NCBI GenBank assembly: GCA_964435855.1
Contig: CAYTAU010000003.1
Span: 20,096-84,095, forward strand
Direction: 5' to 3'
DNA: 64,000 bases
Source: an uncultured Bacteroidales bacterium
GTDB lineage: Bacteria; Bacteroidota; Bacteroidia; Bacteroidales; CAYTAU01
Shown: piece after piece, positions 1 through 64,000 of the stretch
Layout: the number at the start of each line of letters is the position of its first letter
Numbering within the stretch: position 1 is the first letter of the stretch
Position numbers and translations under genes: made by a program
The notes under the pieces: generated by a model
The model's input: only the letters and a program-made list of their open reading frames with translations
What the model was told of the DNA's origin: nothing
Databases searched by the model: none

Positions 1-674
1 ACATTATTTTCTTCAAATCCTGCTCTTTGCCATGTAATTTTACCATTCACTCCTGTCCATGTAATTTCAATGGGATTAAATATCCCTTGTGTTTTGATAA
101 TTTGTGTACTATCTCTTTTCGCATAACATGTTAAATTAATTTCGCCAAAAATTATTTTGATATTTTTTCCATCAAAAGTATATCTATAGTCATTATTGCT
201 TGCTTGCCACTCGGTTGTAGAAGATTTGTAAATTGTATTAGAATTCCATAAGTTTTTAGATGTGTTTAAATAATTTTCTATTGCGCTTAATTTCACTTTC
301 TTATTTTTTAATAAATATGAAAATCCTTTTCTCCAGTTTTCGTAGCTTTCTGTATTCATGTTGGTTTTAGAATAAGCTATTAAAGATTCAATAAAGGATG
401 AAAAATGAGGAAATGATCTGCATTTTTTTGTTAACATTCTGTTTGCCAAAGTATGTATGATCTTTTTTTGATTTTCAGTGTACATATTTGATTCCCATAT
501 TGGCTCAAATTCATCAATTATCTCTTTGGCTTTTTTTGCATTGCTATTAGATAAAAATGAGTTCATCTTTTTAAAGAACTTTTCATGGTTATCAGGAAAA
601 CTAGTAATAACTTGAGAATATGAAGAAAGACAGAAAATTAGAAATATTGCAGTTAATATAATTAGATTTTTCAT
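1..674 (-). CDS. N-terminal part of an exported hypothetical protein (runs off the window edge)
   Basis: ATG at 674 on the minus strand, MKNLIILTAIFLIFCLSSYSQVITSFPD... (signal peptide); frame appears open toward the window start; absent from the ORF track because it is truncated. Confidence 0.7.
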   Translation of the reverse strand, partial: MKNLIILTAIFLIFCLSSYSQVITSFPDNHEKFFKKMNSFLSNSNAKKAKEIIDEFEPIWESNMYTENQKKIIHTLANRMLTKKCRSFPHFSSFIESLIAYSKTNMNTESYENWRKGFSYLLKNKKVKLSAIENYLNTSKNLWNSNTIYKSSTTEWQASNNDYRYTFDGKNIKIIFGEINLTCYAKRDSTQIIKTQGIFNPIEITWTGVNGKITWQRAGFEENN

Positions 675-804
675 TTTTTGCACAAATAAAACTGTTTAAA
701 CAACGATGAAAAGTAAATAATTTTAAAATAAGGTGCTAAAGATATTTTAAATAGATATTATATATTTTTTAACAGAGCAATAATTCAATTATTTTTAATT
801 TGTG

Positions 805-1554
805 TTAGAAAGAATTTATAATACCAACAAAATCATTTGCATTTAAAGCTGCTCCGCCAATTAATCCTCCATCAACATTTGGGTTTGAAAATAATTCTTT
901 GGCATTTGTTGGTTTGCAACTCCCTCCATAAAGTATGGATATATTATTTGCAATATCATTACCATATTGTTCTTGAATAACTTTTCTTATAAAAGCATGC
1001 ATTTCTTCTGCTTGCTTCGGGCTTGCGGTAAGGCCCGTGCCAATTGCCCATACCGGTTCATAAGCAATTATTAATTTTATGAGATCATAATTTTTGAGAT
1101 GAAACAAGCTTTCTTTTAATTGTTGTTTTACAACAGAAAAATGATTGTTAGAATTTCTTTCTTCAAGCATTTCTCCACAACAAAATATTGGTAATAATTG
1201 ATTTTTTAAAGCAATATCAAGTTTTTGCTTTAATATTTCGTTAGTTTCATTAAAATATGCTCTTCTTTCAGAATGTCCGATTAATACATATTCAATTCCT
1301 ATAGATTTTAACATTTCTGCAGAAACTTCACCTGTATAAGCACCTTTTTCATAGGCAGCACAATTTTGAGCTCCAATGCTTACAAAAGAATTATTAGTTT
1401 CATTTATAATATTACTTAAATGCGTAAACGGAGGAATTATAATTACTTTAACGTCATCATTTTTTACTGATCTGATAATATCAACAGAAAGATCTTTTCC
1501 TTCCTGAAGGTTTGTATTCATTTTCCAGTTTCCTGCAACAATTTTTTGTTTCAT
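805..1554 (-). CDS. tpiA: triosephosphate isomerase
   Basis: AGNWKMN, GHSERR, AYEPVWAIGTG, YGGS, GGLIGGA motifs; true start most likely MKQKIVAG at 1554 (the track start at 1581 lies inside a repeat). Confidence 0.97.
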   Translation of the reverse strand: MKQKIVAGNWKMNTNLQEGKDLSVDIIRSVKNDDVKVIIIPPFTHLSNIINETNNSFVSIGAQNCAAYEKGAYTGEVSAEMLKSIGIEYVLIGHSERRAYFNETNEILKQKLDIALKNQLLPIFCCGEMLEERNSNNHFSVVKQQLKESLFHLKNYDLIKLIIAYEPVWAIGTGLTASPKQAEEMHAFIRKVIQEQYGNDIANNISILYGGSCKPTNAKELFSNPNVDGGLIGGAALNANDFVGIINSF

Positions 1555-1576
1555 GTTTTTATATTTTATATTATTT

Positions 1577-1627
1577 GCCACTAATGCACGAATATATATT
1601 TTACTTTTTTATTAGTGCATTCGTGGC
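1577..1627. repeat. gene-less inverted repeat of the GxxExxY-flanking family
   Basis: GCCACTAATGCACGAAT (1577-1593) ... ATTAGTGCATTCGTGGC (1611-1627); arms nearly identical to 5254-5270 and 5727-5743. Confidence 0.9.
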
Positions 1628-2788
1628 TTATTTTCTTTTTTTAAAGAAATCATTTTCAAATTTCTCTATTTCAGGAATATCATTGTAATGCCATTTTCCT
1701 AAAATAGTTCCTTTTTTAAGCAATACTAAGCCGGGATTAGCTCTAACAATAGTTTTAAGAGTAATTTCATCTGTAGAATAAAATTCATAAGGAGCTTTTG
1801 TTTTATCTACAAACTCTTTAATGTGTATATCAATAGATGAGGTCATGCAAATAAATCCATAATTATTATTTGTACAATAATTTGTCAATTTATTAATCTG
1901 TTCTTGTTTGCTTATGCTTGATTCATTCAAGTCGTAAGCAATTAAAAGAAAATAGAATCGTTCATCTTCAAGTACAATATCGGTAATATCATACCCATCC
2001 TGAGATGTTATACTAAAATCGTGAATTGGTGGAGTATAACCTTTTTTTATAAGAATAGGTTCTGAACTATCAATAAATTCCCACGGTGAACCTTCATACC
2101 AATATATTGAATCATTAACATATTCTTCACTGTTAATTTCAAGGTCTTCGCCGGTTTCGGTGTTTTTCAAAACGTAATTATATATGTATTCATCTACAGG
2201 AGCACCATCGGGCATTTTCATGCCATCGGGTATATGTGTACCAACTTTGTATGGTCTGAAATCCATTAATGGCAAATGTTTATAACAATATATTGATAAT
2301 CCAAAAGTAAGTATAGCTAAAATAACTGTTATAATCCATTCTTTGCGGATTGATAGAAATGGTTTGTAGCTTTTCCTGAAATAGAAAACAATAAATGCAA
2401 TTATCAATATTATGATATTTTTATAAAACGTTTGCCAATTTGTTACAATCAGTGCATCGCCAAAGCAACCACAATCTTGAACAGGGTCGGCAATTGCTAT
2501 ATATAATGTTAATGGTGTAAAAACTATCATAAATAATAGTACTCCTAAGGAACTTATTTTAACTCTTATGTTTATTAACAAAGCAATACCAAACAGGAAT
2601 TCAATTGCCGACATAACAATAGCGAGAACAAATGATGCAGGAATCATCCAGTCCATACTAAATGCATCGTGAAAATAATCGGCAAATTTGTATGTGGAAC
2701 CAAGTGGGTCAATAACTTTTACAAAACCTGAAAAAATAAAAACTATAGCCAGTACTATTCTTGCTATTATTAATAAAATTTGTTTCAT
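1628..2788 (-). CDS. DoxX/MauE-like membrane protein with thioredoxin-like C-terminal region (BT_3928-like)
   Basis: FIFSGFVKVIDP, DCGCFGD, TLKTIVRANPG; typically adjacent to tpiA in Bacteroidota. Confidence 0.8.
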   Translation of the reverse strand: MKQILLIIARIVLAIVFIFSGFVKVIDPLGSTYKFADYFHDAFSMDWMIPASFVLAIVMSAIEFLFGIALLINIRVKISSLGVLLFMIVFTPLTLYIAIADPVQDCGCFGDALIVTNWQTFYKNIIILIIAFIVFYFRKSYKPFLSIRKEWIITVILAILTFGLSIYCYKHLPLMDFRPYKVGTHIPDGMKMPDGAPVDEYIYNYVLKNTETGEDLEINSEEYVNDSIYWYEGSPWEFIDSSEPILIKKGYTPPIHDFSITSQDGYDITDIVLEDERFYFLLIAYDLNESSISKQEQINKLTNYCTNNNYGFICMTSSIDIHIKEFVDKTKAPYEFYSTDEITLKTIVRANPGLVLLKKGTILGKWHYNDIPEIEKFENDFFKKRK

Positions 2789-2810
2789 TATGTTTATATT
2801 TTAATTAATC

Positions 2811-2895
2811 CGTCATTGCGAGTTCGCCAAAAGCGAACGTGGCAATCTCTTTATTAGTATCAGATTGCTTCATTCGTTCCTAATTCGCAATGACG
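2811..2895. repeat. branched palindromic REP-like element (GTCATTGCGA...TCGCAATGAC type)
   Basis: perfect 11-bp outer stem CGTCATTGCGA (2811-2821)/TCGCAATGACG (2885-2895); inner stems GTTCGC/GCGAAC and GCAATCT/AGATTGC. Confidence 0.85.
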
Positions 2896-3031
2896 TTGGT
2901 TATTTGTATTTTGTTCAAAATTATTAATAGGTATGTGAATTAACAAGTTTTATATGTAAAAAGATGTTAACGTGTGCTAAAATTAGACAGGATACAGCTA
3001 ATAAATTTTATTAGTTGATTTGGTTAATTAT

Positions 3032-5209
3032 CTAATCTTCTAACTGGTCTTCTAATTCAATCATAACGCTTGTTATTTCAACCATATCACCAATAGCAAC
3101 ATTTACTTTTTTAACAATTGCATTTTTTGTTGTTGTAATACTGTTTTCCATTTTCATAGCTTCAACAACAATTAATGTATCTCCTTTAGATACTTTGTCG
3201 CCTTCTTTTACATTTAACTTGAAAACCTTACCCGGCATTGGAGATTTTATATTATTGTCGCTACTTGATGATGCTCCGTCTGAACTTTCTGCTATATCAT
3301 CAATCAAAATGTCGTTTCGACTCATATTAAATTTGTCGCTGTTAATTGTAATAGCAAATTCTTTATCTTCTTTTACAATTTTTGCAAAGTATACTGTTTT
3401 ATCTATTGTAATATCAACTTCATCGTTATCAATATAGACTAAGTTTGCGACAAAAGTATTTCCTGCTATTATAAACTCATATTCCTTATCTTGTATTTTT
3501 CTAAACGCAACAGGAATTACTTCGTCTTTATAATTAATATCAACATTAATGAGGTTTCTCCAATACCCAATAGAGTTCCATACATTATGTTCTTTTGGCA
3601 AAAATGGTATTTCTCCAATTCTGCCTGTGTTTAATCCGTGTAATAAATACGCGGTTATTGCAACAGGATATTCAACTTTATCTTTTTTATACGATGTTCT
3701 GTTTGGTTTTTGACTTGTATTCATAGCTATATTTGTTTTTGATGTTTGAGGTGCTCTGAGTTTTTCCAGTTCGGCTTCAAAACTTTCTTTTGCCACACCC
3801 GACTTATAATCTCTATATTGTGTTTCGTGAATTGCAAATTCAAATAATTCTTCGTTGTCTTCTCCAAGTTCCCAATTGTTTTCTTTCATTTCTTTTCTGT
3901 ACTTATCAAGTACATTGGGATAAATTTCCTGAGGAACTCCTGTATAGAATTTTTTGCCTTGCTCTTTTGCCAGTTTTTCGAAAACAGGATCTATTTTCCC
4001 TGGTAGATTTCCTGCTCTTCCAAGCAACATATCCCATGTGTTAGGATCAATAGACATAAATCTTTCTTTACCTTGTGCAAGGTTCATTACATTTACTAAA
4101 GCAGTGTTTTTTACATACTGGCTAAATGGTGTTACCAATGGAGGATATCCCATAAGGGGCCATATATATGTTACTTCGTCGAATAGTTTTACAAGAAGTT
4201 CGTCTTCCGATAATTCAGGTTTTCCTGCTGCCGACATTGACATATTAATTGCTTCATGGACTCCTTTAAGGTCTGCCATCAAACTACCCATCATTCCGCC
4301 AGGTAATCCAGAATCTACCATTAATGATGATAAATATCTGTTTTTTGGATTAATGAAGAAGCCAAGAAAATCATCAATAAATTCCTGTGTTAATGCTCTT
4401 GCTTCCATATATGCCTTCATATTGATATCGGGAACATCAAAACCATCATCTAAAAGCATGTGGCGAATTGTAATAACGTCTGGATGAACCATTCCCCACG
4501 AAAGCGGTTCCATTGCAACATCAAGATAATCTGCTCCTGCTCTTGCTGCTTCAAGCATCGAAGCAACAGCAAAGCCGGGACCTGAATGACCATGATATTG
4601 AACAATTATATGTGGGTATTTATTTTTTATTGCTTTAATAAGTTTGCCGAGTGTTGCAGGTCTGCCAATTCCTGCCATATCTTTAAGACAAATCTCATCT
4701 GTTCCGTACTCAACCATTTTATCTACAACACCCATAAAATAATCAACAGTGTGTACTTTGGAATATGTAATACTTAATGTTCCCTGTGAGATTAATCCGG
4801 CCTCTTTAGCGTATTTTATTGATAATTCAAGATTTCTATGGTCGTTTAATCCGCAAAACGAACGTGCAATATCAACTCCTTGTGCTTTTTTTACTTTATA
4901 CATTAATTTACGAACATCGGCAGGAACAGGAAACATTCTAATACCGTTCAATGCACGTTCAAGCATGTGAGTTTGAATACCTGCTTCGTTAAATGGCTTT
5001 GTCCATTCACGAACTGCTTTATTTGGATTTTCACCATAAAGCAAATTAACTTGTTCAAAAGCACCACCATTTGTTTCAATTCTATCAAAACAGCCCATAT
5101 CAATAATAACAGGAGCTATTTTTTTTAATTGGTCAACCCTTGGGACATACTTTCCTGAAGATTGCCACATATCACGATAAACTAAACTAAATTTTATTTG
5201 TTTCTTCAT
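3032..5209 (-). CDS. pyruvate/oxaloacetate carboxyltransferase domain fused to a linker/BT-like domain and a biotin carboxyl carrier domain
   Basis: RDMWQS, ICLKDMAG, HGH, LPGGM, GYPPLVTPFSQ (OadA/PycB/5S-type TIM barrel); C-terminal SPMPGKV...EAMKMEN biotinylation motif. Confidence 0.88.
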   Translation of the reverse strand: MKKQIKFSLVYRDMWQSSGKYVPRVDQLKKIAPVIIDMGCFDRIETNGGAFEQVNLLYGENPNKAVREWTKPFNEAGIQTHMLERALNGIRMFPVPADVRKLMYKVKKAQGVDIARSFCGLNDHRNLELSIKYAKEAGLISQGTLSITYSKVHTVDYFMGVVDKMVEYGTDEICLKDMAGIGRPATLGKLIKAIKNKYPHIIVQYHGHSGPGFAVASMLEAARAGADYLDVAMEPLSWGMVHPDVITIRHMLLDDGFDVPDINMKAYMEARALTQEFIDDFLGFFINPKNRYLSSLMVDSGLPGGMMGSLMADLKGVHEAINMSMSAAGKPELSEDELLVKLFDEVTYIWPLMGYPPLVTPFSQYVKNTALVNVMNLAQGKERFMSIDPNTWDMLLGRAGNLPGKIDPVFEKLAKEQGKKFYTGVPQEIYPNVLDKYRKEMKENNWELGEDNEELFEFAIHETQYRDYKSGVAKESFEAELEKLRAPQTSKTNIAMNTSQKPNRTSYKKDKVEYPVAITAYLLHGLNTGRIGEIPFLPKEHNVWNSIGYWRNLINVDINYKDEVIPVAFRKIQDKEYEFIIAGNTFVANLVYIDNDEVDITIDKTVYFAKIVKEDKEFAITINSDKFNMSRNDILIDDIAESSDGASSSSDNNIKSPMPGKVFKLNVKEGDKVSKGDTLIVVEAMKMENSITTTKNAIVKKVNVAIGDMVEITSVMIELEDQLED

Positions 5210-5250
5210 ATACTTATATTTTCATGCTATTGTCGCTAATGAGTTATTTT

Positions 5251-5746
5251 TTTGCCACGAATGCACGAATTTTTATTAAATAATTTATTCTGTACATTAG
5301 TGTAATTCGTAATTTAAAATACTATTCTTTTATAATTTAATTTTAATTCTCCAAAATTAACAAGTAAGGATAATTTATTATCAGAAACTTTTAAATAATT
5401 TATACATTGTGCTAAATGTTCATCTGCAAAACCTTTTGAAAGTGCCTTAACCTCAAGAATAATCTTGTTATAAATAACAAAGTCAGCAAAAAAATTATGA
5501 GGTAGAATGAAATCTTTATAATTTACTTCGTATTTCACCTCTCTTTCATATTTAACACCTGCTTTTTTAAATTCATATTCTAATGCGTCTTTATAAACAA
5601 TTTCTAAAAATCCTGCACCCAAATTGTTATGTACTTCCATACATATACCTATGACTTTATATGCTTCTTCTTTATATATTAAATCAGTCAAATAAATTTT
5701 CTTTTTTCTATACTATTAATGTTTTCATTCGTGCATTCGTGGCAAA
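5251..5746. mobile_element. putative mobile cassette: GxxExxY nuclease gene between perfect 20-bp terminal inverted repeats
   Basis: TTTGCCACGAATGCACGAAT (5251-5270) and ATTCGTGCATTCGTGGCAAA (5727-5746) are exact reverse complements. Confidence 0.65.
5314..5691 (-). CDS. GxxExxY family protein (PD-(D/E)XK nuclease-like), copy 1
   Basis: GFLEIVY motif, ADFV...LEVKA catalytic-like motif, LLVNFG; TTG start. Confidence 0.92.
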   Translation of the reverse strand: MTDLIYKEEAYKVIGICMEVHNNLGAGFLEIVYKDALEYEFKKAGVKYEREVKYEVNYKDFILPHNFFADFVIYNKIILEVKALSKGFADEHLAQCINYLKVSDNKLSLLVNFGELKLNYKRIVF

Positions 5747-5777
5747 TAATATTTTACTCTTATTTCAATTCTCAAAT

Positions 5778-6566
5778 TTATTTTACCCAATTAGGTTTTC
5801 TTTTTTCTAAAAACGATGCCATTCCTTCTTGTCCCTCTTTTGAAGCTCTTAATTCAGCTATCATTTTAGCCGTATAATCAATACTTTCGTCAAAAGTAAG
5901 TGTATTTGATATATCATAAATTAAAGTTTTACATGCAGCCATGGCATCAGGCCCGCTAGTCATTAATACTCTAATTATTGAATTTACATGTTCGTCAAGT
6001 TGTTCTGTTGGTAATGATTTGTTAACTAAGTTATATAATTCGGCTTCTTTACCTAAAAATCTTCTACCAGTAAGCATTAAATCTCTAGCACCATATTCTC
6101 CAATTCTTTTTGCAACATAAGGTGAAATTGTTGCAGGAGCAATACCAAGTTTAACTTCGCTAAATGCGAATTTTGTTTCATCATCACAATACACAAAATC
6201 ACATGCTGCAAGAATACCATTTGCACCACCAATAGCAGCACCATGAACAACTGCAATAGTAGGTTTTTTGCATGTGTAAATTACATTAAAACATTTAGCC
6301 AAACGTAAGCTATCCTGATAATTTTCTTCATAACCAAATTCTGCAATACCTTTCATGTAATTAAGGTCTGCACCTGCACAAAACGATTTTCCTCTACCTT
6401 TAATAATTGCAATTCTAACATCATCCATATTGTTAATCTCCTCGAAACAATCAATTATTTCGGAAATCATAATATCATTCATTGCATTATGCTTATCAGG
6501 ACGATTGAACCAAACCGTTCCGATATTATCTTTTAATTCAAATTCTATGTTTGTATAATTTTTCAT
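5778..6566 (-). CDS. enoyl-CoA hydratase, methylglutaconyl-CoA hydratase-like (paralog A)
   Basis: NRPDKHNA, FCAGADL, GAAIGGANG, SEVKLGIAPA, EGQEGMASFLEKRKPNW; context with MCC beta subunit. Confidence 0.88.
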   Translation of the reverse strand: MKNYTNIEFELKDNIGTVWFNRPDKHNAMNDIMISEIIDCFEEINNMDDVRIAIIKGRGKSFCAGADLNYMKGIAEFGYEENYQDSLRLAKCFNVIYTCKKPTIAVVHGAAIGGANGILAACDFVYCDDETKFAFSEVKLGIAPATISPYVAKRIGEYGARDLMLTGRRFLGKEAELYNLVNKSLPTEQLDEHVNSIIRVLMTSGPDAMAACKTLIYDISNTLTFDESIDYTAKMIAELRASKEGQEGMASFLEKRKPNWVK

Positions 6567-6586
6567 CTTATATACTTTATATTTTT

Positions 6587-7084
6587 GCCGCGAATGCGCT
6601 AATGTTTTTTTATTCGCGAATTAGTGGCTTATTATTTTTCTTGCAGTATCAAATACAATTCTTTTATAATTCAATTTTAATTCCCCAAAATTAACAAGTA
6701 AGGATAATTTATTACCAGAAACTTTTAAATAATTTATACATTGTGCTAAATGTTCATCTGCAAAACCTTTTGAAAGTGCCTTAACTTCAAGAATAATCTT
6801 GTCATAAATAACAAAGTCAGCAAAAAAATGATGAGGTAGAATGAAATCTTTATAACTTACTCCGTATTTTACCTCTCTTTCATATTTAACACCTGTTTTT
6901 TTAAATTCATATTCCAATGCGTCTTTATACACTATTTCTAGAAATCCAGCTCCTAAATTGTTATGTACGTCCATACATTTACCTATTACATTATATGCTT
7001 CTTCTTTATATATTAAATCAGTCATTTAGGTTCTCTTTTATTTCATTCCATGAATCGCTAATATTTTATTCGCGAATTAGCGGC
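6587..7084. mobile_element. second GxxExxY cassette flanked on both sides by imperfect hairpins of the same repeat family
   Basis: GCCGCGAATGCGCTAAT (6587-6603)/ATTCGCGAATTAGTGGC (6612-6628) on one side; CCATGAATCGCTAAT (7048-7062)/ATTCGCGAATTAGCGGC (7068-7084) on the other. Confidence 0.6.
6621..7025 (-). CDS. GxxExxY family protein (PD-(D/E)XK nuclease-like), copy 2
   Basis: 9 differences in 125 aa from copy 1; 9-aa C-terminal extension whose stop codon lies in the repeat arm. Confidence 0.92.
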   Translation of the reverse strand: MTDLIYKEEAYNVIGKCMDVHNNLGAGFLEIVYKDALEYEFKKTGVKYEREVKYGVSYKDFILPHHFFADFVIYDKIILEVKALSKGFADEHLAQCINYLKVSGNKLSLLVNFGELKLNYKRIVFDTARKIISH

Positions 7085-7093
7085 TATTTTTCA

Positions 7094-7882
7094 TTATTTA
7101 ACCCAGTTTGGTTTTCTTTTGTCAAGAAACGACGCCATTCCTTCTTGTCCCTCTTTTGATGCTCTCAGATCAGCGATCATTCTAGCAGAATAATCTATTG
7201 AACTGTCAAACGTTTTAATATTTGAAATATCAAATATCAAGTTTTTGCACGATGACATAGCATCAGGTCCGCTTGTCATAAGATTTCTAATTATATTACT
7301 GACAAATTCTTCAAGTTCATTTTCGGGTAATGATTTATTAACAAGTTTATATTTTTCTGCTTCATCACCTTTAATTCTTCTTCCGGAAAGCATTAGATCT
7401 TTTGTTCCAAATTCTCCAACTCGCTTTAAAATATATGGTGAAATACAAGCAGGAACAATCCCTATCTTTACTTCACTAAGCGAAAAAGTTGTGTTCTGCT
7501 CTGCAAAAGCATAATCACATGTTGCAATAAAACCATTTGCACCTCCAATTGCAGCTCCATGTACAACAGCTATTGTTGGTTTGTTACAAGTATATATAGT
7601 TTTAAAACATTCTGAAACAATAAGACTTTCGTTATAATTTTCCTGATAACTGTATTTTGCTACATCACGCATCCAGTTTAGGTCTGCACCTGCGCTAAAT
7701 GATTTTCCTCTTCCTCTTATAACAACAACACGAACATCATTCATCTTGTTGATTTCTGAATAACATTCAATAATTTCTTTAAGCATTACTGCATTAAAGG
7801 CATTATGAATCTCTGGTCGGTTTAACCAAATTATCCCGATATTATCGGAAAGTTCGAATTGTATGGTTTTGTAATTATTCAT
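7094..7882 (-). CDS. enoyl-CoA hydratase, methylglutaconyl-CoA hydratase-like (paralog B)
   Basis: NRPEIHNAFN, FSAGADLNWM, SEVKIGIVPACISPY; same length as paralog A. Confidence 0.88.
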   Translation of the reverse strand: MNNYKTIQFELSDNIGIIWLNRPEIHNAFNAVMLKEIIECYSEINKMNDVRVVVIRGRGKSFSAGADLNWMRDVAKYSYQENYNESLIVSECFKTIYTCNKPTIAVVHGAAIGGANGFIATCDYAFAEQNTTFSLSEVKIGIVPACISPYILKRVGEFGTKDLMLSGRRIKGDEAEKYKLVNKSLPENELEEFVSNIIRNLMTSGPDAMSSCKNLIFDISNIKTFDSSIDYSARMIADLRASKEGQEGMASFLDKRKPNWVK

Positions 7883-7891
7883 TAAACCAAA

Positions 7892-9499
7892 TTACATTCT
7901 AAATACTCCGTTGTTATGTTCAGGATATGGATTATTAAGTGACATTGCAATGCCCATTGCAACAATTTTGCGGGTATCAACAGGGTCAATTATTCCATCG
8001 TCCCAAAGGCGTGCTGTACTGTAATAAGCCGAACCTTCTTTTTCGTATTTGCCCATTATAGCACTTTTCATTTTATCTATTTCCTCTTGTGGCATTTCCT
8101 GCCCTTTAAGTTTGTACTGATCCATTTTTACCTGTATCAATACATTGGCGGCTTGCTCGCCTCCCATTACAGAAATTTTTGCATTTGGCCACATATGTAA
8201 TAATCTTGGGCTGTATGCTCGACCTGCCATACCGTAGTTTCCTGCACCAAATGAGCCACCCATAAGAACTGTGAATTTAGGTACATTTGCATTTGCAACT
8301 GCATGAACCAGTTTTGCTCCGTCTTTTGCAATACCTTTTCTTTCAAAATCTTTACCAACAATAAAACCAGTAATGTTTTGCAAGAATAACAAAGGAATTT
8401 TTCTTGTTGTACAAAGTTCAATAAAGTGAGTAGCTTTTAATGCCGTTTCAGAAAACAAAACACCATTATTGGCAATTATACCAACAGGAAATCCCATTAT
8501 TCGGGCAAATCCTGTAACAATTGTTGTTGCGTATCTTTCTTTAAATTCGTGAAATTTACTTCCATCAACCATTCTCATGATTACCTCTCTTGGGTCAATC
8601 ATTTTTTTAAAGTTAATTGGTGCTATTCCATATAATTCAGTTTGGTCATATAATGGTTCTTCAATTGGTAAAATATCAAGTTTTTGTTTTACTGGCTCTT
8701 TCAGCGATTGGAAAATATTTCGACATATCTGAATTGCATGAGTATCATTTTCCGCCATATGATCTGCTACACCTGAAATTGATGTATGAACTTCTGCTCC
8801 TCCCAACTCTTCGGGAGTAACAACTTCACCGGTTGCAGCTTTTACTAATGGAGGACCTCCAAGAAAAATAGTTCCTTGTTCTTTTACAATGATAGCTTCA
8901 TCACTCATGGCAGGGACATAAGCTCCTCCTGCTGTACACGATCCCATTACAATGGCAATCTGAGGAATACCCATTGCTGAAAATTTTGCCTGATTATAGA
9001 AAAATCTGCCAAAGTGATTTTTATCGGGAAACACTGTGTCTTGCTCAGGCAAGAAAGCTCCTCCACTATCAACCATATAAACACAGGGCAAATGATTTTC
9101 CATTGCTATTTCCTGTGCACGCAAATGTTTTTTAATGGTATATTGCATGTACGTACCGCCTTTAACTGTAGCATCGTTAGCAATTATCACTGTTTCTCTG
9201 CCATGAATAATTCCAATTCCTGTAACAATTCCTGCTGAAGGAAAACCATTATCATAAAGATTATAGGCAGCAAGCGATGATAATTCAAGAAATGGTGTGT
9301 TTGTATCTATTAACAAATTTATTCTTTCGCGTGCAAGCAATTTCCCTCTGGATTTATGTTTTTCAATTGCTTTTTCGGAGCCACCACGAGTAACCGATTT
9401 ATGAATTTCGTTATATTTGTTTAAGAGTTCTTGAAATTCTTCTTTATTCTTTTTAAACTCATCGGAGTTTGTATTAATCTTTGTTTCTAATGTAAACAC
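7892..9499 (-). CDS. 3-methylcrotonyl-CoA carboxylase beta (carboxyltransferase) subunit
   Basis: [62 protein letters not shown] end. Confidence 0.92.
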
Positions 9500-9700
9500 A
9501 GCTTTTTATTTTTTGATTGATTATTTATATATTTTTTAAAATAATTTTTTAATAAGGCACAAATTTATAAAAAAAAATGATTTTTCATATTGTAAACAGG
9601 TGTTGTTTAAAATAAAAAAAGTTGATATGAACTATATTTAATACAATACATTGCTTCTGATTGTACCTTAAATATCCTGAATTAAATTTTAAAATTGAAT

Positions 9701-10777
9701 TTACTTATATTCTTTAACTTCTACTTCACCTTTAAGAACCATAAAACAATTCATTGCAAGTGCCATCATTTCGTCTTCGCCCGGATATATCATTACATTA
9801 CCAATATGCTTAACTCTTTCTGTAATAAGGTCGGTAAATTTTTCGCTGTATGCTATGCCACCTGTAAGAATAATGATATCAACATTGCCTTTTAGCACTG
9901 TGCTCATAGCACCAATGAGTTTTGCTATCTGGTATGCCATTGCATTATATATTAATGTAGCTTTTTTGTTTCCTTCTTCTACTAATTCTTCAATTTCAAC
10001 CATATTATTTGTACCCATGTATGCAATAACACCACCGCCTCCTTTTAATTTGTGCAATATTTCATATTTTGTGTATTTTCCGGAAAAACAAAGATTAACA
10101 AGTTGTCCTGATGGAATTCCACCTGCTCTTTCAGGAGAAAACGGACCATCGCCGTTAAGCCCGTTATTAGTATCAATAACTCGTCCTTTGCAATGTGCAC
10201 CAACTGTAATGCCTCCGCCTATGTGAGCAACAATTATATTAAGGTCTTCGTATTTCAATCCTTTTTCTTTGGCATACCTGCGTGCAACAGCTTTTTGATT
10301 TAATGTATGCAGAAAACTAAGCCTTGGTATTTCAGGAATGCCTGATATTCGTGCTATTTCGTCCATTTCATCAACGCAAACCGGATCGGCAATGTAAGCG
10401 TTTATATTTTTTCCTGCCATCTTGGCAATTTCATAAGCAATAATTCCGCCCAAATTTGATACATGTTCGCCAATAGGGTTTTTAGCATCTTCAATCATTG
10501 TTTTGTTTACTTTATAAACACCGCCTTCAATCGGTTTTAATAATCCTCCTCTGCCAATAACTGCACTAACTTTTTTTATATCAATACTGGCTTCCGATAA
10601 CTCTTTAAGTATTTTTTCTTTGCGATATTTATACTGATCTGATATATTCTCAAATTTTGATATGTCTTCAACAGAATGTTTGATATTTTTAAGAAATATC
10701 AATTTTGTATTTATAGTTACAGCTACTTTTGTTGAAGTAGAACCCGGGTTTATTACTATAATCTTAAAAAAACTCAT
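9701..10777 (-). CDS. buk: butyrate/branched-chain carboxylate kinase
   Basis: INPGSTSTK, GRGGLLKP, DPVCVDE, GPFSPERAG, YPGEDEM. Confidence 0.95.
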   Translation of the reverse strand: MSFFKIIVINPGSTSTKVAVTINTKLIFLKNIKHSVEDISKFENISDQYKYRKEKILKELSEASIDIKKVSAVIGRGGLLKPIEGGVYKVNKTMIEDAKNPIGEHVSNLGGIIAYEIAKMAGKNINAYIADPVCVDEMDEIARISGIPEIPRLSFLHTLNQKAVARRYAKEKGLKYEDLNIIVAHIGGGITVGAHCKGRVIDTNNGLNGDGPFSPERAGGIPSGQLVNLCFSGKYTKYEILHKLKGGGGVIAYMGTNNMVEIEELVEEGNKKATLIYNAMAYQIAKLIGAMSTVLKGNVDIIILTGGIAYSEKFTDLITERVKHIGNVMIYPGEDEMMALAMNCFMVLKGEVEVKEYK

Positions 10778-10921
10778 AATATTTAATATGTTAATGTGTG
10801 TTTGTTCGCTTTGCTCATGTTATTCCATTGTCATTGATATCTAATCTTGATTTCATATTTGCAAAATATTTATCAAAGCCTTATCAATAGTGCATTTTTT
10901 TAGTTATATACTAATGATAAA

Positions 10922-11827
10922 TTAATTGTCAGTTATTGCAGCAGCTAATGCTATTGATAAAAACTTACTTTTTTCACTATCTGATCTTGATGTTAACACA
11001 ATTGGAACTTTTGCTCCCATAACTACAGAAGCAGAAACTCCTCCACCTATAAATGCAATGCTTTTATATAGAATATTTCCGGAATTAATATCAGGAACCA
11101 GAATAATATCGCATTCACCCGCCACATAACTTCTAATTCCTTTATGCTCGGCAGATTCTTTTGAAACTGCATTATCAAGAGCTAATGGTCCGTCAATAAT
11201 GCAATTTTTAATTTGTCCTCTTCTATTCATTTGCGTTAAAGCAGCTGCATGTACTGTTGCTTCCATTTTAGGGTTAACAACTTCAACTGCTCCAATAACC
11301 GCAACTCTTGGGATTTTTACTCCAAGTTTATGAAATGCTTCAACGGCATTTTTTACAATAGCCAGCTTTTCGTTAAGGTCTGGTGTAATATTCATTGCTG
11401 CATCGGTAATTCCAAATATTTTATGATAATATGGACTTTCAAAAAATGCAATATGACTTAATACTTTTTCTTTTCGCAATCCTCTTTCTTTATCAAGAAC
11501 TGCTTTTAATAATGGACCTGTACTTACCATTCCTTTCATTAATATTTCTCCACCTCCATTGCTTATAATAGTAACCGCTAGTTGTGCCGCCTTAACAGAA
11601 TTTGCAATATCAATAATTTCTATTTCTTTAAGATCAAAGCTAATCTCCTTACTTATTTTTGTTATTATTTTTCTATCTCCAACGAGAATGGGATTAATAA
11701 TGCCTTCTTTTTTTGCATCACGAACAGCAACAAGTACATGATGATCTGCTGCAGCAGCAACAACAAGTCGTATTGTTTTTTTGCCTTTTGCAATCTCAAC
11801 AAATTGTGATAGTGTTTTTAGTTTCAT
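10922..11827 (-). CDS. ptb: phosphate butyryltransferase
   Basis: LMKGMV, TDAAMNI, DGPLALDNA, PIVLTSRSD; adjacent to buk. Confidence 0.9.
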   Translation of the reverse strand: MKLKTLSQFVEIAKGKKTIRLVVAAAADHHVLVAVRDAKKEGIINPILVGDRKIITKISKEISFDLKEIEIIDIANSVKAAQLAVTIISNGGGEILMKGMVSTGPLLKAVLDKERGLRKEKVLSHIAFFESPYYHKIFGITDAAMNITPDLNEKLAIVKNAVEAFHKLGVKIPRVAVIGAVEVVNPKMEATVHAAALTQMNRRGQIKNCIIDGPLALDNAVSKESAEHKGIRSYVAGECDIILVPDINSGNILYKSIAFIGGGVSASVVMGAKVPIVLTSRSDSEKSKFLSIALAAAITDN

Positions 11828-11839
11828 ATTTTTATTTTT

Positions 11840-11953
11840 TTAGACGCTGATTAACGCTGATTTTTATGATTCTTTTTTTTCTTATCATACATGATCTGTG
11901 TTCATCTGCGTCTAATTTTTTCTTATTATAATAATCTTTGTTCATCTGTGTCA
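11840..11953. repeat. imperfect inverted repeat made of tandem ACGC(A/T)GAT units
   Basis: TTAGACGCTGATTAACGCTGAT (11840-11861) vs ATCTGTGTTCATCTGCGTCTAA (11894-11915); extra right arm ATCTTTGTTCATCTGTGTCA near 11934-11953. Confidence 0.75.
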
Positions 11954-11968
11954 GTTATTTCACATAGT

Positions 11969-13171
11969 TTATCTGTTAACAATTTTTAAAGTATCTCTGG
12001 CAATAACTAATTCTTCGTTAGTTGGAACAACTAGAACTTTAACTTTTGAATCAGGCATTGAAATATCTGTTAGTTTAGCTCGTAAACCATTATTAACTTC
12101 ATTGTTAAACTCGACTCCCATATATTCTAAACCTTCGCATATTGCTTTACGGGTTTCATATCCGTTTTCACCAATTCCGCCTGTAAATACAATAATATCA
12201 ACACCACCCATTGCAGCAGCATAGGCACCAATATATTTCTTCACTCTATAGAAATACATATCCAGGCCCAGTTTGGCTCTTTCATTACCATTTTCCCAGG
12301 CTTCAATTTCTATCTCTCTCATATCTGAAGAAACTCCGGTAATTCCCAACATACCACTATGCTTATTAAACAAGGCATTTGATGCAGCTATGCCAATCTC
12401 TTCCTTATCCATAATATAAGTCAGTATTCCAAGGTCAAGATCACCTGAGCGTGTACCCATTATCAGTCCCTCTGTTGGTGTAAATCCCATTGAAGTATCA
12501 ACAGACTTACCGTTTTTAATTGCAGTTACTGAAGCTCCGTTTCCAAGATGGCAAGTAATAATTTTTAAGCTATTGTAATCTTTACCCAGAAATTCTGCGG
12601 CTGTTTCAGAAACATATTTATGACTTGTTCCGTGAAATCCATATCTTCTGATTCCATATTTTTTATATAATGAATATGGGATTCCATACATATAAGAATG
12701 CTGAGGCATTGTATGATGAAAAGAGGTATCAAAAACACCAACCTGAGGCACATCAGGAATTAAGACAGAAATTGCTTCAATTCCTTTCAGATTAGCAGGA
12801 TTATGGAGAGGAGCCAGATCGACCAGTTCATTCACAACTTCTATTACCTCATCCGTAATCATAGTTGATTCATGAAATCTTTCGCCACCATGAGCAACTC
12901 TGTGCCCCACAGCGTTAATTTCTTTCAAATTTTTAATGCAGCCATGTTTTTCACTTATTAATATTCCAAGAATATATTCTATACCTATTTTATGGTCAAG
13001 TATTTCACCTTCAAATTTTACTTTTTGTCCTGATTGTTTTTCATGTTTAATGACAGATCCTTTGAGTCCAACTTTATCAACAATACCTTTTACAATAATA
13101 GTTTGACCAATCATTTCAAAAAGTTGGTATTTTATTGATGAACTTCCACAGTTTAATACTAATATTTTCAT
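11969..13171 (-). CDS. ackA: acetate kinase
   Basis: NCGSSSIKY, GHRVAHGG, APLHNP, RYGFHGTSH, TSMGFTP, PTNEE. Confidence 0.97.
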   Translation of the reverse strand: MKILVLNCGSSSIKYQLFEMIGQTIIVKGIVDKVGLKGSVIKHEKQSGQKVKFEGEILDHKIGIEYILGILISEKHGCIKNLKEINAVGHRVAHGGERFHESTMITDEVIEVVNELVDLAPLHNPANLKGIEAISVLIPDVPQVGVFDTSFHHTMPQHSYMYGIPYSLYKKYGIRRYGFHGTSHKYVSETAAEFLGKDYNSLKIITCHLGNGASVTAIKNGKSVDTSMGFTPTEGLIMGTRSGDLDLGILTYIMDKEEIGIAASNALFNKHSGMLGITGVSSDMREIEIEAWENGNERAKLGLDMYFYRVKKYIGAYAAAMGGVDIIVFTGGIGENGYETRKAICEGLEYMGVEFNNEVNNGLRAKLTDISMPDSKVKVLVVPTNEELVIARDTLKIVNR

Positions 13172-13264
13172 TTTTTCTATTTTTATTTTTTATGCCAAAA
13201 ACTGTATGTTGCTAATAATCATTCTACTTTGTGATATCAAATGATTACTTTTTACATATTTGTT

Positions 13265-14218
13265 TCACTTAACTTTATATATTCTTTTGCCTTTTTCATT
13301 ATACTTATAAAAACCCATACCTGTTCTTCTGCCTAAGTTATTTGAACGAACTAGTTTTTTCAATATAGGTGAAGCTTTATATTTCATATCACCAAATTCT
13401 CCATAAAGATTATCGAGCCACCTTACAACCTTATCGATACCAATTTTATCTGCCATTTCAAAAGGTCCAATACCAAAACTATCTTTTATTGTTTTGTCAA
13501 TATCCTCTTTAGAACCTACGCTTTCCATCATTACTTCACATGCCTCGTTAACTAATACAGCATAAAGTCTTACACTAATAAGTCCAGGGGATTCTCCAAC
13601 AGGGACTGCAACTTTCTGAAGTAATTTTGTGAATTTTTTTACACGTTTACAAGTTTCATCACTAGTAAATAAACCCCTGACAACCTCAATAATGTTTGCA
13701 TCAGGTGTAGAAGTTGAAAAATGCAGGCTCACACAACGGTCATTATGTTTAAGTTCGGATGACAGTTCTGTAATTACAGTAGTTGTTGAATTAGTTGCAA
13801 TAATTGTATCAGGCTTAACATATTTTTCAATATTTTTAAAAATTACCTTTCTTTCCTCAACCATCATTTCTCTGGTTTTTGACTTGATAGCATCGATTAC
13901 AATATCGCATCCTGTTAAACTTTTATAATCGATACTTCCATGAATTCTCGACATAATAAGTCGTTTTTCAGTATTTGTCATACCCCAATGATCAATCATT
14001 CTATCAAGTGTCATTTCGATTTCGATAAGGGCATGTTTTATTTTTTCTTTGGATAATTCGATAAAGATAACATCCATACCATTCGTACTTATCATACGTG
14101 CAATATTTTGTCCCACCGAGCCACATCCTACTATTCCGACTTTTGAAAAAAGTTCTTTTGGGACTTTTTTTTGACCAAGACCGTATTTTTCTACAGGTTC
14201 TATAATTACTTCTGACAT
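13265..14218 (-). CDS. 3-hydroxyacyl-CoA dehydrogenase family protein (atypical active site)
   Basis: GCGSVG Rossmann motif, ATNSTT, GPFEMADKIGID, LGRRTGMGFY. Confidence 0.8.
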   Translation of the reverse strand: MSEVIIEPVEKYGLGQKKVPKELFSKVGIVGCGSVGQNIARMISTNGMDVIFIELSKEKIKHALIEIEMTLDRMIDHWGMTNTEKRLIMSRIHGSIDYKSLTGCDIVIDAIKSKTREMMVEERKVIFKNIEKYVKPDTIIATNSTTTVITELSSELKHNDRCVSLHFSTSTPDANIIEVVRGLFTSDETCKRVKKFTKLLQKVAVPVGESPGLISVRLYAVLVNEACEVMMESVGSKEDIDKTIKDSFGIGPFEMADKIGIDKVVRWLDNLYGEFGDMKYKASPILKKLVRSNNLGRRTGMGFYKYNEKGKRIYKVK

Positions 14219-14273
14219 ATTGTAAAATATAAATATTTAGTTAATCATTAAATTTAAAATAAAAAAGTTGGCA

Positions 14274-15275
14274 TTAAATGTTAGTTGCTTGATTTGCTGT
14301 TATTGCAACAAGGTTGATAATATCACTAACAGAGCATCCTCTTGAAAGATCGTTAATTGGTGCTGCCATGCCTTGTAAAATTGGTCCTATTGCTTCAGCA
14401 CCTGCCATTCTTTGAACAAGTTTATAGGCAATATTTCCTGATTCTAAAGTAGGAAATACAAGAACGTTGGCTTTTCCGGCAATTTCGCTACCGGGAGCTT
14501 TTTTTTGACCAATTGCTTCAATGATTGCCGCATCTGCCTGTAATTCACCATCAATTTTCAATAACGGGTCCATTTCTCTTGCAATATTTGTTGCTTCAAC
14601 TACTTTATCAACCATTTCGTGTTTCGCACTTCCTTTTGTTGAGAAACTTAACATAGCAACTCTTGGTTCCATTTTGGCAATTGCTTTTGTTGTTTTTGCT
14701 GTAGCTATTGCTATTTCTGCTAATTCTATTGCTGTTGGATCGGGGTGTACAGCACAATCGGCAAATACTATCATGCCATTATTACCATATTGTTTATCTT
14801 TTAAAATCATAATAAATGCACCTGAAACAACGCTAATATCAGGCAATGTTTTTACATATTGAAATGCAGGGCGAAGCACATCGCCTGTAGCATTCATAGC
14901 ACCGGCAACTTCACCATCTGCATCACCTGCTTTTATCATAACTGTGGCAAGATATAGTGGGTCTTCTATTTGTTTTAAAGCCATTTCTTTAGTCATCCCT
15001 TTATGCTTTCTTAATTCTACCATTATGTCTGCATAAGCATCTTTTTTTTCATGACTAACAGGATCAATAATTTTAGCACTTTCAATATTATTCAGGCTAA
15101 ATTCTGTGGCTTTGTTCCTTATTTCATCAGGGTTGCCAATTAAAATAATCTGAGCAATGCCTTCAGCAATAATTTCGTTAGCTGCTTTTAGAGTTCTTTC
15201 TTCTGTTCCTTCAGGTAAAACAATTCTTTTGTTATACTTTTTTGCATTTTCTTTAATCTCATTTAACAAATTCAT
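14274..15275 (-). CDS. pta: phosphate acetyltransferase
   Basis: IVLPEG, FADCAV, LSFSTKGS, DGELQADAA, GNIAYK, NDLSRG. Confidence 0.96.
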   Translation of the reverse strand: MNLLNEIKENAKKYNKRIVLPEGTEERTLKAANEIIAEGIAQIILIGNPDEIRNKATEFSLNNIESAKIIDPVSHEKKDAYADIMVELRKHKGMTKEMALKQIEDPLYLATVMIKAGDADGEVAGAMNATGDVLRPAFQYVKTLPDISVVSGAFIMILKDKQYGNNGMIVFADCAVHPDPTAIELAEIAIATAKTTKAIAKMEPRVAMLSFSTKGSAKHEMVDKVVEATNIAREMDPLLKIDGELQADAAIIEAIGQKKAPGSEIAGKANVLVFPTLESGNIAYKLVQRMAGAEAIGPILQGMAAPINDLSRGCSVSDIINLVAITANQATNI

Positions 15276-15418
15276 TGCATATCAATTGTTTAATAAGTTT
15301 TATAAATTGTGAATTTTAGTAAAATATTGCTTTACAAGATAATGTAATTATTTAATTTTTACATTTTTTTTTTAGTGTTTAAAAACAATAAAAACATATA
15401 ATATGCTTATTAATAAAT

Positions 15419-16369
15419 TTAAACTTTTATTCTATAAATAAAAAACGAACCTATAAGAGCAGGAATTGCCAGATTAATAATCCATAATATAATTGATGCT
15501 GAAAGCGTTCCTGTAAAATCTGAAATAAATAATTCTGTGAAATAAATCATTACAGAGCCTCTAATTCCTAATTCTGCAAGTGTAATTGAAGGAATTAATG
15601 CCATAATAAAATATGTTGCAACAATTATAAGAATAGCTTCATGTAAAGGCAAATTGACATCAAAGAAAATAAAGAGCAAATAAAATTGAATTAGAAAAAT
15701 AAAATATCTAACAATACTTAATAATAATACTTTTAATAGTTCTTTTTTGGAATATGAAGAAAATATGATAAAATTTTCTTTGTATTTATCTAACCACCTT
15801 ATTTTTGATAATAGCCAATTAATAATTTTAACATTAAAATAAAATGTAATAGAAAATATTGCAATTAAAAACATTAAACTAATTACAATGTATAATTGAC
15901 TTAAATTAAATTGAAACTTATTTAATAATATTAAGACTATTACTGATAAGCTACCCAAAAATATAGTTGTTGTTAATTGGCTAATACTACCAACAATTGT
16001 AGAGAATATTGCTTTTGTTCTGTTGTGATTTTTCAGTACAAAAATTCTACCTGCAAATTCGCCCGTTCTGTTTGGGGTAAATATTGCAACCGTGATTCCT
16101 GATAAAACTGCTTTGAAGGAAATTAATGTTGGGACTTTTTCAAATTTAGAAATTAATAATTTCCATTTAATTGCTTCTATCATCCAATTGGCAAACATTA
16201 ATACAAAAACAATTAAAAATAATAATATCCCATTAATATTAATTTTGAATAATTCGGATAGTGTGCTTTGCAATTCTTCATACTCGTATAACTTGTACAC
16301 AATAAAGCTATACGAAGCAATAATAATTAACAGTTTTAAAATTAATTTTATGTTTTTATTGATTTTCAT
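15419..16369 (-). CDS. lysylphosphatidylglycerol-synthase-TM/flippase-like membrane protein
   Basis: multi-TM; NWMIEAIKW, TPNRTGEFAGR, ELGIRG. Confidence 0.75.
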   Translation of the reverse strand: MKINKNIKLILKLLIIIASYSFIVYKLYEYEELQSTLSELFKININGILLFLIVFVLMFANWMIEAIKWKLLISKFEKVPTLISFKAVLSGITVAIFTPNRTGEFAGRIFVLKNHNRTKAIFSTIVGSISQLTTTIFLGSLSVIVLILLNKFQFNLSQLYIVISLMFLIAIFSITFYFNVKIINWLLSKIRWLDKYKENFIIFSSYSKKELLKVLLLSIVRYFIFLIQFYLLFIFFDVNLPLHEAILIIVATYFIMALIPSITLAELGIRGSVMIYFTELFISDFTGTLSASIILWIINLAIPALIGSFFIYRIKV

Positions 16370-16442
16370 TTTTAAAGAAAAACAAATATACGTTTTTAAT
16401 GGAATGTTTTTTATTTTTGACTTCTAATAAAATTAAGAATTA

Positions 16443-17225
16443 TTGAAAGCACATAGTAATCCCAAAAAAAGTTTAGGGCAACATTTTCTTGTCGATAAAA
16501 ATATTGCCAATAAAATAGTTAATAGCCTTACTGATAAAACAGCGAGAAATGTAATTGAAGTTGGTCCGGGAAGGGGAGTATTAACGGAAATACTTTATGA
16601 GAAATATAAGGAGAAATTATTTCCGATTGAGATTGATACTGAATTATTTAACCAATTATCGAACAAATTTCCGGTACTAAAGAATAATATTTTTAATGTT
16701 GATTTTTTAAAATTTGATATTTTAAAAGAATTTACAGAACAAACATCAGTGATAGGAAATTTTCCATATAATATTTCAAACCGAATATTTTTTAAAATAT
16801 TAGAGAGTAAGCAAATAATACCTGAAGTTGTTTGCATGATTCAAAAAGAAGTTGCTGAAAGAATTAATTCAAAATCGGGCAATAAGGTTTATGGAATTTT
16901 AAGTGTTTTGCTTCGGGCATTCTATAATATTGAATATCTTTTTACTGTTAATGAAACTGTTTTTGACCCACCACCAAAAATAAAATCGGCTGTAATACGA
17001 TTAAGTCGTAAGGATGATTTTTCAATTGATTGCAATGAAAAAGATTTTTTTATAATTGTAAAAACAGCTTTTAATCAGCGAAGAAAAATGTTGAGAAACT
17101 CACTTAAAAGTTTGTTGCAAGATAAAAATATTGAAAATGAAATTTTAACGAAAAGACCTGAACAGCTTTCTGTTAAAGAATTTGTTTATTTAACTAACCT
17201 TTTAATGCCAATTACACTTTCTTGA
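16443..17225 (+). CDS. rsmA: 16S rRNA adenine dimethyltransferase KsgA
   Basis: KKSLGQHFL, EVGPGRG, GNFPYNIS, QKEVAER, PPPKIKS, FNQRRK. Confidence 0.96.
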   Translation: MKAHSNPKKSLGQHFLVDKNIANKIVNSLTDKTARNVIEVGPGRGVLTEILYEKYKEKLFPIEIDTELFNQLSNKFPVLKNNIFNVDFLKFDILKEFTEQTSVIGNFPYNISNRIFFKILESKQIIPEVVCMIQKEVAERINSKSGNKVYGILSVLLRAFYNIEYLFTVNETVFDPPPKIKSAVIRLSRKDDFSIDCNEKDFFIIVKTAFNQRRKMLRNSLKSLLQDKNIENEILTKRPEQLSVKEFVYLTNLLMPITLS

Positions 17226-17242
17226 CATATTTGCTTAAGTTC

Positions 17243-17911
17243 TTAAAAGGCAAATCCTACGTTAAATCCTAAAATTAATTTTAAATCGCCTTTATAAAGC
17301 ATAAAATCTTCTTGATCATCCAAAAGAGTGTTAACCTGATTATAATGTTCAATCCATGCATTGTCTCTATAACCGAGTCCAAGATATGTTTCTATTGTAA
17401 ATTTATTGAAAACAAATTGATAACCTACAATACCATTATAATTAACATAAACTGCTTTAATGTAATTGTCAACATTATTATAATACTTTGTGGAAAATTT
17501 ACAATAAGAGTAAGAAAAATGCGGACCTATATATAATCCTTTAGGAGCCTCGTCTCTCGTTAAAAATATTTTATATGTTAATTGAATTCTATAACCTCTT
17601 ACCAAAAATTTAATACTATTTGGATCATTTTTTTCCATTAACAATAAATAAAAACTTTTACCTAAATATGATGCACCAATTTGAAATGATTGATCATCTG
17701 ACAATACCGTTTCATAAGACAGACGATATTCTGCGGCAAACATTATTGGACCAACAAGCATTGCAAAAGGGTTTGTTTTTAATGTTGAATTATAAAATTG
17801 TAAACCTTTGATATCTTCTTTGGTTCTCAAAATTTGACCATATACAATATTGCTGAATAACAATATTAAAATAATCAATATGTATTTTTGAGCTTTATTC
17901 AATTTTTTCAA
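17243..17911 (-). CDS. putative outer-membrane beta-barrel protein (DUF3575-like)
   Basis: signal peptide, LKTNP, alternating aromatic strands, C-terminal GFNVGFAF. Confidence 0.6.
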   Translation of the reverse strand: MKKLNKAQKYILIILILLFSNIVYGQILRTKEDIKGLQFYNSTLKTNPFAMLVGPIMFAAEYRLSYETVLSDDQSFQIGASYLGKSFYLLLMEKNDPNSIKFLVRGYRIQLTYKIFLTRDEAPKGLYIGPHFSYSYCKFSTKYYNNVDNYIKAVYVNYNGIVGYQFVFNKFTIETYLGLGYRDNAWIEHYNQVNTLLDDQEDFMLYKGDLKLILGFNVGFAF

Positions 17912-18067
17912 TTAATAATTACAAAACGACATATTTTTCATGCAAAAATACATAAAAAATGTGTGAAAAAAATTATAAGGAGATTCTCTTGCTAAAACAA
18001 AACAAGTTCTCTGACAAGATTAGATTATTTTTTTACAGAGAAAATTTAAGCTTATAATATTACGATA

Positions 18068-19492
18068 TTAGTACCTGTAATGCTCCGGTTTGTACGGACC
18101 TTCTTTTTTAACACCAAGATATTTTGCTTGTTCATCAGTAAGTATTGTTAATTTAACACCGAGTTGTTCAAGGTGCAGTCGTGCTACTTCTTCGTCAAGT
18201 TGTTTTGAAAGCCTATAAACTTTATTAGTATATTCTTCTCTGTTTTTCCAAAGATCTATTTGCGCAAGTGTTTGGTTAGAGAAAGAGTTGCTCATTACAA
18301 AAGAAGGATGTCCTGTTGCACAACCAAGGTTTACAAGCCTACCTTCAGCAAGCATGAAAATTGCATGACCATCTGAAAACAGATATTTATCAACCTGTGG
18401 TTTAATATTTATTTTTTCAACTCCAGGTATTTCTTCTAATTTCGCAACTTGAATTTCGTTATCGAAATGACCAATATTACAAACAATTGCTTGGTCTTTC
18501 ATTTTTGACATGAGTTCAGCAGTAATAACATCTTTGTTTCCTGTTGTGGTAACATAAATATTACCTTTAGAAAGAGTGTTTTCAATAGTAGTAACTTCAA
18601 AGCCTTCCATTGAAGCTTGTAATGCACATATTGGGTCAATTTCTGTAACAATTACTCTTGCTCCATAAAAACGCATTGATTGAGCACAACCTTTTCCAAC
18701 ATCTCCATATCCGCAAACAACAACAGTTTTACCGGCTATCATAACATCGGTAGCACGTTTAATACCATCGGCAAGTGATTCTCTACATCCGTAAAGATTA
18801 TCGAATTTCGATTTTGTAACCGAATCATTTACATTAATTGCAGGAACAAGTAATTCTCCGGCTTCCATCATCTGATATAAACGATGTACTCCTGTAGTTG
18901 TTTCTTCTGAAACTCCTTTCCAATCGGTAACAGTTCTGTGCCATTTTTGATTATCTTCAGCTAATGTTGTTTTTAAAAGGTCTAATAATTCAGCTTCTTC
19001 TATACTAGATGGTTTTACATCTATAGTAGATGCATCTTTTTCTGCACGATAACCTTTATGAACTAAAAGTGTGGCATCGCCGCCATCATCAACAATTAAT
19101 TGTGGACCTTTCCCATCAGGAAAGCTTAATGCTTGTTTAGTACACCACCAATATTCTTTTAATGTTTCGCCTTTCCATGCAAATACAGGTACACCTGATC
19201 TCGCTATTGCAGCAGCAGCATGGTCTTGTGTGGAAAATATATTACAACTTGACCATCTGACATCTGCACCAATTTCAACAAGAGTTTCTATTAAAACAGC
19301 TGTTTGAATAGTCATATGTAATGAACCCATTATTCTAACTCCTTTTAGGGGTTTTTCTGCAGAGAATTTTTTTCTTATTGCCATTAAGCCTGGCATTTCT
19401 TTTTCTGCAATTTCAATCTCTTTTCTACCAAAATCAGCAAGATCTATATCTTTAATTTTGTAAGGTAAGTTTTCTACTAATGTTTCTTTCAT
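18068..19492 (-). CDS. ahcY: S-adenosylhomocysteine hydrolase
   Basis: [49 protein letters not shown]; likely start MKETL at 19492. Confidence 0.97.
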
Positions 19493-19619
19493 ATTATATT
19501 TATTTTTTAGATTTTGATTTGCAAAATTAAACAAAAAAAATACTTATCCGAAAATAAGTAGAATCAATAAATTTTAATCAGAGTTTTTTTTCTCAGTTTG
19601 TAAAATTACAAATACAATT

Positions 19620-19843
19620 GTAATTACTAAGCTCTAAATAAAAATAAATATTTATTTCTCAATTAGCAGATTAAGAAGATTTCACGCAAAGTATAGCTAA
19701 GAAATAGCAAAGAACGCTAAGGGACTATTATGTTAATCATTATCTTTTTGCGAGTTTTGCGTATTTTTTCTTTGCAGTCTTTGCGTGAAACAAAATCATA
19801 TAACATAGTATTTTCTAATTAGATAATTTGGCTGAGTAGTTAC
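19620..19843. mobile_element. non-autonomous MITE-like element with TIRs and 8-bp target duplication
   Basis: GTAATTACTAAGC (19620-19632)/GCTGAGTAGTTAC (19831-19843), 11/13 match; ATACAATT at 19612-19619 and 19844-19851. Confidence 0.7.
19680..19790. repeat. inverted repeat built of ~4 tandem GC(A/T)AAG units per arm
   Basis: TTTCACGCAAAG (19680-19691)/CTTTGCGTGAAA (19779-19790) perfect; inner units GCTAAG, GCAAAG, GCTAAG vs TTTGCG, TTTGCG, TTTGCA. Confidence 0.8.
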
Positions 19844-19915
19844 ATACAATTTTAATTACAAATAAAATAAATGAAAAAAAAACATGAAAAATATTGCTAA
19901 AACAAATTGATATTT

Positions 19916-19923
19916 TAATTTTG
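19916..19923 (+). promoter_or_regulatory. Bacteroidota housekeeping promoter -7 box upstream of hppA
   Basis: TAATTTTG matches TAnnTTTG about 85 nt before the start codon. Confidence 0.5.
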
Positions 19924-20008
19924 CAGCTTGAGATTTTGAATATTTATTCAAACTAATTAAAATTTAATTAATTAACAGCAACATTTGTTGCATTAAAACT
20001 ATCAACTT

Positions 20009-22303
20009 ATGAATACTATTTTTTGGTTAATACCAATTTCTTCTGTGCTAGCATTGGTTTTTGCATGGTTCTTTTTTAAATCAATGATGAAAAATTCAGA
20101 AGGAACTGATAAAATGAAAGAAATTGCTCAGTATGTGCGTGAAGGAGCAATGGCCTACATTAAGCGACAATACAAAGTAGTTGCGTATGTATTTATTATC
20201 TTGTTTGTTATTTTAACAGTTATGGCTTATTTTGGTGTTTTAAATCCATTTGTGCCAATTGCTTTTTTTACCGGTGGTTTTTTCTCCGGGCTTTGCGGAT
20301 ATTTAGGAATGAAAACAGCTACTTTTGCTTCGGCAAGAACCGCACATGGTGCTTCATCTTCTTTAAATCGTGGTTTAAAAATAGCTTTCAGGAGCGGTGC
20401 AGTTATGGGACTCATTGTAGTAGGATTTGCTTTACTTGATATTGCTGCCTGGTACTGGTTTTTAAGTAGTATCGTGTTTACTCCTGAGCATATGATATCA
20501 GGTGTAAATTTTATAGGACTTGATTTTGTTCAATCAGGAACAACAGAAAGCCAGAAGTTAATTGAAATTACAACAACTATGCTTACTTTTGGAATGGGTG
20601 CTTCAACTCAGGCATTGTTTGCTCGTGTTGGTGGTGGTATTTTTACTAAAGCTGCTGATGTTGGTGCTGACCTTGTTGGAAAAGTAGAAGCAGGTATTCC
20701 TGAAGACGACCCTCGTAATCCTGCAACAATTGCTGATAATGTTGGTGATAATGTAGGTGATGTTGCCGGTATGGGAGCAGACCTTTACGAATCGTATGCA
20801 GGTTCAATTCTTGCTACTGCTGCATTGGGTGCAGCTCTGCCTGCAATCGCATTATCAGAAACAGGTATCGATCCTGTAAAAGCTGTAACTGCGCCAATGG
20901 TTGTTGCGGCTATTGGTATATTATTGTCAATTATTGGAATATTTATGGTTCGTGCCAAAGAATCTGCATCACAAAAAAACTTACTAAATGCTCTTTTATT
21001 GGGAACAGGAGGAAGCTCTGCTCTAATTCTTGTTGCCATGGTTGGAATGGCTTATTTTGGATGGGTAACATGGGGTATCTTTTTTGCTGTAGTTATTGGG
21101 CTTGCTGCCGGTGTAATTATTGGACAAGCTACCGAATACTTTACATCTGATGAATATAAACCTACTAAAAATATTGCCAAGCAGGCTCTTAAAGGACCGG
21201 CAACATTGATTATTGAAGGAGTTGCTGTTGGGATGTATTCTACATGGATTCCAGTATTAACTATTGTTCTTGCTATTATAGGCTCTTTTTGGGTCTCAGG
21301 AGGTTCAGAACATTTTGCTATGGGGGTTTACGGAATTGGATTTGCTGCTGTAGGAATGCTTTCTACATTAGGTATAACATTAGCAACTGATGCATTTGGG
21401 CCTATTGCCGACAATGCAGGTGGTAATGCTGAAATGGCTAAACTTCCCAAAGAGGTTAGGGAAAGAACAGATGCTTTGGATATGCTTGGAAACACAACTG
21501 CTGCCACAGGTAAAGGTTTTGCAATTGGTTCGGCTGCTTTAACTGCAATGGCGTTAATTTCCGCTTACATGGAAGAAGTAAGAATATGGTTTAGCAAAAT
21601 TGCAGATGCAGGACAGGGATTTGTAGAAAAAGGTGCTTATGTATTTTATTCTGATGTTGTTCCTGCTGTTGAAGAAGGTATTAAGGCTGTTCAGATTTCT
21701 ACAGCCTCAGTAAAAGATTTTTCTGCAGCTTACGATATTACTTTATTTAACCCACTATTTTTGGGAGGTATCTTTATAGGTGCTATGATGGCTTTTGTAT
21801 TTAGTGCTATGACAATGAAAGCTGTTGGTCGTGCTGCAGGAGCAATGGTTGATGAAGTACGCCGTCAGTTCCGAGAAATTAAAGGTATTTTAGAAGGAAC
21901 AGCAACACCAGAATATGCAAAATGTGTTGAAATATCAACTAAGGGTGCTCAGCGCGAAATGTTGTTACCATCGTTGGTTGCTATTATTGTTCCTATTATA
22001 ATAGGTGTTGTTATGGGAGTTGCAGGTGTAATAGGTCTTTTGGCAGGTACTTTAACTGCTGGCTTTACTCTTGCTGTATTTATGAATAACTCAGGTGGTG
22101 CATGGGACAATGCTAAAAAATATATTGAAAAAGGTAATTTGGGAGGTAAAGGCAGCGAAGCTCACAAAGCAGGTGTTGTTGGTGATACTGTTGGCGACCC
22201 TTTCAAAGATACTTCAGGACCCTCATTAAATATACTTATTAAATTAATGTCTATGGTTTCTGTTGTTATGGCAGGATTAACTGTTACCATTAGTTTATTG
22301 TAA
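20009..22303 (+). CDS. hppA: membrane-bound pyrophosphatase, K+-dependent, probably Na+-translocating
   Basis: [35 protein letters not shown] (Ala = K+-dependent type), [14 protein letters not shown]. Confidence 0.95.
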
Positions 22304-22320
22304 AATATATTTTTAAACGA

Positions 22321-22359
22321 AAAAAAAAGCTGTTTTTTATATAAGACAGCTTTTTTTTT
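22321..22359. terminator. bidirectional rho-independent terminator
   Basis: A-run AGCTGTTTT...AAGACAGCT T-run directly after the hppA stop. Confidence 0.8.
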
Positions 22360-22564
22360 ATTTTATCCCACCAATACGGAATCCGATTTCTCCTGTTTTG
22401 TGCAAGGGAAAAACCATAAAATTTTAACCCAAAAATAGATTGTTAGTGTTTGGATTTTGATGTAATTTGGGTCATGCGTTGCATAAAATTCATCAAAAAT
22501 AATTTATGCAAAAATATAATTTTAAAGATTTAAGGGTAATTTATAGCTAATACCCTTTTTTTAT

Positions 22565-22630
22565 AAACATTCCCTGAAAACGGGAATCTACTGGATTCCT
22601 GATCTCCATTGCATTCCGTCAGGAATGTTT
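22565..22630. repeat. degenerate branched palindrome (CATTCCC...GGGAATC...GATTCC...GGAATG type)
   Basis: AAACATTCC (22565-22573)/GGAATGTTT (22622-22630); ATTCCC-N7-GGGAAT; GGAATC/GATTCC inner stem. Confidence 0.65.
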
Positions 22631-22698
22631 TACTGCAAAACAATCTTTTTTGTTTCTGTAATCATAAACTCATATTCATTAAAAAAAACTGATAATCA

Positions 22699-25047
22699 CT
22701 AAAAAGGATATCCAATACCAACATTTACATTGCTGAAAAGATCTTTAAAGAATTTTGAACGTTCGGTAAAAATTACTATTTTTTCACCATCAGCTTGGCG
22801 TGGATCTCTTACTTTTACGCCAAAATCGAAGCGGAAAACAAAGAAAGAAAAATCGAAACGAGTACCAAAACCACTGCCAATAGCAATATCATTATAAAAA
22901 GTATTTAACTTAAACAAGCTTCCTTCGCGAGTGTCGTTATCGGTAATTGACCAAATATTTCCGGCATCAACAAACAAGGCACCTTCTATCATCCAAAAGA
23001 GTTTAAAACGATATTCAATATTTGCTTCAAGTTTTATATCGGCAGTTTGGTAATTAAATATCTCATTGGGGTTGTAATAGCTTCCGGGACCTAAAGAACG
23101 CACAGGCCAGGCTCTGATACTATTTGCTCCACCAGAAAAATATTGTTTTATAAACGGAATTGCCGTAGAATTTCCGTAAGGATAAGCAAATCCTCCAAAA
23201 ACCCGATATGCAATAACATTTTGCTGATACACCTGTTGATAATATCTAAAGTCAATATCCGATTTCATATATTGTGCATATTTTCGGTTCATAACCAGAT
23301 AGCTGCCACCTTCATTAGTAGTTTTTGTTATTTTGTTGATAGTGGATAATATGTTACCCGAAGGTTCAATATTTGTTCTGAAATACACATGATTTTTTTT
23401 CTTTTTCAAATCCTGATTATTAAAAATAAAACTGTAGTTTGTTGATGTAATAAGATAATCTTTATAACTGTTTTTAATATACGGATTGTCAATTCTTGCA
23501 TAAAATGCTGTATCAATAACAGGAATATCAACTAGATTAACTTCAAATGGATTAACAATATGTTTTGTGTGTTTTGTTCCATTCCAGTTGTACCCGAAAG
23601 ACAGACTTGCAATTGTGCGGGTGTAATTAGGTCTGTGCTGATAATTATATGATAAAGTTACTTTTGTTTTTGGACTGTATTTTTTTGTAAACCCGTAAGA
23701 TTTATTACCTGCAAAAAACCAGAATTTAGGAATATTGATACTTGTTTGACCTCCATATTCTATAGTATTAAAAGGTAATTCATCAATTATTTCGTCGTTA
23801 TTTTCTGTGTCGCTTTGCAGTGTTGTTTGTTGCTGAATACCTCCATGTATTTTTGCATTAAATATTTCTGCCCCGTTAAATAAGCTTTTGTGTTGATATT
23901 GCAGGTTTGCAGCAATCCCTAAATTACCCGAAGAATTTGTGCCTTCAAGCTCGGCAGTGTACGATTGCTTGGCAAAGGGTGTTAAGTGAATAATGCAATC
24001 CAATAAATATTTGTTTTTTGTATCATCCGGTTCTGTAAAAACAATATTAATAAGTTTAAAAACTTTTAATGCTGCCAGGTGCCTGTATGTTTGGTCAACA
24101 TTGTATTTTGCATAATAATCGTTTTTTTCAATGTAGTTTGCATTTATAATTACCTTGGGATTTATTTTCATGCTTTTTTTGAAAATAAAATTTATGTTTT
24201 CAATAACAAGAGTATCAAAATCTGCAAAGTAGTTTTCCTTTTCTTTTACCGATTGCTTGGGGTCGAAATTTGGATATATGTAAACATTTTTAATGGTGTA
24301 TTTGTGGTGTTTTTCTGGTTCATAGGTTTCATCAGATATTTTTTTCATAAAGTTTTTTATGCCAACATTAATATCAACCTGATAAGAATTTAAAGCACTG
24401 TCAACTTCGTAGTAAATATATTCTTTCGAAAAATCGTAATATCCTCTGTTTTTTAAAAACTTTGTAATACGCTCTCTTTCTAATTGCATCAAATCGGCAT
24501 CAAACAGTTTCCCTTTTTTAAAAAGTGAATTAATGGTATCACGAAAAACAATAGATTCAACAATATAATCATCAATATTATAATTAATATTCCGCATTGT
24601 GTATGGCTTATTTGCTTTAACCTGATATGCTATTTCTGCTTTTTTCTTTTTGTAGATAGTTGTATCATAAACATCGGAATAATAATAGCCTTTGTTTTTA
24701 AGATATATTTTAATCTGTTTGCTCGATTTGGTTTTTAAATAATCATCATACAAAACAGGTTCTTCGCCAACAATTTCGGTAATTTTTCTTCTCAATTTTT
24801 TTGAACCCTTCTTATGAAACATATTGTAAACACCCAAATGAAACCTAAATACCTCTAACATTCGTTTATTCGGTTTTTGTTTGATATAGCTTTCAAGCTC
24901 ATCGGTATCTATACTTTTATCATCGCACTTTAATTTGTATTTATTAAGCAGATAATATCCTTCGGGTACGTTTTTGGTAGGACGACACGAAACAATGCCA
25001 ATTAATATAATTAGCCCAATAAGTTTATATGTATGCGATAATTTCAA
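22699..25047 (-). CDS. BamA/TamA family (TamL-like) outer-membrane lipoprotein
   Basis: lipobox IVSC, POTRA-like LKNKGY, FSGGANSIRAW, FVDAGNIW, GIGYPF C-terminus. Confidence 0.9.
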   Translation of the reverse strand: MKLSHTYKLIGLIILIGIVSCRPTKNVPEGYYLLNKYKLKCDDKSIDTDELESYIKQKPNKRMLEVFRFHLGVYNMFHKKGSKKLRRKITEIVGEEPVLYDDYLKTKSSKQIKIYLKNKGYYYSDVYDTTIYKKKKAEIAYQVKANKPYTMRNINYNIDDYIVESIVFRDTINSLFKKGKLFDADLMQLERERITKFLKNRGYYDFSKEYIYYEVDSALNSYQVDINVGIKNFMKKISDETYEPEKHHKYTIKNVYIYPNFDPKQSVKEKENYFADFDTLVIENINFIFKKSMKINPKVIINANYIEKNDYYAKYNVDQTYRHLAALKVFKLINIVFTEPDDTKNKYLLDCIIHLTPFAKQSYTAELEGTNSSGNLGIAANLQYQHKSLFNGAEIFNAKIHGGIQQQTTLQSDTENNDEIIDELPFNTIEYGGQTSINIPKFWFFAGNKSYGFTKKYSPKTKVTLSYNYQHRPNYTRTIASLSFGYNWNGTKHTKHIVNPFEVNLVDIPVIDTAFYARIDNPYIKNSYKDYLITSTNYSFIFNNQDLKKKKNHVYFRTNIEPSGNILSTINKITKTTNEGGSYLVMNRKYAQYMKSDIDFRYYQQVYQQNVIAYRVFGGFAYPYGNSTAIPFIKQYFSGGANSIRAWPVRSLGPGSYYNPNEIFNYQTADIKLEANIEYRFKLFWMIEGALFVDAGNIWSITDNDTREGSLFKLNTFYNDIAIGSGFGTRFDFSFFVFRFDFGVKVRDPRQADGEKIVIFTERSKFFKDLFSNVNVGIGYPF

Positions 25048-25090
25048 AAATATATGTTACATTCACGGCAAAAATAATAATTATAGATGG

Positions 25091-25184
25091 ATTGTTCAAT
25101 TGTTCAATTGTTTTCCTGATGTTCGTGGATAAAATAATAATTTAATTTTAGGCATTTTAGCTCACTTTAGGCATTTTAGGCATT
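25091..25184. repeat. short tandem repeats ATTGTTCA x~3 and TTTAGGCA(T) x4
   Basis: 25091-25112 and 25146-25184. Confidence 0.7.
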
Positions 25185-25253
25185 TGTGTTTTTATAAATA
25201 AAATGTAATTTTAGCACAAAATTTTATGAAAATTTAAGAATTTTGTAAAACTT

Positions 25254-25994
25254 ATGACAAACAATCAGATAAAATACATTTCATCGTTAAAGCAAAAGAA
25301 ATTTAGAGATAAGCATAATAAATTTATTATTGAGGGTGATAAACTGGTAAAAGAGCTTTTAAATTCGCATTATGATATTGAAAATATATATGCTGTAAAA
25401 GAATGGGCAGAAACTTTAGATATTGTTCCCAATAATATTATTGAGATATCTGCCAAAGAATTAAATCGCATAAGCTTGCTTAAAACACCTAATAAGGTTT
25501 TGGCTGTAGCCGATATTAAAACTCATGAATACAATTTAAAAGATATAAGTAAAGGGCTTTCAATTGTAATTGACAATATACAAGACCCCGGTAATTTGGG
25601 AACAATAATGCGTACTGCCAATTGGTTTGGTATTAAAAATATTTTTTGCTCATTAAACAGTGTTGATGTTTTTAATCCAAAAGTTGTGCAGGCAACTATG
25701 GGGGCAATTTTTAGGATTAATGTGCATTATATTGATATTGCCAATTTTATTAAGCAAACCACAAAATATAAACTGCCTATTTACGGCACTTACCTTGAGG
25801 GCGAAAATATATATCAACAAAAACTTACACAAAACGGCATTATTGTTTTTGGTAATGAGGGTACAGGAATTTCCGATAATATAAACTCTTTAATTAACCG
25901 CAAAATTCATATTCCTTCTTTCGCTAATGCAAGCGAATCGCTAAATATTGCCGGGGCTGTGGCTATTGTTTGCTCGGAGTTTAAGAGAGGGTAA
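25254..25994 (+). CDS. TrmH/SpoU family RNA methyltransferase
   Basis: IQDPGNLGTIMR, VFGNEGTG, ESLNIA. Confidence 0.92.
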   Translation: MTNNQIKYISSLKQKKFRDKHNKFIIEGDKLVKELLNSHYDIENIYAVKEWAETLDIVPNNIIEISAKELNRISLLKTPNKVLAVADIKTHEYNLKDISKGLSIVIDNIQDPGNLGTIMRTANWFGIKNIFCSLNSVDVFNPKVVQATMGAIFRINVHYIDIANFIKQTTKYKLPIYGTYLEGENIYQQKLTQNGIIVFGNEGTGISDNINSLINRKIHIPSFANASESLNIAGAVAIVCSEFKRG

Positions 25995-26032
25995 AAAAGG
26001 TTTGGAAAATATACTAAAATAATGTGTATTTA

Positions 26033-26062
26033 TAAAGCAACCTCTTGCAATATTTTGAGTCT
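26033..26062 (+). promoter_or_regulatory. putative ECF-sigma promoter
   Basis: TAAAGCAACC-N16-GTCT; same motif upstream of two other T9SS cargo genes. Confidence 0.55.
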
Positions 26063-26092
26063 AATATATAAAACAACTAAAAACGCTGAGTT

Positions 26093-28066
26093 ATGAAAAA
26101 ACTATATTTCTTAATCATTTCGCTACTTATAATAAACCTTACAAATGCTCAATGGCAACAAACTAATGGACCACATGATGGTGTATTTAATGATTTTGCT
26201 ATAATTGGAACTGATGTATATGCTGCTACTAATAAAGGAGTATTTGTATCTACAAATAATGGAAATAGCTGGACCAAGTTATCCCATATACCTTCATATT
26301 CTATTTATTTTGACGGAACTAATTTGTTTGCTGGCTCAATGGCTGGTGGAGTATATATTTCAACCGACTATGGGTTAAATTGGACTCAAACGGCATTACA
26401 AAGTGAAACAATTACAACAATTGCCAGAAACGGAACAGATCTTTTTGTTGGATCTTGGAATGGCAATATATATCATACAAATAATAATGGTTTAAGCTGG
26501 ACACTTATGAACAATGGGTCTGTTTTTTCATCGGTTCATGAAATTGAATTTATAGGTGCAAACATATTTGCTACAACATCAAATGGTGTTTTTATTTCTT
26601 CAAATAGTGGTGCAAGTTGGACTGCTTCAAATAATGGTTTATTATTTGATGAGGCTTATTCAGTAGTAGCTTATGGTTCTGATATTTATGTTTCTTCCTT
26701 TGGTGGTTTATATAAAAGTATTAATAATGGTGCAAATTGGAATCTGCTTACTAATTCTGTAACACCAAATGATATGGTATTTGATGGAACAGATTTGTTG
26801 GTTTGTTCAAATAATGGTGTTTTTATTTCAAGCGATTTTGGTATTAACTGGACAGCATTAAATAATGGAATATTCTATACATGGTTAAACTGCATTGCAG
26901 TTATTGGTAATGATTTATATGCAGGAACAGCAGGTGGTATTTATGGCAGAGGTGTTTTTGTATCGCACGATTATGGACTAAATTGGTCAACAACAGGTGT
27001 AATAAAATCAGAGGTGTATGCCTTATATGCAAACGATACAATGATATTTGCCAGTGTAGATACTGGAGGTATATTCAATTCTTTAAACGAACTTGAATGG
27101 AATGAATGTTACAATGGAACTTATGGAAGAATACAATGCTTTGAAAAAAATGGAAATGATTTATACGCAGGTTCTTCTTATGGTGCTGGTTTATTTCATT
27201 CAACAAATAATGGAGGTACATGGAATTTATTAAATAATGGTCTAACTAACGGTTATGTAAATGCAATTGCATTTATTGGTTCAGACATTTATTTAGGTAC
27301 TCACGGTGGTGCATATGTATCATATAATAATGGTGCAAACTGGACTATTATTAATAACGGTCTTTCTGGTGAAATACTATCATTACTCACAATTGGTACA
27401 GATTTATATGCAGGAGGTGTAGGTGGTATGTACAAATCAACAAATGGTGGATTAAACTGGACAAGTATAAATAATGGTTTAACTAATTATGATATTAGAT
27501 CATTAGTAGTAATCGGAACAAAAATCTTTGCAGCTTCATATAATGGAGGGATATTTGTATCTAATAATTATGGTGCAAATTGGACAAGCGCAAATAATGG
27601 ATTAACAAATGATTCTGTTCAAGTACTTATTGTAGAAGATACTATATTATTTGCGGGAACAGATGGTAGTGGAGTTTTTATGTCTGATGATGGTGGTTTA
27701 AACTGGATTGATATTAATTTAGGTTTAGGTAATTATTATATTTTATCATTGGCTATAAGTGATAATAGTCTATATTCAGGGACTTATGGTGATGGAGTGT
27801 GGAAAAGACCGCTTAGTGAATTAATTGTTTCAAAAGAAAAGTTGCAAAAAGACAATGCCTTTAAAATTTTCCCCAACCCCACAACAGACCTTATAACAAT
27901 AGATGCAGAGAATATAAACAAGATAGAACTATGCGATATACATGGCAGGCAGGTATACACAGGCAAAAACAATACTATTGACCTTAGCCAACAACCACAA
28001 GGCATATACATTATTAAAATAACTACAGATAAGCTAACAATAAGCAAGAAGATAATTAAACAATAA
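26093..28066 (+). CDS. T9SS-secreted BNR/Asp-box beta-propeller protein
   Basis: signal peptide; ~13 SxNxGxxW repeats; CTD IFPNPT...GIYIIKI...KKIIKQ. Confidence 0.85.
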   Translation: MKKLYFLIISLLIINLTNAQWQQTNGPHDGVFNDFAIIGTDVYAATNKGVFVSTNNGNSWTKLSHIPSYSIYFDGTNLFAGSMAGGVYISTDYGLNWTQTALQSETITTIARNGTDLFVGSWNGNIYHTNNNGLSWTLMNNGSVFSSVHEIEFIGANIFATTSNGVFISSNSGASWTASNNGLLFDEAYSVVAYGSDIYVSSFGGLYKSINNGANWNLLTNSVTPNDMVFDGTDLLVCSNNGVFISSDFGINWTALNNGIFYTWLNCIAVIGNDLYAGTAGGIYGRGVFVSHDYGLNWSTTGVIKSEVYALYANDTMIFASVDTGGIFNSLNELEWNECYNGTYGRIQCFEKNGNDLYAGSSYGAGLFHSTNNGGTWNLLNNGLTNGYVNAIAFIGSDIYLGTHGGAYVSYNNGANWTIINNGLSGEILSLLTIGTDLYAGGVGGMYKSTNGGLNWTSINNGLTNYDIRSLVVIGTKIFAASYNGGIFVSNNYGANWTSANNGLTNDSVQVLIVEDTILFAGTDGSGVFMSDDGGLNWIDINLGLGNYYILSLAISDNSLYSGTYGDGVWKRPLSELIVSKEKLQKDNAFKIFPNPTTDLITIDAENINKIELCDIHGRQVYTGKNNTIDLSQQPQGIYIIKITTDKLTISKKIIKQ

Positions 28067-28073
28067 ATACGCT

Positions 28074-28125
28074 TGGTAACAACAAATAAAAAACATCAAA
28101 ACGCGTTCTATTAGGGACGTTAGCC
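28074..28125 (+). other. attC-like site immediately after the stop codon (degenerate)
   Basis: TGGTAAC (28074-28080) ... GTTAGCC (28119-28125) with central TAAAAAACATCAAAACG. Confidence 0.35.
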
Positions 28126-28200
28126 CCACAAACCCAAGCAAGTGAAATCCTAAAAATAAGTCAAAAGTGTTATCCTGAGCATACCGAAGAATCAAATATA

Positions 28201-28243
28201 TTTTGCGGTCTTTGCGTATTTACTTTGCGAACTTTGCGTGAAA
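28201..28243. repeat. solo right arm of the GCAAAG-unit repeat
   Basis: TTTGCGGTCTTTGCGTATTTACTTTGCGAACTTTGCGTGAAA closely matches 19747-19790. Confidence 0.8.
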
Positions 28244-28402
28244 TAAATCTAAAATATAAAATCGAAAAAACTATCTTTGCTTTTTTTAATTAAAATTTGC
28301 AATACAATTACAACAGGTATTTTACAGTTATATATTAATGTTCTGTAATAGTTTTGTCTTTAATTCCTCCCATTTGGGGAGGCTAGGAGGGGCTTTTATT
28401 CA

Positions 28403-29707
28403 ATGAAACACATAATACTTTACATATTTATACTCACTAACTTTGCAGCATTGGCACAAGATACTACAGGTGAAGATTATTTTAACACCGATTATCTGCG
28501 ATATCAAAATCATACATATAAAGAATACATAAAAACCATACAATTACACAAAGAAGGCTGGGAAATGACTTATCCTGTAATTGCACTTAAAACTAGAGAT
28601 AGACTTGTACTAAGTTTCGACGATATTGAAACAGAAGTTAAAAGCTACTCTTACACATTTGTACATTGTAATGCCAAATGGGAACCAACAAACCTTTTGC
28701 CCAATGAATATCTTGATGGTTTTATAGAAAATGAAATTAAAGATTACGAATTTTCTTTTAACACAACTTACGAATACACACATTATAAATTAACATTTCC
28801 AAACGATGATATTAAACTAAAAATATCGGGCAATTATATTATAAAAGTTTATCTTGATTATGATAAAGAAAATATTGTTTTAACCCGTAGGTTTTCTATT
28901 GTAGAACACAAAGTTGAAATTAAACCAACAGTAAAACAGGCAACTATTATTGACGAAAGAAAATACAGTCATGAAATAGATTTTACAATAAACCACACAG
29001 GATATAATATAAACGATCCCTTTGGCGAATTAACAGTTGTAATTACACAAAACAACAGGTGGGACAATGCTAAAGACGATTTAAAACCACTGTTTATTAA
29101 AGATAAAGAATTGTTATACGATTACGATTACGAAAACGTATTTAAAGCAGGTAGTGAGTTTCGAAACTTTGATATTAAAAGTATCAGGTATCAATCGCAA
29201 TACATATCGCAGGTTGAATATGTAAAACCACACTATCATGTTAAATTATTAAGCGATGAAGTCCGCAGATTTAAAGTCTATTTTCACGAAATTGATATAA
29301 ACGGCAGATATTATATAAAATATCAGGAAGGTGAAGATAGTAATGTAGAAGCCGATTATGTTTATGTTTACTTTACCCTGCCCTACGATGCCCCAATGAT
29401 AGATGGAAATTTTTACGTTTTTGGTGCTTTGTCAGACTGGAATTTTAACAACAATAATCAAATGATATATAATTTTGAAAAAAAAGCATATCAGCTAAAA
29501 ATGTTGTTAAAACAAGGTTATTATAATTATCAGTATGTGTATTTACAAGATGGTAAAACCAAAGCCGACCATACTTTTATTGAAGGAAGTCATTACGAAA
29601 CCGAAAACGATTATATAATTTATGTTTATCATCGCGGTATTTCCTCTCGCTACGATAAGTTAATAGGTTTTGAAATAGTTAATTCAATTAAAAAAAATCT
29701 GGAATAA
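28403..29707 (+). CDS. DUF5103-type conserved Bacteroidota exported protein
   Basis: LSFDD, HCNAKW, SFNT, SGNY, QNNRW, EFRNFD, LLKQGYYNY, EGSHYETENDY. Confidence 0.8.
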   Translation: MKHIILYIFILTNFAALAQDTTGEDYFNTDYLRYQNHTYKEYIKTIQLHKEGWEMTYPVIALKTRDRLVLSFDDIETEVKSYSYTFVHCNAKWEPTNLLPNEYLDGFIENEIKDYEFSFNTTYEYTHYKLTFPNDDIKLKISGNYIIKVYLDYDKENIVLTRRFSIVEHKVEIKPTVKQATIIDERKYSHEIDFTINHTGYNINDPFGELTVVITQNNRWDNAKDDLKPLFIKDKELLYDYDYENVFKAGSEFRNFDIKSIRYQSQYISQVEYVKPHYHVKLLSDEVRRFKVYFHEIDINGRYYIKYQEGEDSNVEADYVYVYFTLPYDAPMIDGNFYVFGALSDWNFNNNNQMIYNFEKKAYQLKMLLKQGYYNYQYVYLQDGKTKADHTFIEGSHYETENDYIIYVYHRGISSRYDKLIGFEIVNSIKKNLE

Positions 29708-29712
29708 ACATT

Positions 29713-30834
29713 TTGCAAAACAATCTGCATTTACATATAATCTCATTTAATATTCCATTTCCTCCAAACTATGGAGGAATAATTGATGTTTTTTATAAAC
29801 TCAGGTCTTTAAAACAATTGGGAGTTAAAATCCATTTGCATTGTTTTGAATATGGTAGAAAAAGAGCCAAAGAACTAAACCAATATTGTGAAACCGTAAA
29901 CTATTACAAAAGATTATTGGGCATAACACAGGCAATAGGCAAAAAACCTTATATTGTTAAAACACGCAAATCTGATGAATTACTAAACAATCTTTTAAAA
30001 GACAATCACCCAATAATGTTTGAAGGGCTTCACACAACATTTCATTTAAACAGTCCTCATTTAAAAGACAGATTTACAATTGTTCGTACCCACAATATCG
30101 AATCCGATTATTACATTAAATTACATGCTGTAGAGAAAAATTTGTTTAAACAAATCTATTACGAAGAAGAAGCAGCTAGACTAAAAAGATATGAACCTGT
30201 ATTAAAAAATGCTTCTTTAATAGCAGCTATTTCCAATAACGACTATAAATACTTTAACTCACGATATTCCAATACTACTTTTATTCCCGCATTTCACCCA
30301 AACGATGAAATTTCAATAAAAAAGGGTACAGGTAACTTTATTTTATATCACGGAAATTTATCTGTTGCCGAAAACATTAGTGCTGCTAAAAAACTAATCA
30401 ATTCTGTCTTTAGCAAAATTGATTATTCCGTTAAAATTGCAGGAAGAAATCCTGAAAAATCATTAATCAAACTTTCAAATAAATTTAAAAATATTGAGCT
30501 TATCGCAAATCCTTCCGATAAAGAGATGAATAGTTTAATAACTAATGCTCAAATAAATATTTTAACAACATCTCAAAATACCGGGATTAAACTTAAACTT
30601 ATTGCCTCTATGTTTAGTGGCAGACATTGTATTGTAAACGATATGATGATTAACAACACAGGACTTGAAAATTTGTGCCATATTGCAAATTCGCCAAAGC
30701 AGATAATTAAAAAAATTAATGAGCTTTGGGAAAAAGAAATTGACGATTCAATTACGAATGAAAGAAATAAAATTTTATTTCAGCAATATTCAAATATTAA
30801 AAATGCTACAAAACTTGTTAGTTTCTTAAGCTGA
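29713..30834 (+). CDS. glycosyltransferase (GT4-like)
   Basis: PFPPNYGGIIDVFY, HNIE, YHGNLSVAEN, TGIKLKL. Confidence 0.8.
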   Translation: MQNNLHLHIISFNIPFPPNYGGIIDVFYKLRSLKQLGVKIHLHCFEYGRKRAKELNQYCETVNYYKRLLGITQAIGKKPYIVKTRKSDELLNNLLKDNHPIMFEGLHTTFHLNSPHLKDRFTIVRTHNIESDYYIKLHAVEKNLFKQIYYEEEAARLKRYEPVLKNASLIAAISNNDYKYFNSRYSNTTFIPAFHPNDEISIKKGTGNFILYHGNLSVAENISAAKKLINSVFSKIDYSVKIAGRNPEKSLIKLSNKFKNIELIANPSDKEMNSLITNAQINILTTSQNTGIKLKLIASMFSGRHCIVNDMMINNTGLENLCHIANSPKQIIKKINELWEKEIDDSITNERNKILFQQYSNIKNATKLVSFLS

Positions 30835-30877
30835 ATTGTTCAATTGTTACATTGTTATTTGTGAATGTAGACTAGGA

Positions 30878-30908
30878 GGCACGGATTACTCTTCGTTAAA
30901 TCCGCGCC
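30878..30908. repeat. REP-like hairpin between convergent genes
   Basis: GGCACGGATT-N11-AATCCGCGCC (9/10 paired), preceded by ATTGTT(CA/AC) octamers at ~30835-30856. Confidence 0.65.
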
Positions 30909-30940
30909 ATTTGGGGTCAATCCATTTGTTAAATAATCAA

Positions 30941-31714
30941 TTAATCCTTTACACAGCGAACAGAAAAACCAAAACTATTAAGATGCCCCTGCCTCTCTAT
31001 TATGCTGTCATAGCAGCCTAGAGCTCGGTTCCAGGCATTGTTAGTATCGTACACGGTAGAACTCCACCAGTAGCCGTGAAAGCCAAAGTTTAAGAATGGC
31101 CCATCGGGATTACGGTTGCCACCCGCAAGCGCCGTAAAACCGCTGCTGTTGTCCGCACCAGTATTGGGGCTATACCAATGTGACGTGCCGGCCTCTTTCA
31201 TTTTTCCACCTGCTACACTTTCCCCTCCCAGATAATCTGTTAACGTTGTCCATTCTACATCAGTTGGCACGTGCCAGCCAGTGGGACATACATTACGGCT
31301 GTCAGTTACTGCATACCATGTATATGTCCTGCCATAAGTAGCAACATTACTGTCGTTACCATTATAAGCAGCCCATTGGTATTTGGGTGTGCTTTCAGAA
31401 CTTATATCTAATGTAGCAGGAGTTGTAGTGCCAATAACATCACCATTACTGTACTTGGTAACTTTCAGGTTTTCTTTCATCCAACATTGGCTGCCTATGC
31501 TTACGGTGTTGTAAGTGTTGCCGTCTATGTCGGTAATGGTGCTTGTTCCACATGCGAACGAGTTATAAAAAATAACACTGTCAATTGTGGATACAGCTCG
31601 CTTGTACACTATTGCCCCCGAATTGTATATGTACAAAGTATCCTGTGAAATAGCTACTGTGCATACAAATAATAATGCTGTAATAATTGTAATGATTGTA
31701 ATGATTGTTTTCAT
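30941..31714 (-). CDS. FISUMP (Fibrobacter succinogenes major paralogous) domain protein
   Basis: DIDGNTYNTVSIGSQCWMKENL, YGRTYTW, CPTGWHVPT, SGFTALAGG, GFSVRCVKD. Confidence 0.9.
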   Translation of the reverse strand: MKTIITIITIITALLFVCTVAISQDTLYIYNSGAIVYKRAVSTIDSVIFYNSFACGTSTITDIDGNTYNTVSIGSQCWMKENLKVTKYSNGDVIGTTTPATLDISSESTPKYQWAAYNGNDSNVATYGRTYTWYAVTDSRNVCPTGWHVPTDVEWTTLTDYLGGESVAGGKMKEAGTSHWYSPNTGADNSSGFTALAGGNRNPDGPFLNFGFHGYWWSSTVYDTNNAWNRALGCYDSIIERQGHLNSFGFSVRCVKD

Positions 31715-31729
31715 TTTTTATTTCCTCCT

Positions 31730-32257
31730 TTATTTTAGTTGCTTTAAAAATTTAATGGTTTCTATTTTGTTGCTACTCTGTACTCGACAAACATACAGCC
31801 CTTGTGGTATCTGTGCTACATTAATTGTAACGAGATTTGTGCCATTCTGGCTACTTATCATTTGTTGGTGTACTACCTTGCCTTGTACATCAATAATGTA
31901 TACCTGCACTTTATCTGATTTTATTGATTCATAACTAATTTGTAATTGGTCAATTACAGGATTAGGATAGAGTATAATGTTGCTGCTTTCTTTATTGCCA
32001 ATTAGTGAAATATTAGTTGTTAAGTCAATGAAATTTAGGTAGCGAATGTTACTTAATGCGTAATTACTCATACTCCCATCGGTTTTATTTACCGTCATGT
32101 TTCCCGTGAAAAAGGTTAATTTTCTTATGCTGTCTAACATGTAAGAGGTTTGTATTCCACTATGCTCCTTAACATACAGCGTGCTTTGAGCTTGTATGCC
32201 TGTCAGTCCTATACCTAACAAGAATAAAGCACTTAATTTTACTTTTTTGTGTCGCAT
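31730..32257 (-). CDS. small T9SS-secreted protein (two short beta modules + CTD)
   Basis: signal peptide; LYPNPV...GLYVCRV...KFLK CTD. Confidence 0.8.
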   Translation of the reverse strand: MRHKKVKLSALFLLGIGLTGIQAQSTLYVKEHSGIQTSYMLDSIRKLTFFTGNMTVNKTDGSMSNYALSNIRYLNFIDLTTNISLIGNKESSNIILYPNPVIDQLQISYESIKSDKVQVYIIDVQGKVVHQQMISSQNGTNLVTINVAQIPQGLYVCRVQSSNKIETIKFLKQLK

Positions 32258-32348
32258 TTTACCTTCTTTTTTTTGTTAATACTAATTTATTTATGTTGCT
32301 GTGACTCTGTTTTCAATGAAAATTTATGTGTTTTTAATAAAACTGAAT

Positions 32349-33377
32349 TTACTTTTGAATCAATATTTTCCTAACATAATTTTCTTTATCATTATGTATA
32401 GTTATAAAATATATCCCATTTTCAAGTTTGCTAACATCAATAGTCTGATTTGTGTTTTGGGTTATATTTTTATTAAGCATTTCTTGTCCTTGTATATTCT
32501 TAATTGTTACAATATAATTTTGCATTGTAGTTTTTGAGTTTTCAATTATTATTTTGTCTGTTGCCGGATTTGGATAAACTGAAACCTCTGCATTTAAAGA
32601 ATATTCAGAAATTTCCACAGGATTGTCCTTTAAGCAACGTACCGAAAAACCTGTCGACATACTAGGCTCGTTCCGATATATCTGTGTGGTCAAGTAACTC
32701 AAATTTCGTGTCCACGCAAAAGCACTGATACCAGTAGAAGTCCACAAAAACGTGTAGTTACCGCGAAAAACATAATTGCCAGAGACTCGACAACCCGAAG
32801 GGACAACTGTGAAACCCGAAGTATTAAATTCGGCATCGCCTGTTAAAGCACCAGCAGTCCAGTTTTGAACCGCAACATGTGCTGCCATTTTGCTGCCTTC
32901 ATTTGTCCCTCGCCCGTCGATAGCATCCTGTTGAGCTACAGTCATACCCAAAAATCCTTCAAGTGTTTTCCATTCGGTATCAGTAGGTACATGCCAACCA
33001 TCAGGACATATTCCCTGTGCTCCTTCGGTTATTGAACCATTCATTGCTGCACTCCATTGATAAACCATACCAAGAGAAACTGCTGCTGTACAATCCTCTC
33101 CGTCATTTGTATTATTTGGAGGGCAAGAATACCATGCCTGATCAGTTCCCCAACCTGCATCACCATGTATTACTGCACCCTTTGTAATTGGAGAATTATC
33201 AGGGTATTTCGTCGTACGCATATTTTCTTTTATCCAACATTGAGTACCAAGCAAAACTGTATTATACCAGTTACCTTCAATATCCTGTACCAAGTCAGTT
33301 CCACAAGTAAATTGTGCAAAAAGGTTCATATTTAGCATACATAGTGCAGTAATTGTTGTGAGTATTAGTTTTTTCAT
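32349..33377 (-). CDS. FISUMP domain protein with T9SS CTD
   Basis: DIEGNWYNTV, QGICPDGWHVPT, GFSVRCLKD, VYPNPA...GIYFI...KILIQK. Confidence 0.9.
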   Translation of the reverse strand: MKKLILTTITALCMLNMNLFAQFTCGTDLVQDIEGNWYNTVLLGTQCWIKENMRTTKYPDNSPITKGAVIHGDAGWGTDQAWYSCPPNNTNDGEDCTAAVSLGMVYQWSAAMNGSITEGAQGICPDGWHVPTDTEWKTLEGFLGMTVAQQDAIDGRGTNEGSKMAAHVAVQNWTAGALTGDAEFNTSGFTVVPSGCRVSGNYVFRGNYTFLWTSTGISAFAWTRNLSYLTTQIYRNEPSMSTGFSVRCLKDNPVEISEYSLNAEVSVYPNPATDKIIIENSKTTMQNYIVTIKNIQGQEMLNKNITQNTNQTIDVSKLENGIYFITIHNDKENYVRKILIQK

Positions 33378-33388
33378 AATATAAAATT

Positions 33389-33811
33389 TTAAAAATTATA
33401 CTTTACAGCATACCAGATTGCAACAAATTCTTCAATTGTAACTTGGGCATCTATTGAAAACTGAATGTCGTTTGAATAACTCGAATTTCCTGAATAAACC
33501 TTACCATTATTTATTGTAGCCAAAACATCATTATTATAAGTTGATGTTCCTTTGTATATTTTCCCGTCTTTGATTGTCATTACAATGTCGTTACTATAAG
33601 TTGAAGCTCCTTCGTATACTTTTCCATCCGAAACATTATAAAGTACCTCACTCGAATAAGAGCTATTTCCTTTGTATATTTTGTTTCCACTTACATTACA
33701 AATTATATCAGATGAATAATTTGATGTTTTCTTGTATATTTTACCGTCCGAAATGTTGCATATTACATCACTACTATAAGATGATGTTCCTTTGTAAACT
33801 TTTGCTTTCAT
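33389..33811 (-). CDS. hypothetical protein with six ~20-aa beta repeats
   Basis: K[IV]YKGxSxYSSD[VI]xxN[IV]xDG repeated. Confidence 0.7.
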   Translation of the reverse strand: MKAKVYKGTSSYSSDVICNISDGKIYKKTSNYSSDIICNVSGNKIYKGNSSYSSEVLYNVSDGKVYEGASTYSNDIVMTIKDGKIYKGTSTYNNDVLATINNGKVYSGNSSYSNDIQFSIDAQVTIEEFVAIWYAVKYNF

Positions 33812-33917
33812 ACCTTCAAATTTTAAAAATTAATAAACTGTTTATTCTCCAAAAATAACAAAAAAAGGGAGAGAGCAAAAAAACCCTTGTTCTTATTAAG
33901 TTTAATCTTGGGAAAAT

Positions 33918-34247
33918 TGATTTTTCCCTATCCCAAATCCTTTTTTCCTTAGTACATAAACAATATTCTTTACAGCAAATCCAATATTCCTTACAGCAAA
34001 TCCTTTTTTCCTTAGTCCATAAACAATATTCCTTACAGCAAATCCAATATTCTTTAGCTAAAATTCAATATGCTGTAAAGAAGCATGACATTCCTTAGCG
34101 AAAATCCAATATTCCTTACAGCAAATCCTTTATTCTTTAGCGAAAATTCAATATGCTGTAAAGAAGCATGACATTCTTTAGCGAAAATCCAATATTCTTT
34201 ACAGCAAATCCAATATTCTTTACAGAAAATTTAATATTCTCTAAATA
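33918..34247. repeat. tandem array of ~16 units of 21 bp with higher-order structure
   Basis: consensus CCAATATTC(C/T)TTACAGCAAAT; variant units CCTTTTTTCCTTAGT(A/C)CATAA and TCAATATGCTGTAAAGAAGCA; 63-bp and 83-bp super-repeats. Confidence 0.92.
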
Positions 34248-34595
34248 TTATTCTTCTTTTTTCTTATCGTGGTGCATTTGTTCTCTAAGCTTTCTTAATC
34301 GCTTTGCAAGTGGGGTATCTTTGCCCAATACACCTACCATAGCATCTGTATTGGTTGATGCAAAACCATAAGCATCATCTAATGTTTCTACAGTAATTTG
34401 AGTTTGTTTTACCAAATCTGCCTTCATTTTTTCTTGTTTAGCATCTTCTTCTACTGCTTTTTCATTTTTTTCGTTTTGTTTGCCAATACGTTTTTCTACC
34501 AAAAAACCTGCTGCTTCAAGTTCTTTTTGGTTTTGTTCCATAAATTCTGCTATTACTTTAGAAAAAGAAAGTTTGTCTGCATAAGTTAATGACAT
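34248..34595 (-). CDS. small charged helical hypothetical protein
   Basis: 115-aa ORF with ATG start, K/E/Q-rich, coiled-coil-like middle; no motif recognised. Confidence 0.7.
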   Translation of the reverse strand: MSLTYADKLSFSKVIAEFMEQNQKELEAAGFLVEKRIGKQNEKNEKAVEEDAKQEKMKADLVKQTQITVETLDDAYGFASTNTDAMVGVLGKDTPLAKRLRKLREQMHHDKKKEE

Positions 34596-34674
34596 AATAA
34601 ATTTGTTTTAAGTGAATAATTAATTTTTGAACTTGTTAACGAGGTAAAGATAAGAAAAATGTTTTAATACTACA

Positions 34675-34754
34675 AATGATTTAATGATTTAATGATACAA
34701 TGATACAATGATTTAATGATACAATGATTTAATGATACAATGATTTAATGATAC
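34675..34754. repeat. octamer microsatellite AATGAT(TT/AC) x10
   Basis: ten contiguous 8-bp units read directly. Confidence 0.95.
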
Positions 34755-34873
34755 AATAAAATAAAGCAAACAATTGTTAAAAATTGTTAAAGAAATGTAT
34801 GAAATATGCTTATAACATCGCTAAATTTTAAAAATCAGCTTATATTTGTGAAAAATATAAAATTTAAAACAAA

Positions 34874-36337
34874 ATGAACAAGAAATTATTATTACTTTTT
34901 ATACTAAGTTTTTTAATTGTGTCGGTCAATTTATTTGCAGATGGATACAAAATTAAAGTAAAAATAAACGGTGTTAGCGATACAATTGCATATCTTGGAA
35001 ATCACTACGGAGATAAAAAATATGCCATTGATACAACTGTAATTGACAAAAATGGAGTTGGTGTATTTCAGGGAAACAAGAACTTAGAGGGTGGAATATA
35101 TCTGGTACTATTACCTTCAAGAGGAATGACATATTTTGAACTTTTGGTTGACAATGATCAGGACTTCTACTTAGAAACAGACACTATCAATTTTGTTGAA
35201 CATATGAAAGTTAGTGGCTCTGTAGAAAACAAACTATTTTACGAATTTCAAAATAAAATGGTAAAACTGCAGGAAAAAGGAATGGAATTGCAAAAATTAT
35301 TACAAAAAGTAAAAGACAATAAAGATTCTACAAAAATTGTTAAAGACCAACTACAAAAACTTACTGAAGAAAAAGATGAATATTGGAACAAACTAATAAC
35401 AGACAAACCCAAAGCAATGCTAGCAGTAATGCTTAAAGCAATGCAAGATCCTGTTATGCCAGAATTTGATATACCAAAAAATTGTACAAACCCTGATTCC
35501 TTAAAACGTGCAAAAACATATTTTTACAATAAAGACCATTATTTTGATAATATTGACTTTACAGATTCCAGAATTTTAAGAACTCCAATATTTCATAATA
35601 AGTTGGATACTTATATGAAAAAAATGATTTTACAACACCCTGACACCATTATAAAAGAGGGCGACAGACTTGTAAAATTTTCTGAACCCGACACAAATAT
35701 GTTCCGTTACATGCTAGTTTATATGTTAGGATATTATGAAAAAACAAAAATAATGGGAATGGATAAAGTTTTTGTTTTCTTTGGCGAAAATTACTATCTT
35801 ACAGATAAAGCTTATTGGGCAGATTCAAGCCTAAAAGCAAAAATAGCAGAACGAGTTATTGCTCTTAAACCAAACCTTATGGGACAAAAAGCTCCCAATA
35901 TTAAGCTCGAAACAATTGATGGCAAACCAATATCGTTATGGGATGTAAAAGCAGATTATACAATATTGTATTTTTACGAACCAAGTTGCGGACACTGCAA
36001 AAAAGTAACACCTAAATTACTGGAAACATATCATAAATATAAAAAGCATAATGTTGAAGTATTTGCGATATTTACTCAACACGATAGAAAAGAATGGCAA
36101 GGATATATTGATAAACATAAATTAGACTGGATAAATGTTTACGACAAATATAACTACTCAAATTTTAGAACAAAATACGATATATACTCTACTCCTGTTA
36201 TGTATATGCTAAACGATAAAAAAGAAATTATTGCAAAACGACTAGATTTTGAGCAAATTGATGAAATGCTTAAACGTCTTTTAGGACTAACCGATGAAGA
36301 AGAAAATAAAGATGACGGAGAAAAGAAGACTGAATAA
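34874..36337 (+). CDS. exported TlpA/ResA-like thioredoxin-domain protein (paralog A)
   Basis: signal peptide, helical middle region, FYEPSCGHCKK. Confidence 0.85.
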   Translation: MNKKLLLLFILSFLIVSVNLFADGYKIKVKINGVSDTIAYLGNHYGDKKYAIDTTVIDKNGVGVFQGNKNLEGGIYLVLLPSRGMTYFELLVDNDQDFYLETDTINFVEHMKVSGSVENKLFYEFQNKMVKLQEKGMELQKLLQKVKDNKDSTKIVKDQLQKLTEEKDEYWNKLITDKPKAMLAVMLKAMQDPVMPEFDIPKNCTNPDSLKRAKTYFYNKDHYFDNIDFTDSRILRTPIFHNKLDTYMKKMILQHPDTIIKEGDRLVKFSEPDTNMFRYMLVYMLGYYEKTKIMGMDKVFVFFGENYYLTDKAYWADSSLKAKIAERVIALKPNLMGQKAPNIKLETIDGKPISLWDVKADYTILYFYEPSCGHCKKVTPKLLETYHKYKKHNVEVFAIFTQHDRKEWQGYIDKHKLDWINVYDKYNYSNFRTKYDIYSTPVMYMLNDKKEIIAKRLDFEQIDEMLKRLLGLTDEEENKDDGEKKTE

Positions 36338-36360
36338 TTTTTTTTAAACATAACATAACT

Positions 36361-37767
36361 TTGAAATATCTACAGGTAAATATACTTCTCATTTTTTTGT
36401 TTATCTGCAGTTTTTCATATTCTCAATACAACATAAATATTAAAGTTGATAAGCTAACAAATTCTAATTTGTATCTTGGGTATCATTATGGTTTAAAAAC
36501 ATTTATTGTTGATACTATTCAAATTAACAATAAAGGTGAAGGAATTTTTAAAGGAACCGAAAAACTGCAACAAGGAATATATTTTATTGCATTTCCCTCA
36601 ATGAACTATTTTGATTTTATGATAACTGAAAATCAAAACTTTTCTATTGTAACAGATACCAGCAATTTTTTAGAAACCTTAAATTTTAAAAACTCAAACG
36701 AAAATCAGATATTTTTAGAATATCAAATTACAAGCGCTAAATTAAGGATGGCGTTAACAAAGCAAAAAACACAATTAGGTAAATACAGGCATATTCCCGA
36801 TTCTGTTAAACAAATACAAAACTCAATAAACAAACTTAGCAATACAATAAAGCAATACAAAGCAAAAATAATTAGTGAAAATAAAGCTGCTCTTTTCACA
36901 AAAATAATTAATGCACTTTCGGAACCTGTTATTCCTGAACCCGATATCAATAAACTTAGAGATTATAACTTGAATAAAGACTCCGTATTGCAGACATATA
37001 TTTATTCTTACTATAAAAACCATTATTTTGATAACTTCGATTTTTCTGACATCAGATTACTTTATTCTTCAATACTTCCTTCAAAAATTAATAGCTTTTA
37101 TTCAAAAATTGTTAATCCCATCACCGATTCTCTGATATTTGAAACAAACAAACTTATTAAAAAAGCAGGTGTAAATGCCGATATGTATAAATTCACAATA
37201 ATATATTTGCTTTCTATATTTGAATCTACAGGCAAAATGCCACACGATGAACTTTTTGTGCATATTGCCGAAACATATTATTTATCGGGAAAAGCAAAAT
37301 GGATGAGCAAAACCTTACTCAATCAATTAAAATTACGTGTAAACAGCATTAAACCAAATATGATTGGTAAAACAGCTCCCAACTTACTTTTACAAGATGA
37401 CAAAGGACTTGATTTCAACATCAATAAACTAAATGATAAATATATACTACTTTATTTTTGGAATATAGAATGCGGGCATTGTAAAACCTATACTCCAATA
37501 TTGCACAATATCAGTAATATATATCAAAATAAAATAAAATTTATTGCTGTATATACCGAAAACGACAAAGATAACTGGCTAAAATACATATCGGATAATA
37601 AACTTAACAACTGGACAAATGCTTATGACCAAAGCGGGAATTCAAACCTAATAAATCTTTACGATATATATAAAACACCAAGAATATACATGCTCGATAA
37701 AAACAAAACAATAATAGCTAAGGATATTGAAGTGGAGAATATTGAAAAATATCTTAACAATTTATAA
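36361..37767 (+). CDS. exported TlpA/ResA-like thioredoxin-domain protein (paralog B)
   Basis: collinear with the upstream gene; FWNIECGHCK; TTG start. Confidence 0.82.
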   Translation: MKYLQVNILLIFLFICSFSYSQYNINIKVDKLTNSNLYLGYHYGLKTFIVDTIQINNKGEGIFKGTEKLQQGIYFIAFPSMNYFDFMITENQNFSIVTDTSNFLETLNFKNSNENQIFLEYQITSAKLRMALTKQKTQLGKYRHIPDSVKQIQNSINKLSNTIKQYKAKIISENKAALFTKIINALSEPVIPEPDINKLRDYNLNKDSVLQTYIYSYYKNHYFDNFDFSDIRLLYSSILPSKINSFYSKIVNPITDSLIFETNKLIKKAGVNADMYKFTIIYLLSIFESTGKMPHDELFVHIAETYYLSGKAKWMSKTLLNQLKLRVNSIKPNMIGKTAPNLLLQDDKGLDFNINKLNDKYILLYFWNIECGHCKTYTPILHNISNIYQNKIKFIAVYTENDKDNWLKYISDNKLNNWTNAYDQSGNSNLINLYDIYKTPRIYMLDKNKTIIAKDIEVENIEKYLNNL

Positions 37768-37860
37768 TTCCGATAAAAAATAAATAGAGAAATAATATTA
37801 CATTTGTCTGCTTATAAGTATAAATAAACCGACAATAATTAGAAATAAAAATAATGCATT

Positions 37861-38406
37861 ATGAGTATTGAAATTGAAAAACAAATTCAGGAATTGCAAA
37901 AGAAAGTTGAGAAACTGGAAAAAGGAACAAAAGATCAAATGACTATTGTTGTTTTTTCAGGTGACCTTGATAAATTATTAGCAGCATTGATTATAGCTAC
38001 CGGAGCTACAGCAATGGATACTAAAGTGAAATTATTTTTTACATTTTGGGCTACAGCAGCTTTAAGAGACCTTAAGAAAAAAGGTAAAGGAAAAAATTTC
38101 ATGTCTAAGATGTTTGGTATGATGTTGCCTAAAGGAAACACAAAAGTTAAACTTTCTAAGATGAATATGGGGGGAATGGGTACATCAATGATGAAATCAT
38201 TAATGAAAAAGAAAAATGTTGCATCTCTTGAAGAAATGTTTAAAACAGCAGGAGAACTTGGCGTAGAGATTGGTATCTGTGAAATGAGTATGGACCTTAT
38301 GGGATTTAGCATAGATGAAATGATAGATTATCCTCATATGGAAGTATGCGGTGTAGCTTCATTTCTTGTAGATGCTGAAGAAAGTAAAGTACAACTATTC
38401 ATATAA
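37861..38406 (+). CDS. DsrE/DsrF/DrsE2-like family protein
   Basis: VVFSGDLDK, FFTFW, LSKMNMGGMG, CEMSMDLMG. Confidence 0.85.
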   Translation: MSIEIEKQIQELQKKVEKLEKGTKDQMTIVVFSGDLDKLLAALIIATGATAMDTKVKLFFTFWATAALRDLKKKGKGKNFMSKMFGMMLPKGNTKVKLSKMNMGGMGTSMMKSLMKKKNVASLEEMFKTAGELGVEIGICEMSMDLMGFSIDEMIDYPHMEVCGVASFLVDAEESKVQLFI

Positions 38407-38426
38407 TAAAAGCCCCCTACAATAAA

Positions 38427-39008
38427 ATGCAAAAAAACAACAAAATAAAACTGAAACTCAAAACAATGATATATCCACTACCTGCTGTTATGGTAAGTTG
38501 TGGGATAAAACCTGAAGAATATAACATTATTACGATTTCATGGACAGGAACCATTTGCTCTAATCCTCCAATGTGTTATATATCAATTAGACCAGAAAGG
38601 CATTCATACAATATTATTAAAAAAACCGGTGAATTTGTAATTAACCTTACTACAAATGAACTTGCTTATGCAACCGACTGGTGTGGTTTTAATTCGGGTA
38701 AAAACAACAACAAGTTTAAAGAGATGAAACTGACACCGGTAAAAGCACAAATAGTTAAAGTTCCATTGATCAAAGAATCACCGCTAAACATAGAATGCAA
38801 GTTGACTGAAATTAAGCAACTTGGATCACACGACATGTTCATAGCCGAAGTAGTTGCAATAAACGCTGATGGAAAGCTCTACGACAATGAAACAAAACTA
38901 TTTAACCTGATTGGCTCTGAACCAATTTCATACTGTAATGGAAAATATTATAATTTAGGGAATAAAATTGGCAAGTTTGGTTATAGTGTTGAAAATAAGG
39001 GAAATTAA
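38427..39008 (+). CDS. flavin reductase family protein
   Basis: YPLPAVMVSCG, GEFVINL, ESPLNIEC, LGSHDMF. Confidence 0.88.
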   Translation: MQKNNKIKLKLKTMIYPLPAVMVSCGIKPEEYNIITISWTGTICSNPPMCYISIRPERHSYNIIKKTGEFVINLTTNELAYATDWCGFNSGKNNNKFKEMKLTPVKAQIVKVPLIKESPLNIECKLTEIKQLGSHDMFIAEVVAINADGKLYDNETKLFNLIGSEPISYCNGKYYNLGNKIGKFGYSVENKGN

Positions 39009-39011
39009 AAT

Positions 39012-39743
39012 TTAATCATCTGTTTTCTTTTCGAGGTCACCAATATGAAAATTCATACAAAGAGTAATTTCCAGTAAAGCAGGATTAGTCATAGCATAAG
39101 AATTATAATTCTTTTGATAAACTCCATCTTCAATTAAATAATGTTCTCCATCCATAATATCTGATATAGTATATGATACTCTTGACCCTAAATTTAAACT
39201 ATAAACAGGAGTAAAGAAAATATTTACTCCAAAACCGAAAATAATACCAAACCTTTGCTTTGAAGAAAAATAGCTTTTATATATACCAAATGGTGTATCA
39301 ATAGTGTTTTTTTCCCATGCCTTAATAACTTTTGTAAATTTTAAGCCTATTTCCATATAACTACCTTTTTCAGCAATAGATCTTAAAAGAATAAATTTAT
39401 CAAATGTACGATAGTGAATAGTTTTTTCATATTTAACTACACCCTGTGTAATTTCATATTTTTGAGAAGATTGCGTAAATAACCCTTCAAAAGCAAAACC
39501 AAAACCGCCTCCCCAATTTGCACCAATCTGTCCTCCAATATTATATCCTGGATTCATATATCCAAAATATACATTCTGATCATCTTCAAAATTCCCATTA
39601 GTTGCATTTGAAGTTAAAATACTGCCTTTAGTAGTAATATTTACCCAAAAAGGATATGATTTACGATTGTCAGAATTATAATCCTGAGAATAAGCAGAAA
39701 ACTGAATTAAAATAAATACAATAATAAATACATTCCTAAGCAT
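39012..39743 (-). CDS. putative outer-membrane beta-barrel protein
   Basis: signal peptide, amphipathic beta-strands. Confidence 0.5.
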   Translation of the reverse strand: MLRNVFIIVFILIQFSAYSQDYNSDNRKSYPFWVNITTKGSILTSNATNGNFEDDQNVYFGYMNPGYNIGGQIGANWGGGFGFAFEGLFTQSSQKYEITQGVVKYEKTIHYRTFDKFILLRSIAEKGSYMEIGLKFTKVIKAWEKNTIDTPFGIYKSYFSSKQRFGIIFGFGVNIFFTPVYSLNLGSRVSYTISDIMDGEHYLIEDGVYQKNYNSYAMTNPALLEITLCMNFHIGDLEKKTDD

Positions 39744-39983
39744 ATCTAAAATAAATTGACTTAATATGTGTAAAAATAATAAAAATATACAATTTGGTTT
39801 AATGTTCTAAATAATTAAAAATATGATTTTAACTTTTCATCAGATTTACATAATGAATAACACACAAATACTCCTTTACCAAACCAAAGATATAGAAAAA
39901 AACTTAATGCCTTTTACGATTTCGATTTTAAACCATAACTTTTACGTAATATGTACACCTATAGAACGTATTTATAGAAAATA

Positions 39984-40012
39984 AAAAAGGAGCAATCAAA
40001 TCTCCTTTTTTT
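39984..40012 (-). terminator. probable terminator of the exbBD operon
   Basis: AAAAAGGAG...CTCCTTTTTTT hairpin. Confidence 0.6.
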
Positions 40013-40066
40013 AAATTAAATCTGTCAACCTATTTCACAGGACGACTCATAACAATGTTATATATT

Positions 40067-40543
40067 TTATTTTTTGTAAATCCTTTTTCTTGTAGAATAA
40101 TTAATTTTTAAAGCTTGTGCTTTTCTTAATTCCTGCTTAATGTCAGTTACAATACCCATTTCTGTATCCGAATCAACTTTTAATGAAGTTGTCATCTTTG
40201 GACGATCATTCTCACTTAAATTATCACGTTCATTTGCAATAAAATCTTGTATGTCATCAACATCTTTAAAGGCATCATTCAACTGAATTATTGGTTCAGT
40301 ACCATATAACTTTTGATATTTTGCACCCGGAATACCAACAAATATATAACTTACCAAAGATTTTTTTTCTAATTTTTTTATTTCTGTTGCTTCAGGTAAA
40401 ACTGGTTTTTTAATTAACAAAGAAGATTCTCTCATCACGGTTGTTACCATAAAAAAGAATAAAAGCATAAAAATAATATCCGGTAACGATGCTGTAGAAA
40501 TTTCGGGTATTCCCCCTTTTCCTTTTCTTGAAAATTTTGACAT
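40067..40543 (-). CDS. exbD: ExbD/TolR family protein
   Basis: SLPDIIFMLLFFFMV TM with conserved Asp. Confidence 0.88.
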   Translation of the reverse strand: MSKFSRKGKGGIPEISTASLPDIIFMLLFFFMVTTVMRESSLLIKKPVLPEATEIKKLEKKSLVSYIFVGIPGAKYQKLYGTEPIIQLNDAFKDVDDIQDFIANERDNLSENDRPKMTTSLKVDSDTEMGIVTDIKQELRKAQALKINYSTRKRIYKK

Positions 40544-40545
40544 AA

Positions 40546-41181
40546 CTATTTTATGTTTTTAGGTTCTGCTTCAGAAATTGCCTGAGGTATAGCTGTTTTA
40601 ACAGCTTTTTGTTGTTCTTCAGCAAGATCCTCGTATTTTTTACTGAATTTTCTCATCGAATATTCATCACGCAATTCGTTAAAAGCAGCAACAAGTTCAT
40701 TCTGAACCTCAATATAAATTTTATAAGATGTTCCTCTATCATTTTGCAAAGACACTATTCCTTTAGAACGCTGATAATCTTCTCCTAATATATCTATCGC
40801 CGATTGAAATTTATTGGCTCCTTTAATATCTTCTTTTTTCAAAGATTTTTCTTTTAAAAACGATAAGGATTCTTTTTCCGGAAGACTTTTTTTGTTTGCA
40901 GGATTTAATACAAATTCTTTTGTTTTTTCGCGTAAAATACCTACTTGCATATAATCTCCATTTACCAATAGTTCATCACGTTTATTTATTAATACTACAA
41001 ATACATTTCTTTTATGTACATCAATTTTTGTAGTATCTTCAGTGTCTTCCGGAATAGGGGGCAATCTTCTGGAAAGTCCTCTATCCAGATCCATTGTTGT
41101 AGCAACAAGAAAGAAAATTAATAGCATAAAAGCTATATCTGCCATTGATGCTGATGGTATTTCAGGAAATTTTCTTGCCAT
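40546..41181 (-). CDS. exbD: ExbD/TolR family protein
   Basis: SMADIAFMLLIFFLVATT, ISEAEP. Confidence 0.88.
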   Translation of the reverse strand: MARKFPEIPSASMADIAFMLLIFFLVATTMDLDRGLSRRLPPIPEDTEDTTKIDVHKRNVFVVLINKRDELLVNGDYMQVGILREKTKEFVLNPANKKSLPEKESLSFLKEKSLKKEDIKGANKFQSAIDILGEDYQRSKGIVSLQNDRGTSYKIYIEVQNELVAAFNELRDEYSMRKFSKKYEDLAEEQQKAVKTAIPQAISEAEPKNIK

Positions 41182-41233
41182 TTTAAAATTATTTTAAAAT
41201 AGCACAGGAGAATTACTCTCCCATACTAATATG

Positions 41234-41683
41234 TTATTTTTTAAATACTTTTCTAATTTCAGAAACAAAAATTCCTAAAATAGCTAATAATAGTAAGAAA
41301 TACATTGCATAGATACCGGTTCCTGCAAATTTTAGAGTAACAGGATTGTTATCGCCACCTAAATAAGTTTTAGGTAAATTAACTAAAGCATCATCTGCAA
41401 GCAAATAACCAATACCGAATAAAACTATTAATCCTATAATCCCAATAAGTGCAGAGAATACACTTTTAGGATTTTTAACTAGTGCATATATTGGGAAAAG
41501 TATTGCTGCTTCTGCTGTAATTCCTAAAAGAATGTATGCCCAAACAAGTATTAAATTCGTGTTGTTTGGTGTTCCTGTAAATTCTTCTTTCCCGCCGATA
41601 TAAAACATTAGTATAAATACAACAGAAATTAACAATAATATTCCCAAAAATATTTTTAATATTTTTGATAATGAACTATCCAT
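41234..41683 (-). CDS. 4-TM membrane protein of the Bacteroidota exbB-x-exbD-exbD operon
   Basis: hydrophobic helices; conserved operon position. Confidence 0.7.
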   Translation of the reverse strand: MDSSLSKILKIFLGILLLISVVFILMFYIGGKEEFTGTPNNTNLILVWAYILLGITAEAAILFPIYALVKNPKSVFSALIGIIGLIVLFGIGYLLADDALVNLPKTYLGGDNNPVTLKFAGTGIYAMYFLLLLAILGIFVSEIRKVFKK

Positions 41684-41688
41684 AATTT

Positions 41689-42546
41689 TTATTTTTTAAG
41701 CTTAGATTTAACCAAAATATCTATTAAAGTAATAGATGCGTCTTCCATTTTGTTAACGATACCGTCGATTTTTGAAACGATATAATTGTAAAAAACCTGA
41801 AGTATCATTGCAACAACCAAACCTGAAACCGTTGTGATCAAGGCAACTTTAATACCTCCGGCAACTAATGATGGAGAAACATCTCCTGCAATTTCAATTG
41901 AATTGAAAGCAGATATCATACCAAGTACAGTTCCCATAAAACCAAGCATAGGTGCAAGAGAAATAAATAACGCAATCCATGTAAGATTTGTTTCAAGTAA
42001 TCCCATTTGTACACCACCATAAGCAACAACTGATTTTTCAACTGTTTCAATACTGTTAGGATCGTCTGCATCAAATCTGTCTAATCCTTGATAGAATATA
42101 CTTGCAACAGGTCCTTTTGTATTTCTGCATACTTCTTTTGCAGCTTCAATGCCTCCTGTTTCAATTGCACCTTCAACACCTTTTAAAAGTTTCTCGGTAT
42201 TTGTTGAAGCAAGGCTTAAATAAATAATTCTTTCAATAGCTAATGCTAATCCAAGAATTAAACAAAGCAACACAAAGCTCATAAATGTAGCACCACCTTC
42301 TATAAAAAGTTTTTTAACTTTTTGATGCATAGTTGTACCTGTTTCAACATCAGTTGCAGCTTCTTCAGCAGCTGCATCTTCTGTAACTTCATCCGCAACA
42401 ACTCCTTCTTCAGCAACTGCATTCGAATCATCTACCTGTTCTGCATCAGGAAGATCTATTTCTTCAATTTCTTCAACTTGAGCAAACAAATTAGATGCAA
42501 AAAAGAGCATCACCAAAACAGTTGTTAATACAAATAATTTTTTCAT
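41689..42546 (-). CDS. exbB: MotA/TolQ/ExbB proton channel protein
   Basis: APMLGFMGTVLGMI, AGGIKVALITT. Confidence 0.92.
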   Translation of the reverse strand: MKKLFVLTTVLVMLFFASNLFAQVEEIEEIDLPDAEQVDDSNAVAEEGVVADEVTEDAAAEEAATDVETGTTMHQKVKKLFIEGGATFMSFVLLCLILGLALAIERIIYLSLASTNTEKLLKGVEGAIETGGIEAAKEVCRNTKGPVASIFYQGLDRFDADDPNSIETVEKSVVAYGGVQMGLLETNLTWIALFISLAPMLGFMGTVLGMISAFNSIEIAGDVSPSLVAGGIKVALITTVSGLVVAMILQVFYNYIVSKIDGIVNKMEDASITLIDILVKSKLKK

Positions 42547-42615
42547 GATCTGTTTTTAAAATTTAATTAATTAAAATTTATATAATAGTTAAAATTAACT
42601 CTTTGTTATAATCCG

Positions 42616-42703
42616 CGGAGAGGAAGGGATTCGAACCCCCGGTACAGTTTTGCCATACACACGCTTTCCAAGCGTGCACCTTAAGCCACTCGGTCACCTC
42701 TCC
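42616..42703 (-). tRNA. tRNA-Ser(GGA)
   Basis: GGAGAGG acceptor stem, anticodon arm CACGC-TTGGAAA-GCGTG, long variable arm, GTTCGAATC T-loop; CCA not encoded. Confidence 0.96.
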
Positions 42704-42882
42704 TCAAATATATTAAGAGTTGTTAAATACAAAAAGAACATAATTTTGAGCCGCCAAAGTACAAAAAATATTTAACTCAAAAAATAAGATTTAAAATTAT
42801 TTTTTAAGAAATTGGGAATATGCTTATTTTACAAATAAAATATTAAATCATATTTAATTCTAATATTGTTATTATAATATAT

Positions 42883-43650
42883 TTACAATTTAAAAAGCTG
42901 TTCAGCATTTTGAGTAGTAGCTTCAGCAATTATTTCAATTTTTTCGTTATAAAGTTCAGAAATTTTTTTTGCAATAATATTAATATATAAACTTTCATTT
43001 CTTTTGCCTCTATAAGGCATAGGTGATAAAAAAGGAGCATCCGTTTCTAATATTATATGTTTAATATTAATATTTTTAATTACTTCAACAAGTTTTGAAT
43101 TTTTAAATGTAATAACTCCACCTATTCCAAGTTTAAAACCATAAGAAATTGCCTTGTTGGCTTCTTCAATATTGCCGGAAAAACAATGAAATACTCCATT
43201 TAATTTTGTATCATTAACTTCATCCAGTATTTTAAATACTTCTTTAAATGAATCTCTGGTATGAATAACAATTGGCAAATTAAAAAACTTTGCCAGTTTA
43301 ATTTGTTCTTTAAAGGCTATAATTTGTTCTTCTAAAAAAGTTTTATCCCAGTATAAATCAATACCTGTTTCTCCTATGGCTATGAATTTTTCACTTTTTA
43401 ATTGAGTATCAACATTAATAAGTTCATTTTCAAAATCTTTTTTCACAGATGTAGGGTGAAGACCTATCATTGGAAAACAGTTATCGGGAAAATCATTACA
43501 CAAGTCTAACATACCTTTTACAGAACTACTGTCAATATTGGGCAAAAATATTTTTGTAACATTATTTTTAATAGCTCTTGCAATTACTTTGTTTCTGTCT
43601 TCATCAAAAGCAGAAAGATATATGTGTGCATGTGTATCAATAAAATTCAT
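42883..43650 (-). CDS. TatD family hydrolase/DNase
   Basis: IDTHAH, GLHP, IGETGID, IHTRD, HCFSG, LETDAP. Confidence 0.93.
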   Translation of the reverse strand: MNFIDTHAHIYLSAFDEDRNKVIARAIKNNVTKIFLPNIDSSSVKGMLDLCNDFPDNCFPMIGLHPTSVKKDFENELINVDTQLKSEKFIAIGETGIDLYWDKTFLEEQIIAFKEQIKLAKFFNLPIVIHTRDSFKEVFKILDEVNDTKLNGVFHCFSGNIEEANKAISYGFKLGIGGVITFKNSKLVEVIKNINIKHIILETDAPFLSPMPYRGKRNESLYINIIAKKISELYNEKIEIIAEATTQNAEQLFKL

Positions 43651-43666
43651 ATTGCAAAATTAAGCA

Positions 43667-43692
43667 TAAAAAAAGGGGCATAGCCCCCTTTT
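43667..43692 (-). terminator. terminator after gdh
   Basis: AAAAAAGGGGC-ATA-GCCCC hairpin with a T-run on the minus strand. Confidence 0.7.
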
Positions 43693-43712
43693 ATATAATA
43701 AAATATTAAAGA

Positions 43713-45053
43713 TTATACTAATCCCATATCTAACATTGAATCTGCAACTTTAACAAATCCACCAATATTAGCTCCTTTAACATAGTTAATATAGCCGTTT
43801 TCTTCTTTGCCATATTTAACACATGTTTTGTGAATATTTATCATAATATTGTGTAATCTTTCATCCACTTCTTCTCTTGTCCATGATAATCTCAATGAGT
43901 TTTGAGACATTTCAAGTCCTGATGTAGCAACTCCACCAGCATTTGAAGCTTTACCCGGAGAATAAAGAATTTTTGCATCTTGAAATATATTTATTGCTTC
44001 AATTGTACAAGGCATATTTGCACCTTCAGTTAAACATATATATTTATTTTTAATTATATTGTTAGCGTCATCAACATCAATTTCATTTTGAATAGCACAA
44101 GGCAATGCAATATCTGCATCAACTTCCCAAGGTCGCTTATTAGGAAAAAATTCTACATCGAATTTATCTGCATATGGTTTAATTATATCCTGATTTGAAT
44201 ATCTAAGTGCTAACATATAATCAATTTTTTCTCCACTTATTCCATCAGGGTCATATATATAACCATCAGGACCCGATAATGTAACAACTTTGCCTCCTAA
44301 TTCAGTAGCTTTAGTTACTGCACCCCATGCAACATTTCCAAAACCAGATACTGTAATTATTTTATCTTTTATACTTTCTCCAATTGTTTTAAGCATTTCT
44401 TTTGCAAAATAAACAACCCCAAAACCTGTTGCTTCAGGACGAACTAAACTACCTCCCCAGTTACTACCTTTGCCGGTAAGTACACCTGTAAATTCATTTC
44501 TAAGTCTTTTGTATTGTCCAAATAAAAATCCTATCTCACGACCACCCACTCCGATATCACCGGCAGGAATGTCAGTATTGGGACCAATATGACGTTGTAA
44601 CTCTGTCATAAAGCTTTGGCAAAATTTCATTACTTCGTTGTCTGATTTTCCTTTAGGGTTGAAATCAGAACCACCTTTACCACCACCCATAGGTAGTGTT
44701 GTTAGGCTATTTTTTAAAACTTGCTCGAAAGCTAAAAATTTTAACCCACTAAGGGTTACACTAGGATGAAAACGTAAGCCACCCTTGTAAGGCCCAATAG
44801 CACTATTCATCTCAATTCTATAACCTCTGTTTATTTCTACTTCTCCTTTGTCGTTTAACCAGGGAACTCTAAACATAATTACTCTTTCTGGTTCACAAAT
44901 TCTTTCCAGAATTTTTGCTTCTTTATATTTAGGATTTTTTTCAATAAAAGGAATAATTGTTTCTACAACTTCCAATACTGCCTGATGAAATTCTTTTTCA
45001 CCAGGATTTTTAGCTTCGATATAAGCCATGAATTTTTCTACTTGTGTGTTCAT
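43713..45053 (-). CDS. glutamate dehydrogenase (SGFGNVA/SGPDG type, possibly NAD-preferring)
   Basis: GPYKGGLRFH, MGGGKGG, RPEATG, GKASNAGGV. Confidence 0.93.
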   Translation of the reverse strand: MNTQVEKFMAYIEAKNPGEKEFHQAVLEVVETIIPFIEKNPKYKEAKILERICEPERVIMFRVPWLNDKGEVEINRGYRIEMNSAIGPYKGGLRFHPSVTLSGLKFLAFEQVLKNSLTTLPMGGGKGGSDFNPKGKSDNEVMKFCQSFMTELQRHIGPNTDIPAGDIGVGGREIGFLFGQYKRLRNEFTGVLTGKGSNWGGSLVRPEATGFGVVYFAKEMLKTIGESIKDKIITVSGFGNVAWGAVTKATELGGKVVTLSGPDGYIYDPDGISGEKIDYMLALRYSNQDIIKPYADKFDVEFFPNKRPWEVDADIALPCAIQNEIDVDDANNIIKNKYICLTEGANMPCTIEAINIFQDAKILYSPGKASNAGGVATSGLEMSQNSLRLSWTREEVDERLHNIMINIHKTCVKYGKEENGYINYVKGANIGGFVKVADSMLDMGLV

Positions 45054-45242
45054 TTTATATATTTTTATTATTAATAATAAGTTTAAAAATTAATTTACAA
45101 ATTTAATGCTTTTTTTTAAGTAGAATAATAGTTTTGTTGTATAACATAAGTGTTATATAACAATGTAAATTCATGAATTTAATGAAAAAAATATTGTGTA
45201 AAGTAATTTAGTTGATTATAAAATATACAAATAAATATTGGA

Positions 45243-46583
45243 TTAAACAAAACCTTGGTCTAACATAGCATCGGCAACTTTAGCAAATCCTACAATATTA
45301 GCTCCTTTAACATAGTTGATATAGCCGCTTTCTTCTTTGCCATATTCAACGCATTTTTTATGTATATCAATCATAATATTGTGTAATCTTTCATCTACTT
45401 CCTCTCTTGTCCAGGATAATCTTAATGAATTTTGAGACATTTCAAGTCCTGATGTTGCAACTCCACCTGCATTTGCTGCTTTTCCCGGCCCATAAAGAAT
45501 TTTATTGTTTTGGAAAACTTTTATAGCTTCTGGTGTTGAAGGCATATTGGCCCCTTCTGATACACAAATACAACCATTATCAACAAGATTTTTTGCATCA
45601 TTTTCATCAATCTCGTTTTGAGTTGCTGATGGTAATGCTATATCACATTTAACTCCCCAAGGTCTTTCACCTTCTACATATGTGCAGCCATATTTTTCGG
45701 CATATTCTTTAATTCTACCTCTTTTTATAGTTTTAAGCTCAATTACAAAAGCTAGTTTTTCAGCATCAATTCCTTCTGTGTCGTGAATGTAACCAGATGA
45801 ATCTGATAATGTAACAACTTTTCCGCCAAATTCTGTAGCTTTTTCAGTTGCATATTGAGCAACATTACCAGAACCAGAAACTGTAACAGTTTTTCCTTCA
45901 AAACTATCATTTCTTGTTTTAAGCATTTCTTTTGCGAAATATACCTGACCATATCCTGTAGCTTCCGGTCTAATTAAACTACCACCCCAGTTAGTGCCTT
46001 TGCCAGTAAGAGCACCGGTAAATTCATTCCTTAATCTTTTATATTGTCCAAATAAAAATCCTATTTCACGACCACCTACTCCTATATCACCGGCAGGAAC
46101 ATCAGTGTCAGGACCAATGTGGCGTTGTAATTCTGTCATAAAACTTTGGCAAAATTTCATTACTTCGTTATCTGATTTTCCTTTTGGGTTGAAATCAGAA
46201 CCACCTTTACCTCCACCCATAGGTAGTGTTGTTAGGCTATTTTTAAAAACTTGCTCGAAAGCTAAGAATTTTAATATACTTAAGTTTACATTTGAATGAA
46301 GACGTAAACCTCCTTTATAAGGTCCAATAGCACTATTCATCTCAATTCTATAACCTCTGTTTATTTCTATTTCGCCAATATCGTTTAACCAGGGAACTCT
46401 AAACATAATAACTCTTTCGGGTTCACAAATTCTTTCCAGAATTTTAGCTTCTTTATATTTAGGATTTTTTTCAATATATGGAATAATAGTTTCTACAACT
46501 TCCATTACTGCCTGATGAAATTCTTTTTCTCCAGGATTTTTAGCTTCGATATAAGCCATGAATTTTTCTACTAGCGGATTCAT
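45243..46583 (-). CDS. gdhA: glutamate dehydrogenase (SGSGNVA/SDSSG type, NADP-like)
   Basis: GPYKGGLR, MGGGKGG, RPEATGYG, GKAANAGGV. Confidence 0.93.
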   Translation of the reverse strand: MNPLVEKFMAYIEAKNPGEKEFHQAVMEVVETIIPYIEKNPKYKEAKILERICEPERVIMFRVPWLNDIGEIEINRGYRIEMNSAIGPYKGGLRLHSNVNLSILKFLAFEQVFKNSLTTLPMGGGKGGSDFNPKGKSDNEVMKFCQSFMTELQRHIGPDTDVPAGDIGVGGREIGFLFGQYKRLRNEFTGALTGKGTNWGGSLIRPEATGYGQVYFAKEMLKTRNDSFEGKTVTVSGSGNVAQYATEKATEFGGKVVTLSDSSGYIHDTEGIDAEKLAFVIELKTIKRGRIKEYAEKYGCTYVEGERPWGVKCDIALPSATQNEIDENDAKNLVDNGCICVSEGANMPSTPEAIKVFQNNKILYGPGKAANAGGVATSGLEMSQNSLRLSWTREEVDERLHNIMIDIHKKCVEYGKEESGYINYVKGANIVGFAKVADAMLDQGFV

Positions 46584-46647
46584 TTTTTTTATTTTTATGA
46601 TTAATAACTGATGTTACGCAGCAAATTTACTATTTTTGTGCGTAACA

Positions 46648-49600
46648 TCAGTTATTAATAGAAATTACAGAAATACTTTTCTTGCCATCCATTGAAATAG
46701 TAAGAGGTTTATTGAATTTAATATGCTTAAAGTGTTTAGTCTCCTCTATAGTTTTTTGTTCGGCCAGCATTTCCCAATTAATAAAATCGGAAGTTGCTTT
46801 ATGCTGAACAGTGAAATATCCTACATTCATTGATGTAACATTATGAAAAAAGTGTGAACCAAGTGAGGCATCAAGTGGAAATTCATCAAGACTAATTTCT
46901 ACAATTACTTTTGCATTACTAATTTGAGGCCATAGCACAGGCACACCTATAAAACGATCTTGTGAGCCCCATCTACCGGGCCCAATAAGAATATATTTTT
47001 TATTTTCTTTTAGCATTTGCACATTGAGTTTGTCTAACTCATTTGCCATCTCAATTGTTTTAGTATTATCAAAATTTTCATTTTTCACATATATTACATC
47101 ATCAATATCTTTTATTACTCCATTACCCATGCTTTTTTCTGAAAGGAGCAATAACTGTTTTTTTGCAATTTTATCAATGTCAATATTAAAATCATCGTCG
47201 TTACCAACCAGTGGTTTTATCTGTAAAAGATGAAATGCAGATAGTTTATCTTCGTTTAGCTCAATAGCAAATTCAATTTCGGCAGGTGCGCCAATAGATT
47301 CCTTTATAATCTCTAATACCGTACTAATGGTTTCAGCTAATGGAATGCAATTATATTTAAGAATATTTGCAAAATTTATAATACGAGGACCTACTATGCC
47401 TAAGCCAGGTACAATTCTATCATTATTATAATCGTAAACAGATGCACAATGGTGAAGGTTTTCGTGTTTTTCTGCTACCCCTATTTCTAATCTTGCTAAT
47501 GCAGCATTCTGACCATCTAATAAATTAAAATCTTCCTTTTTTAAATCTATTGCTAAAAATTCTGTTTGTGAGTTTTTAATAAGTGCTTCGTTAGAATTTA
47601 TTTCCGTTTTCGGATAAGATGGTGAAAATCTGTATGATTTTTCTCCTTCAACTACATAGGCTCCTAATCCAACAGCTGCAGTTGCAAATCCCTCTTCTGG
47701 TTTCATGTGCCCAATAGGATAATAGTTATGAGACTGGGCTGTACCACTTATATGTGGATAGAAATAATCCTCAAACTTATCTCCAACAACTTCCTGTATA
47801 ATAATTGCCATTTTCTCTTCTTCAATCTTGTAGTTAACAGCTTCGAAATATGTTCTGGCATTTTTAGAATAAATAGATGCATAAACTAATTTAATTGCAT
47901 CTGTTACATGTTTCATCCTAATTTCTAAACTAAAATTGTTGTTGGGTAATAAATATGTAGAGAAGATACCAGAGAATGGTTGCATTAAAGAATCTTCGAA
48001 CAAACTAGATGACCTTACTGCAATAGGTTTTGTAAAATATTTTAATGCTATTTCCAGATTTTCTATTAAATGGTCTGATAGCTTAGCTTTAATAAAAGCT
48101 TTTTTAATTTTTTCTTCATCTTTTTCAATTAAAACGAGTTTATTTAGTTTATTATTTATCATAAACTCATCATATTCATCTGTCCCAATAATTGATGTTT
48201 TAGGTGATGTAATGTGAATATCGGGTATTAGTTTTGAAAAATAGAAATTACACATTAATGTATTAATAAATGCCAAACCTCTGCCTTTACCACCCAAGGC
48301 ACCCGAAGAAAGTTTAACAATGGTACTTTCATCTGTTAATGCTGATTCATCAAACATAACCACTTTGCCAATATCTCTTTCGTTTTTATATTTTGTAATA
48401 GATTCTAAGATAAATGTCCTTATATCTTCAGGGTTTTCATAGTCTGAAACATATTTTTCATTAACTGCTTTGGCAATATGTATTTCCCCTCTTGCTATAA
48501 ACCAAAAAGAAAAATGGAATTTAAGTGCATGATAGATTATAGATTCAACAGGTATTATTTCAAAAATACTGACAAATTCTTTTAGTGATTTTGCTATTGC
48601 AATTTCAATTCCATTACTATCGCAAAAAATAAAATTCCCAAAGCCTAAATACTTACTAATAAAATCTTTTATGTCTTGTGATAAACTGTCGGAATTTTTA
48701 TTAATAAAGACAGAATTTAGTTCTTTTGCCTTTTTTTCATTATTACTGTCAGAAGATTGTAAGACTGTAGCAATATTAGGAGAATTTTCTTTTACATATT
48801 TTATAAGTTCAATACCTGCTGTATCGCATTGCTTTCCATTTTTTGGATAATGTACATCAGATATTACACACAATAAATTATCTTTATATTCTTCATATAT
48901 TGATATTGCATCTTCAAAATTTGATACTAAAAGTATTTTTGGTCTGGCTCTTAATCTTAAAACTTTATATAAACCATCAGAAATAGTATCTTCCATCAAT
49001 GATCTAGTTTGTTTTCTAATTGTATCGTAAAGTAGTGGGAGGTATCTTGAATAATATTTTGGTGAATCTTCTACTAAAAGAATTACTCTTACCATTCCAA
49101 TACTTGTATCATTTTTGGCATTTACTTTGTCTTCAATATGTTTTACCATAGTATAGAAGATTTTAGAATCACCATTCCAGACAAAATGCATGTCTATTGA
49201 CTCCAGCATATTTGGTTTTTCCGTCAATAAAGCAATATCAAGATTATTGTTTAGTAATAAGAAAATAGGTATATATGGATATCTTCTTTTAATTACCTTG
49301 CTTAATGCAATAGGAGTTCTTTTATTTAATCCCAGCATTATTACAACAAGGTCGTAATGTTTATCATTTAAATGCTCTAACACCTCTGTATTGTACGATA
49401 CTCCTGTTATTCGGGGTGTGGATGTGAGATTTAAATGGTAATACTCTCCAAGTATGTTTTCAGAAAATCTTCCTTCTTGCTCAAAGATATATGTATCATA
49501 TAAATTAGCAACAAGTAGTATTTCCTTAACTTTAAATCGCATTAAATCGTGAAAAATATCACGGTCGGTATTACACTTATATAATAATTTCTTAAATAAT

Positions 49601-50079
49601 TTAGGACTGTCTATTATTGAATCTAAATCTATTTCATCATCGATCTTTTTTGGTTTATCTTTTGTAATCTCAATTTCTGTTTGCTGATTAATATATCTTG
49701 AGATTATCTTAACAAGATTATTTACTGTATCTCTTCCCTCGTACAAAAAGGGTTCTACGCCCGATTCCTCAAATTCTTTTGTGTAAAATACCTCTATTTT
49801 GCCAATTTTCTTATCAATAGTTTCAAAGCCATGAGCCATACTTCGTGTATCGGGTTGAAAATTATTTGAATCAAAAGTTTTACCATCATAAGTTATTCTA
49901 ACAGCAGTATATTGTGGATAAGGCCATGCATCAGGCATTATCAGAGCAATATGTTTTAATGTCTCATCAATTGATTTTCCTTCATTAATAATACTTGCAG
50001 TTTTATTAATACATATAAGCTCATTATTATCGGAATTAAATTTTTGAATATTTGGGTCGCTTTTAGATTTGTCAATCAT
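46648..50079 (-). CDS. receiver-like domains + PPDK/PEP-synthase N-terminal (ATP-grasp) domain protein, with an extra N-terminal sensor-like segment
   Basis: ILLVEDS, LGGKGRGLAF, AVRSSSLFEDS, GLGAYVVEG, LLQIKP, GPGRWGS; no His-phosphocarrier or pyruvate-binding barrel recognised. Confidence 0.8.
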   Translation of the reverse strand: MIDKSKSDPNIQKFNSDNNELICINKTASIINEGKSIDETLKHIALIMPDAWPYPQYTAVRITYDGKTFDSNNFQPDTRSMAHGFETIDKKIGKIEVFYTKEFEESGVEPFLYEGRDTVNNLVKIISRYINQQTEIEITKDKPKKIDDEIDLDSIIDSPKLFKKLLYKCNTDRDIFHDLMRFKVKEILLVANLYDTYIFEQEGRFSENILGEYYHLNLTSTPRITGVSYNTEVLEHLNDKHYDLVVIMLGLNKRTPIALSKVIKRRYPYIPIFLLLNNNLDIALLTEKPNMLESIDMHFVWNGDSKIFYTMVKHIEDKVNAKNDTSIGMVRVILLVEDSPKYYSRYLPLLYDTIRKQTRSLMEDTISDGLYKVLRLRARPKILLVSNFEDAISIYEEYKDNLLCVISDVHYPKNGKQCDTAGIELIKYVKENSPNIATVLQSSDSNNEKKAKELNSVFINKNSDSLSQDIKDFISKYLGFGNFIFCDSNGIEIAIAKSLKEFVSIFEIIPVESIIYHALKFHFSFWFIARGEIHIAKAVNEKYVSDYENPEDIRTFILESITKYKNERDIGKVVMFDESALTDESTIVKLSSGALGGKGRGLAFINTLMCNFYFSKLIPDIHITSPKTSIIGTDEYDEFMINNKLNKLVLIEKDEEKIKKAFIKAKLSDHLIENLEIALKYFTKPIAVRSSSLFEDSLMQPFSGIFSTYLLPNNNFSLEIRMKHVTDAIKLVYASIYSKNARTYFEAVNYKIEEEKMAIIIQEVVGDKFEDYFYPHISGTAQSHNYYPIGHMKPEEGFATAAVGLGAYVVEGEKSYRFSPSYPKTEINSNEALIKNSQTEFLAIDLKKEDFNLLDGQNAALARLEIGVAEKHENLHHCASVYDYNNDRIVPGLGIVGPRIINFANILKYNCIPLAETISTVLEIIKESIGAPAEIEFAIELNEDKLSAFHLLQIKPLVGNDDDFNIDIDKIAKKQLLLLSEKSMGNGVIKDIDDVIYVKNENFDNTKTIEMANELDKLNVQMLKENKKYILIGPGRWGSQDRFIGVPVLWPQISNAKVIVEISLDEFPLDASLGSHFFHNVTSMNVGYFTVQHKATSDFINWEMLAEQKTIEETKHFKHIKFNKPLTISMDGKKSISVISINN

Positions 50080-50183
50080 AAGTTTAATTTTCTCAAATTA
50101 TTTTAATTCAAAGGAAATTTAAGGGGATAAAAATACTAAATAAATAATTAAAACGCAATTGACATTTTTATCCTCGAAATATC

Positions 50184-50236
50184 GATTATGAAACTCTGAA
50201 GAAACTATCACGAAAATAGAACGCTATATCACGAAA
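50184..50236 (-). promoter_or_regulatory. direct-repeat operator with 21-bp period (LytTR-like)
   Basis: TATCACGAAA at 50206-50215 and 50227-50236; weaker GATTATGAAA at 50184-50193. Confidence 0.4.
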
Positions 50237-50460
50237 GGGTAATAAAGATTATTTTATAATGCCATATACTTTCCCCAATATCGCAAGTCTGTGCTTGTGA
50301 TTAATGGAAAATGCCGAGACCACCCCGAGTACTTGGGGCGGTAGTTGGTGTTACCTGTAAGCGAAAAACGAAAAAAAGCAGATTGGCCTGATTTTAAACG
50401 GAAAAATGATTAGTTAGAAAATTGCTGATGACTCAAGAAGCAATGAAACAATTGAAAAAT

Positions 50461-51567
50461 TTATTTTATTAAGCCATAAACTTTTCCCGGCAAACTCTTT
50501 ACAATACCATTAAATTCTAAATTTAAAAGCAAAGCAGAAATTTTGCTTATTGATAATTCGGTTTTAATTCTAATTATATCAATATTTAGTTTGTCATCTT
50601 TTTTCAATAAATTAACAATAGTTTTTTCTTCTGTAGAAAGCTCATTAAATATTTTTGTTTGAATTGCTTTTGGTTTTTTATTTTGTTCCCATCCCAAAAT
50701 ATATTCAAGGTCTGCAACAGATTCTATTAATGCTGCTTTATGTGATTTTATGAGCCTGTTACAACCTTCTGAATATTTATTATTTATATTTCCCGGAAAC
50801 GCAAATACATCTCTGTTATATGAATTTGCAATATCGGCTGTAATTAAAGCCCCTCCTTTTTTTGCAGATTCTACAACAATAGTTGCATCAGACATTCCTG
50901 CAATTATTCTGTTTCTTCTTACAAAATTACCTTTATCGTTTTTTGAATTAGATTTAAATTCAGTAAGTAATCCTCCATTTTTAATAATATCTTTAGCAAC
51001 ACTGCTATGTGCAACCGGATATATTAAATTTAAACCATGTCCTAAAACTGCTATGGTTTTAAAATTGTTATTTAATGCAGATTTGTGTGCCTGAACATCT
51101 ATGCCGTATGCCAAGCCGCTAACAATTACCGGATTATGTCCTCTTGCATTTATGTCTGTAATCAGCTTATCACATATTGACTTCCCGTAATCTGTTGCTT
51201 TTCTTGTTCCAATAATGCTTATTATTTTAGAGTTATTTAAATCGACGTCTCCTTTCATGTATAATAAAATAGGTGAATCATAACACTCTTTTAACCTGTT
51301 TGGATAATCTTTATCTAAAAAGAAGTATGTTTTTAAATTATATTTATTAATAAATTCTATTTCTCTTTTAGCTTCTTCAATAACATTATTTTTAATAATA
51401 ATTTTGGCAAGCGTTTCACCTATGCCCGGAATTTTAACCAATATTCTTTTCTTTTCTTTAAATACTCCCTCTAAACTCCCAACATAAGCAATTAACTTTT
51501 TTGCGTTTACAGGACCTATTTTAGGAATGAAACTAATGGCTATTTTATATAATAACTGATTATCCAC
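50461..51567 (-). CDS. dprA: DNA processing protein DprA
   Basis: SIIGTR, VSGLAYGID, AVLGHG, FVRRNRIIAG, GGALITA, C-terminal winged helix. Confidence 0.95.
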   Translation of the reverse strand: MDNQLLYKIAISFIPKIGPVNAKKLIAYVGSLEGVFKEKKRILVKIPGIGETLAKIIIKNNVIEEAKREIEFINKYNLKTYFFLDKDYPNRLKECYDSPILLYMKGDVDLNNSKIISIIGTRKATDYGKSICDKLITDINARGHNPVIVSGLAYGIDVQAHKSALNNNFKTIAVLGHGLNLIYPVAHSSVAKDIIKNGGLLTEFKSNSKNDKGNFVRRNRIIAGMSDATIVVESAKKGGALITADIANSYNRDVFAFPGNINNKYSEGCNRLIKSHKAALIESVADLEYILGWEQNKKPKAIQTKIFNELSTEEKTIVNLLKKDDKLNIDIIRIKTELSISKISALLLNLEFNGIVKSLPGKVYGLIK

Positions 51568-51645
51568 TTAAATTATATTTACGGCAAATCTAAAATATTT
51601 TTCCTAATTTTAAACCCTCTTTTAAAATTTAAAAAATATTATAAT

Positions 51646-52179
51646 ATGTCTATAATATCTGAAAAAGAAATTAGCGAAAAAGGATTAATTTCAATTGCCG
51701 AAAAAATGGCAATAGCTGCTCGAACAGCTCCAAAAGGACGCGGGTATAATAATATTGAAATTAAACTCGTAACAGGAAAAGATATTAAGAAAATATCTGA
51801 TAAAATGAAAGAAATTGGGGATGAAAAAGAACAAGCATTCTTTATTCGTGATGCAGAAAATATTCTTTTATCGCCTGTTATATTTCTTATTGCGGTGAAA
51901 GTAAATGCTGTAGATTTGAATTGTGGCTTATGCGGTTTTAAAGATTGCAATGCCAAAAATAAATTTAAAGAAGTGCCATGTGCGTTCAATACAATTGACA
52001 TTGGAATAGCTTTAGGTTCCGCAGTTGGTATCGCATCAAATCACAGGGTTGATAATCGTATAATGTACACTATTGGGCAAGCGGTTGATTCTTTAAATAT
52101 TTTTGATGAAGAGTTTAAAATAATTTTTGGAGTTCCTTTAACAGCAACATCTAAAAGCCCATTTTTTGACAGAAAATAA
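51646..52179 (+). CDS. DUF2148-type ferredoxin-domain protein
   Basis: AARTAPKGRG, NCGLCGFKDC, DIGIALGSA, VDNRIMY, KSPFFDR. Confidence 0.8.
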   Translation: MSIISEKEISEKGLISIAEKMAIAARTAPKGRGYNNIEIKLVTGKDIKKISDKMKEIGDEKEQAFFIRDAENILLSPVIFLIAVKVNAVDLNCGLCGFKDCNAKNKFKEVPCAFNTIDIGIALGSAVGIASNHRVDNRIMYTIGQAVDSLNIFDEEFKIIFGVPLTATSKSPFFDRK

Positions 52180-52501
52180 TAAGATGTATTCTCTTTACAT
52201 TGCAACAAAAATATTTGATTTATTTAATAACAGTAGCCAAAATGAATATCAAATATCGAATGCTAAATAACAAAGTAAAAAATGATTGAATAATTGATAA
52301 ATTTTGTAACATATATTATTATTTTTGCCAAAAAACAGAAACAACTTTAACATTTTTCATTTAACATTCTACATTTAATATTTAAATGTTGAATTAATAA
52401 AAACATACTTTAATATATATATGTAAAATTTAATATTTTATAAATGTTTATCCTGTAACGAAGTGTAAAATCGGGGCAACAAATTTGAAAGCACCTTTAT
52501 A

Positions 52502-53455
52502 ATGCAAATTAAGATACTATTTATCGATTCTATACACAATGTGCTAATAAAAAAATTAGTAACAGCAAATTTTATTTGCGATTACAAACCAACTATTCTC
52601 TTACAAGAGATTGAAAATATTATTGCAAATTATGATGGTATTATTTTGCGTAATAAAATAATAATTGATAAAAATATAATTGATAGAGCTGTTAAATTAA
52701 AATTTATTGGAAGAGTTGGTTCCGGGCTTGAAAATATTGATGTTGCTTATGCTTCTGAAAAAAAAATAAAGTGTTTTAATTCACCTGAAGGTAATTGCAA
52801 TGCTGTTGGTGAACATGCCATTGGAATGCTTTTATCTTTATTTCATAATATAAATATTTCAAATTATGAACTTAGATCAGGAATTTGGAACAGGGAAAAA
52901 AACAGAGGAATTGAACTTAATAATATAACAATAGGCATTATTGGTTATGGAAATACAGGCTCGGCATTTGCTAAAAAATTAAAAGGATTTAATGTTAAAA
53001 TATTAGCTTACGATAAATATAAAAGTAATTATACTTCTGAAAATGTAATTGAAACAAACATGGAAGACATATTTAATAATTCCGATATTTTAAGCTTACA
53101 TATTCCATTAACTAATGAAAATGAATATCTTGTAAATGATGAATTTATAAATAAGTTTAAAAATAATATTTACATTATTAATACTTCAAGGGGCAAAGTT
53201 ATTGATACTTCAGATTTGATTAAAAATCTAAAAACAAATAAAGTTAAGGGAGCTTGCCTTGATGTTATGGAATATGAAAGTCATACCTTTGAGAACCTAT
53301 TCAATAATAAAAACTCTGAAGATTTTAATTATTTATGTAAGGCAAATAATGTTATACTAACACCACATATTGCGGGTTTAACAAAAGAATCGAAATATAA
53401 AACGGCTGCTGTATTAGCTGAGAAAATAATTGAAAATTATAATTCTATTTTGTAA
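52502..53455 (+). CDS. D-2-hydroxyacid dehydrogenase (SerA-like, no ACT domain)
   Basis: GIIGYGNTG, INTSRG, LDVMEYE, TPHIAG. Confidence 0.88.
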   Translation: MQIKILFIDSIHNVLIKKLVTANFICDYKPTILLQEIENIIANYDGIILRNKIIIDKNIIDRAVKLKFIGRVGSGLENIDVAYASEKKIKCFNSPEGNCNAVGEHAIGMLLSLFHNINISNYELRSGIWNREKNRGIELNNITIGIIGYGNTGSAFAKKLKGFNVKILAYDKYKSNYTSENVIETNMEDIFNNSDILSLHIPLTNENEYLVNDEFINKFKNNIYIINTSRGKVIDTSDLIKNLKTNKVKGACLDVMEYESHTFENLFNNKNSEDFNYLCKANNVILTPHIAGLTKESKYKTAAVLAEKIIENYNSIL

Positions 53456-56400
53456 TAACCAGTTTTTTTGTTTGAGAAAAATTATCAGTTTCTAATTTGT
53501 AAAAATAAATTCCCTGCATAATTTTATTTTCAATGTTATAAGAAATTATTGTTTCTCCTTTTATAAGTTTTTCATCACAAATATCTGCTACTTTTCTGCC
53601 CTGTATATCAAATAATGATATTTTTATATTTTGATATTTATTTAATGACATATAGAAATTTACTGAACAATTAGCAGGGTTGGGATAAACAATAATTTGT
53701 GGTTTTTCAGTAATATTATTTATTAAATCTAAAAATAACGAATCTGCCGTACCGGGTGAGCCATGTGCAAGTTCACTTGCTTCCCAACTGCTTGCAATTG
53801 AATTATTCAAATATGGCAATTTTAATACAAGTGTTGGTCCGTTGCCATCGGGTTCAGTAGGCCATGGAAAACTGTCGTCGTATGGGACATAATCAGTTAA
53901 AACACCATTGAAATCGTATAATTTTATTAGCTCACCTGCACCACTCAATCCAAAATCCATATTTCCAATAATATTATTTATGTTTGGATAAAACAATCTA
54001 AATTTACTAGTATCTCTGCACAATACAATATAATCATCTACTTGTAATATAAATCCCAGAGGGAATTCAAATGTATTACCACCACCATCTTCAAATATCC
54101 AATTGCCCATGTAAATGTCAACTAAAGATGCGTTGTAAAATTCAACCCAGTCGTCAGTATCAAATGATGCTGATGAATTATAATTTATTTCGTTTATAAC
54201 AATGCTTGTATCAGCAGGAAGTGTTAGTGGTTGAAATAATGCGGTTAAACTAACATTTGTATCCGGATAAATTGTTATATAAGAAGTATCTTCTAAAGAA
54301 CCTATCCAACCAATAAATTCATATCCCGGTTTTGCAATAGCCTCAATAGTATTTGCCATTTCAGAATAATAATCACCTGTCCAGGGAAAATTAGAAAGTG
54401 TAATTGTGTTTAAATTTATAATTCCTGCATCTTCCGGGATACAAGTTAAATCTAAATTAATCATTTCATTTAATGAATATTGGAGTTTAATGTGTTCCCT
54501 TACAAAACCCCTCCTTGCTGTATTATAGGTTCTTAATGCCTGAACCGCAGTTTGCCAATTAGAAAAAGAGCTTCCCCATTTTGTAACATATTGTGGTATT
54601 TCAGGAACTAAATAATTTTCCAGTGAATCTATAATAGTATTTATAGAATCGGGTGAAAAATATGAATTTAATAGATCTGAAAACCTAACAATAAAATATT
54701 CTTTAAATTCCGGATACTCAAGTAAACCACGAATAAGTCTTGTATTTAAACCTCCCCATGGTCTATCTCCAGGCAATGTTCCTGTTCCCCAGTCTAAAGT
54801 ATTCCAATTTGGATCACTGGCATTTCCTGTTGGTGTAGGAAATGGCATTCCTAAACCATGGTCAACATCCCATAAAATCCAGCCAAATTTGGCACCAAGT
54901 GTATCAGGTTTCCATAATTTAATATTGTTTGACAACCAATCATAATTTCCAAAATATACTTCAGTTATCCAATAATCTGCAAAATCTTTAACATGAACTC
55001 TTGATTCAAGAAAATTATAATTTGCAGGTATACTTATATCAGCAGTATCAGCAAAAGTTCTAACTATATTATAATCATTCCAATCTCCTTCAATAATATC
55101 ATGATTAGTAGTTGGATTTGAAACGCCAAAACATCTTTCCAATATATCCATAGGCAAGTCACTATCATAGCCATGAGTACCTTCAATATAATATCTGTCA
55201 ATTCTTTCTCTAATATTATATATGGCATGATAATTACCATTAATATATACATTTACCGGCTGATATCCACAAGTGCTTGTTGTAGAATTACTTCTAATAA
55301 TTGCTGTGTTTATAACTCCATCACGCATATGGGCTCTGCTTCCATAAAATAATCCATCGTTACCTGCATTACGAAACACAAGTCTTTTAAAATAATCAGT
55401 TTCTTTATTGTCAAATATTTTATAATTAATTTCTTTATCTCCATACATTGTTCGTGCATGTAACCTAAAACTTTCCTGAGCCTGAGAAATTTTTCCATGC
55501 GATTGTGTTCCTCCATCAATAGAAAATCCAAGACTTCCATCTTCCTCAAAATATTCAACATGCACTGAAACATCAACATTAAATCCCCAAATATCTGAAG
55601 TACTTGAAGAAACTGATAAAACGGGTATTGTTGAAGAAACATTCATAAAATATGTATGAGTAACAACTCTACTAGGTACACACGAAGATTTATATGCTAT
55701 TGCTCTAATAATTTTTGTATTATCAATAAAAATCGGTATAATGTATACAGCAGATGTTTGATTTGGTGTAGAACCGTCTGTAGTATAATAAATTGTTGCA
55801 CCTAATGTATCAACATCTAATGTTATTGAAAAAGTATCGTTATAAAAACCTCCTGATAACGAAAAATTTGGATTCGGTACAATATTGAGCATTCCTGTTG
55901 TAATATTTGAAGCTCCGGGAGTAGGTGTATCGAAAAAATTCCAGTTAACACCTCCATCGGGTTGTCTTCCTTTTGAAATATTATAAACCTGTGTGCCAAA
56001 AATTTCCTGATCAATTAAAACAATACTATCGGGTGTAAAAATTCCTATTTCTTCACCTGTATCCTCAAGTTTAAATCCAAGGTGGTCAACTCCCTGACCC
56101 GTATCGTCATCTGCCCATAAAATTAAATAACCACCAGCAGGTATTATTAGTGAAGAGGGTATTTCCCATTCTGTAGAATCCGATAAATCATCTGTGAAAA
56201 ATACACCTTGTAAATCAATAGGAAGTGTTCCATAATTATATAATTCTATCCAATCATCATATTCACCTGCACTATCCTGATTAATTGTGCCATTAACAGC
56301 AAGAAATTCATTAATTTTTAATGTATAAATAACAGCTTTTGTTGATTTACCACTTTTCACAGAATTCATACCTGTTGTATCAATCCCCAGTTCTGTATCA

Positions 56401-56504
56401 TAGCCATAAGGATAACTTTCTGTCTCAACCTGTGAATAAGACACATTCAATGTACAAATAAGTATTATTAAAGCTTTATATGATTGTGTAATTATATTTT
56501 TCAT
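53445..56504 (-). CDS. T9SS-secreted CotH kinase family protein with lamin-tail domains
   Basis: INEF...DWIELYN LTD, YYTTDGS, IRERID, NYDWLSNNIK, WDVD, CTD VYPNPA...KKLVITK. Confidence 0.87.
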   Translation of the reverse strand: MKNIITQSYKALIILICTLNVSYSQVETESYPYGYDTELGIDTTGMNSVKSGKSTKAVIYTLKINEFLAVNGTINQDSAGEYDDWIELYNYGTLPIDLQGVFFTDDLSDSTEWEIPSSLIIPAGGYLILWADDDTGQGVDHLGFKLEDTGEEIGIFTPDSIVLIDQEIFGTQVYNISKGRQPDGGVNWNFFDTPTPGASNITTGMLNIVPNPNFSLSGGFYNDTFSITLDVDTLGATIYYTTDGSTPNQTSAVYIIPIFIDNTKIIRAIAYKSSCVPSRVVTHTYFMNVSSTIPVLSVSSSTSDIWGFNVDVSVHVEYFEEDGSLGFSIDGGTQSHGKISQAQESFRLHARTMYGDKEINYKIFDNKETDYFKRLVFRNAGNDGLFYGSRAHMRDGVINTAIIRSNSTTSTCGYQPVNVYINGNYHAIYNIRERIDRYYIEGTHGYDSDLPMDILERCFGVSNPTTNHDIIEGDWNDYNIVRTFADTADISIPANYNFLESRVHVKDFADYWITEVYFGNYDWLSNNIKLWKPDTLGAKFGWILWDVDHGLGMPFPTPTGNASDPNWNTLDWGTGTLPGDRPWGGLNTRLIRGLLEYPEFKEYFIVRFSDLLNSYFSPDSINTIIDSLENYLVPEIPQYVTKWGSSFSNWQTAVQALRTYNTARRGFVREHIKLQYSLNEMINLDLTCIPEDAGIINLNTITLSNFPWTGDYYSEMANTIEAIAKPGYEFIGWIGSLEDTSYITIYPDTNVSLTALFQPLTLPADTSIVINEINYNSSASFDTDDWVEFYNASLVDIYMGNWIFEDGGGNTFEFPLGFILQVDDYIVLCRDTSKFRLFYPNINNIIGNMDFGLSGAGELIKLYDFNGVLTDYVPYDDSFPWPTEPDGNGPTLVLKLPYLNNSIASSWEASELAHGSPGTADSLFLDLINNITEKPQIIVYPNPANCSVNFYMSLNKYQNIKISLFDIQGRKVADICDEKLIKGETIISYNIENKIMQGIYFYKLETDNFSQTKKLVITK

Positions 56505-56524
56505 TTTTTGTCGTCTATTATTAT

Positions 56525-56554
56525 AGACTCATATTAATATAAAAGGTTGCTTTA
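56525..56554 (-). promoter_or_regulatory. putative ECF-sigma promoter
   Basis: minus strand TAAAGCAACC-N16-GTCT. Confidence 0.55.
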
Positions 56555-56570
56555 AAATTCATGTGTTAAA

Positions 56571-57926
56571 TTAATTCAATATTACTTTTTTAAATATAAC
56601 ACAATCCTCTTTTATTAGACGAATAAAATAAATACCTTTTGAATTATTGCCTAGATCTATTTTATAAGCTTTAAAGTTTTGAATGCCTTGAAGGGTTTTT
56701 ATTGTTTTACCTGTAATATCAATAATTTCTATATTTTTAATGTTTTGTCCCTCAATTAAAAATATTCCTGTAGTAGGATTTGGATATATTTTAATATCAA
56801 TATTTTCTAAAATTTCATTAGATACTGAAGAAGTATCATAATATTCAAAAGCACCTATATCAATAAAATTTCCGTTTGTATCAAGTGGGTCACTAGGATC
56901 TCCTGCATTAATACATATTGAGCCTGCAAAAAGGTGAAAATCAAGATTTGCTGTATCTACAAAATTAGGATATCCAACAATATTTCCAACTCCTACCATT
57001 GTATCAATTTCAGAACAAGAATAAGTGACTTCAACATAAGATGTAGGCTGAACTGCAATAGAACAAAAATCCGGGTTCGAAAAAATTGTATTTCTAATGT
57101 AAGCTGTTCCGCCAGAATTTGATGTACCTCCATGATAACATTGAATGCCAAAATAGGTTTTATATACAGTATTATTATATGCAGTCAATACTGCTCCAGT
57201 ATGTGTTTGCATTCCCCCAGTCCCTTCATACATCACATTTCTGTAAACTGATGCTACTGAACTTTCACCAAGGCTAACTCCATAATCATTATTTTCAAAG
57301 TAATTATGATGAATTGAAACATTTGTTGCTCCCGTTCCAATATCAATTGCATCATCATTCCAATTTGTAAATCTATTATTGTAGAATAATCCATAATTAA
57401 TACCATCTGCATCAATACAATCAATTTTAGCAGTATTTTTTATACCAGCAAAATTACAATCATTCACGACTACAGTATCCGCATAGTGTATAGCTACTAC
57501 ATCTCCACCTGTAACACTATCACAACGAGAATTATCCATTCTAATTTCACCATAATTTGCAGATAAAATTTGAGTTGCATGTTTAATTACACAATAAGAA
57601 ATATTAATATTTGCATGATCACCTGATATCCTACTCCATTTTGTAGTATTGTTTAACAGATGAATACTATCATTAATCTCTCCATTAAAATTGAGATTTG
57701 CATAACTAACAATAATTGAAGCATTATTTTCAATATAAATAATTGTACCTGGTTCAACATCAAATGTAGCACCTGAATTTATTGTTATACTTGTACTCAT
57801 AAGATATGGAGACAAGCTGCTTTGCAATACTGTATCGCTTGAAAAAGTTCCACTTAATGGGGTTTGAGCAAAGTTGCTTAAAAATAAAAACTGAAAAATT
57901 AATATGTATAAAAGGTTTTTATTCAT
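56571..57926 (-). CDS. T9SS-secreted right-handed beta-helix protein
   Basis: DCIDAD, DDAIDIG beta-helix turns; S.CINAG...DIGAFEY; CTD IYPNPT. Confidence 0.82.
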   Translation of the reverse strand: MNKNLLYILIFQFLFLSNFAQTPLSGTFSSDTVLQSSLSPYLMSTSITINSGATFDVEPGTIIYIENNASIIVSYANLNFNGEINDSIHLLNNTTKWSRISGDHANINISYCVIKHATQILSANYGEIRMDNSRCDSVTGGDVVAIHYADTVVVNDCNFAGIKNTAKIDCIDADGINYGLFYNNRFTNWNDDAIDIGTGATNVSIHHNYFENNDYGVSLGESSVASVYRNVMYEGTGGMQTHTGAVLTAYNNTVYKTYFGIQCYHGGTSNSGGTAYIRNTIFSNPDFCSIAVQPTSYVEVTYSCSEIDTMVGVGNIVGYPNFVDTANLDFHLFAGSICINAGDPSDPLDTNGNFIDIGAFEYYDTSSVSNEILENIDIKIYPNPTTGIFLIEGQNIKNIEIIDITGKTIKTLQGIQNFKAYKIDLGNNSKGIYFIRLIKEDCVIFKKVILN

Positions 57927-60807
57927 GGCTGAAAATTATTTTTTTATGATAAACATTATTATTTATTAATACTTTAATAAGGTATAAACCGCTTTTCATA
58001 CTATTATCGGGATTCCATTCAAAAATAAATTTATTATCAAAAATTGAAACAGGTTTTGTTAAAGTTTTGATTTTGGTTCCTGCAATATTATATATATCAA
58101 TTATCGGCAATATTTTATCTTTTGTGTTGATTTGAATATAGGCAGTTTGATTAAATGGGTTTGGAAAAACATTTAAACTTAACTCATTCTTGCTTTGTTC
58201 TACAACACTCAATATTCTATTTTGTTCACAGGGTGTTCCATAATATCCTGAATTTGCAATCCAGCTAGTATATAAAGCATTATTAAGATATGGATACATT
58301 AGTTCTAGAGTAGGACCAAAACCGTTGGCATCTGTGGGCCATGGAGTATATGAAAAATATGCAACATAATCAACCAAAGTATTAGTATCATCAAAAAGCC
58401 GAACAACATCAGAAGTTGATCCATAACCAAATATAAAATCACCTGTATAATCAGTAACTTGTGGGTTTAATGCAATAAAACTCATAGTATCCTTGCATAC
58501 TATTAAATAGCCATAATTGTCAATAAATGTATTAAGAGGAAATGTGAAAATATTTAAATCGTTATCGTCTTTTAATACCCAATTGCTTAAATCTACTACT
58601 TGTGAATTTGGATTGTATAACTCTATCCAATCTTTTGTATCAAATATAATAGATGAATTATAATTTATTTCATTTATTACCAGTGGTTGTAGTTGAGCAG
58701 TATCTATAATAAAGTATGCCGTAAGATTATATGTGTTTGTTAAATTTATAGTAATAAAAGACGTATCTGATAGAGTTGTATCACTCCATCCTGCAAAAAT
58801 GTATCCCGGATTTGGAATTGCAGTAATGTCAATGGGTACATCTTCAAAATATATTCCTGTCCATGGAAAATATCTAACATCAATTGTATTTACATGAATA
58901 TAACCTTGCCCTACAGTATCTAGTATAATAGTTTGCTGAGCAGGTAAAACAAAATAACTTAAAATTTGACTTCTTACTGTTGCCGGTCTTGAATTTAAAA
59001 AACTTCCTATTGTTGCAACCCTGCTTAGCCATGTTGCATAGCTTGCACCCCAGCGTGCTGTTTCGTTAGTCATTTCAGGGTCAATAATGTAGGCAAGAGA
59101 GTCAAGATGAAAATTTGATGTATCGGGCAAAAATAAAGTATTAAGCAGATCCGCTGTTCTGTTTATCAGTTTTCTCTTAAATATATTGTTTTTTATAAGT
59201 TCTTTAGGCATAAAATTACTCCACTTTTCATTATAAGTGTATTGGTATTCTGTAAAACCGTTCCATGTAAGCGTTTTGTATGCCTGATCAGTATCCCACA
59301 TTGTCCATCTCCATTTGGCATTTGCTTGTTTTTCTTTAAAAGCAAAACAACCCCACGTCCAACTTCTATATTGACTACAATGAACAAATGCCAATAAATT
59401 TATGAAATTATCCATATCAATAAAATCGGCTGCATCGTAGTAAGTTTGGTCTAAAGTAAAATCATTGGTACTAAAAAAACTTGTTAAAGTTTGCCAATCG
59501 TTAAAATCACCCCATTTTAATACTGCACCTGTTTTGGTATATCTAATAAGGTCAAAATCGGAATAACCGGTATGGTCTTCTATAAAATATTCGTTTATAC
59601 TTTCACGCACATTATATACTCCCCAAAAACTATTGTTTAAATAAAGAACAGACCACTCGCTTAATGATGCTAATCCTCCACTTAATCGGTATAAATCACT
59701 TGACAAAGGATCTCTTAAAAGTGTACCACTTGATGTGGAAACATCGTCATCATATCCTGCACGCAGTACAATATTTTTAAATGAATTAATACCAGAAAAA
59801 GTAAATAAAGGATAATTTAAATGTGTATCTCCATATCCTCCCTTATAAAATTCGCGAAACGATTTTTTTGCCATTCCAACTGAATTACCGCCTTGAATCC
59901 TTAATCCTGAATATAATGAAAAACTAAGAGTATCATTTACAAAATATCTGTTCATTACTTCTCTCTCCCATTTGGAGGTAGTTCCCCAAGGATTATCGTA
60001 CAATCCTGATGAACCCCATAAATTAGCATGGTCTGTTAATATTGCCCAAACAGGTAATTGATGATTAACATTAATGTAATAAATTGAACTTGCCGGTTTA
60101 CTATTTATATATCCATTTCTTATTGAAACGGCATGTATTACTGTAGTTGATGAAATGCTAATAGGTCCAGTGTACATAGTAGAAACTGTTGTTGGCAATG
60201 TGTTATCTAATGTGTAGTAAATTGTATCGTTGGTAATGTTTGGTATAAGTTCAACACTTGTTGTTGATATGAAAAATCCTGACTGTAAAGCAAAATCAGG
60301 TGGTATAGCTATGCCAATATACGCTTGTGTATTATTTGTGCTATTAGGAGTAGGAATATCAAAATACATAAAATTACCTGTTCCATTTGGATATCTTCCC
60401 ATTGATATGTCGGCATCTTGAGCAGTATATGTTAAAGAATCAAGCATTATTCCCGATGTGTTGGATAAGAATATTTGTTCACCTAATGCACTTAATGAAA
60501 AATTTGTATGATATAATGTGTCGTAATTATCTGCCCATAAGAGTAAAAAATCTCCTGCAGGAATAATTGTTCCGGCAGGAACCTGCCATTTAAGTGGTAT
60601 TAATGAATTATCGGATAAATAATAACCGGAAATATCAACATCAGTAACTCCATTGTTATATAATTCTATCCAATCAGAATATTCTGCAAATAACGGGTCA
60701 GCATTTGTATAAATGTTTGATGCCATAAACTCATTTATTACTATCTGGCTATAAGTTATTGTATTAAGTAACAAAAAGAAAAATAATAGAAATAGAGTTC
60801 TTTTCAT
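57919..60807 (-). CDS. T9SS-secreted CotH kinase family protein with lamin-tail domains
   Basis: INEFMASN...DWIELYN, KKSFR, VYNVRE, WDTD, CTD VFPNPF. Confidence 0.87.
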   Translation of the reverse strand: MKRTLFLLFFFLLLNTITYSQIVINEFMASNIYTNADPLFAEYSDWIELYNNGVTDVDISGYYLSDNSLIPLKWQVPAGTIIPAGDFLLLWADNYDTLYHTNFSLSALGEQIFLSNTSGIMLDSLTYTAQDADISMGRYPNGTGNFMYFDIPTPNSTNNTQAYIGIAIPPDFALQSGFFISTTSVELIPNITNDTIYYTLDNTLPTTVSTMYTGPISISSTTVIHAVSIRNGYINSKPASSIYYINVNHQLPVWAILTDHANLWGSSGLYDNPWGTTSKWEREVMNRYFVNDTLSFSLYSGLRIQGGNSVGMAKKSFREFYKGGYGDTHLNYPLFTFSGINSFKNIVLRAGYDDDVSTSSGTLLRDPLSSDLYRLSGGLASLSEWSVLYLNNSFWGVYNVRESINEYFIEDHTGYSDFDLIRYTKTGAVLKWGDFNDWQTLTSFFSTNDFTLDQTYYDAADFIDMDNFINLLAFVHCSQYRSWTWGCFAFKEKQANAKWRWTMWDTDQAYKTLTWNGFTEYQYTYNEKWSNFMPKELIKNNIFKRKLINRTADLLNTLFLPDTSNFHLDSLAYIIDPEMTNETARWGASYATWLSRVATIGSFLNSRPATVRSQILSYFVLPAQQTIILDTVGQGYIHVNTIDVRYFPWTGIYFEDVPIDITAIPNPGYIFAGWSDTTLSDTSFITINLTNTYNLTAYFIIDTAQLQPLVINEINYNSSIIFDTKDWIELYNPNSQVVDLSNWVLKDDNDLNIFTFPLNTFIDNYGYLIVCKDTMSFIALNPQVTDYTGDFIFGYGSTSDVVRLFDDTNTLVDYVAYFSYTPWPTDANGFGPTLELMYPYLNNALYTSWIANSGYYGTPCEQNRILSVVEQSKNELSLNVFPNPFNQTAYIQINTKDKILPIIDIYNIAGTKIKTLTKPVSIFDNKFIFEWNPDNSMKSGLYLIKVLINNNVYHKKIIFSHE

Positions 60808-60886
60808 ATTGTTATTATATTTATTAATTACAAAAATAGTAAATTTTGTTGCTTATTTATTATTTTTTTGATGATATGTATTAATA

Positions 60887-60917
60887 AGACTATATATTAG
60901 CCAAAAAGGTTGCTTTA
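60887..60917 (-). promoter_or_regulatory. putative ECF-sigma promoter
   Basis: minus strand TAAAGCAACC-N17-GTCT. Confidence 0.5.
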
Positions 60918-61021
60918 TGATTTTTATTTATGTGAAACAAGGTTTAACATAGCCAATATTTCAATTAAAAACTAAATTTTATACAGATAAAAAATTCTTT
61001 GTGTTTACTTACTGCTAATTT

Positions 61022-62371
61022 TTGCCTAATATTATTAATTTTGTTGCTATGATAATTGAAACAATTTTGACAATATTATATACATTTATTATTGTTGTAA
61101 TAATCAATAAAGTCCACTTTTTTAAGATAAATGGAGTAAATACCAAAATATTATCAGGAATATTCATTTTAAAAGTATTAAGCGGTACTGCAATGTTACT
61201 TATTTTCACTTTTTATTATACAGATCATTCTTCTTCAGATATTTTCAAATATTTTTCAGATGGCAATATTTTATTTAGTGCCATATATCAAAATCCACTT
61301 GATTATTTAAGAATGTTAACTGGTATTGATGCCAATAGTGAACATTTACGAGAATATTATACAAGTATGAACTTTTGGTTTAAGGATTTCAATTACGAGC
61401 TTTATAATGATAATCGTACTATTATACGTTTAAATGCGTTTTTTCGCTTGTTTTCATTTGGTTATTTAAATGTACATAACGTTTTTATGTCCTTTCTTTC
61501 TTTCACAGGGTTTGTGGCTATATATAAGGTTTTTATAAAATATTTTAAACATAAAAAATATTTATTGCTTATAGCAATATTTTTATCTCCATCGGTTTTA
61601 TTTTGGTCATCCGGTGCGTTGAAAGAAGGAATTGTAGTATTTTCTTTAGGAATTTTATTTTATAGTTTTTACAACATTATTACCAAAAACATAAGGACTA
61701 TATATATTATAGGAATTGTTGTTGGTACATTCTTACTTTTTATGTCAAAATTTTATGTCTTAGTAGCTGCTTTACCGGGATTAATGTTCTTAATATGGTA
61801 TTATTTTTCAAAGAAAAAGAAATATACGTTTATTAAATTCATAACAATTCACTTATTAATTATTTCAATGGCTTTTTTCAGTAAATATATTATCTCAGAG
61901 TACGATTTTCCTAAAATAATGAGCCAAAAGCAACATGATTTTGTAAATATGGTAGAAGAAACAAATAATACCGGAAGCTATATAAAAATACCCGAATTAC
62001 AACCTACGGCAGTTAGTTTAATAAAAAATTCACCGGGAGCTTTTTTAAACACTTTTGCAAGACCTCATATTTTTGAAATTCATAATATGGTTAGTATTCT
62101 CGCTGCATTCGAAAATTTAATTATTTTAATTTTACTTATCTTAAGTTTGGTGTTCTATAACAAAAACGATGTTAAAATAAACATAGGTTTACTTCTATTC
62201 TGTTTATCATTTACATTAATACTATTTACTTTAAGTGGCCTAATTACACCAGTGCTTGGTGCTTTGGTAAGGTATAAAATACCTGCATTACCATTTTTAA
62301 TTATTATTTTTGTAGTTTTAATAGATGTAAAAAAAATAGAATTAATATTTAAAAAAAAACATAATGAATAA
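61022..62371 (+). CDS. polytopic membrane protein (GT-C/polymerase-like)
   Basis: many TM helices, PSVLFWSSGALKE, GALVRYK; start may be the ATG at ~61049. Confidence 0.6.
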   Translation: MPNIINFVAMIIETILTILYTFIIVVIINKVHFFKINGVNTKILSGIFILKVLSGTAMLLIFTFYYTDHSSSDIFKYFSDGNILFSAIYQNPLDYLRMLTGIDANSEHLREYYTSMNFWFKDFNYELYNDNRTIIRLNAFFRLFSFGYLNVHNVFMSFLSFTGFVAIYKVFIKYFKHKKYLLLIAIFLSPSVLFWSSGALKEGIVVFSLGILFYSFYNIITKNIRTIYIIGIVVGTFLLFMSKFYVLVAALPGLMFLIWYYFSKKKKYTFIKFITIHLLIISMAFFSKYIISEYDFPKIMSQKQHDFVNMVEETNNTGSYIKIPELQPTAVSLIKNSPGAFLNTFARPHIFEIHNMVSILAAFENLIILILLILSLVFYNKNDVKINIGLLLFCLSFTLILFTLSGLITPVLGALVRYKIPALPFLIIIFVVLIDVKKIELIFKKKHNE

Positions 62372-63122
62372 AATAGCGTTGATAACCGGAGCAACTTCTG
62401 GAATTGGAAAAGCTGTTGCTTTAAAATTAGCAGAAAATGGTTTTGATGTAATTATTACCGGAAGACGAGTTAAAAGATTAAACGAATTAGAGAAAAAAAT
62501 TATTAGCAAATATAATGTTAAAGCTTTATCACTTAATTTTGATGTAAGAAAAAAAGAAGAAGTTTTTAATGCTATTGATAATCTCCCAAAAAAATGGACA
62601 GATATAGATATACTTGTTAATAATGCGGGTTTAGCATTAGGTATGGGTACATTTGATAAAGGAAATATAGATGATTGGGAGCAAATGATCGACACAAATA
62701 TTAAAGGGCTTTTATATATTTCGAGAAAAATATCTCCAGGTATGATTGAAAAAGGAAGAGGGCATATAATAAATATTGGTTCTATCGCAGGTAAAGAGGT
62801 TTATCCAAGTGGTAACGTATATTGTTCTACAAAACATGCAGTTGACGCCATTACAAAAGCAATGAGACTTGATTTTGTTGAATATGGAATTAAGGTTACG
62901 CAAATTGCTCCAGGTATGGTTAATACCGAATTTTCGCAAGTAAGATACAATGGTGATAAAGAAAAAGCTGATAAAGTTTATGAAGGTCTTACACCTTTAT
63001 ATGCCGAAGATATTGCAGATGCAGTATTGTTTGCTATAACACGTCCAAAACATGTAAATATAAATGATATGCTAATTATGGCAACTGCACAAGCCAATTC
63101 AAATAAAACCTATAAATCTTAA
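62364..63122 (+). CDS. SDR oxidoreductase (YdfG-like)
   Basis: TGATSGIG, NNAG, YCSTK, PGMVNTEF. Confidence 0.9.
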   Translation: MNKIALITGATSGIGKAVALKLAENGFDVIITGRRVKRLNELEKKIISKYNVKALSLNFDVRKKEEVFNAIDNLPKKWTDIDILVNNAGLALGMGTFDKGNIDDWEQMIDTNIKGLLYISRKISPGMIEKGRGHIINIGSIAGKEVYPSGNVYCSTKHAVDAITKAMRLDFVEYGIKVTQIAPGMVNTEFSQVRYNGDKEKADKVYEGLTPLYAEDIADAVLFAITRPKHVNINDMLIMATAQANSNKTYKS

Positions 63123-63125
63123 GAT

Positions 63126-64000
63126 ATGTATTCTCATACTCAGCTACTAGATTTTACAAAACAACTTTTTATAAAGATTGGTTGTCCTGAAAATGATGCT
63201 AAAATTGTAGCCAACGTATTAGTGGAAGCTGAATTACGCGGAATCCCTTCTCATGGCATGGTTAGAATATTAGATTATATTGGATTATATGAAAAAAAAA
63301 GGATTAATGTAAGTCCAAATGTAAAAATTGTTCACGAAACACCAAGTACTGCTGTAGTTGACGGGGATAATTCCTTTGGAATGATAACAGCTAAACATTC
63401 AATGGAAATTGCTATTGAAAAAGCAGAAAAAGTCGGAACAGGATGGGTATCATCACGAAATTCAAATCATTATGGAATTGCTGGCTATTATGCCATGATG
63501 GCTTTAAAACACGATATGATTGGTATAAGCATGACAAATGCTAATCCTTTGGTTGCACCAACTTGGTCAACAAGTCGATTACTTGGTACAAATCCAATTG
63601 CGGTGGCAATTCCGGCTAATAAGCAAGCTCCTTTTATTGCAGATTTTGCTACAACGCCTATAGCACGTGGGAAACTGGCTATAAAAGCAAAACTTGAAAA
63701 AAATGTTCAACATGGATTTGTTCAGGATAAAGAAGGTATTGCATCAACTAATCCTGATATTTTAAAAGAAGGTGGTGCAATTCTTCCATTAGGAAGCGAT
63801 TATGAACACGGAAGTCATAAAGGTTATTGTATGGGTTCAATAGTTGATATATTTTCATCTGTTTTATCGGGAGCTAATTTCGGACCATTTGTCCCTCCAC
63901 AAGTACCTTATTTACCTCTGCTTGATAGAAAAACAGGAGAAGGTTTAGGTCATTTTTTTGGAGCAATGCGAATTGATGCTTTTCAGCCTAAAACAGAGTT
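63126..64000 (+). CDS. Ldh2/malate-lactate dehydrogenase family protein (truncated by the window end)
   Basis: ATG at 63126: MYSHTQL...ELRGIPSHG...SNHYGIAGYY...LGTNPIA...SHKGY. Confidence 0.88.
   Translation, partial: MYSHTQLLDFTKQLFIKIGCPENDAKIVANVLVEAELRGIPSHGMVRILDYIGLYEKKRINVSPNVKIVHETPSTAVVDGDNSFGMITAKHSMEIAIEKAEKVGTGWVSSRNSNHYGIAGYYAMMALKHDMIGISMTNANPLVAPTWSTSRLLGTNPIAVAIPANKQAPFIADFATTPIARGKLAIKAKLEKNVQHGFVQDKEGIASTNPDILKEGGAILPLGSDYEHGSHKGYCMGSIVDIFSSVLSGANFGPFVPPQVPYLPLLDRKTGEGLGHFFGAMRIDAFQPKTE

Follow-up and report, generated by a model that had tools for sequence, protein, structure and literature searches.

To our knowledge, the methylmalonyl-CoA enzyme is the only biotin transcarboxylase that has been characterised. 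This Propionibacterium methylmalonyl-CoA:pyruvate transcarboxylase (EC 2.1.3.1) is built from 12S, 5S and 1.3S subunits, works without ATP and docks through the N-terminal peptide of 1.3S, and its reaction is established as near equilibrium. No description of an oxaloacetate:3-methylcrotonyl-CoA transcarboxylase was found in the literature that we searched. The gene cluster reported here lies in a 64,000-nucleotide stretch of DNA (the window) from an anaerobic Bacteroidota bacterium and probably encodes a complex with that activity, serving ATP-free leucine/isovalerate catabolism; we put the probability of this reading at about 70%. Four features of this reading are inferred: that the complex is catalytically active, that pyruvate/oxaloacetate is its second substrate pair, its stoichiometry, and that it works in the catabolic direction.

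The initial annotation had described an MCC-beta-type gene, two hydratase-like genes and a 725-aa protein, and these open reading frames were recovered in the same order and at the same positions, all on the minus strand (Table 1). It had also noted the absence of biotin carboxylase and OadB from the window, and indeed a genome-wide PF02786 search placed no biotin carboxylase there and OadB was likewise missing from it. A promoter and terminator scan gave results at chance level. The adjacency of buk or ptb-buk to MCC-beta was also observed at three other loci (L131 in genome G110, L161 and L181).

Table 1. Coordinates of the cluster, of the parts of the fusion protein and of the upstream genes (positions in the window).
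Feature	Position	Strand	Remark
MCC-beta-type acyl-CoA carboxyltransferase, 535 aa	7892..9499	-	Carboxyl_trans 500.8 bits
Enoyl-CoA hydratase copy b, methylglutaconyl-CoA-hydratase-like (LiuC position), 262 aa	7094..7882	-	ECH_1 173.5 bits
GxxExxY / PD-(D/E)XK_3 small gene copy b	6621..7025	-	TIGR04256 125.2 bits
Enoyl-CoA hydratase copy a, methylglutaconyl-CoA-hydratase-like, 262 aa	5778..6566	-	
GxxExxY / PD-(D/E)XK_3 small gene copy a	5314..5691	-	TIGR04256 128.6 bits
725-aa fusion protein gene	3032..5209	-	
Fusion residues 1-485, 5S/OadA/PycB-type TIM-barrel carboxyltransferase domain	3755..5209	-	
Fusion residues 486-510, low-complexity linker ending in conserved 'PNR.SY.K'	3680..3754	-	
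Fusion residues 511-640, BT domain (helix, hook, eight-stranded barrel)	3290..3679	-	
BT hook N542-R551 (NVWNSIGYWR), predicted MCC-beta contact	3557-3586	-	
Fusion residues 651-725, biotinyl carrier domain with A-M-K-M motif	3035..3259	-	
Lys686 codon, predicted biotin attachment site	3152-3154	-	
pta	14274-15275	-	upstream context
hbd-like 3-hydroxyacyl-CoA dehydrogenase	13265-14218	-	upstream context
ack	11969-13171	-	upstream context
ptb	10922-11827	-	upstream context
buk	9701-10777	-	upstream context

Solved MCC beta subunits were the top matches of the MCC-beta gene product, with 737.5 bits to 9tps_A (whose sequence set is common with 9tqc, the record being titled L. pneumophila MCC), 695.3 bits to human MCCC2 and 694.8 bits to 3u9r_B, whereas the scores against geranyl-CoA carboxylase beta (460.6 bits), 12S (276.4 bits) and GcdA (181.1 bits) were weaker. 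On sequence comparison the 535-aa carboxyltransferase is of the MCC-beta subclass and not 12S, the score to 12S being 276 bits against 695-737 bits to MCC beta. The protein shares 71-80% identity with beta subunits paired with canonical MCC alpha in other Bacteroidota and is predicted to form the hexameric core acting on 3-methylcrotonyl-CoA/3-methylglutaconyl-CoA.

The two hydratases are both crotonases and are 66% identical to each other. Their top NCBIfam match was gamma-carboxygeranoyl-CoA hydratase, with 244.7 bits for copy b (NF004227) and 240.6 bits for copy a, below the cut-off of 426. Copy a is the ortholog of the single hydratase in the other fusion operons (73-77% identity), and a hydratase follows MCC-beta in all related operons. 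Behind each hydratase gene lies a GxxExxY/PD-(D/E)XK gene absent from the initial annotation; the two copies share 95% DNA identity over 300 nt and 92% protein identity, and copy b is an intergenic passenger that probably lies outside the pathway.

Profile searches of the 725-aa protein returned an HMGL-like domain (residues 130-233), a PYC_OADA domain (351-483) and a Biotin_lipoyl domain (653-719, 56.1 bits), with no match to CPSase_L_D2 or Biotin_carb. The N-terminal domain retrieved 5ks8_C (2.5e-44), the 5S subunit 1rqb_A (5.5e-36) and OadA 2nx9_A (8.6e-32) from the PDB by phmmer, while Foldseek with the full-length model returned 5S (TMt 0.74-0.75), OadA (TMt 0.77) and 5ks8_D (2.2e-32), so that sequence and fold both bear out the OadA/5S-type barrel proposed earlier. 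All NCBIfam matches fell under their cut-offs (PycB NF006761, 289.4 against 402; TIGR01108, 264.3 against 756.5; NF010643, 221.7 against 892), including the 5S equivalog at 157.8 against 827, and the domain is therefore not a 5S equivalog. Since its identity to characterised enzymes is also only about 21-33%, pyruvate/oxaloacetate remains a predicted substrate pair.

This low identity, the missed curated cut-offs and a paralog family that is itself uncharacterised would all be compatible with a 5S-type domain using another 2-oxo acid (2-oxoglutarate, 2-oxobutyrate) or serving as a non-catalytic scaffold; with a mere scaffold, the complex would either decarboxylate methylglutaconyl-CoA as a plain decarboxylase or be inactive. 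We regard this as very improbable, because residues R12, D13, Q16, K176, H206, H208, T360, S363 and Q364, candidate metal ligands and catalytic residues by comparison with 5S and PC structures, do not vary in 32-35 of the 35 fusion sequences; moreover, no other part of the protein is as well conserved among fusion loci as the N-domain (75-82% identity against 33-46% for the C-terminal module), and the fold of this domain resembles that of pyruvate-bound 5S (1rqh, TMt 0.75). The same nine residues are kept in all five outgroup PycB/OadA-type sequences. Action of the N-domain on pyruvate/oxaloacetate stays the preferred prediction.

The C-terminal half was compared with MCC alpha. Residues 484-501, in the linker, were modelled with pLDDT below 50, and the region that follows showed one helix and eight strands in the AF2 model at pLDDT 80-90, apart from the hook, which fell below 50 in the monomer models. 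Foldseek returned BT regions of MCC, PCC and ACC as top matches (47 at E<=1e-3), and the BT-BCCP half shared 30-36% identity with the C-terminal end of canonical MCC alpha subunits from other Bacteroidota (E 1e-26 to 3e-30). The C-terminal 231 aa aligned (residues 9-228) to the C-termini of BC-BT-BCCP alpha subunits of 663-685 aa in 8 of the 8 top genome loci (L019-L026), and a like alignment was obtained in all 11 metagenome loci (L181, L186-L195). By homology and modelled fold, residues ~511-640 are a true BT domain, as had been suspected from a segment reminiscent of BT, and the parse of residues ~510-640 against MCC/PCC BT domains was favourable. The biotinyl domain noted initially was also upheld, with an AMKM motif at residues 684-687; all 31 aligned fusion proteins have M685, K686, M687 and E688, and biotin is predicted to be attached at Lys686.

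Modelling of the fusion fragment with the beta subunit seated the BT hook on MCC-beta with an ipSAE of 0.83 (0.79-0.87 in three runs) against 0.25 for the best of three controls, a result that may echo MCC/PCC holoenzyme structures learnt by the model, similar complexes being already solved. Of 80 solved complexes, 58 attained the mark that this score reached, as did 2 of 110 mismatched pairs. The runs had at least 82% of their contacts in common, with partner pLDDT of at least 78, and the interface coincided with the conserved hook (fragment residues 49-59, corresponding to fusion residues 543-553). The model suggests that the BT domain docks the fusion on MCC-beta.

The position of the fusion gene was then compared among operons. 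In all five fusion loci examined (the window, L128, L129, L136 and L161), the genes immediately upstream of the fusion encode MCC-beta and a hydratase. Canonical relatives (L186, L188 and L193) have the order MCCbeta(71-79% identity)-ECH-MCCalpha-ACAD-HMGL(-ScoAB), and in L161, which carries the fusion, the order is ptb-buk-MCCbeta(78%)-ECH-fusion-ACAD-HMGL. The fusion thus fills the slot of canonical MCC alpha in otherwise equivalent operons, and both the slot and the co-occurrence with MCC-beta agree with the first reading of the cluster. Trees of the two halves fit a single fusion event, with SH-aLRT support of 100 for the BT-BCCP clade and 87, below the mark of 95, for the N-domain clade, both being quick searches; the fusion's N-domain nests among stand-alone ~590-aa 5S-like proteins. 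The sequences are compatible with a fusion that arose once. It appears rather likely that the complex, as an oxaloacetate:3-methylcrotonyl-CoA carboxyltransferase, represents another class of naturally occurring biotin transcarboxylase, the second, made once in Bacteroidota by a 5S-type domain replacing the biotin carboxylase of MCC alpha and allowing ATP-free leucine/isovalerate carboxylation in anaerobes.

A different source of the carboxyl group was considered, in which the genome's single AccC would carboxylate the fusion's biotin in trans and the carboxyl would pass to methylcrotonyl-CoA at MCC-beta or to pyruvate at the 5S domain, giving a bifunctional MCC and two-subunit pyruvate carboxylase with one carrier. 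Each of the three fusion genomes (G000, which is that of the window, G385 and G306) does hold a single AccC-type biotin carboxylase of ~500 aa, alongside CarB in G385 and G306, and the top NCBIfam and PDB matches of the fusion are PycB-type subunits served by a separate biotin carboxylase subunit. This ATP-dependent hybrid is nevertheless unlikely, as the AccC of G000 (502 aa, contig C35) sits in its own AccC-BCCP-CT operon; the middle domain of the fusion is a BT domain homologous to MCC alpha, closest to MCC/PCC/ACC and not to PC; the subunit has specifically lost the BC domain, which its relatives have in cis; and the second carboxyltransferase tethered to the carrier would be left without explanation. 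The search for an orphan or dedicated MCC biotin carboxylase gave a negative result in all three genomes, as did that for a BC-BT-BCCP alpha subunit (660-680 aa).

The remaining biotin enzymes of the genome also have partners of their own. Its only OAD_beta, on contig C98, lies inside a methylmalonyl-CoA decarboxylase operon (epimerase-MmdA-OAD_gamma-MmdC-MmdB). The genome's four biotin carriers pair one to one with its four full-length acyl-CoA carboxyltransferases; three pairs have their own partner for the second half-reaction (AccC, MmdB or a 581-aa 5S paralog), and in the fourth the fused 5S domain is what remains for MCC-beta. As the genome is 96% complete, the absence of a second biotin carboxylase or of HMG-CoA synthase is read only as 'not found'.

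In the preferred transcarboxylase reading, the 725-aa protein is an MCC-alpha-like subunit whose ATP-dependent biotin carboxylase domain has given way to a 5S/OadA-type carboxyltransferase domain, a swap of the head for an oxaloacetate/pyruvate carboxyl-transfer domain that predicts ATP-free methylcrotonyl-CoA carboxylation. The BT domain would anchor the fusion on the MCC-beta core and the biotinyl domain would swing between the two carboxyltransferase sites, converting oxaloacetate and 3-methylcrotonyl-CoA reversibly to pyruvate and 3-methylglutaconyl-CoA without ATP or bicarbonate. The hydratase or hydratases would then make HMG-CoA, to be cleaved to acetoacetate and acetyl-CoA by an HMG-CoA lyase encoded elsewhere in the genome. 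PEP carboxykinase, which is present in the genome, would supply oxaloacetate, and the carboxylation step would then cost no ATP.

The same enzyme might run in reverse, from 3-methylglutaconyl-CoA and pyruvate to 3-methylcrotonyl-CoA and oxaloacetate, possibly feeding isovaleryl-CoA into iso-branched lipids or, via ptb-buk, into isovalerate, by analogy with the myxobacterial alternative isovaleryl-CoA route. The ptb-buk genes directly upstream, the near-equilibrium nature of transcarboxylation and the richness of Bacteroidota in iso-branched fatty acids would fit this direction. It is doubtful all the same, since HMG-CoA synthase was not found in this 96% complete genome, whereas ACAD, 3-oxoacid CoA-transferase A/B and an HMG-CoA-lyase fragment are present on contig C93, with the other part of the lyase on C243. 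In addition, lyase, ACAD and CoA-transferase genes occur in the same operon at L161, L186 and L188, as in catabolic liu clusters.

If the transcarboxylase reading is correct, both the substrate pair and the architecture are new among biotin transcarboxylases, and an anaerobe runs the leucine/isovalerate pathway without ATP outlay at the carboxylation step, a cost that weighs because amino-acid fermentation yields little energy. The complex would also be a natural template for carboxylating enoyl-CoA esters without ATP. Family members are named 'oxaloacetate decarboxylase', 'pyruvate carboxylase subunit B' or 'biotin/lipoyl-binding protein' in public records, an annotation that would be corrected. 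In these organisms leucine degradation would then be scored absent by those pathway reconstructions that demand a BC-containing MCC alpha.

Among related proteins, the N-domain is closest to the uncharacterised stand-alone ~590-aa 5S-like proteins of Bacteroidota, with 78% identity over residues 1-485 to the 581-aa copy on contig C42. Unlike the fusion, these proteins have no BT domain and do not adjoin MCC-beta, no carboxyltransferase or carrier being found nearby in 24 of 24 metagenome loci (±9 kb, less at contig ends); at the C-terminus of the C42 copy lies a biotinyl-like domain that lacks the MKM lysine. PycB and OadA, the top whole-protein matches, share with the fusion the order of carboxyltransferase and BCCP in one chain, but the fusion has in addition a BT domain of ~130 aa that derives from MCC alpha, scores under every curated cut-off and has no OadB/OadG or PycA partner genes nearby. 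The cluster resembles 3-methylcrotonyl-CoA carboxylase (EC 6.4.1.4; LiuB/LiuD, MCCC1/MCCC2) in its beta subunit, in the BT-BCCP half of alpha, in having a hydratase gene as neighbour and in its liu-type operon slot; the difference lies in the N-terminal ATP-grasp biotin carboxylase, whose replacement by a 5S-type carboxyltransferase means that the carboxyl donor should be oxaloacetate and not bicarbonate plus ATP. The Propionibacterium transcarboxylase offers the closest parallel in its predicted mode of action, a biotin carrier moving CO2 without ATP between two carboxyltransferases, one of crotonase fold for the acyl-CoA and one with a TIM barrel for the keto acid, and the cluster resembles it in the 5S match of the N-domain, in the crotonase-fold subunit and in an MKM-lysine carrier with no BC domain in the operon. 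It differs in that the acyl-CoA subunit is of MCC-beta type and not 12S, in that 5S, docking domain and carrier form a single chain, in the predicted substrate, 3-methylcrotonyl-CoA, and in docking through an MCC-alpha-derived BT domain instead of the 1.3S peptide.

The middle segment of P0001, the 725-aa fusion protein encoded in the window, is a docking (BT) domain of MCC-alpha origin, in line with the resemblance reported in the initial annotation. The homology surfaced solely through tblastn and BLASTP to Bacteroidota MCC alpha subunits and through the fold: Pfam returned no BT family for residues 504-725 at E<=10, and phmmer of residues 504-651 against the PDB gave chance matches only (E>=0.53). 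An alignment of the C-terminal module was used to scan genomes, one per species, and the best eight loci (L019-L026) all encoded canonical alpha subunits of 663-685 aa with biotin carboxylase (BC), BT and biotin carrier (BCCP) domains; over positions 9-228 of the module (231 aa) they were 30-36% identical to it (E 1e-26 to 3e-30). Their hosts were Marinilabiliales, Lentimicrobiaceae, Cytophagales, Bacteroidales and one unclassified 'Bacterium' MAG (L024). The hook N-V-W-x-x-I-G-Y/F-W-R is common to the fusion and these alpha subunits, while the proteobacterial MCC alpha version reads P-W-...-G-W-R. The AF2 model of the module consisted of one helix followed by eight strands (pLDDT 80-90), and Foldseek returned 47 matches at E<=1e-3, led by MCC, PCC and ACC chains spanning BT-BCCP, with M. 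smegmatis MCC at the top (2.9e-7) and the BT-only chain 9tqg_L at a TMt of 0.61. A PT domain of pyruvate carboxylase was also considered for residues 511-640 and was rejected because of the eight strands and because the best fold and sequence matches were to the BT of MCC, PCC and ACC. In some members of the fusion family, P0009, P0011 and P0014 (949-951 aa) and P0063 (875 aa), BT is followed by three (or two) biotinyl domains in tandem, every one with an AMKM motif.

The Pfam domains of P0001 are HMGL-like, PYC_OADA and Biotin_lipoyl; its best NCBIfam matches, PycB, OadA and 5S, each fell far under the cut-off. The best solved relatives were the beta subunit of two-subunit pyruvate carboxylase (2.5e-44), 5S (5.5e-36) and OadA (8.6e-32), and the full-length model (mean pLDDT 70.5) superimposed over its N-terminal ~500 columns on 5S with a TMt of 0.74-0.75 and on OadA with 0.77. 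Between 32 and 35 of the 35 fusion N-domains, and all five distant PycB/OadA-type sequences, have the same residue at each of nine positions (R12, D13, Q16, K176, H206, H208, T360, S363 and Q364), and in the alignment of P0001 with PDB sequences these fall on the motifs RD..QS, KDMA, HxH and TPxSQ. We take them to be the metal ligands, carbamylated lysine and catalytic threonine described for 5S and pyruvate carboxylase.

With a GC fraction of about 0.26-0.39 the window is rich in AT, and its proteins have their closest named relatives under the labels Bacteroidales or Marinilabiliales. For the 535-aa carboxyltransferase upstream of the fusion, solved MCC beta subunits gave 695-737 bits, and scores were lower for geranyl-CoA carboxylase beta (461), 12S (276) and GcdA (181). 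A promoter and terminator scan of 1500-16600 remained at chance level (90 versus 83.9 expected and 7 versus 6.5) and thus set no operon limits. Among the sequencing runs searched, no RNA run contained the stretch, and the one DNA run with a strong match may be the source sample itself. The two GxxExxY (PD-(D/E)XK_3) genes share 95% DNA identity over 300 nt, the hydratase genes flanking them are just 75% identical, and 35-nt repeats lie around the pair, which suggests a small passenger between genes that is mobile or subject to gene conversion; the genome of the window, G000, has six such ORFs in total, and a relative lies between buk and MCC-beta at the fusion locus L161. Elsewhere in the window, tandem dehydrogenase genes adjoin a PPDK_N protein, and a further protein with a T9SS tail separates two large secreted CotH-kinase/lamin-tail proteins.

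Coordinates of the features in the window and on other contigs of the same genome
Feature	Location	Position	Strand	Remark
pta, hbd-like dehydrogenase, ack, ptb, buk	window	15275-9701	-	transcription order
Carboxyltransferase (MCC-beta), 535 aa	window	9499-7892	-	after buk in transcription order
Crotonase, 262 aa	window	7882-7094	-	then 134-aa GxxExxY gene
GxxExxY gene, 134 aa	window	6621-7025	-	
Second crotonase, 262 aa	window	6566-5778	-	then 125-aa GxxExxY gene
GxxExxY gene, 125 aa	window	5314-5691	-	
P0001, 725 aa	window	5209-3032	-	last of series in transcription order
35-nt repeats	window	5723-5757, 6608-6642, 7064-7098		
Tandem Glu/Leu/Phe/Val-type dehydrogenases, 446 aa	window	43713-45053, 45243-46583	-	
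PPDK_N-domain protein, 1143 aa	window	46648-50079		
CotH-kinase/lamin-tail protein	window	53445-56504	-	T9SS sorting tail
T9SS-tail protein	window	56571-57926		
CotH-kinase/lamin-tail protein	window	57919-60807	-	
5S-type paralog, 581 aa	C42	26275-28020	+	convergent with the next two (loci L015, L007)
Biotin carrier, 106 aa	C42	28100-28420	-	
12S/MmdA-type carboxyltransferase	C42	28445-29989	-	
HMG-CoA-lyase-like gene, apparent part	C93	14998-15428		contig end; profile positions 13-147
HMG-CoA-lyase-like gene, apparent part	C243	2058-2513		contig end; profile positions 140-274

The fusion occupies the liuD slot. Three Bacteroidota operons (L186, L188, L193) have the order MCC-beta, hydratase, BC-BT-BCCP alpha, acyl-CoA dehydrogenase and HMG-CoA lyase, sometimes trailed by a 3-oxoacid CoA-transferase, and MCC-beta of this operon type is 71-79% identical to that of the window; at L161 the order is ptb, buk, (GxxExxY), MCC-beta, hydratase, fusion, acyl-CoA dehydrogenase, HMG-CoA lyase. 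The proposed co-occurrence of the fusion with MCC-beta in other genomes was borne out, as MCC-beta and a hydratase stood directly upstream at all five loci with readable context, namely the window, L128 and L129 (in the fusion-bearing genomes G385 and G306), L136, where the MCC-beta frame spans residues 1-480 only, and L161. Of 401 genomes sampled across the class, three (G000, G385 and G306) yielded the full-length fusion, and a large protein collection, with 8000 candidates scored, contained at least 119 clusters at 65-79% identity. The strict hook-plus-biotin pattern was present in 110 of the 119 listed clusters; five of the others fit a less stringent hook pattern, and in the last four inspection revealed no more than a hook-like stretch. 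One of the tallies includes G180 and G094, two unpublished genomes, on which nothing stated here rests.

The BT segment (residues 502-642) was then co-folded with MCC-beta, using a separate custom alignment for each. The ipSAE was 0.83 (runs 0.79, 0.83 and 0.87), whereas none of three controls exceeded 0.25. Of the solved complexes 58 of 80 attained the mark, as did 2 of 110 mismatched pairs; since MCC and PCC holoenzymes are already solved, this modelled score expresses likeness to them and not binding of this pair. The runs had at least 82% of contacts in common, with a partner pLDDT of at least 78. In the model it is the hook that docks: the confidently predicted interface comprises hook residues 543-553 together with 525-528 and 632-635 of P0001, and residues 65-70, 96-97, 335-337 and 504-518 of MCC-beta.

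A dedicated biotin carboxylase elsewhere in the genome would have spoken against the proposal, and the search for an orphan one turned out in its favour. The sole biotin carboxylase found in the 96%-complete G000 is a 502-aa AccC within an AccC-BCCP-CT operon, and its sole OAD_beta lies inside an epimerase-MmdA-OAD_gamma-MmdC-MmdB operon. G385 and G306 each have CarB (~1075 aa) and one ~500-aa AccC-like gene, and no 660-680-aa alpha subunit was found in either. The PF02786 search of G000 gave no CarB-like double match; CarB is either absent or missing from the assembly. G000 encodes four full-length acyl-CoA carboxyltransferases, one AccA-AccD fusion and four strong biotinyl domains. For the second half-reaction, the carboxyltransferase/carrier sets on contigs C35, C98 and C42 are partnered by AccC, MmdB and a 581-aa 5S-type paralog respectively, and that of the window by the fused 5S domain.

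Over residues 1-485, P0001 and the 581-aa paralog share 78% identity; the paralog has no BT domain and ends in a biotinyl-like domain devoid of the MKM lysine. Its cluster on C42 may encode a classic methylmalonyl-CoA:pyruvate transcarboxylase; conservation of such a three-subunit enzyme was not borne out at the 24 metagenome paralog loci, none of which has a carboxyltransferase or carrier neighbour within the ±9 kb covered (less at contig ends), and the C42 arrangement thus stays a local observation. In quick maximum-likelihood searches without bootstraps, the N-domain tree (82 sequences) placed 35 of 35 fusions on one side of a branch (SH-aLRT 87), nested among stand-alone paralogs and nearest those of G000, G385 and G306, and the BT-BCCP tree (59 modules, proteobacterial outgroup) joined 31 fusion and four 'stand-alone' modules in one clade (support 100), sister to 18 of 19 Bacteroidota MCC alpha modules. 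Judging from these sequences, one fusion event would suffice to explain both trees. The stand-alone BT-BCCP proteins P0214, P0228, P0244 and P0259 were weighed as a split form of the fusion; because they scatter among the fusions (four changes), fragmentary gene calls or secondary fission may account for them.

The simplest reading is that MCC-beta and P0001 form a predicted transcarboxylase, in which carboxybiotin would be made from oxaloacetate at the 5S-type domain and then discharged at MCC-beta onto 3-methylcrotonyl-CoA. We favour catabolism as the direction, since the slot in the operon matches liu clusters, G000 has an acyl-CoA dehydrogenase, 3-oxoacid CoA-transferase A and B (both over the cut-off), an HMG-CoA-lyase-like gene and two further lyase-like genes, and HMG-CoA synthase was not found in this 96%-complete genome. 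The HMG-CoA-lyase-like gene appears to be split, downstream of the dehydrogenase and CoA-transferase genes, between contigs C93 and C243, which probably join there. PEP carboxykinase is present in G000, and from textbook reactions we infer that PEP and CO2 would yield oxaloacetate (and ATP), so that subsequent transcarboxylation would amount to carboxylation without ATP cost. The adjoining hbd-like, ptb-buk and pta-ack genes, within a region where the promoter/terminator scan was at chance level, would fit a gain of ATP from converting acetoacetyl-CoA and acetyl-CoA into butyrate and acetate.

Full-text searches of open-access papers and bioRxiv turned up neither a methylcrotonyl-CoA transcarboxylase nor a 5S-BT-BCCP protein, and the matching passages of PMC3199775, PMC7382037, PMC10579272 and PMC11575231 describe no such enzyme. 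In these passages, divergent transcarboxylase-like sequences are set aside (PMC3199775), and the propionate route of Xylanibacter is assigned to a Na+-pumping decarboxylase rather than a transcarboxylase (PMC11575231). Compared with known biotin transcarboxylases, the acyl-CoA partner and the architecture would be what is new in this candidate.

Follow-up and report, generated by a model that had tools for sequence, protein, structure and literature searches.

Two sister genes of the GxxExxY family, each framed by inverted arrays of a 7-nt unit that is also scattered without the gene through the same genome, occupy neighbouring stop/start junctions, one directly after the other, in a host operon for acyl-CoA carboxylase and enoyl-CoA hydratase, and both junctions are empty in the congener. 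The cassettes look like an undescribed kind of selfish DNA, namely a nuclease travelling with its own hairpin repeats. The presence and absence of the cassettes, the repeat family and the association of gene and repeats among relatives are direct observations, and the action of the protein on the repeats is the part of this picture that we infer.

Two framed gene copies in a host operon

The window, i.e., the whole stretch of 64,000 nt that was analysed, belongs to an uncultured Bacteroidales bacterium whose assembly (hereafter the source genome) is a 4.7 Mb draft of 310 contigs. The features needed below are the following, with positions counted along the window.

1579-1625, no strand: solo hairpin of the CRCKAAT family, GCCACTAATGCACGAAT ... 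ATTAGTGCATTCGTGGC, between co-directional genes; the congener lacks it at the matching site
5254-5270, plus: cassette 1 outer arm, GCCACGAATGCACGAAT
5296-5311, plus: cassette 1 degenerate inner arm, ATTAGTG TA ATTCGTA, abutting the copy 1 stop codon
5314-5691, minus: GxxExxY copy 1, 125 aa, TTG start; TIGR04256 E 1.4e-37
5727-5743, plus: cassette 1 arm on the 5' side of the gene, ATTCGTGCATTCGTGGC, pairing with 5254-5270 around the ORF in the predicted mRNA fold
5778-6566, minus: host enoyl-CoA hydratase paralog 1, between both cassettes; 96% identical to its congener ortholog
6587-6603, plus: cassette 2 outer arm on the 3' side of the gene, GCCGCGAATGCGCTAAT; GC clamp 20 nt from the hydratase 1 ATG
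6612-6628, plus: cassette 2 inner arm on the 3' side, ATTCGCGAATTAGTGGC; includes the copy 2 stop (6621-6623)
6621-7025, minus: GxxExxY copy 2, 134 aa, ATG start; TIGR04256 E 1.5e-36, PF13366 E 4.7e-34
7052-7062, plus: cassette 2 partial inner arm on the 5' side, GAATCGCTAAT (GAAT + CGCTAAT)
7068-7084, plus: cassette 2 outer arm on the 5' side, ATTCGCGAATTAGCGGC; its reverse complement is the commonest arm of the genome
7094-7882, minus: paralog 2 of the host enoyl-CoA hydratase, upstream of cassette 2 and sharing 66% identity with paralog 1

As the sequence-only reading had claimed, the two GxxExxY proteins differ at 9 of 125 residues (116/125 identical, gapless), and the copy 2 ORF does run 9 aa longer to a stop within the repeat arm: a GAT replaces the copy 1 stop, and nine more codons follow up to a TAA lying within the unit ATTAGTG (GCCACTAA on the sense strand). 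These last 9 aa form an unconserved read-through tail, in which residues 129-133 are modelled with a pLDDT below 50. At the DNA level, 23 of the 375 coding bases differ (94% identity, pS 0.18), and purifying selection acts on the copy pair (dS 0.205, dN 0.034, dN/dS 0.16).

The frames of the two cassettes are built differently. The inverted CRCKAAT arms of cassette 2 terminate exactly at 6587 and 7084 and form a local imperfect palindrome on each side of the gene, with outer arms that pair at 14/17 positions. In cassette 1, the stretch 5254-5270 with its flanking TTT is a perfect 20-nt inverted repeat of 5727-5746, and in the predicted transcript fold a 20-bp stem closes around the ORF, in the MFE as well as in the centroid structure (z -3.4). 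An assignment of CGC units to cassette 2 and CAC units to cassette 1, made earlier from the sequence, stands as a majority rule only, since neither cassette is pure: cassette 2 holds six CGC units and one CAC unit (the CACTAAT that carries the stop codon), and cassette 1 holds five CAC units, one CGCTAAT (5234-5240) and one degenerate TACGAAT.

A nuclease fold with conserved active-site residues

The only family matches of both copies are PF13366 (PDDEXK_3; 119.7 and 117.7 bits, curated cut-off 22) and TIGR04256 (128.6 and 125.2 bits, curated cut-off 35). In an alignment of 27 relatives, drawn from the source genome and 19 related genomes, ten positions are invariant (L24, G25, G27, E30, Y33, D70, E80, K82, Y99 and F113). 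Both copies keep the GxxExxY motif (G27, E30, Y33) as well as the D...ExK nuclease residues D70, E80 and K82, and their predicted catalytic residues are intact. The AF2 model built on the same alignment reached a pLDDT of 92 and a pTM of 0.85, except for the copy 2 tail residues mentioned above. Its top Foldseek matches in the PDB are all PD-(D/E)XK nucleases with a restriction-endonuclease-like alpha/beta fold (TM up to 0.57), among them Cas4 4ic1 (E 7e-4, TM 0.54), the alkaline exonuclease LHK-Exo and Hjc 2wiw; this comparison with the PDB points to the generic PD-(D/E)XK fold and to no specific functional relative. By sequence, a search of the PDB returned a single, non-significant match (T7 endonuclease I over the D..ExK segment, E 0.7-0.9), and no PADLOC defence model matched either copy.

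The junction-resolving or structure-specific PD-(D/E)XK nucleases T7 endonuclease I, Hjc and Cas4 share their fold and the E...D...ExK constellation with the GxxExxY copies and have no significant sequence relationship to them, and the GxxExxY helix motif, which is specific to the GxxExxY family, sets the copies apart from all three. In a survey of the PD-(D/E)XK superfamily (PMC3424549), PF13366 is listed as 'Unknown', and within the literature on GxxExxY, PF13366, TIGR04256, TIGR02436 and PF05635 we found no paper linking these genes to flanking repeats.

Homology between the copies is confined to the ORF

In the nucleotide alignment, the two copies are homologous within the ORF alone, between start-codon base 2 and codon 125. 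The earlier remark that the sequence between gene and repeats is not common to them was borne out, as the flanks align at z 0.7 (5') and 1.5 (3') versus shuffles, compared with z 39.5 for the coding sequence. Moreover, the inner arms of the two cassettes differ in their distance from the gene and the spacers are unrelated; given a dS of 0.205, flanks that had been duplicated together with the gene would be expected to be still about 80% alike. The best explanation is that the whole cassette was not simply duplicated, and that either copying or conversion was limited to the ORF, or the frames were later built anew.

The sequence-only reading had proposed that gene and repeats move or are homogenised as a unit. 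This does not describe copy 1 and copy 2, with their ORF-only homology, and it does describe a sister pair in the related genome G011, of about the same divergence, for which homology runs from arm to arm and ends ~8 nt outside the arms; cassettes can therefore move as a unit. Two further suggestions, i.e., that the repeat variant is consistent within a cassette and that the arms are copied from each other, were not supported as rules. In ten left/right arm pairs of the source genome, 14 of 20 unit pairs had the same A/G state (mean of permutations 10.6, P 0.17), and in 9 of the 10 pairs the outer units did not match at the G/T position. Because this G/T mismatch is fixed, the elements are to be seen as oriented pseudo-palindromes, with arms that are not simple copies of each other. 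Within a single arm, the tandem units agree at the A/G position in 31/36 arms, or in 17/22 when distinct arm sequences are counted.

Empty sites and the timing of insertion

The congener is the sole same-genus genome compared and is 97% complete, and a GxxExxY search of it returned no match. Its gene order is that of the source genome (carboxyltransferase, hydratase 2, hydratase 1 and PycB-like, with identities of 97%, 85%, 96% and 94%, respectively), and at the two matching junctions the genes lie 2 nt and 53 nt apart, with neither cassette present. In addition, the empty form recurs in contigs from metagenome runs of other studies: in X2 and X3, 5203 is followed by 5778 after 56 nt, and in X2, X3 and X4, 10 nt lie between the start of hydratase 1 and a hydratase end. 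These empty-site contigs possibly stem from the species of the congener, and the three runs, each of small share, served for their joints alone and not for conclusions on habitat. The cassettes are an insertion polymorphism. As for the lower identity of hydratase 2, paralog conversion was considered as the cause of its divergence from the congener ortholog and rejected, the diverged patches being no closer to hydratase 1.

Since the dS of the copy pair lies below that of the orthologs of the source genome and the congener (0.27-0.33 for three of the four neighbouring genes), the best explanation is that the copies arose within the lineage of the source genome after its split from the congener. 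In the protein tree, copy 1 and copy 2 are sisters (support 98) and adjoin two genes of relatives, L002 and L003, that have the matching unit. The simplest history would be one arrival after the split, followed by a second copy placed 1.3 kb away.

Two trivial origins of the pair were weighed. The order gene-hydratase-gene-hydratase resembles a tandem repeat, and a simple tandem duplication of a GxxExxY-plus-hydratase unit had been named beforehand as the outcome that would overturn the sequence-only reading; it is refuted by the hydratases, which share only 66% protein and 72% DNA identity (pS 0.58) against 94% DNA identity (pS 0.18) for the GxxExxY copies, as well as by the congener, which has both hydratase paralogs at empty sites without GxxExxY, and by gene-to-hydratase flanks that are unrelated. 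We regard it as extremely improbable. An assembly artefact, in which one real copy was placed twice, could be imagined for a draft of 310 contigs, the more so as the copies have an identical stretch of 70 nt in common, at which Logan contigs are interrupted. Nevertheless, the copies differ at 23 sites, and separate Logan contigs connect each of them, through flanks of its own, to different host genes. The misassembly check that had been called for came out in favour of the assembly: the Logan contigs of run X1 (5000-5411, 5422-5686, 5661-6351, 6327-6745, 6756-7020 and 6995-7400) bridge every unique junction with zero differences and break only in the stretch identical between the copies, although X1 may be the source sample, in which case only the assembler is independent. 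The sole point that could be chimeric is the pairing of the 5' half with the 3' half of the copies, and a doubled single copy is very improbable.

A dispersed repeat family, mobile or unstable

Searching the whole source genome for the arm pattern CRCKAAT N0-2 CRCKAAT, with the reversed pattern as control, gave 36 arms versus one for the control. Most arms (31/36) begin with a GC clamp, and the commonest (GCCGCTAATTCGCGAAT) occurs in eight exact copies. By a crude ORF call, coding sequence makes up 86% of the genome, yet 34/36 arms fall outside it. It is because of this genome-wide family that the arms are held to be beyond chance, and not because of the individual folds of cassette 2. Indeed, folded as ssDNA, its 3'-side hairpin reaches -8.1 kcal/mol (z -1.7, with 12/200 shuffles as good) and its 5'-side hairpin -4.9 kcal/mol (z -0.9, 34/200), and the fold of its whole mRNA is not better than shuffles (z +0.43). 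An Rfam search of 4900-7400 with E up to 1 returned one chance-level snoRNA match, no rRNA match and no family at the arms; in a consensus scan, promoter-like sites were at shuffle level and a terminator-like site was absent from the arms. For 19 hairpin stretches, sense and antisense fold energies gave no usable asymmetry by which to assign the structure to one strand (among the fuller hairpins, seven were better in antisense and four in sense).

The arms fall into 25 loci, of which 22 are between co-directional genes, one is between divergent genes and two are at contig ends. In 12 of the 22 loci, 16-24 nt separate the last unit from the next ATG, with a mode of 17 nt (exactly 17 in six); on the other side, the spacing to the preceding stop codon varies from -6 to 444. 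Relative to the start of hydratase 1 (ATG at 6564-6566), the 3' hairpin of cassette 2 has this family-typical placement.

Seven solo loci were compared with the congener, and at five of them (on C2, at 1579-1625 in the window, and on C28, C29 and C30) the element is cleanly absent between flanks that are 88-98% identical. The two remaining sites, both on contig C12, have other occupants in the congener: at the first, a different palindromic element, and at the second, a 116-aa four-helix-bundle ORF (S23p-type, TIGR02436 E 3e-32) framed by inverted units of its own, of the AATTAAGA type. The solo elements are mobile or unstable and have been gained and lost between the congeners. No target-site duplication was found in the five filled-versus-empty alignments or at the two cassette junctions, and no excision scar or circle junction was seen in the Logan contigs or in the filled-versus-empty site alignments.

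CRCKAAT is not the only unit of this kind in the source genome. Its four other GxxExxY genes are framed by CACAAAT, CGCAAAG, CACAGAT and CGCAGAT, and the unit types that frame GxxExxY genes in this genome are also dispersed there as double units (CRCKAAT 37, CRCAGAT 24, CRCAAAG 8 and CRCAAAT 2; controls 0-1); two unit types known only around the genes of relatives have zero double units in it.

Genes and repeats across relatives

The association of gene and repeats extends beyond the window. A GxxExxY match is present in 20/31 related genomes, with six diverged copies in the source genome, and in almost all of 30 GxxExxY loci from 20 related genomes the gene is located inside or between inverted short-unit arrays, with units such as CACGAAT, CACAGAT, CACAAAG, CACATAG, CGCAAGG, CGCGGAT, CAGAATT, ATGATT-type and others. 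These loci support the view that the GxxExxY gene belongs with the repeats. In seven of them (L004, L022, L023, L010, L018, L027 and L030), the gene sits in the loop of a single inverted repeat. Mapped on the protein tree (31 sequences, 19 classifiable loci), the unit class needs seven changes versus a shuffle mean of 11.8 and minimum of 9, none of 1000 shuffles being equal, with the reservation that the classes were defined after viewing the data and that the genomes are kin. In addition, the sharing of flank 7-mers rises with protein identity (Mantel r 0.24; 0/2000).

The link between the gene and the number of arms is nevertheless loose among the 31 related genomes. CRCKAAT arms number 36 in the source genome, 20 in G002, 18 in G011, 52 in G012, 26 in G014 and 10 in G026, in all of which a GxxExxY gene has such flanks; a CRCKAAT-framed GxxExxY gene was not found in G010 (37 arms), G024 (27 arms, mostly in one tandem array) or G018 (11 arms), and G023 has a 73% identical gene and only the gene's own three arms. 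G012 offers a REPIN-like picture: its sole intact GxxExxY copy is bordered on each side by an element whose invariant 17-nt arms recur in the solo elements dispersed in that genome, which are ~145 bp long and have variable interiors (nine were aligned with the two gene-flanking ones).

Interpretation of the cassettes

Our preferred explanation is that the GxxExxY nuclease and the CRCKAAT hairpin family are partners in a selfish insertable cassette, either REP/RAYT-like or IVS-like, and we consider the chances of this being correct as about even. We infer both that the protein binds or cuts the repeats and how the copies spread. The nuclease would recognise and cut its own unit arrays, presented as a hairpin, a cruciform or a duplex, and host repair would then spread or keep the elements. 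The elements sit between co-directional genes, with their downstream end ~15-22 nt before the next start codon, and translation of the gene behind each hairpin would remain possible from the A-rich leader between them, which would keep the insertion cost low. The ORF-only homology of copy 1 and copy 2 fits poorly with a cassette that moves as a unit and counts against this explanation.

The main rival places the role of the stems at the RNA level, as in an intervening sequence (IVS): the arms would pair in the operon transcript, RNase III would cut the stem so that the small ORF is freed as its own mRNA and the host cistrons are separated, the DNA would move by ordinary recombination, and the nuclease would have another job. 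It is a serious explanation, if a rather unlikely one. The perfect stem that encloses the ORF of cassette 1 and the seven relatives' loci with the gene in a single-inverted-repeat loop speak for it, as does the four-helix-bundle ORF that the congener carries, with inverted units of its own, at the site of a solo hairpin in the source genome; according to PMC4990558, the Coxiella 23S IVS is 428 nt long, has a 28-bp terminal stem around an ORF and is excised by RNase III. However, the outer arms of cassette 2 are paired at only 14 of 17 positions and its transcript fold is at shuffle level, the systematic G/T mismatch in nine of ten outer unit pairs would make a poor RNase III substrate, and structure alone explains neither the tandem periodicity within arms nor the conservation of units among proteins that are 35-60% identical. 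That the hairpins instead belong to the host, as regulatory or mRNA-stabilising operon elements at a fixed distance before starts, with GxxExxY an ordinary accessory gene (repair or defence) between them, agrees with the predominance of co-directional junctions (22 of 25 loci), with the sharp 17-nt mode to the next ATG and with the many solo elements that have no nearby nuclease gene. Five solo elements are nevertheless absent from the congener at otherwise conserved junctions, the unit types vary by genome and follow the GxxExxY tree, neither an Rfam family nor a terminator-like site coincides with the arms, and the search with PADLOC defence models left both copies unmatched; such a host role thus appears improbable.

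A joint reading may also be put forward, which we hold tentatively and as unlikely to be right in full. GxxExxY and four-helix-bundle (S23p-type) genes would be interchangeable cargos of one class of hairpin-framed cassette that targets operon stop/start junctions; the frame (unit arrays and A-rich leader) and the ORF would be separate modules, the ORF being swappable at its own start and stop; and the nuclease would read the 7-nt units that frame its own gene, fixed G/T mismatch included, and would drive the spread of gene-bearing and gene-less hairpins alike. An ORF swap between frames, with breakpoints at its own start and stop, would explain why the two copies share the ORF only.

PF13366 / TIGR04256 is a large orphan family, and a nuclease acting on the arrays would give a function to a very common 'hypothetical' gene. 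If the nuclease acts on its own arrays, this would represent a second, unrelated solution to the REP/RAYT way of life, and the cassette system may further explain the origin of ORF-bearing rRNA intervening sequences. The locus offers a small and clean test case, with two intact sister genes and a congener in which both sites are empty, together with ~25 repeat loci that differ between the two genomes and a four-helix-bundle ORF as a second type of cargo. Moreover, the fixed gap of 15-22 nt between hairpin and start codon bears on the translation of operon genes in organisms with A-rich leaders.

Comparison with known systems

Free-standing homing endonuclease genes are nuclease genes that are present or absent at an otherwise conserved site, and MITEs are short non-autonomous relatives of mobile elements with the same terminal inverted repeats. 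The cassettes resemble the former in their presence and absence at conserved sites and the latter in having short gene-less relatives with the same inverted repeats. In contrast to both, they have no intron or intein, no recognisable transposase and no target-site duplication, and they occupy many insertion sites. The target-site duplication by which classical IS and MITE insertions (DDE transposition) are recognised was seen neither at the cassettes nor at the solo elements.

The layout is closest to that of REP/REPIN-RAYT systems (PMC3116915, PMC3337134): a gene is flanked by short palindromic repeats in inverted orientation, further copies of which are scattered gene-less through intergenic regions of the same genome, different gene lineages go with different repeat sequences, and no target-site duplication is seen. 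RAYT is a Y1 HUH (IS200/IS605-like) transposase, whereas the cassette protein has a 125-aa PD-(D/E)XK fold, and the cassette arms are tandem 7-nt unit arrays with a fixed internal mismatch, unlike REP/REPIN. Furthermore, RAYT genes are single-copy and vertically inherited, whereas GxxExxY has six copies in the source genome and a patchy distribution (20/31 relatives). In place of a single gene copy per repeat family, the CRCKAAT-type frame is found on two GxxExxY copies in the source genome and on none in the congener.

In build, the cassettes recall the helix-45 IVS of the 23S rRNA of Coxiella burnetii, which carries an S23p ORF (PMC4990558). Both are selfish inserts of a few hundred nt in a transcribed unit with a small ORF in terminal inverted repeats, and the likeness extends to the 20-bp stem of cassette 1 and to the S23p-type ORF found in a similar frame at the matching junction of the congener. 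They differ in location and content, the cassettes being at protein-gene junctions and the Coxiella IVS in an rRNA helix, with an ORF that encodes a nuclease-fold protein in the former, unlike that of the IVS, and with local imperfect hairpins in cassette 2 versus one long stem. Altogether, the cassette is a member of neither system: it resembles REP/REPIN-RAYT in its layout and ORF-bearing rRNA intervening sequences in its build.

Spacing of the elements and neighbouring genes

Throughout the genome of the uncultured Bacteroidales bacterium (G000), the distance from the last unit of CRCKAAT-family elements to the next ATG is near-constant: across the 25 loci of the family the mode is 17 nt, and the gap measures 16–24 nt in 12 of 22 cases; the distance from the preceding stop codon to the element is unconstrained. 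An A-rich leader lies 3′ of the elements and frequently ends in AAACA(T/C/A)ATG. The corresponding stretch of cassette 2 is:

Window 6567–6586: stretch between the element's downstream end and the next ATG

The two GxxExxY genes themselves differ in their start codons, which are TTG in copy 1 (5689–5691) and ATG in copy 2 (7023–7025), and the sequences upstream of these codons are unrelated.

Solo hairpins and occupants of matching junctions

One solo member of the CRCKAAT family, a hairpin at window 1579–1625 (ssDNA fold −12.3 kcal/mol, z −6.4), is flanked on both sides by co-directional genes and is absent from the matching site of the congener G001. At two further junctions of G000, other sequences were found in G001. 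Where G000 carries a solo CRCKAAT hairpin (C12:24533–24601), the congener has a gene for a 116-aa four-helix-bundle protein (L056:1121–1471, minus strand; TIGR02436, E 3e-32) whose frame consists of inverted units of the AATTAAGA type; this junction carries a different cassette in G001. The junction matching the CRCKAAT hairpin at C12:23439–23473 holds, over about 150 nt of L056, another palindromic element whose arms are cgtcattgcgagc... / ...gctcgcaatgacg-like.

Two other unit types, each of which frames other GxxExxY genes in G000, also occur in the window:

Window about 11894 (contig C3:31989): CRCAGAT double unit
Window about 28223 (contig C3:48318): CRCAAAG double unit

Divergence of host genes beside the cassettes

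Compared with its G001 ortholog, hydratase 2 (window 7094–7882) displayed a dS of 0.85 and 85% amino acid identity, against a dS of 0.27–0.33 for neighbouring genes. This divergence is patchy, with 63–77% identity in codon blocks 1–60, 361–420 and 541–720, and the diverged patches are no closer to the paralog, hydratase 1. The PycB-like gene next to cassette 1 is also more diverged over its initial ~150 nt (5067–5209), as is a second block (4567–4866), both at about 80%.

Repeats and GxxExxY genes in relatives

Among related genomes, G024 has, on a single contig (C128:11258–12287), some 25 alternating CACGAAT-type arms arrayed in tandem over 1 kb, and the sole GxxExxY match found in this genome, weak and partial (residues 17–69), lies on another contig. 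The dispersed elements of G012 (about 145 bp; alignment A3, loci L066–L076) have invariant 17-nt terminal arms, GCCACGAATGCACGAAT, and interiors in two orientations, and its single intact GxxExxY copy is located between two elements with nothing but the arms in common. Finally, GxxExxY in G002 looks like a high-copy family in decay: 18 matches were identified (on L009 and other contigs), many of them contig-end fragments, and the L009 copy is broken up by a stop codon as well as by short palindromic sequences (ccgatagctatcgg).
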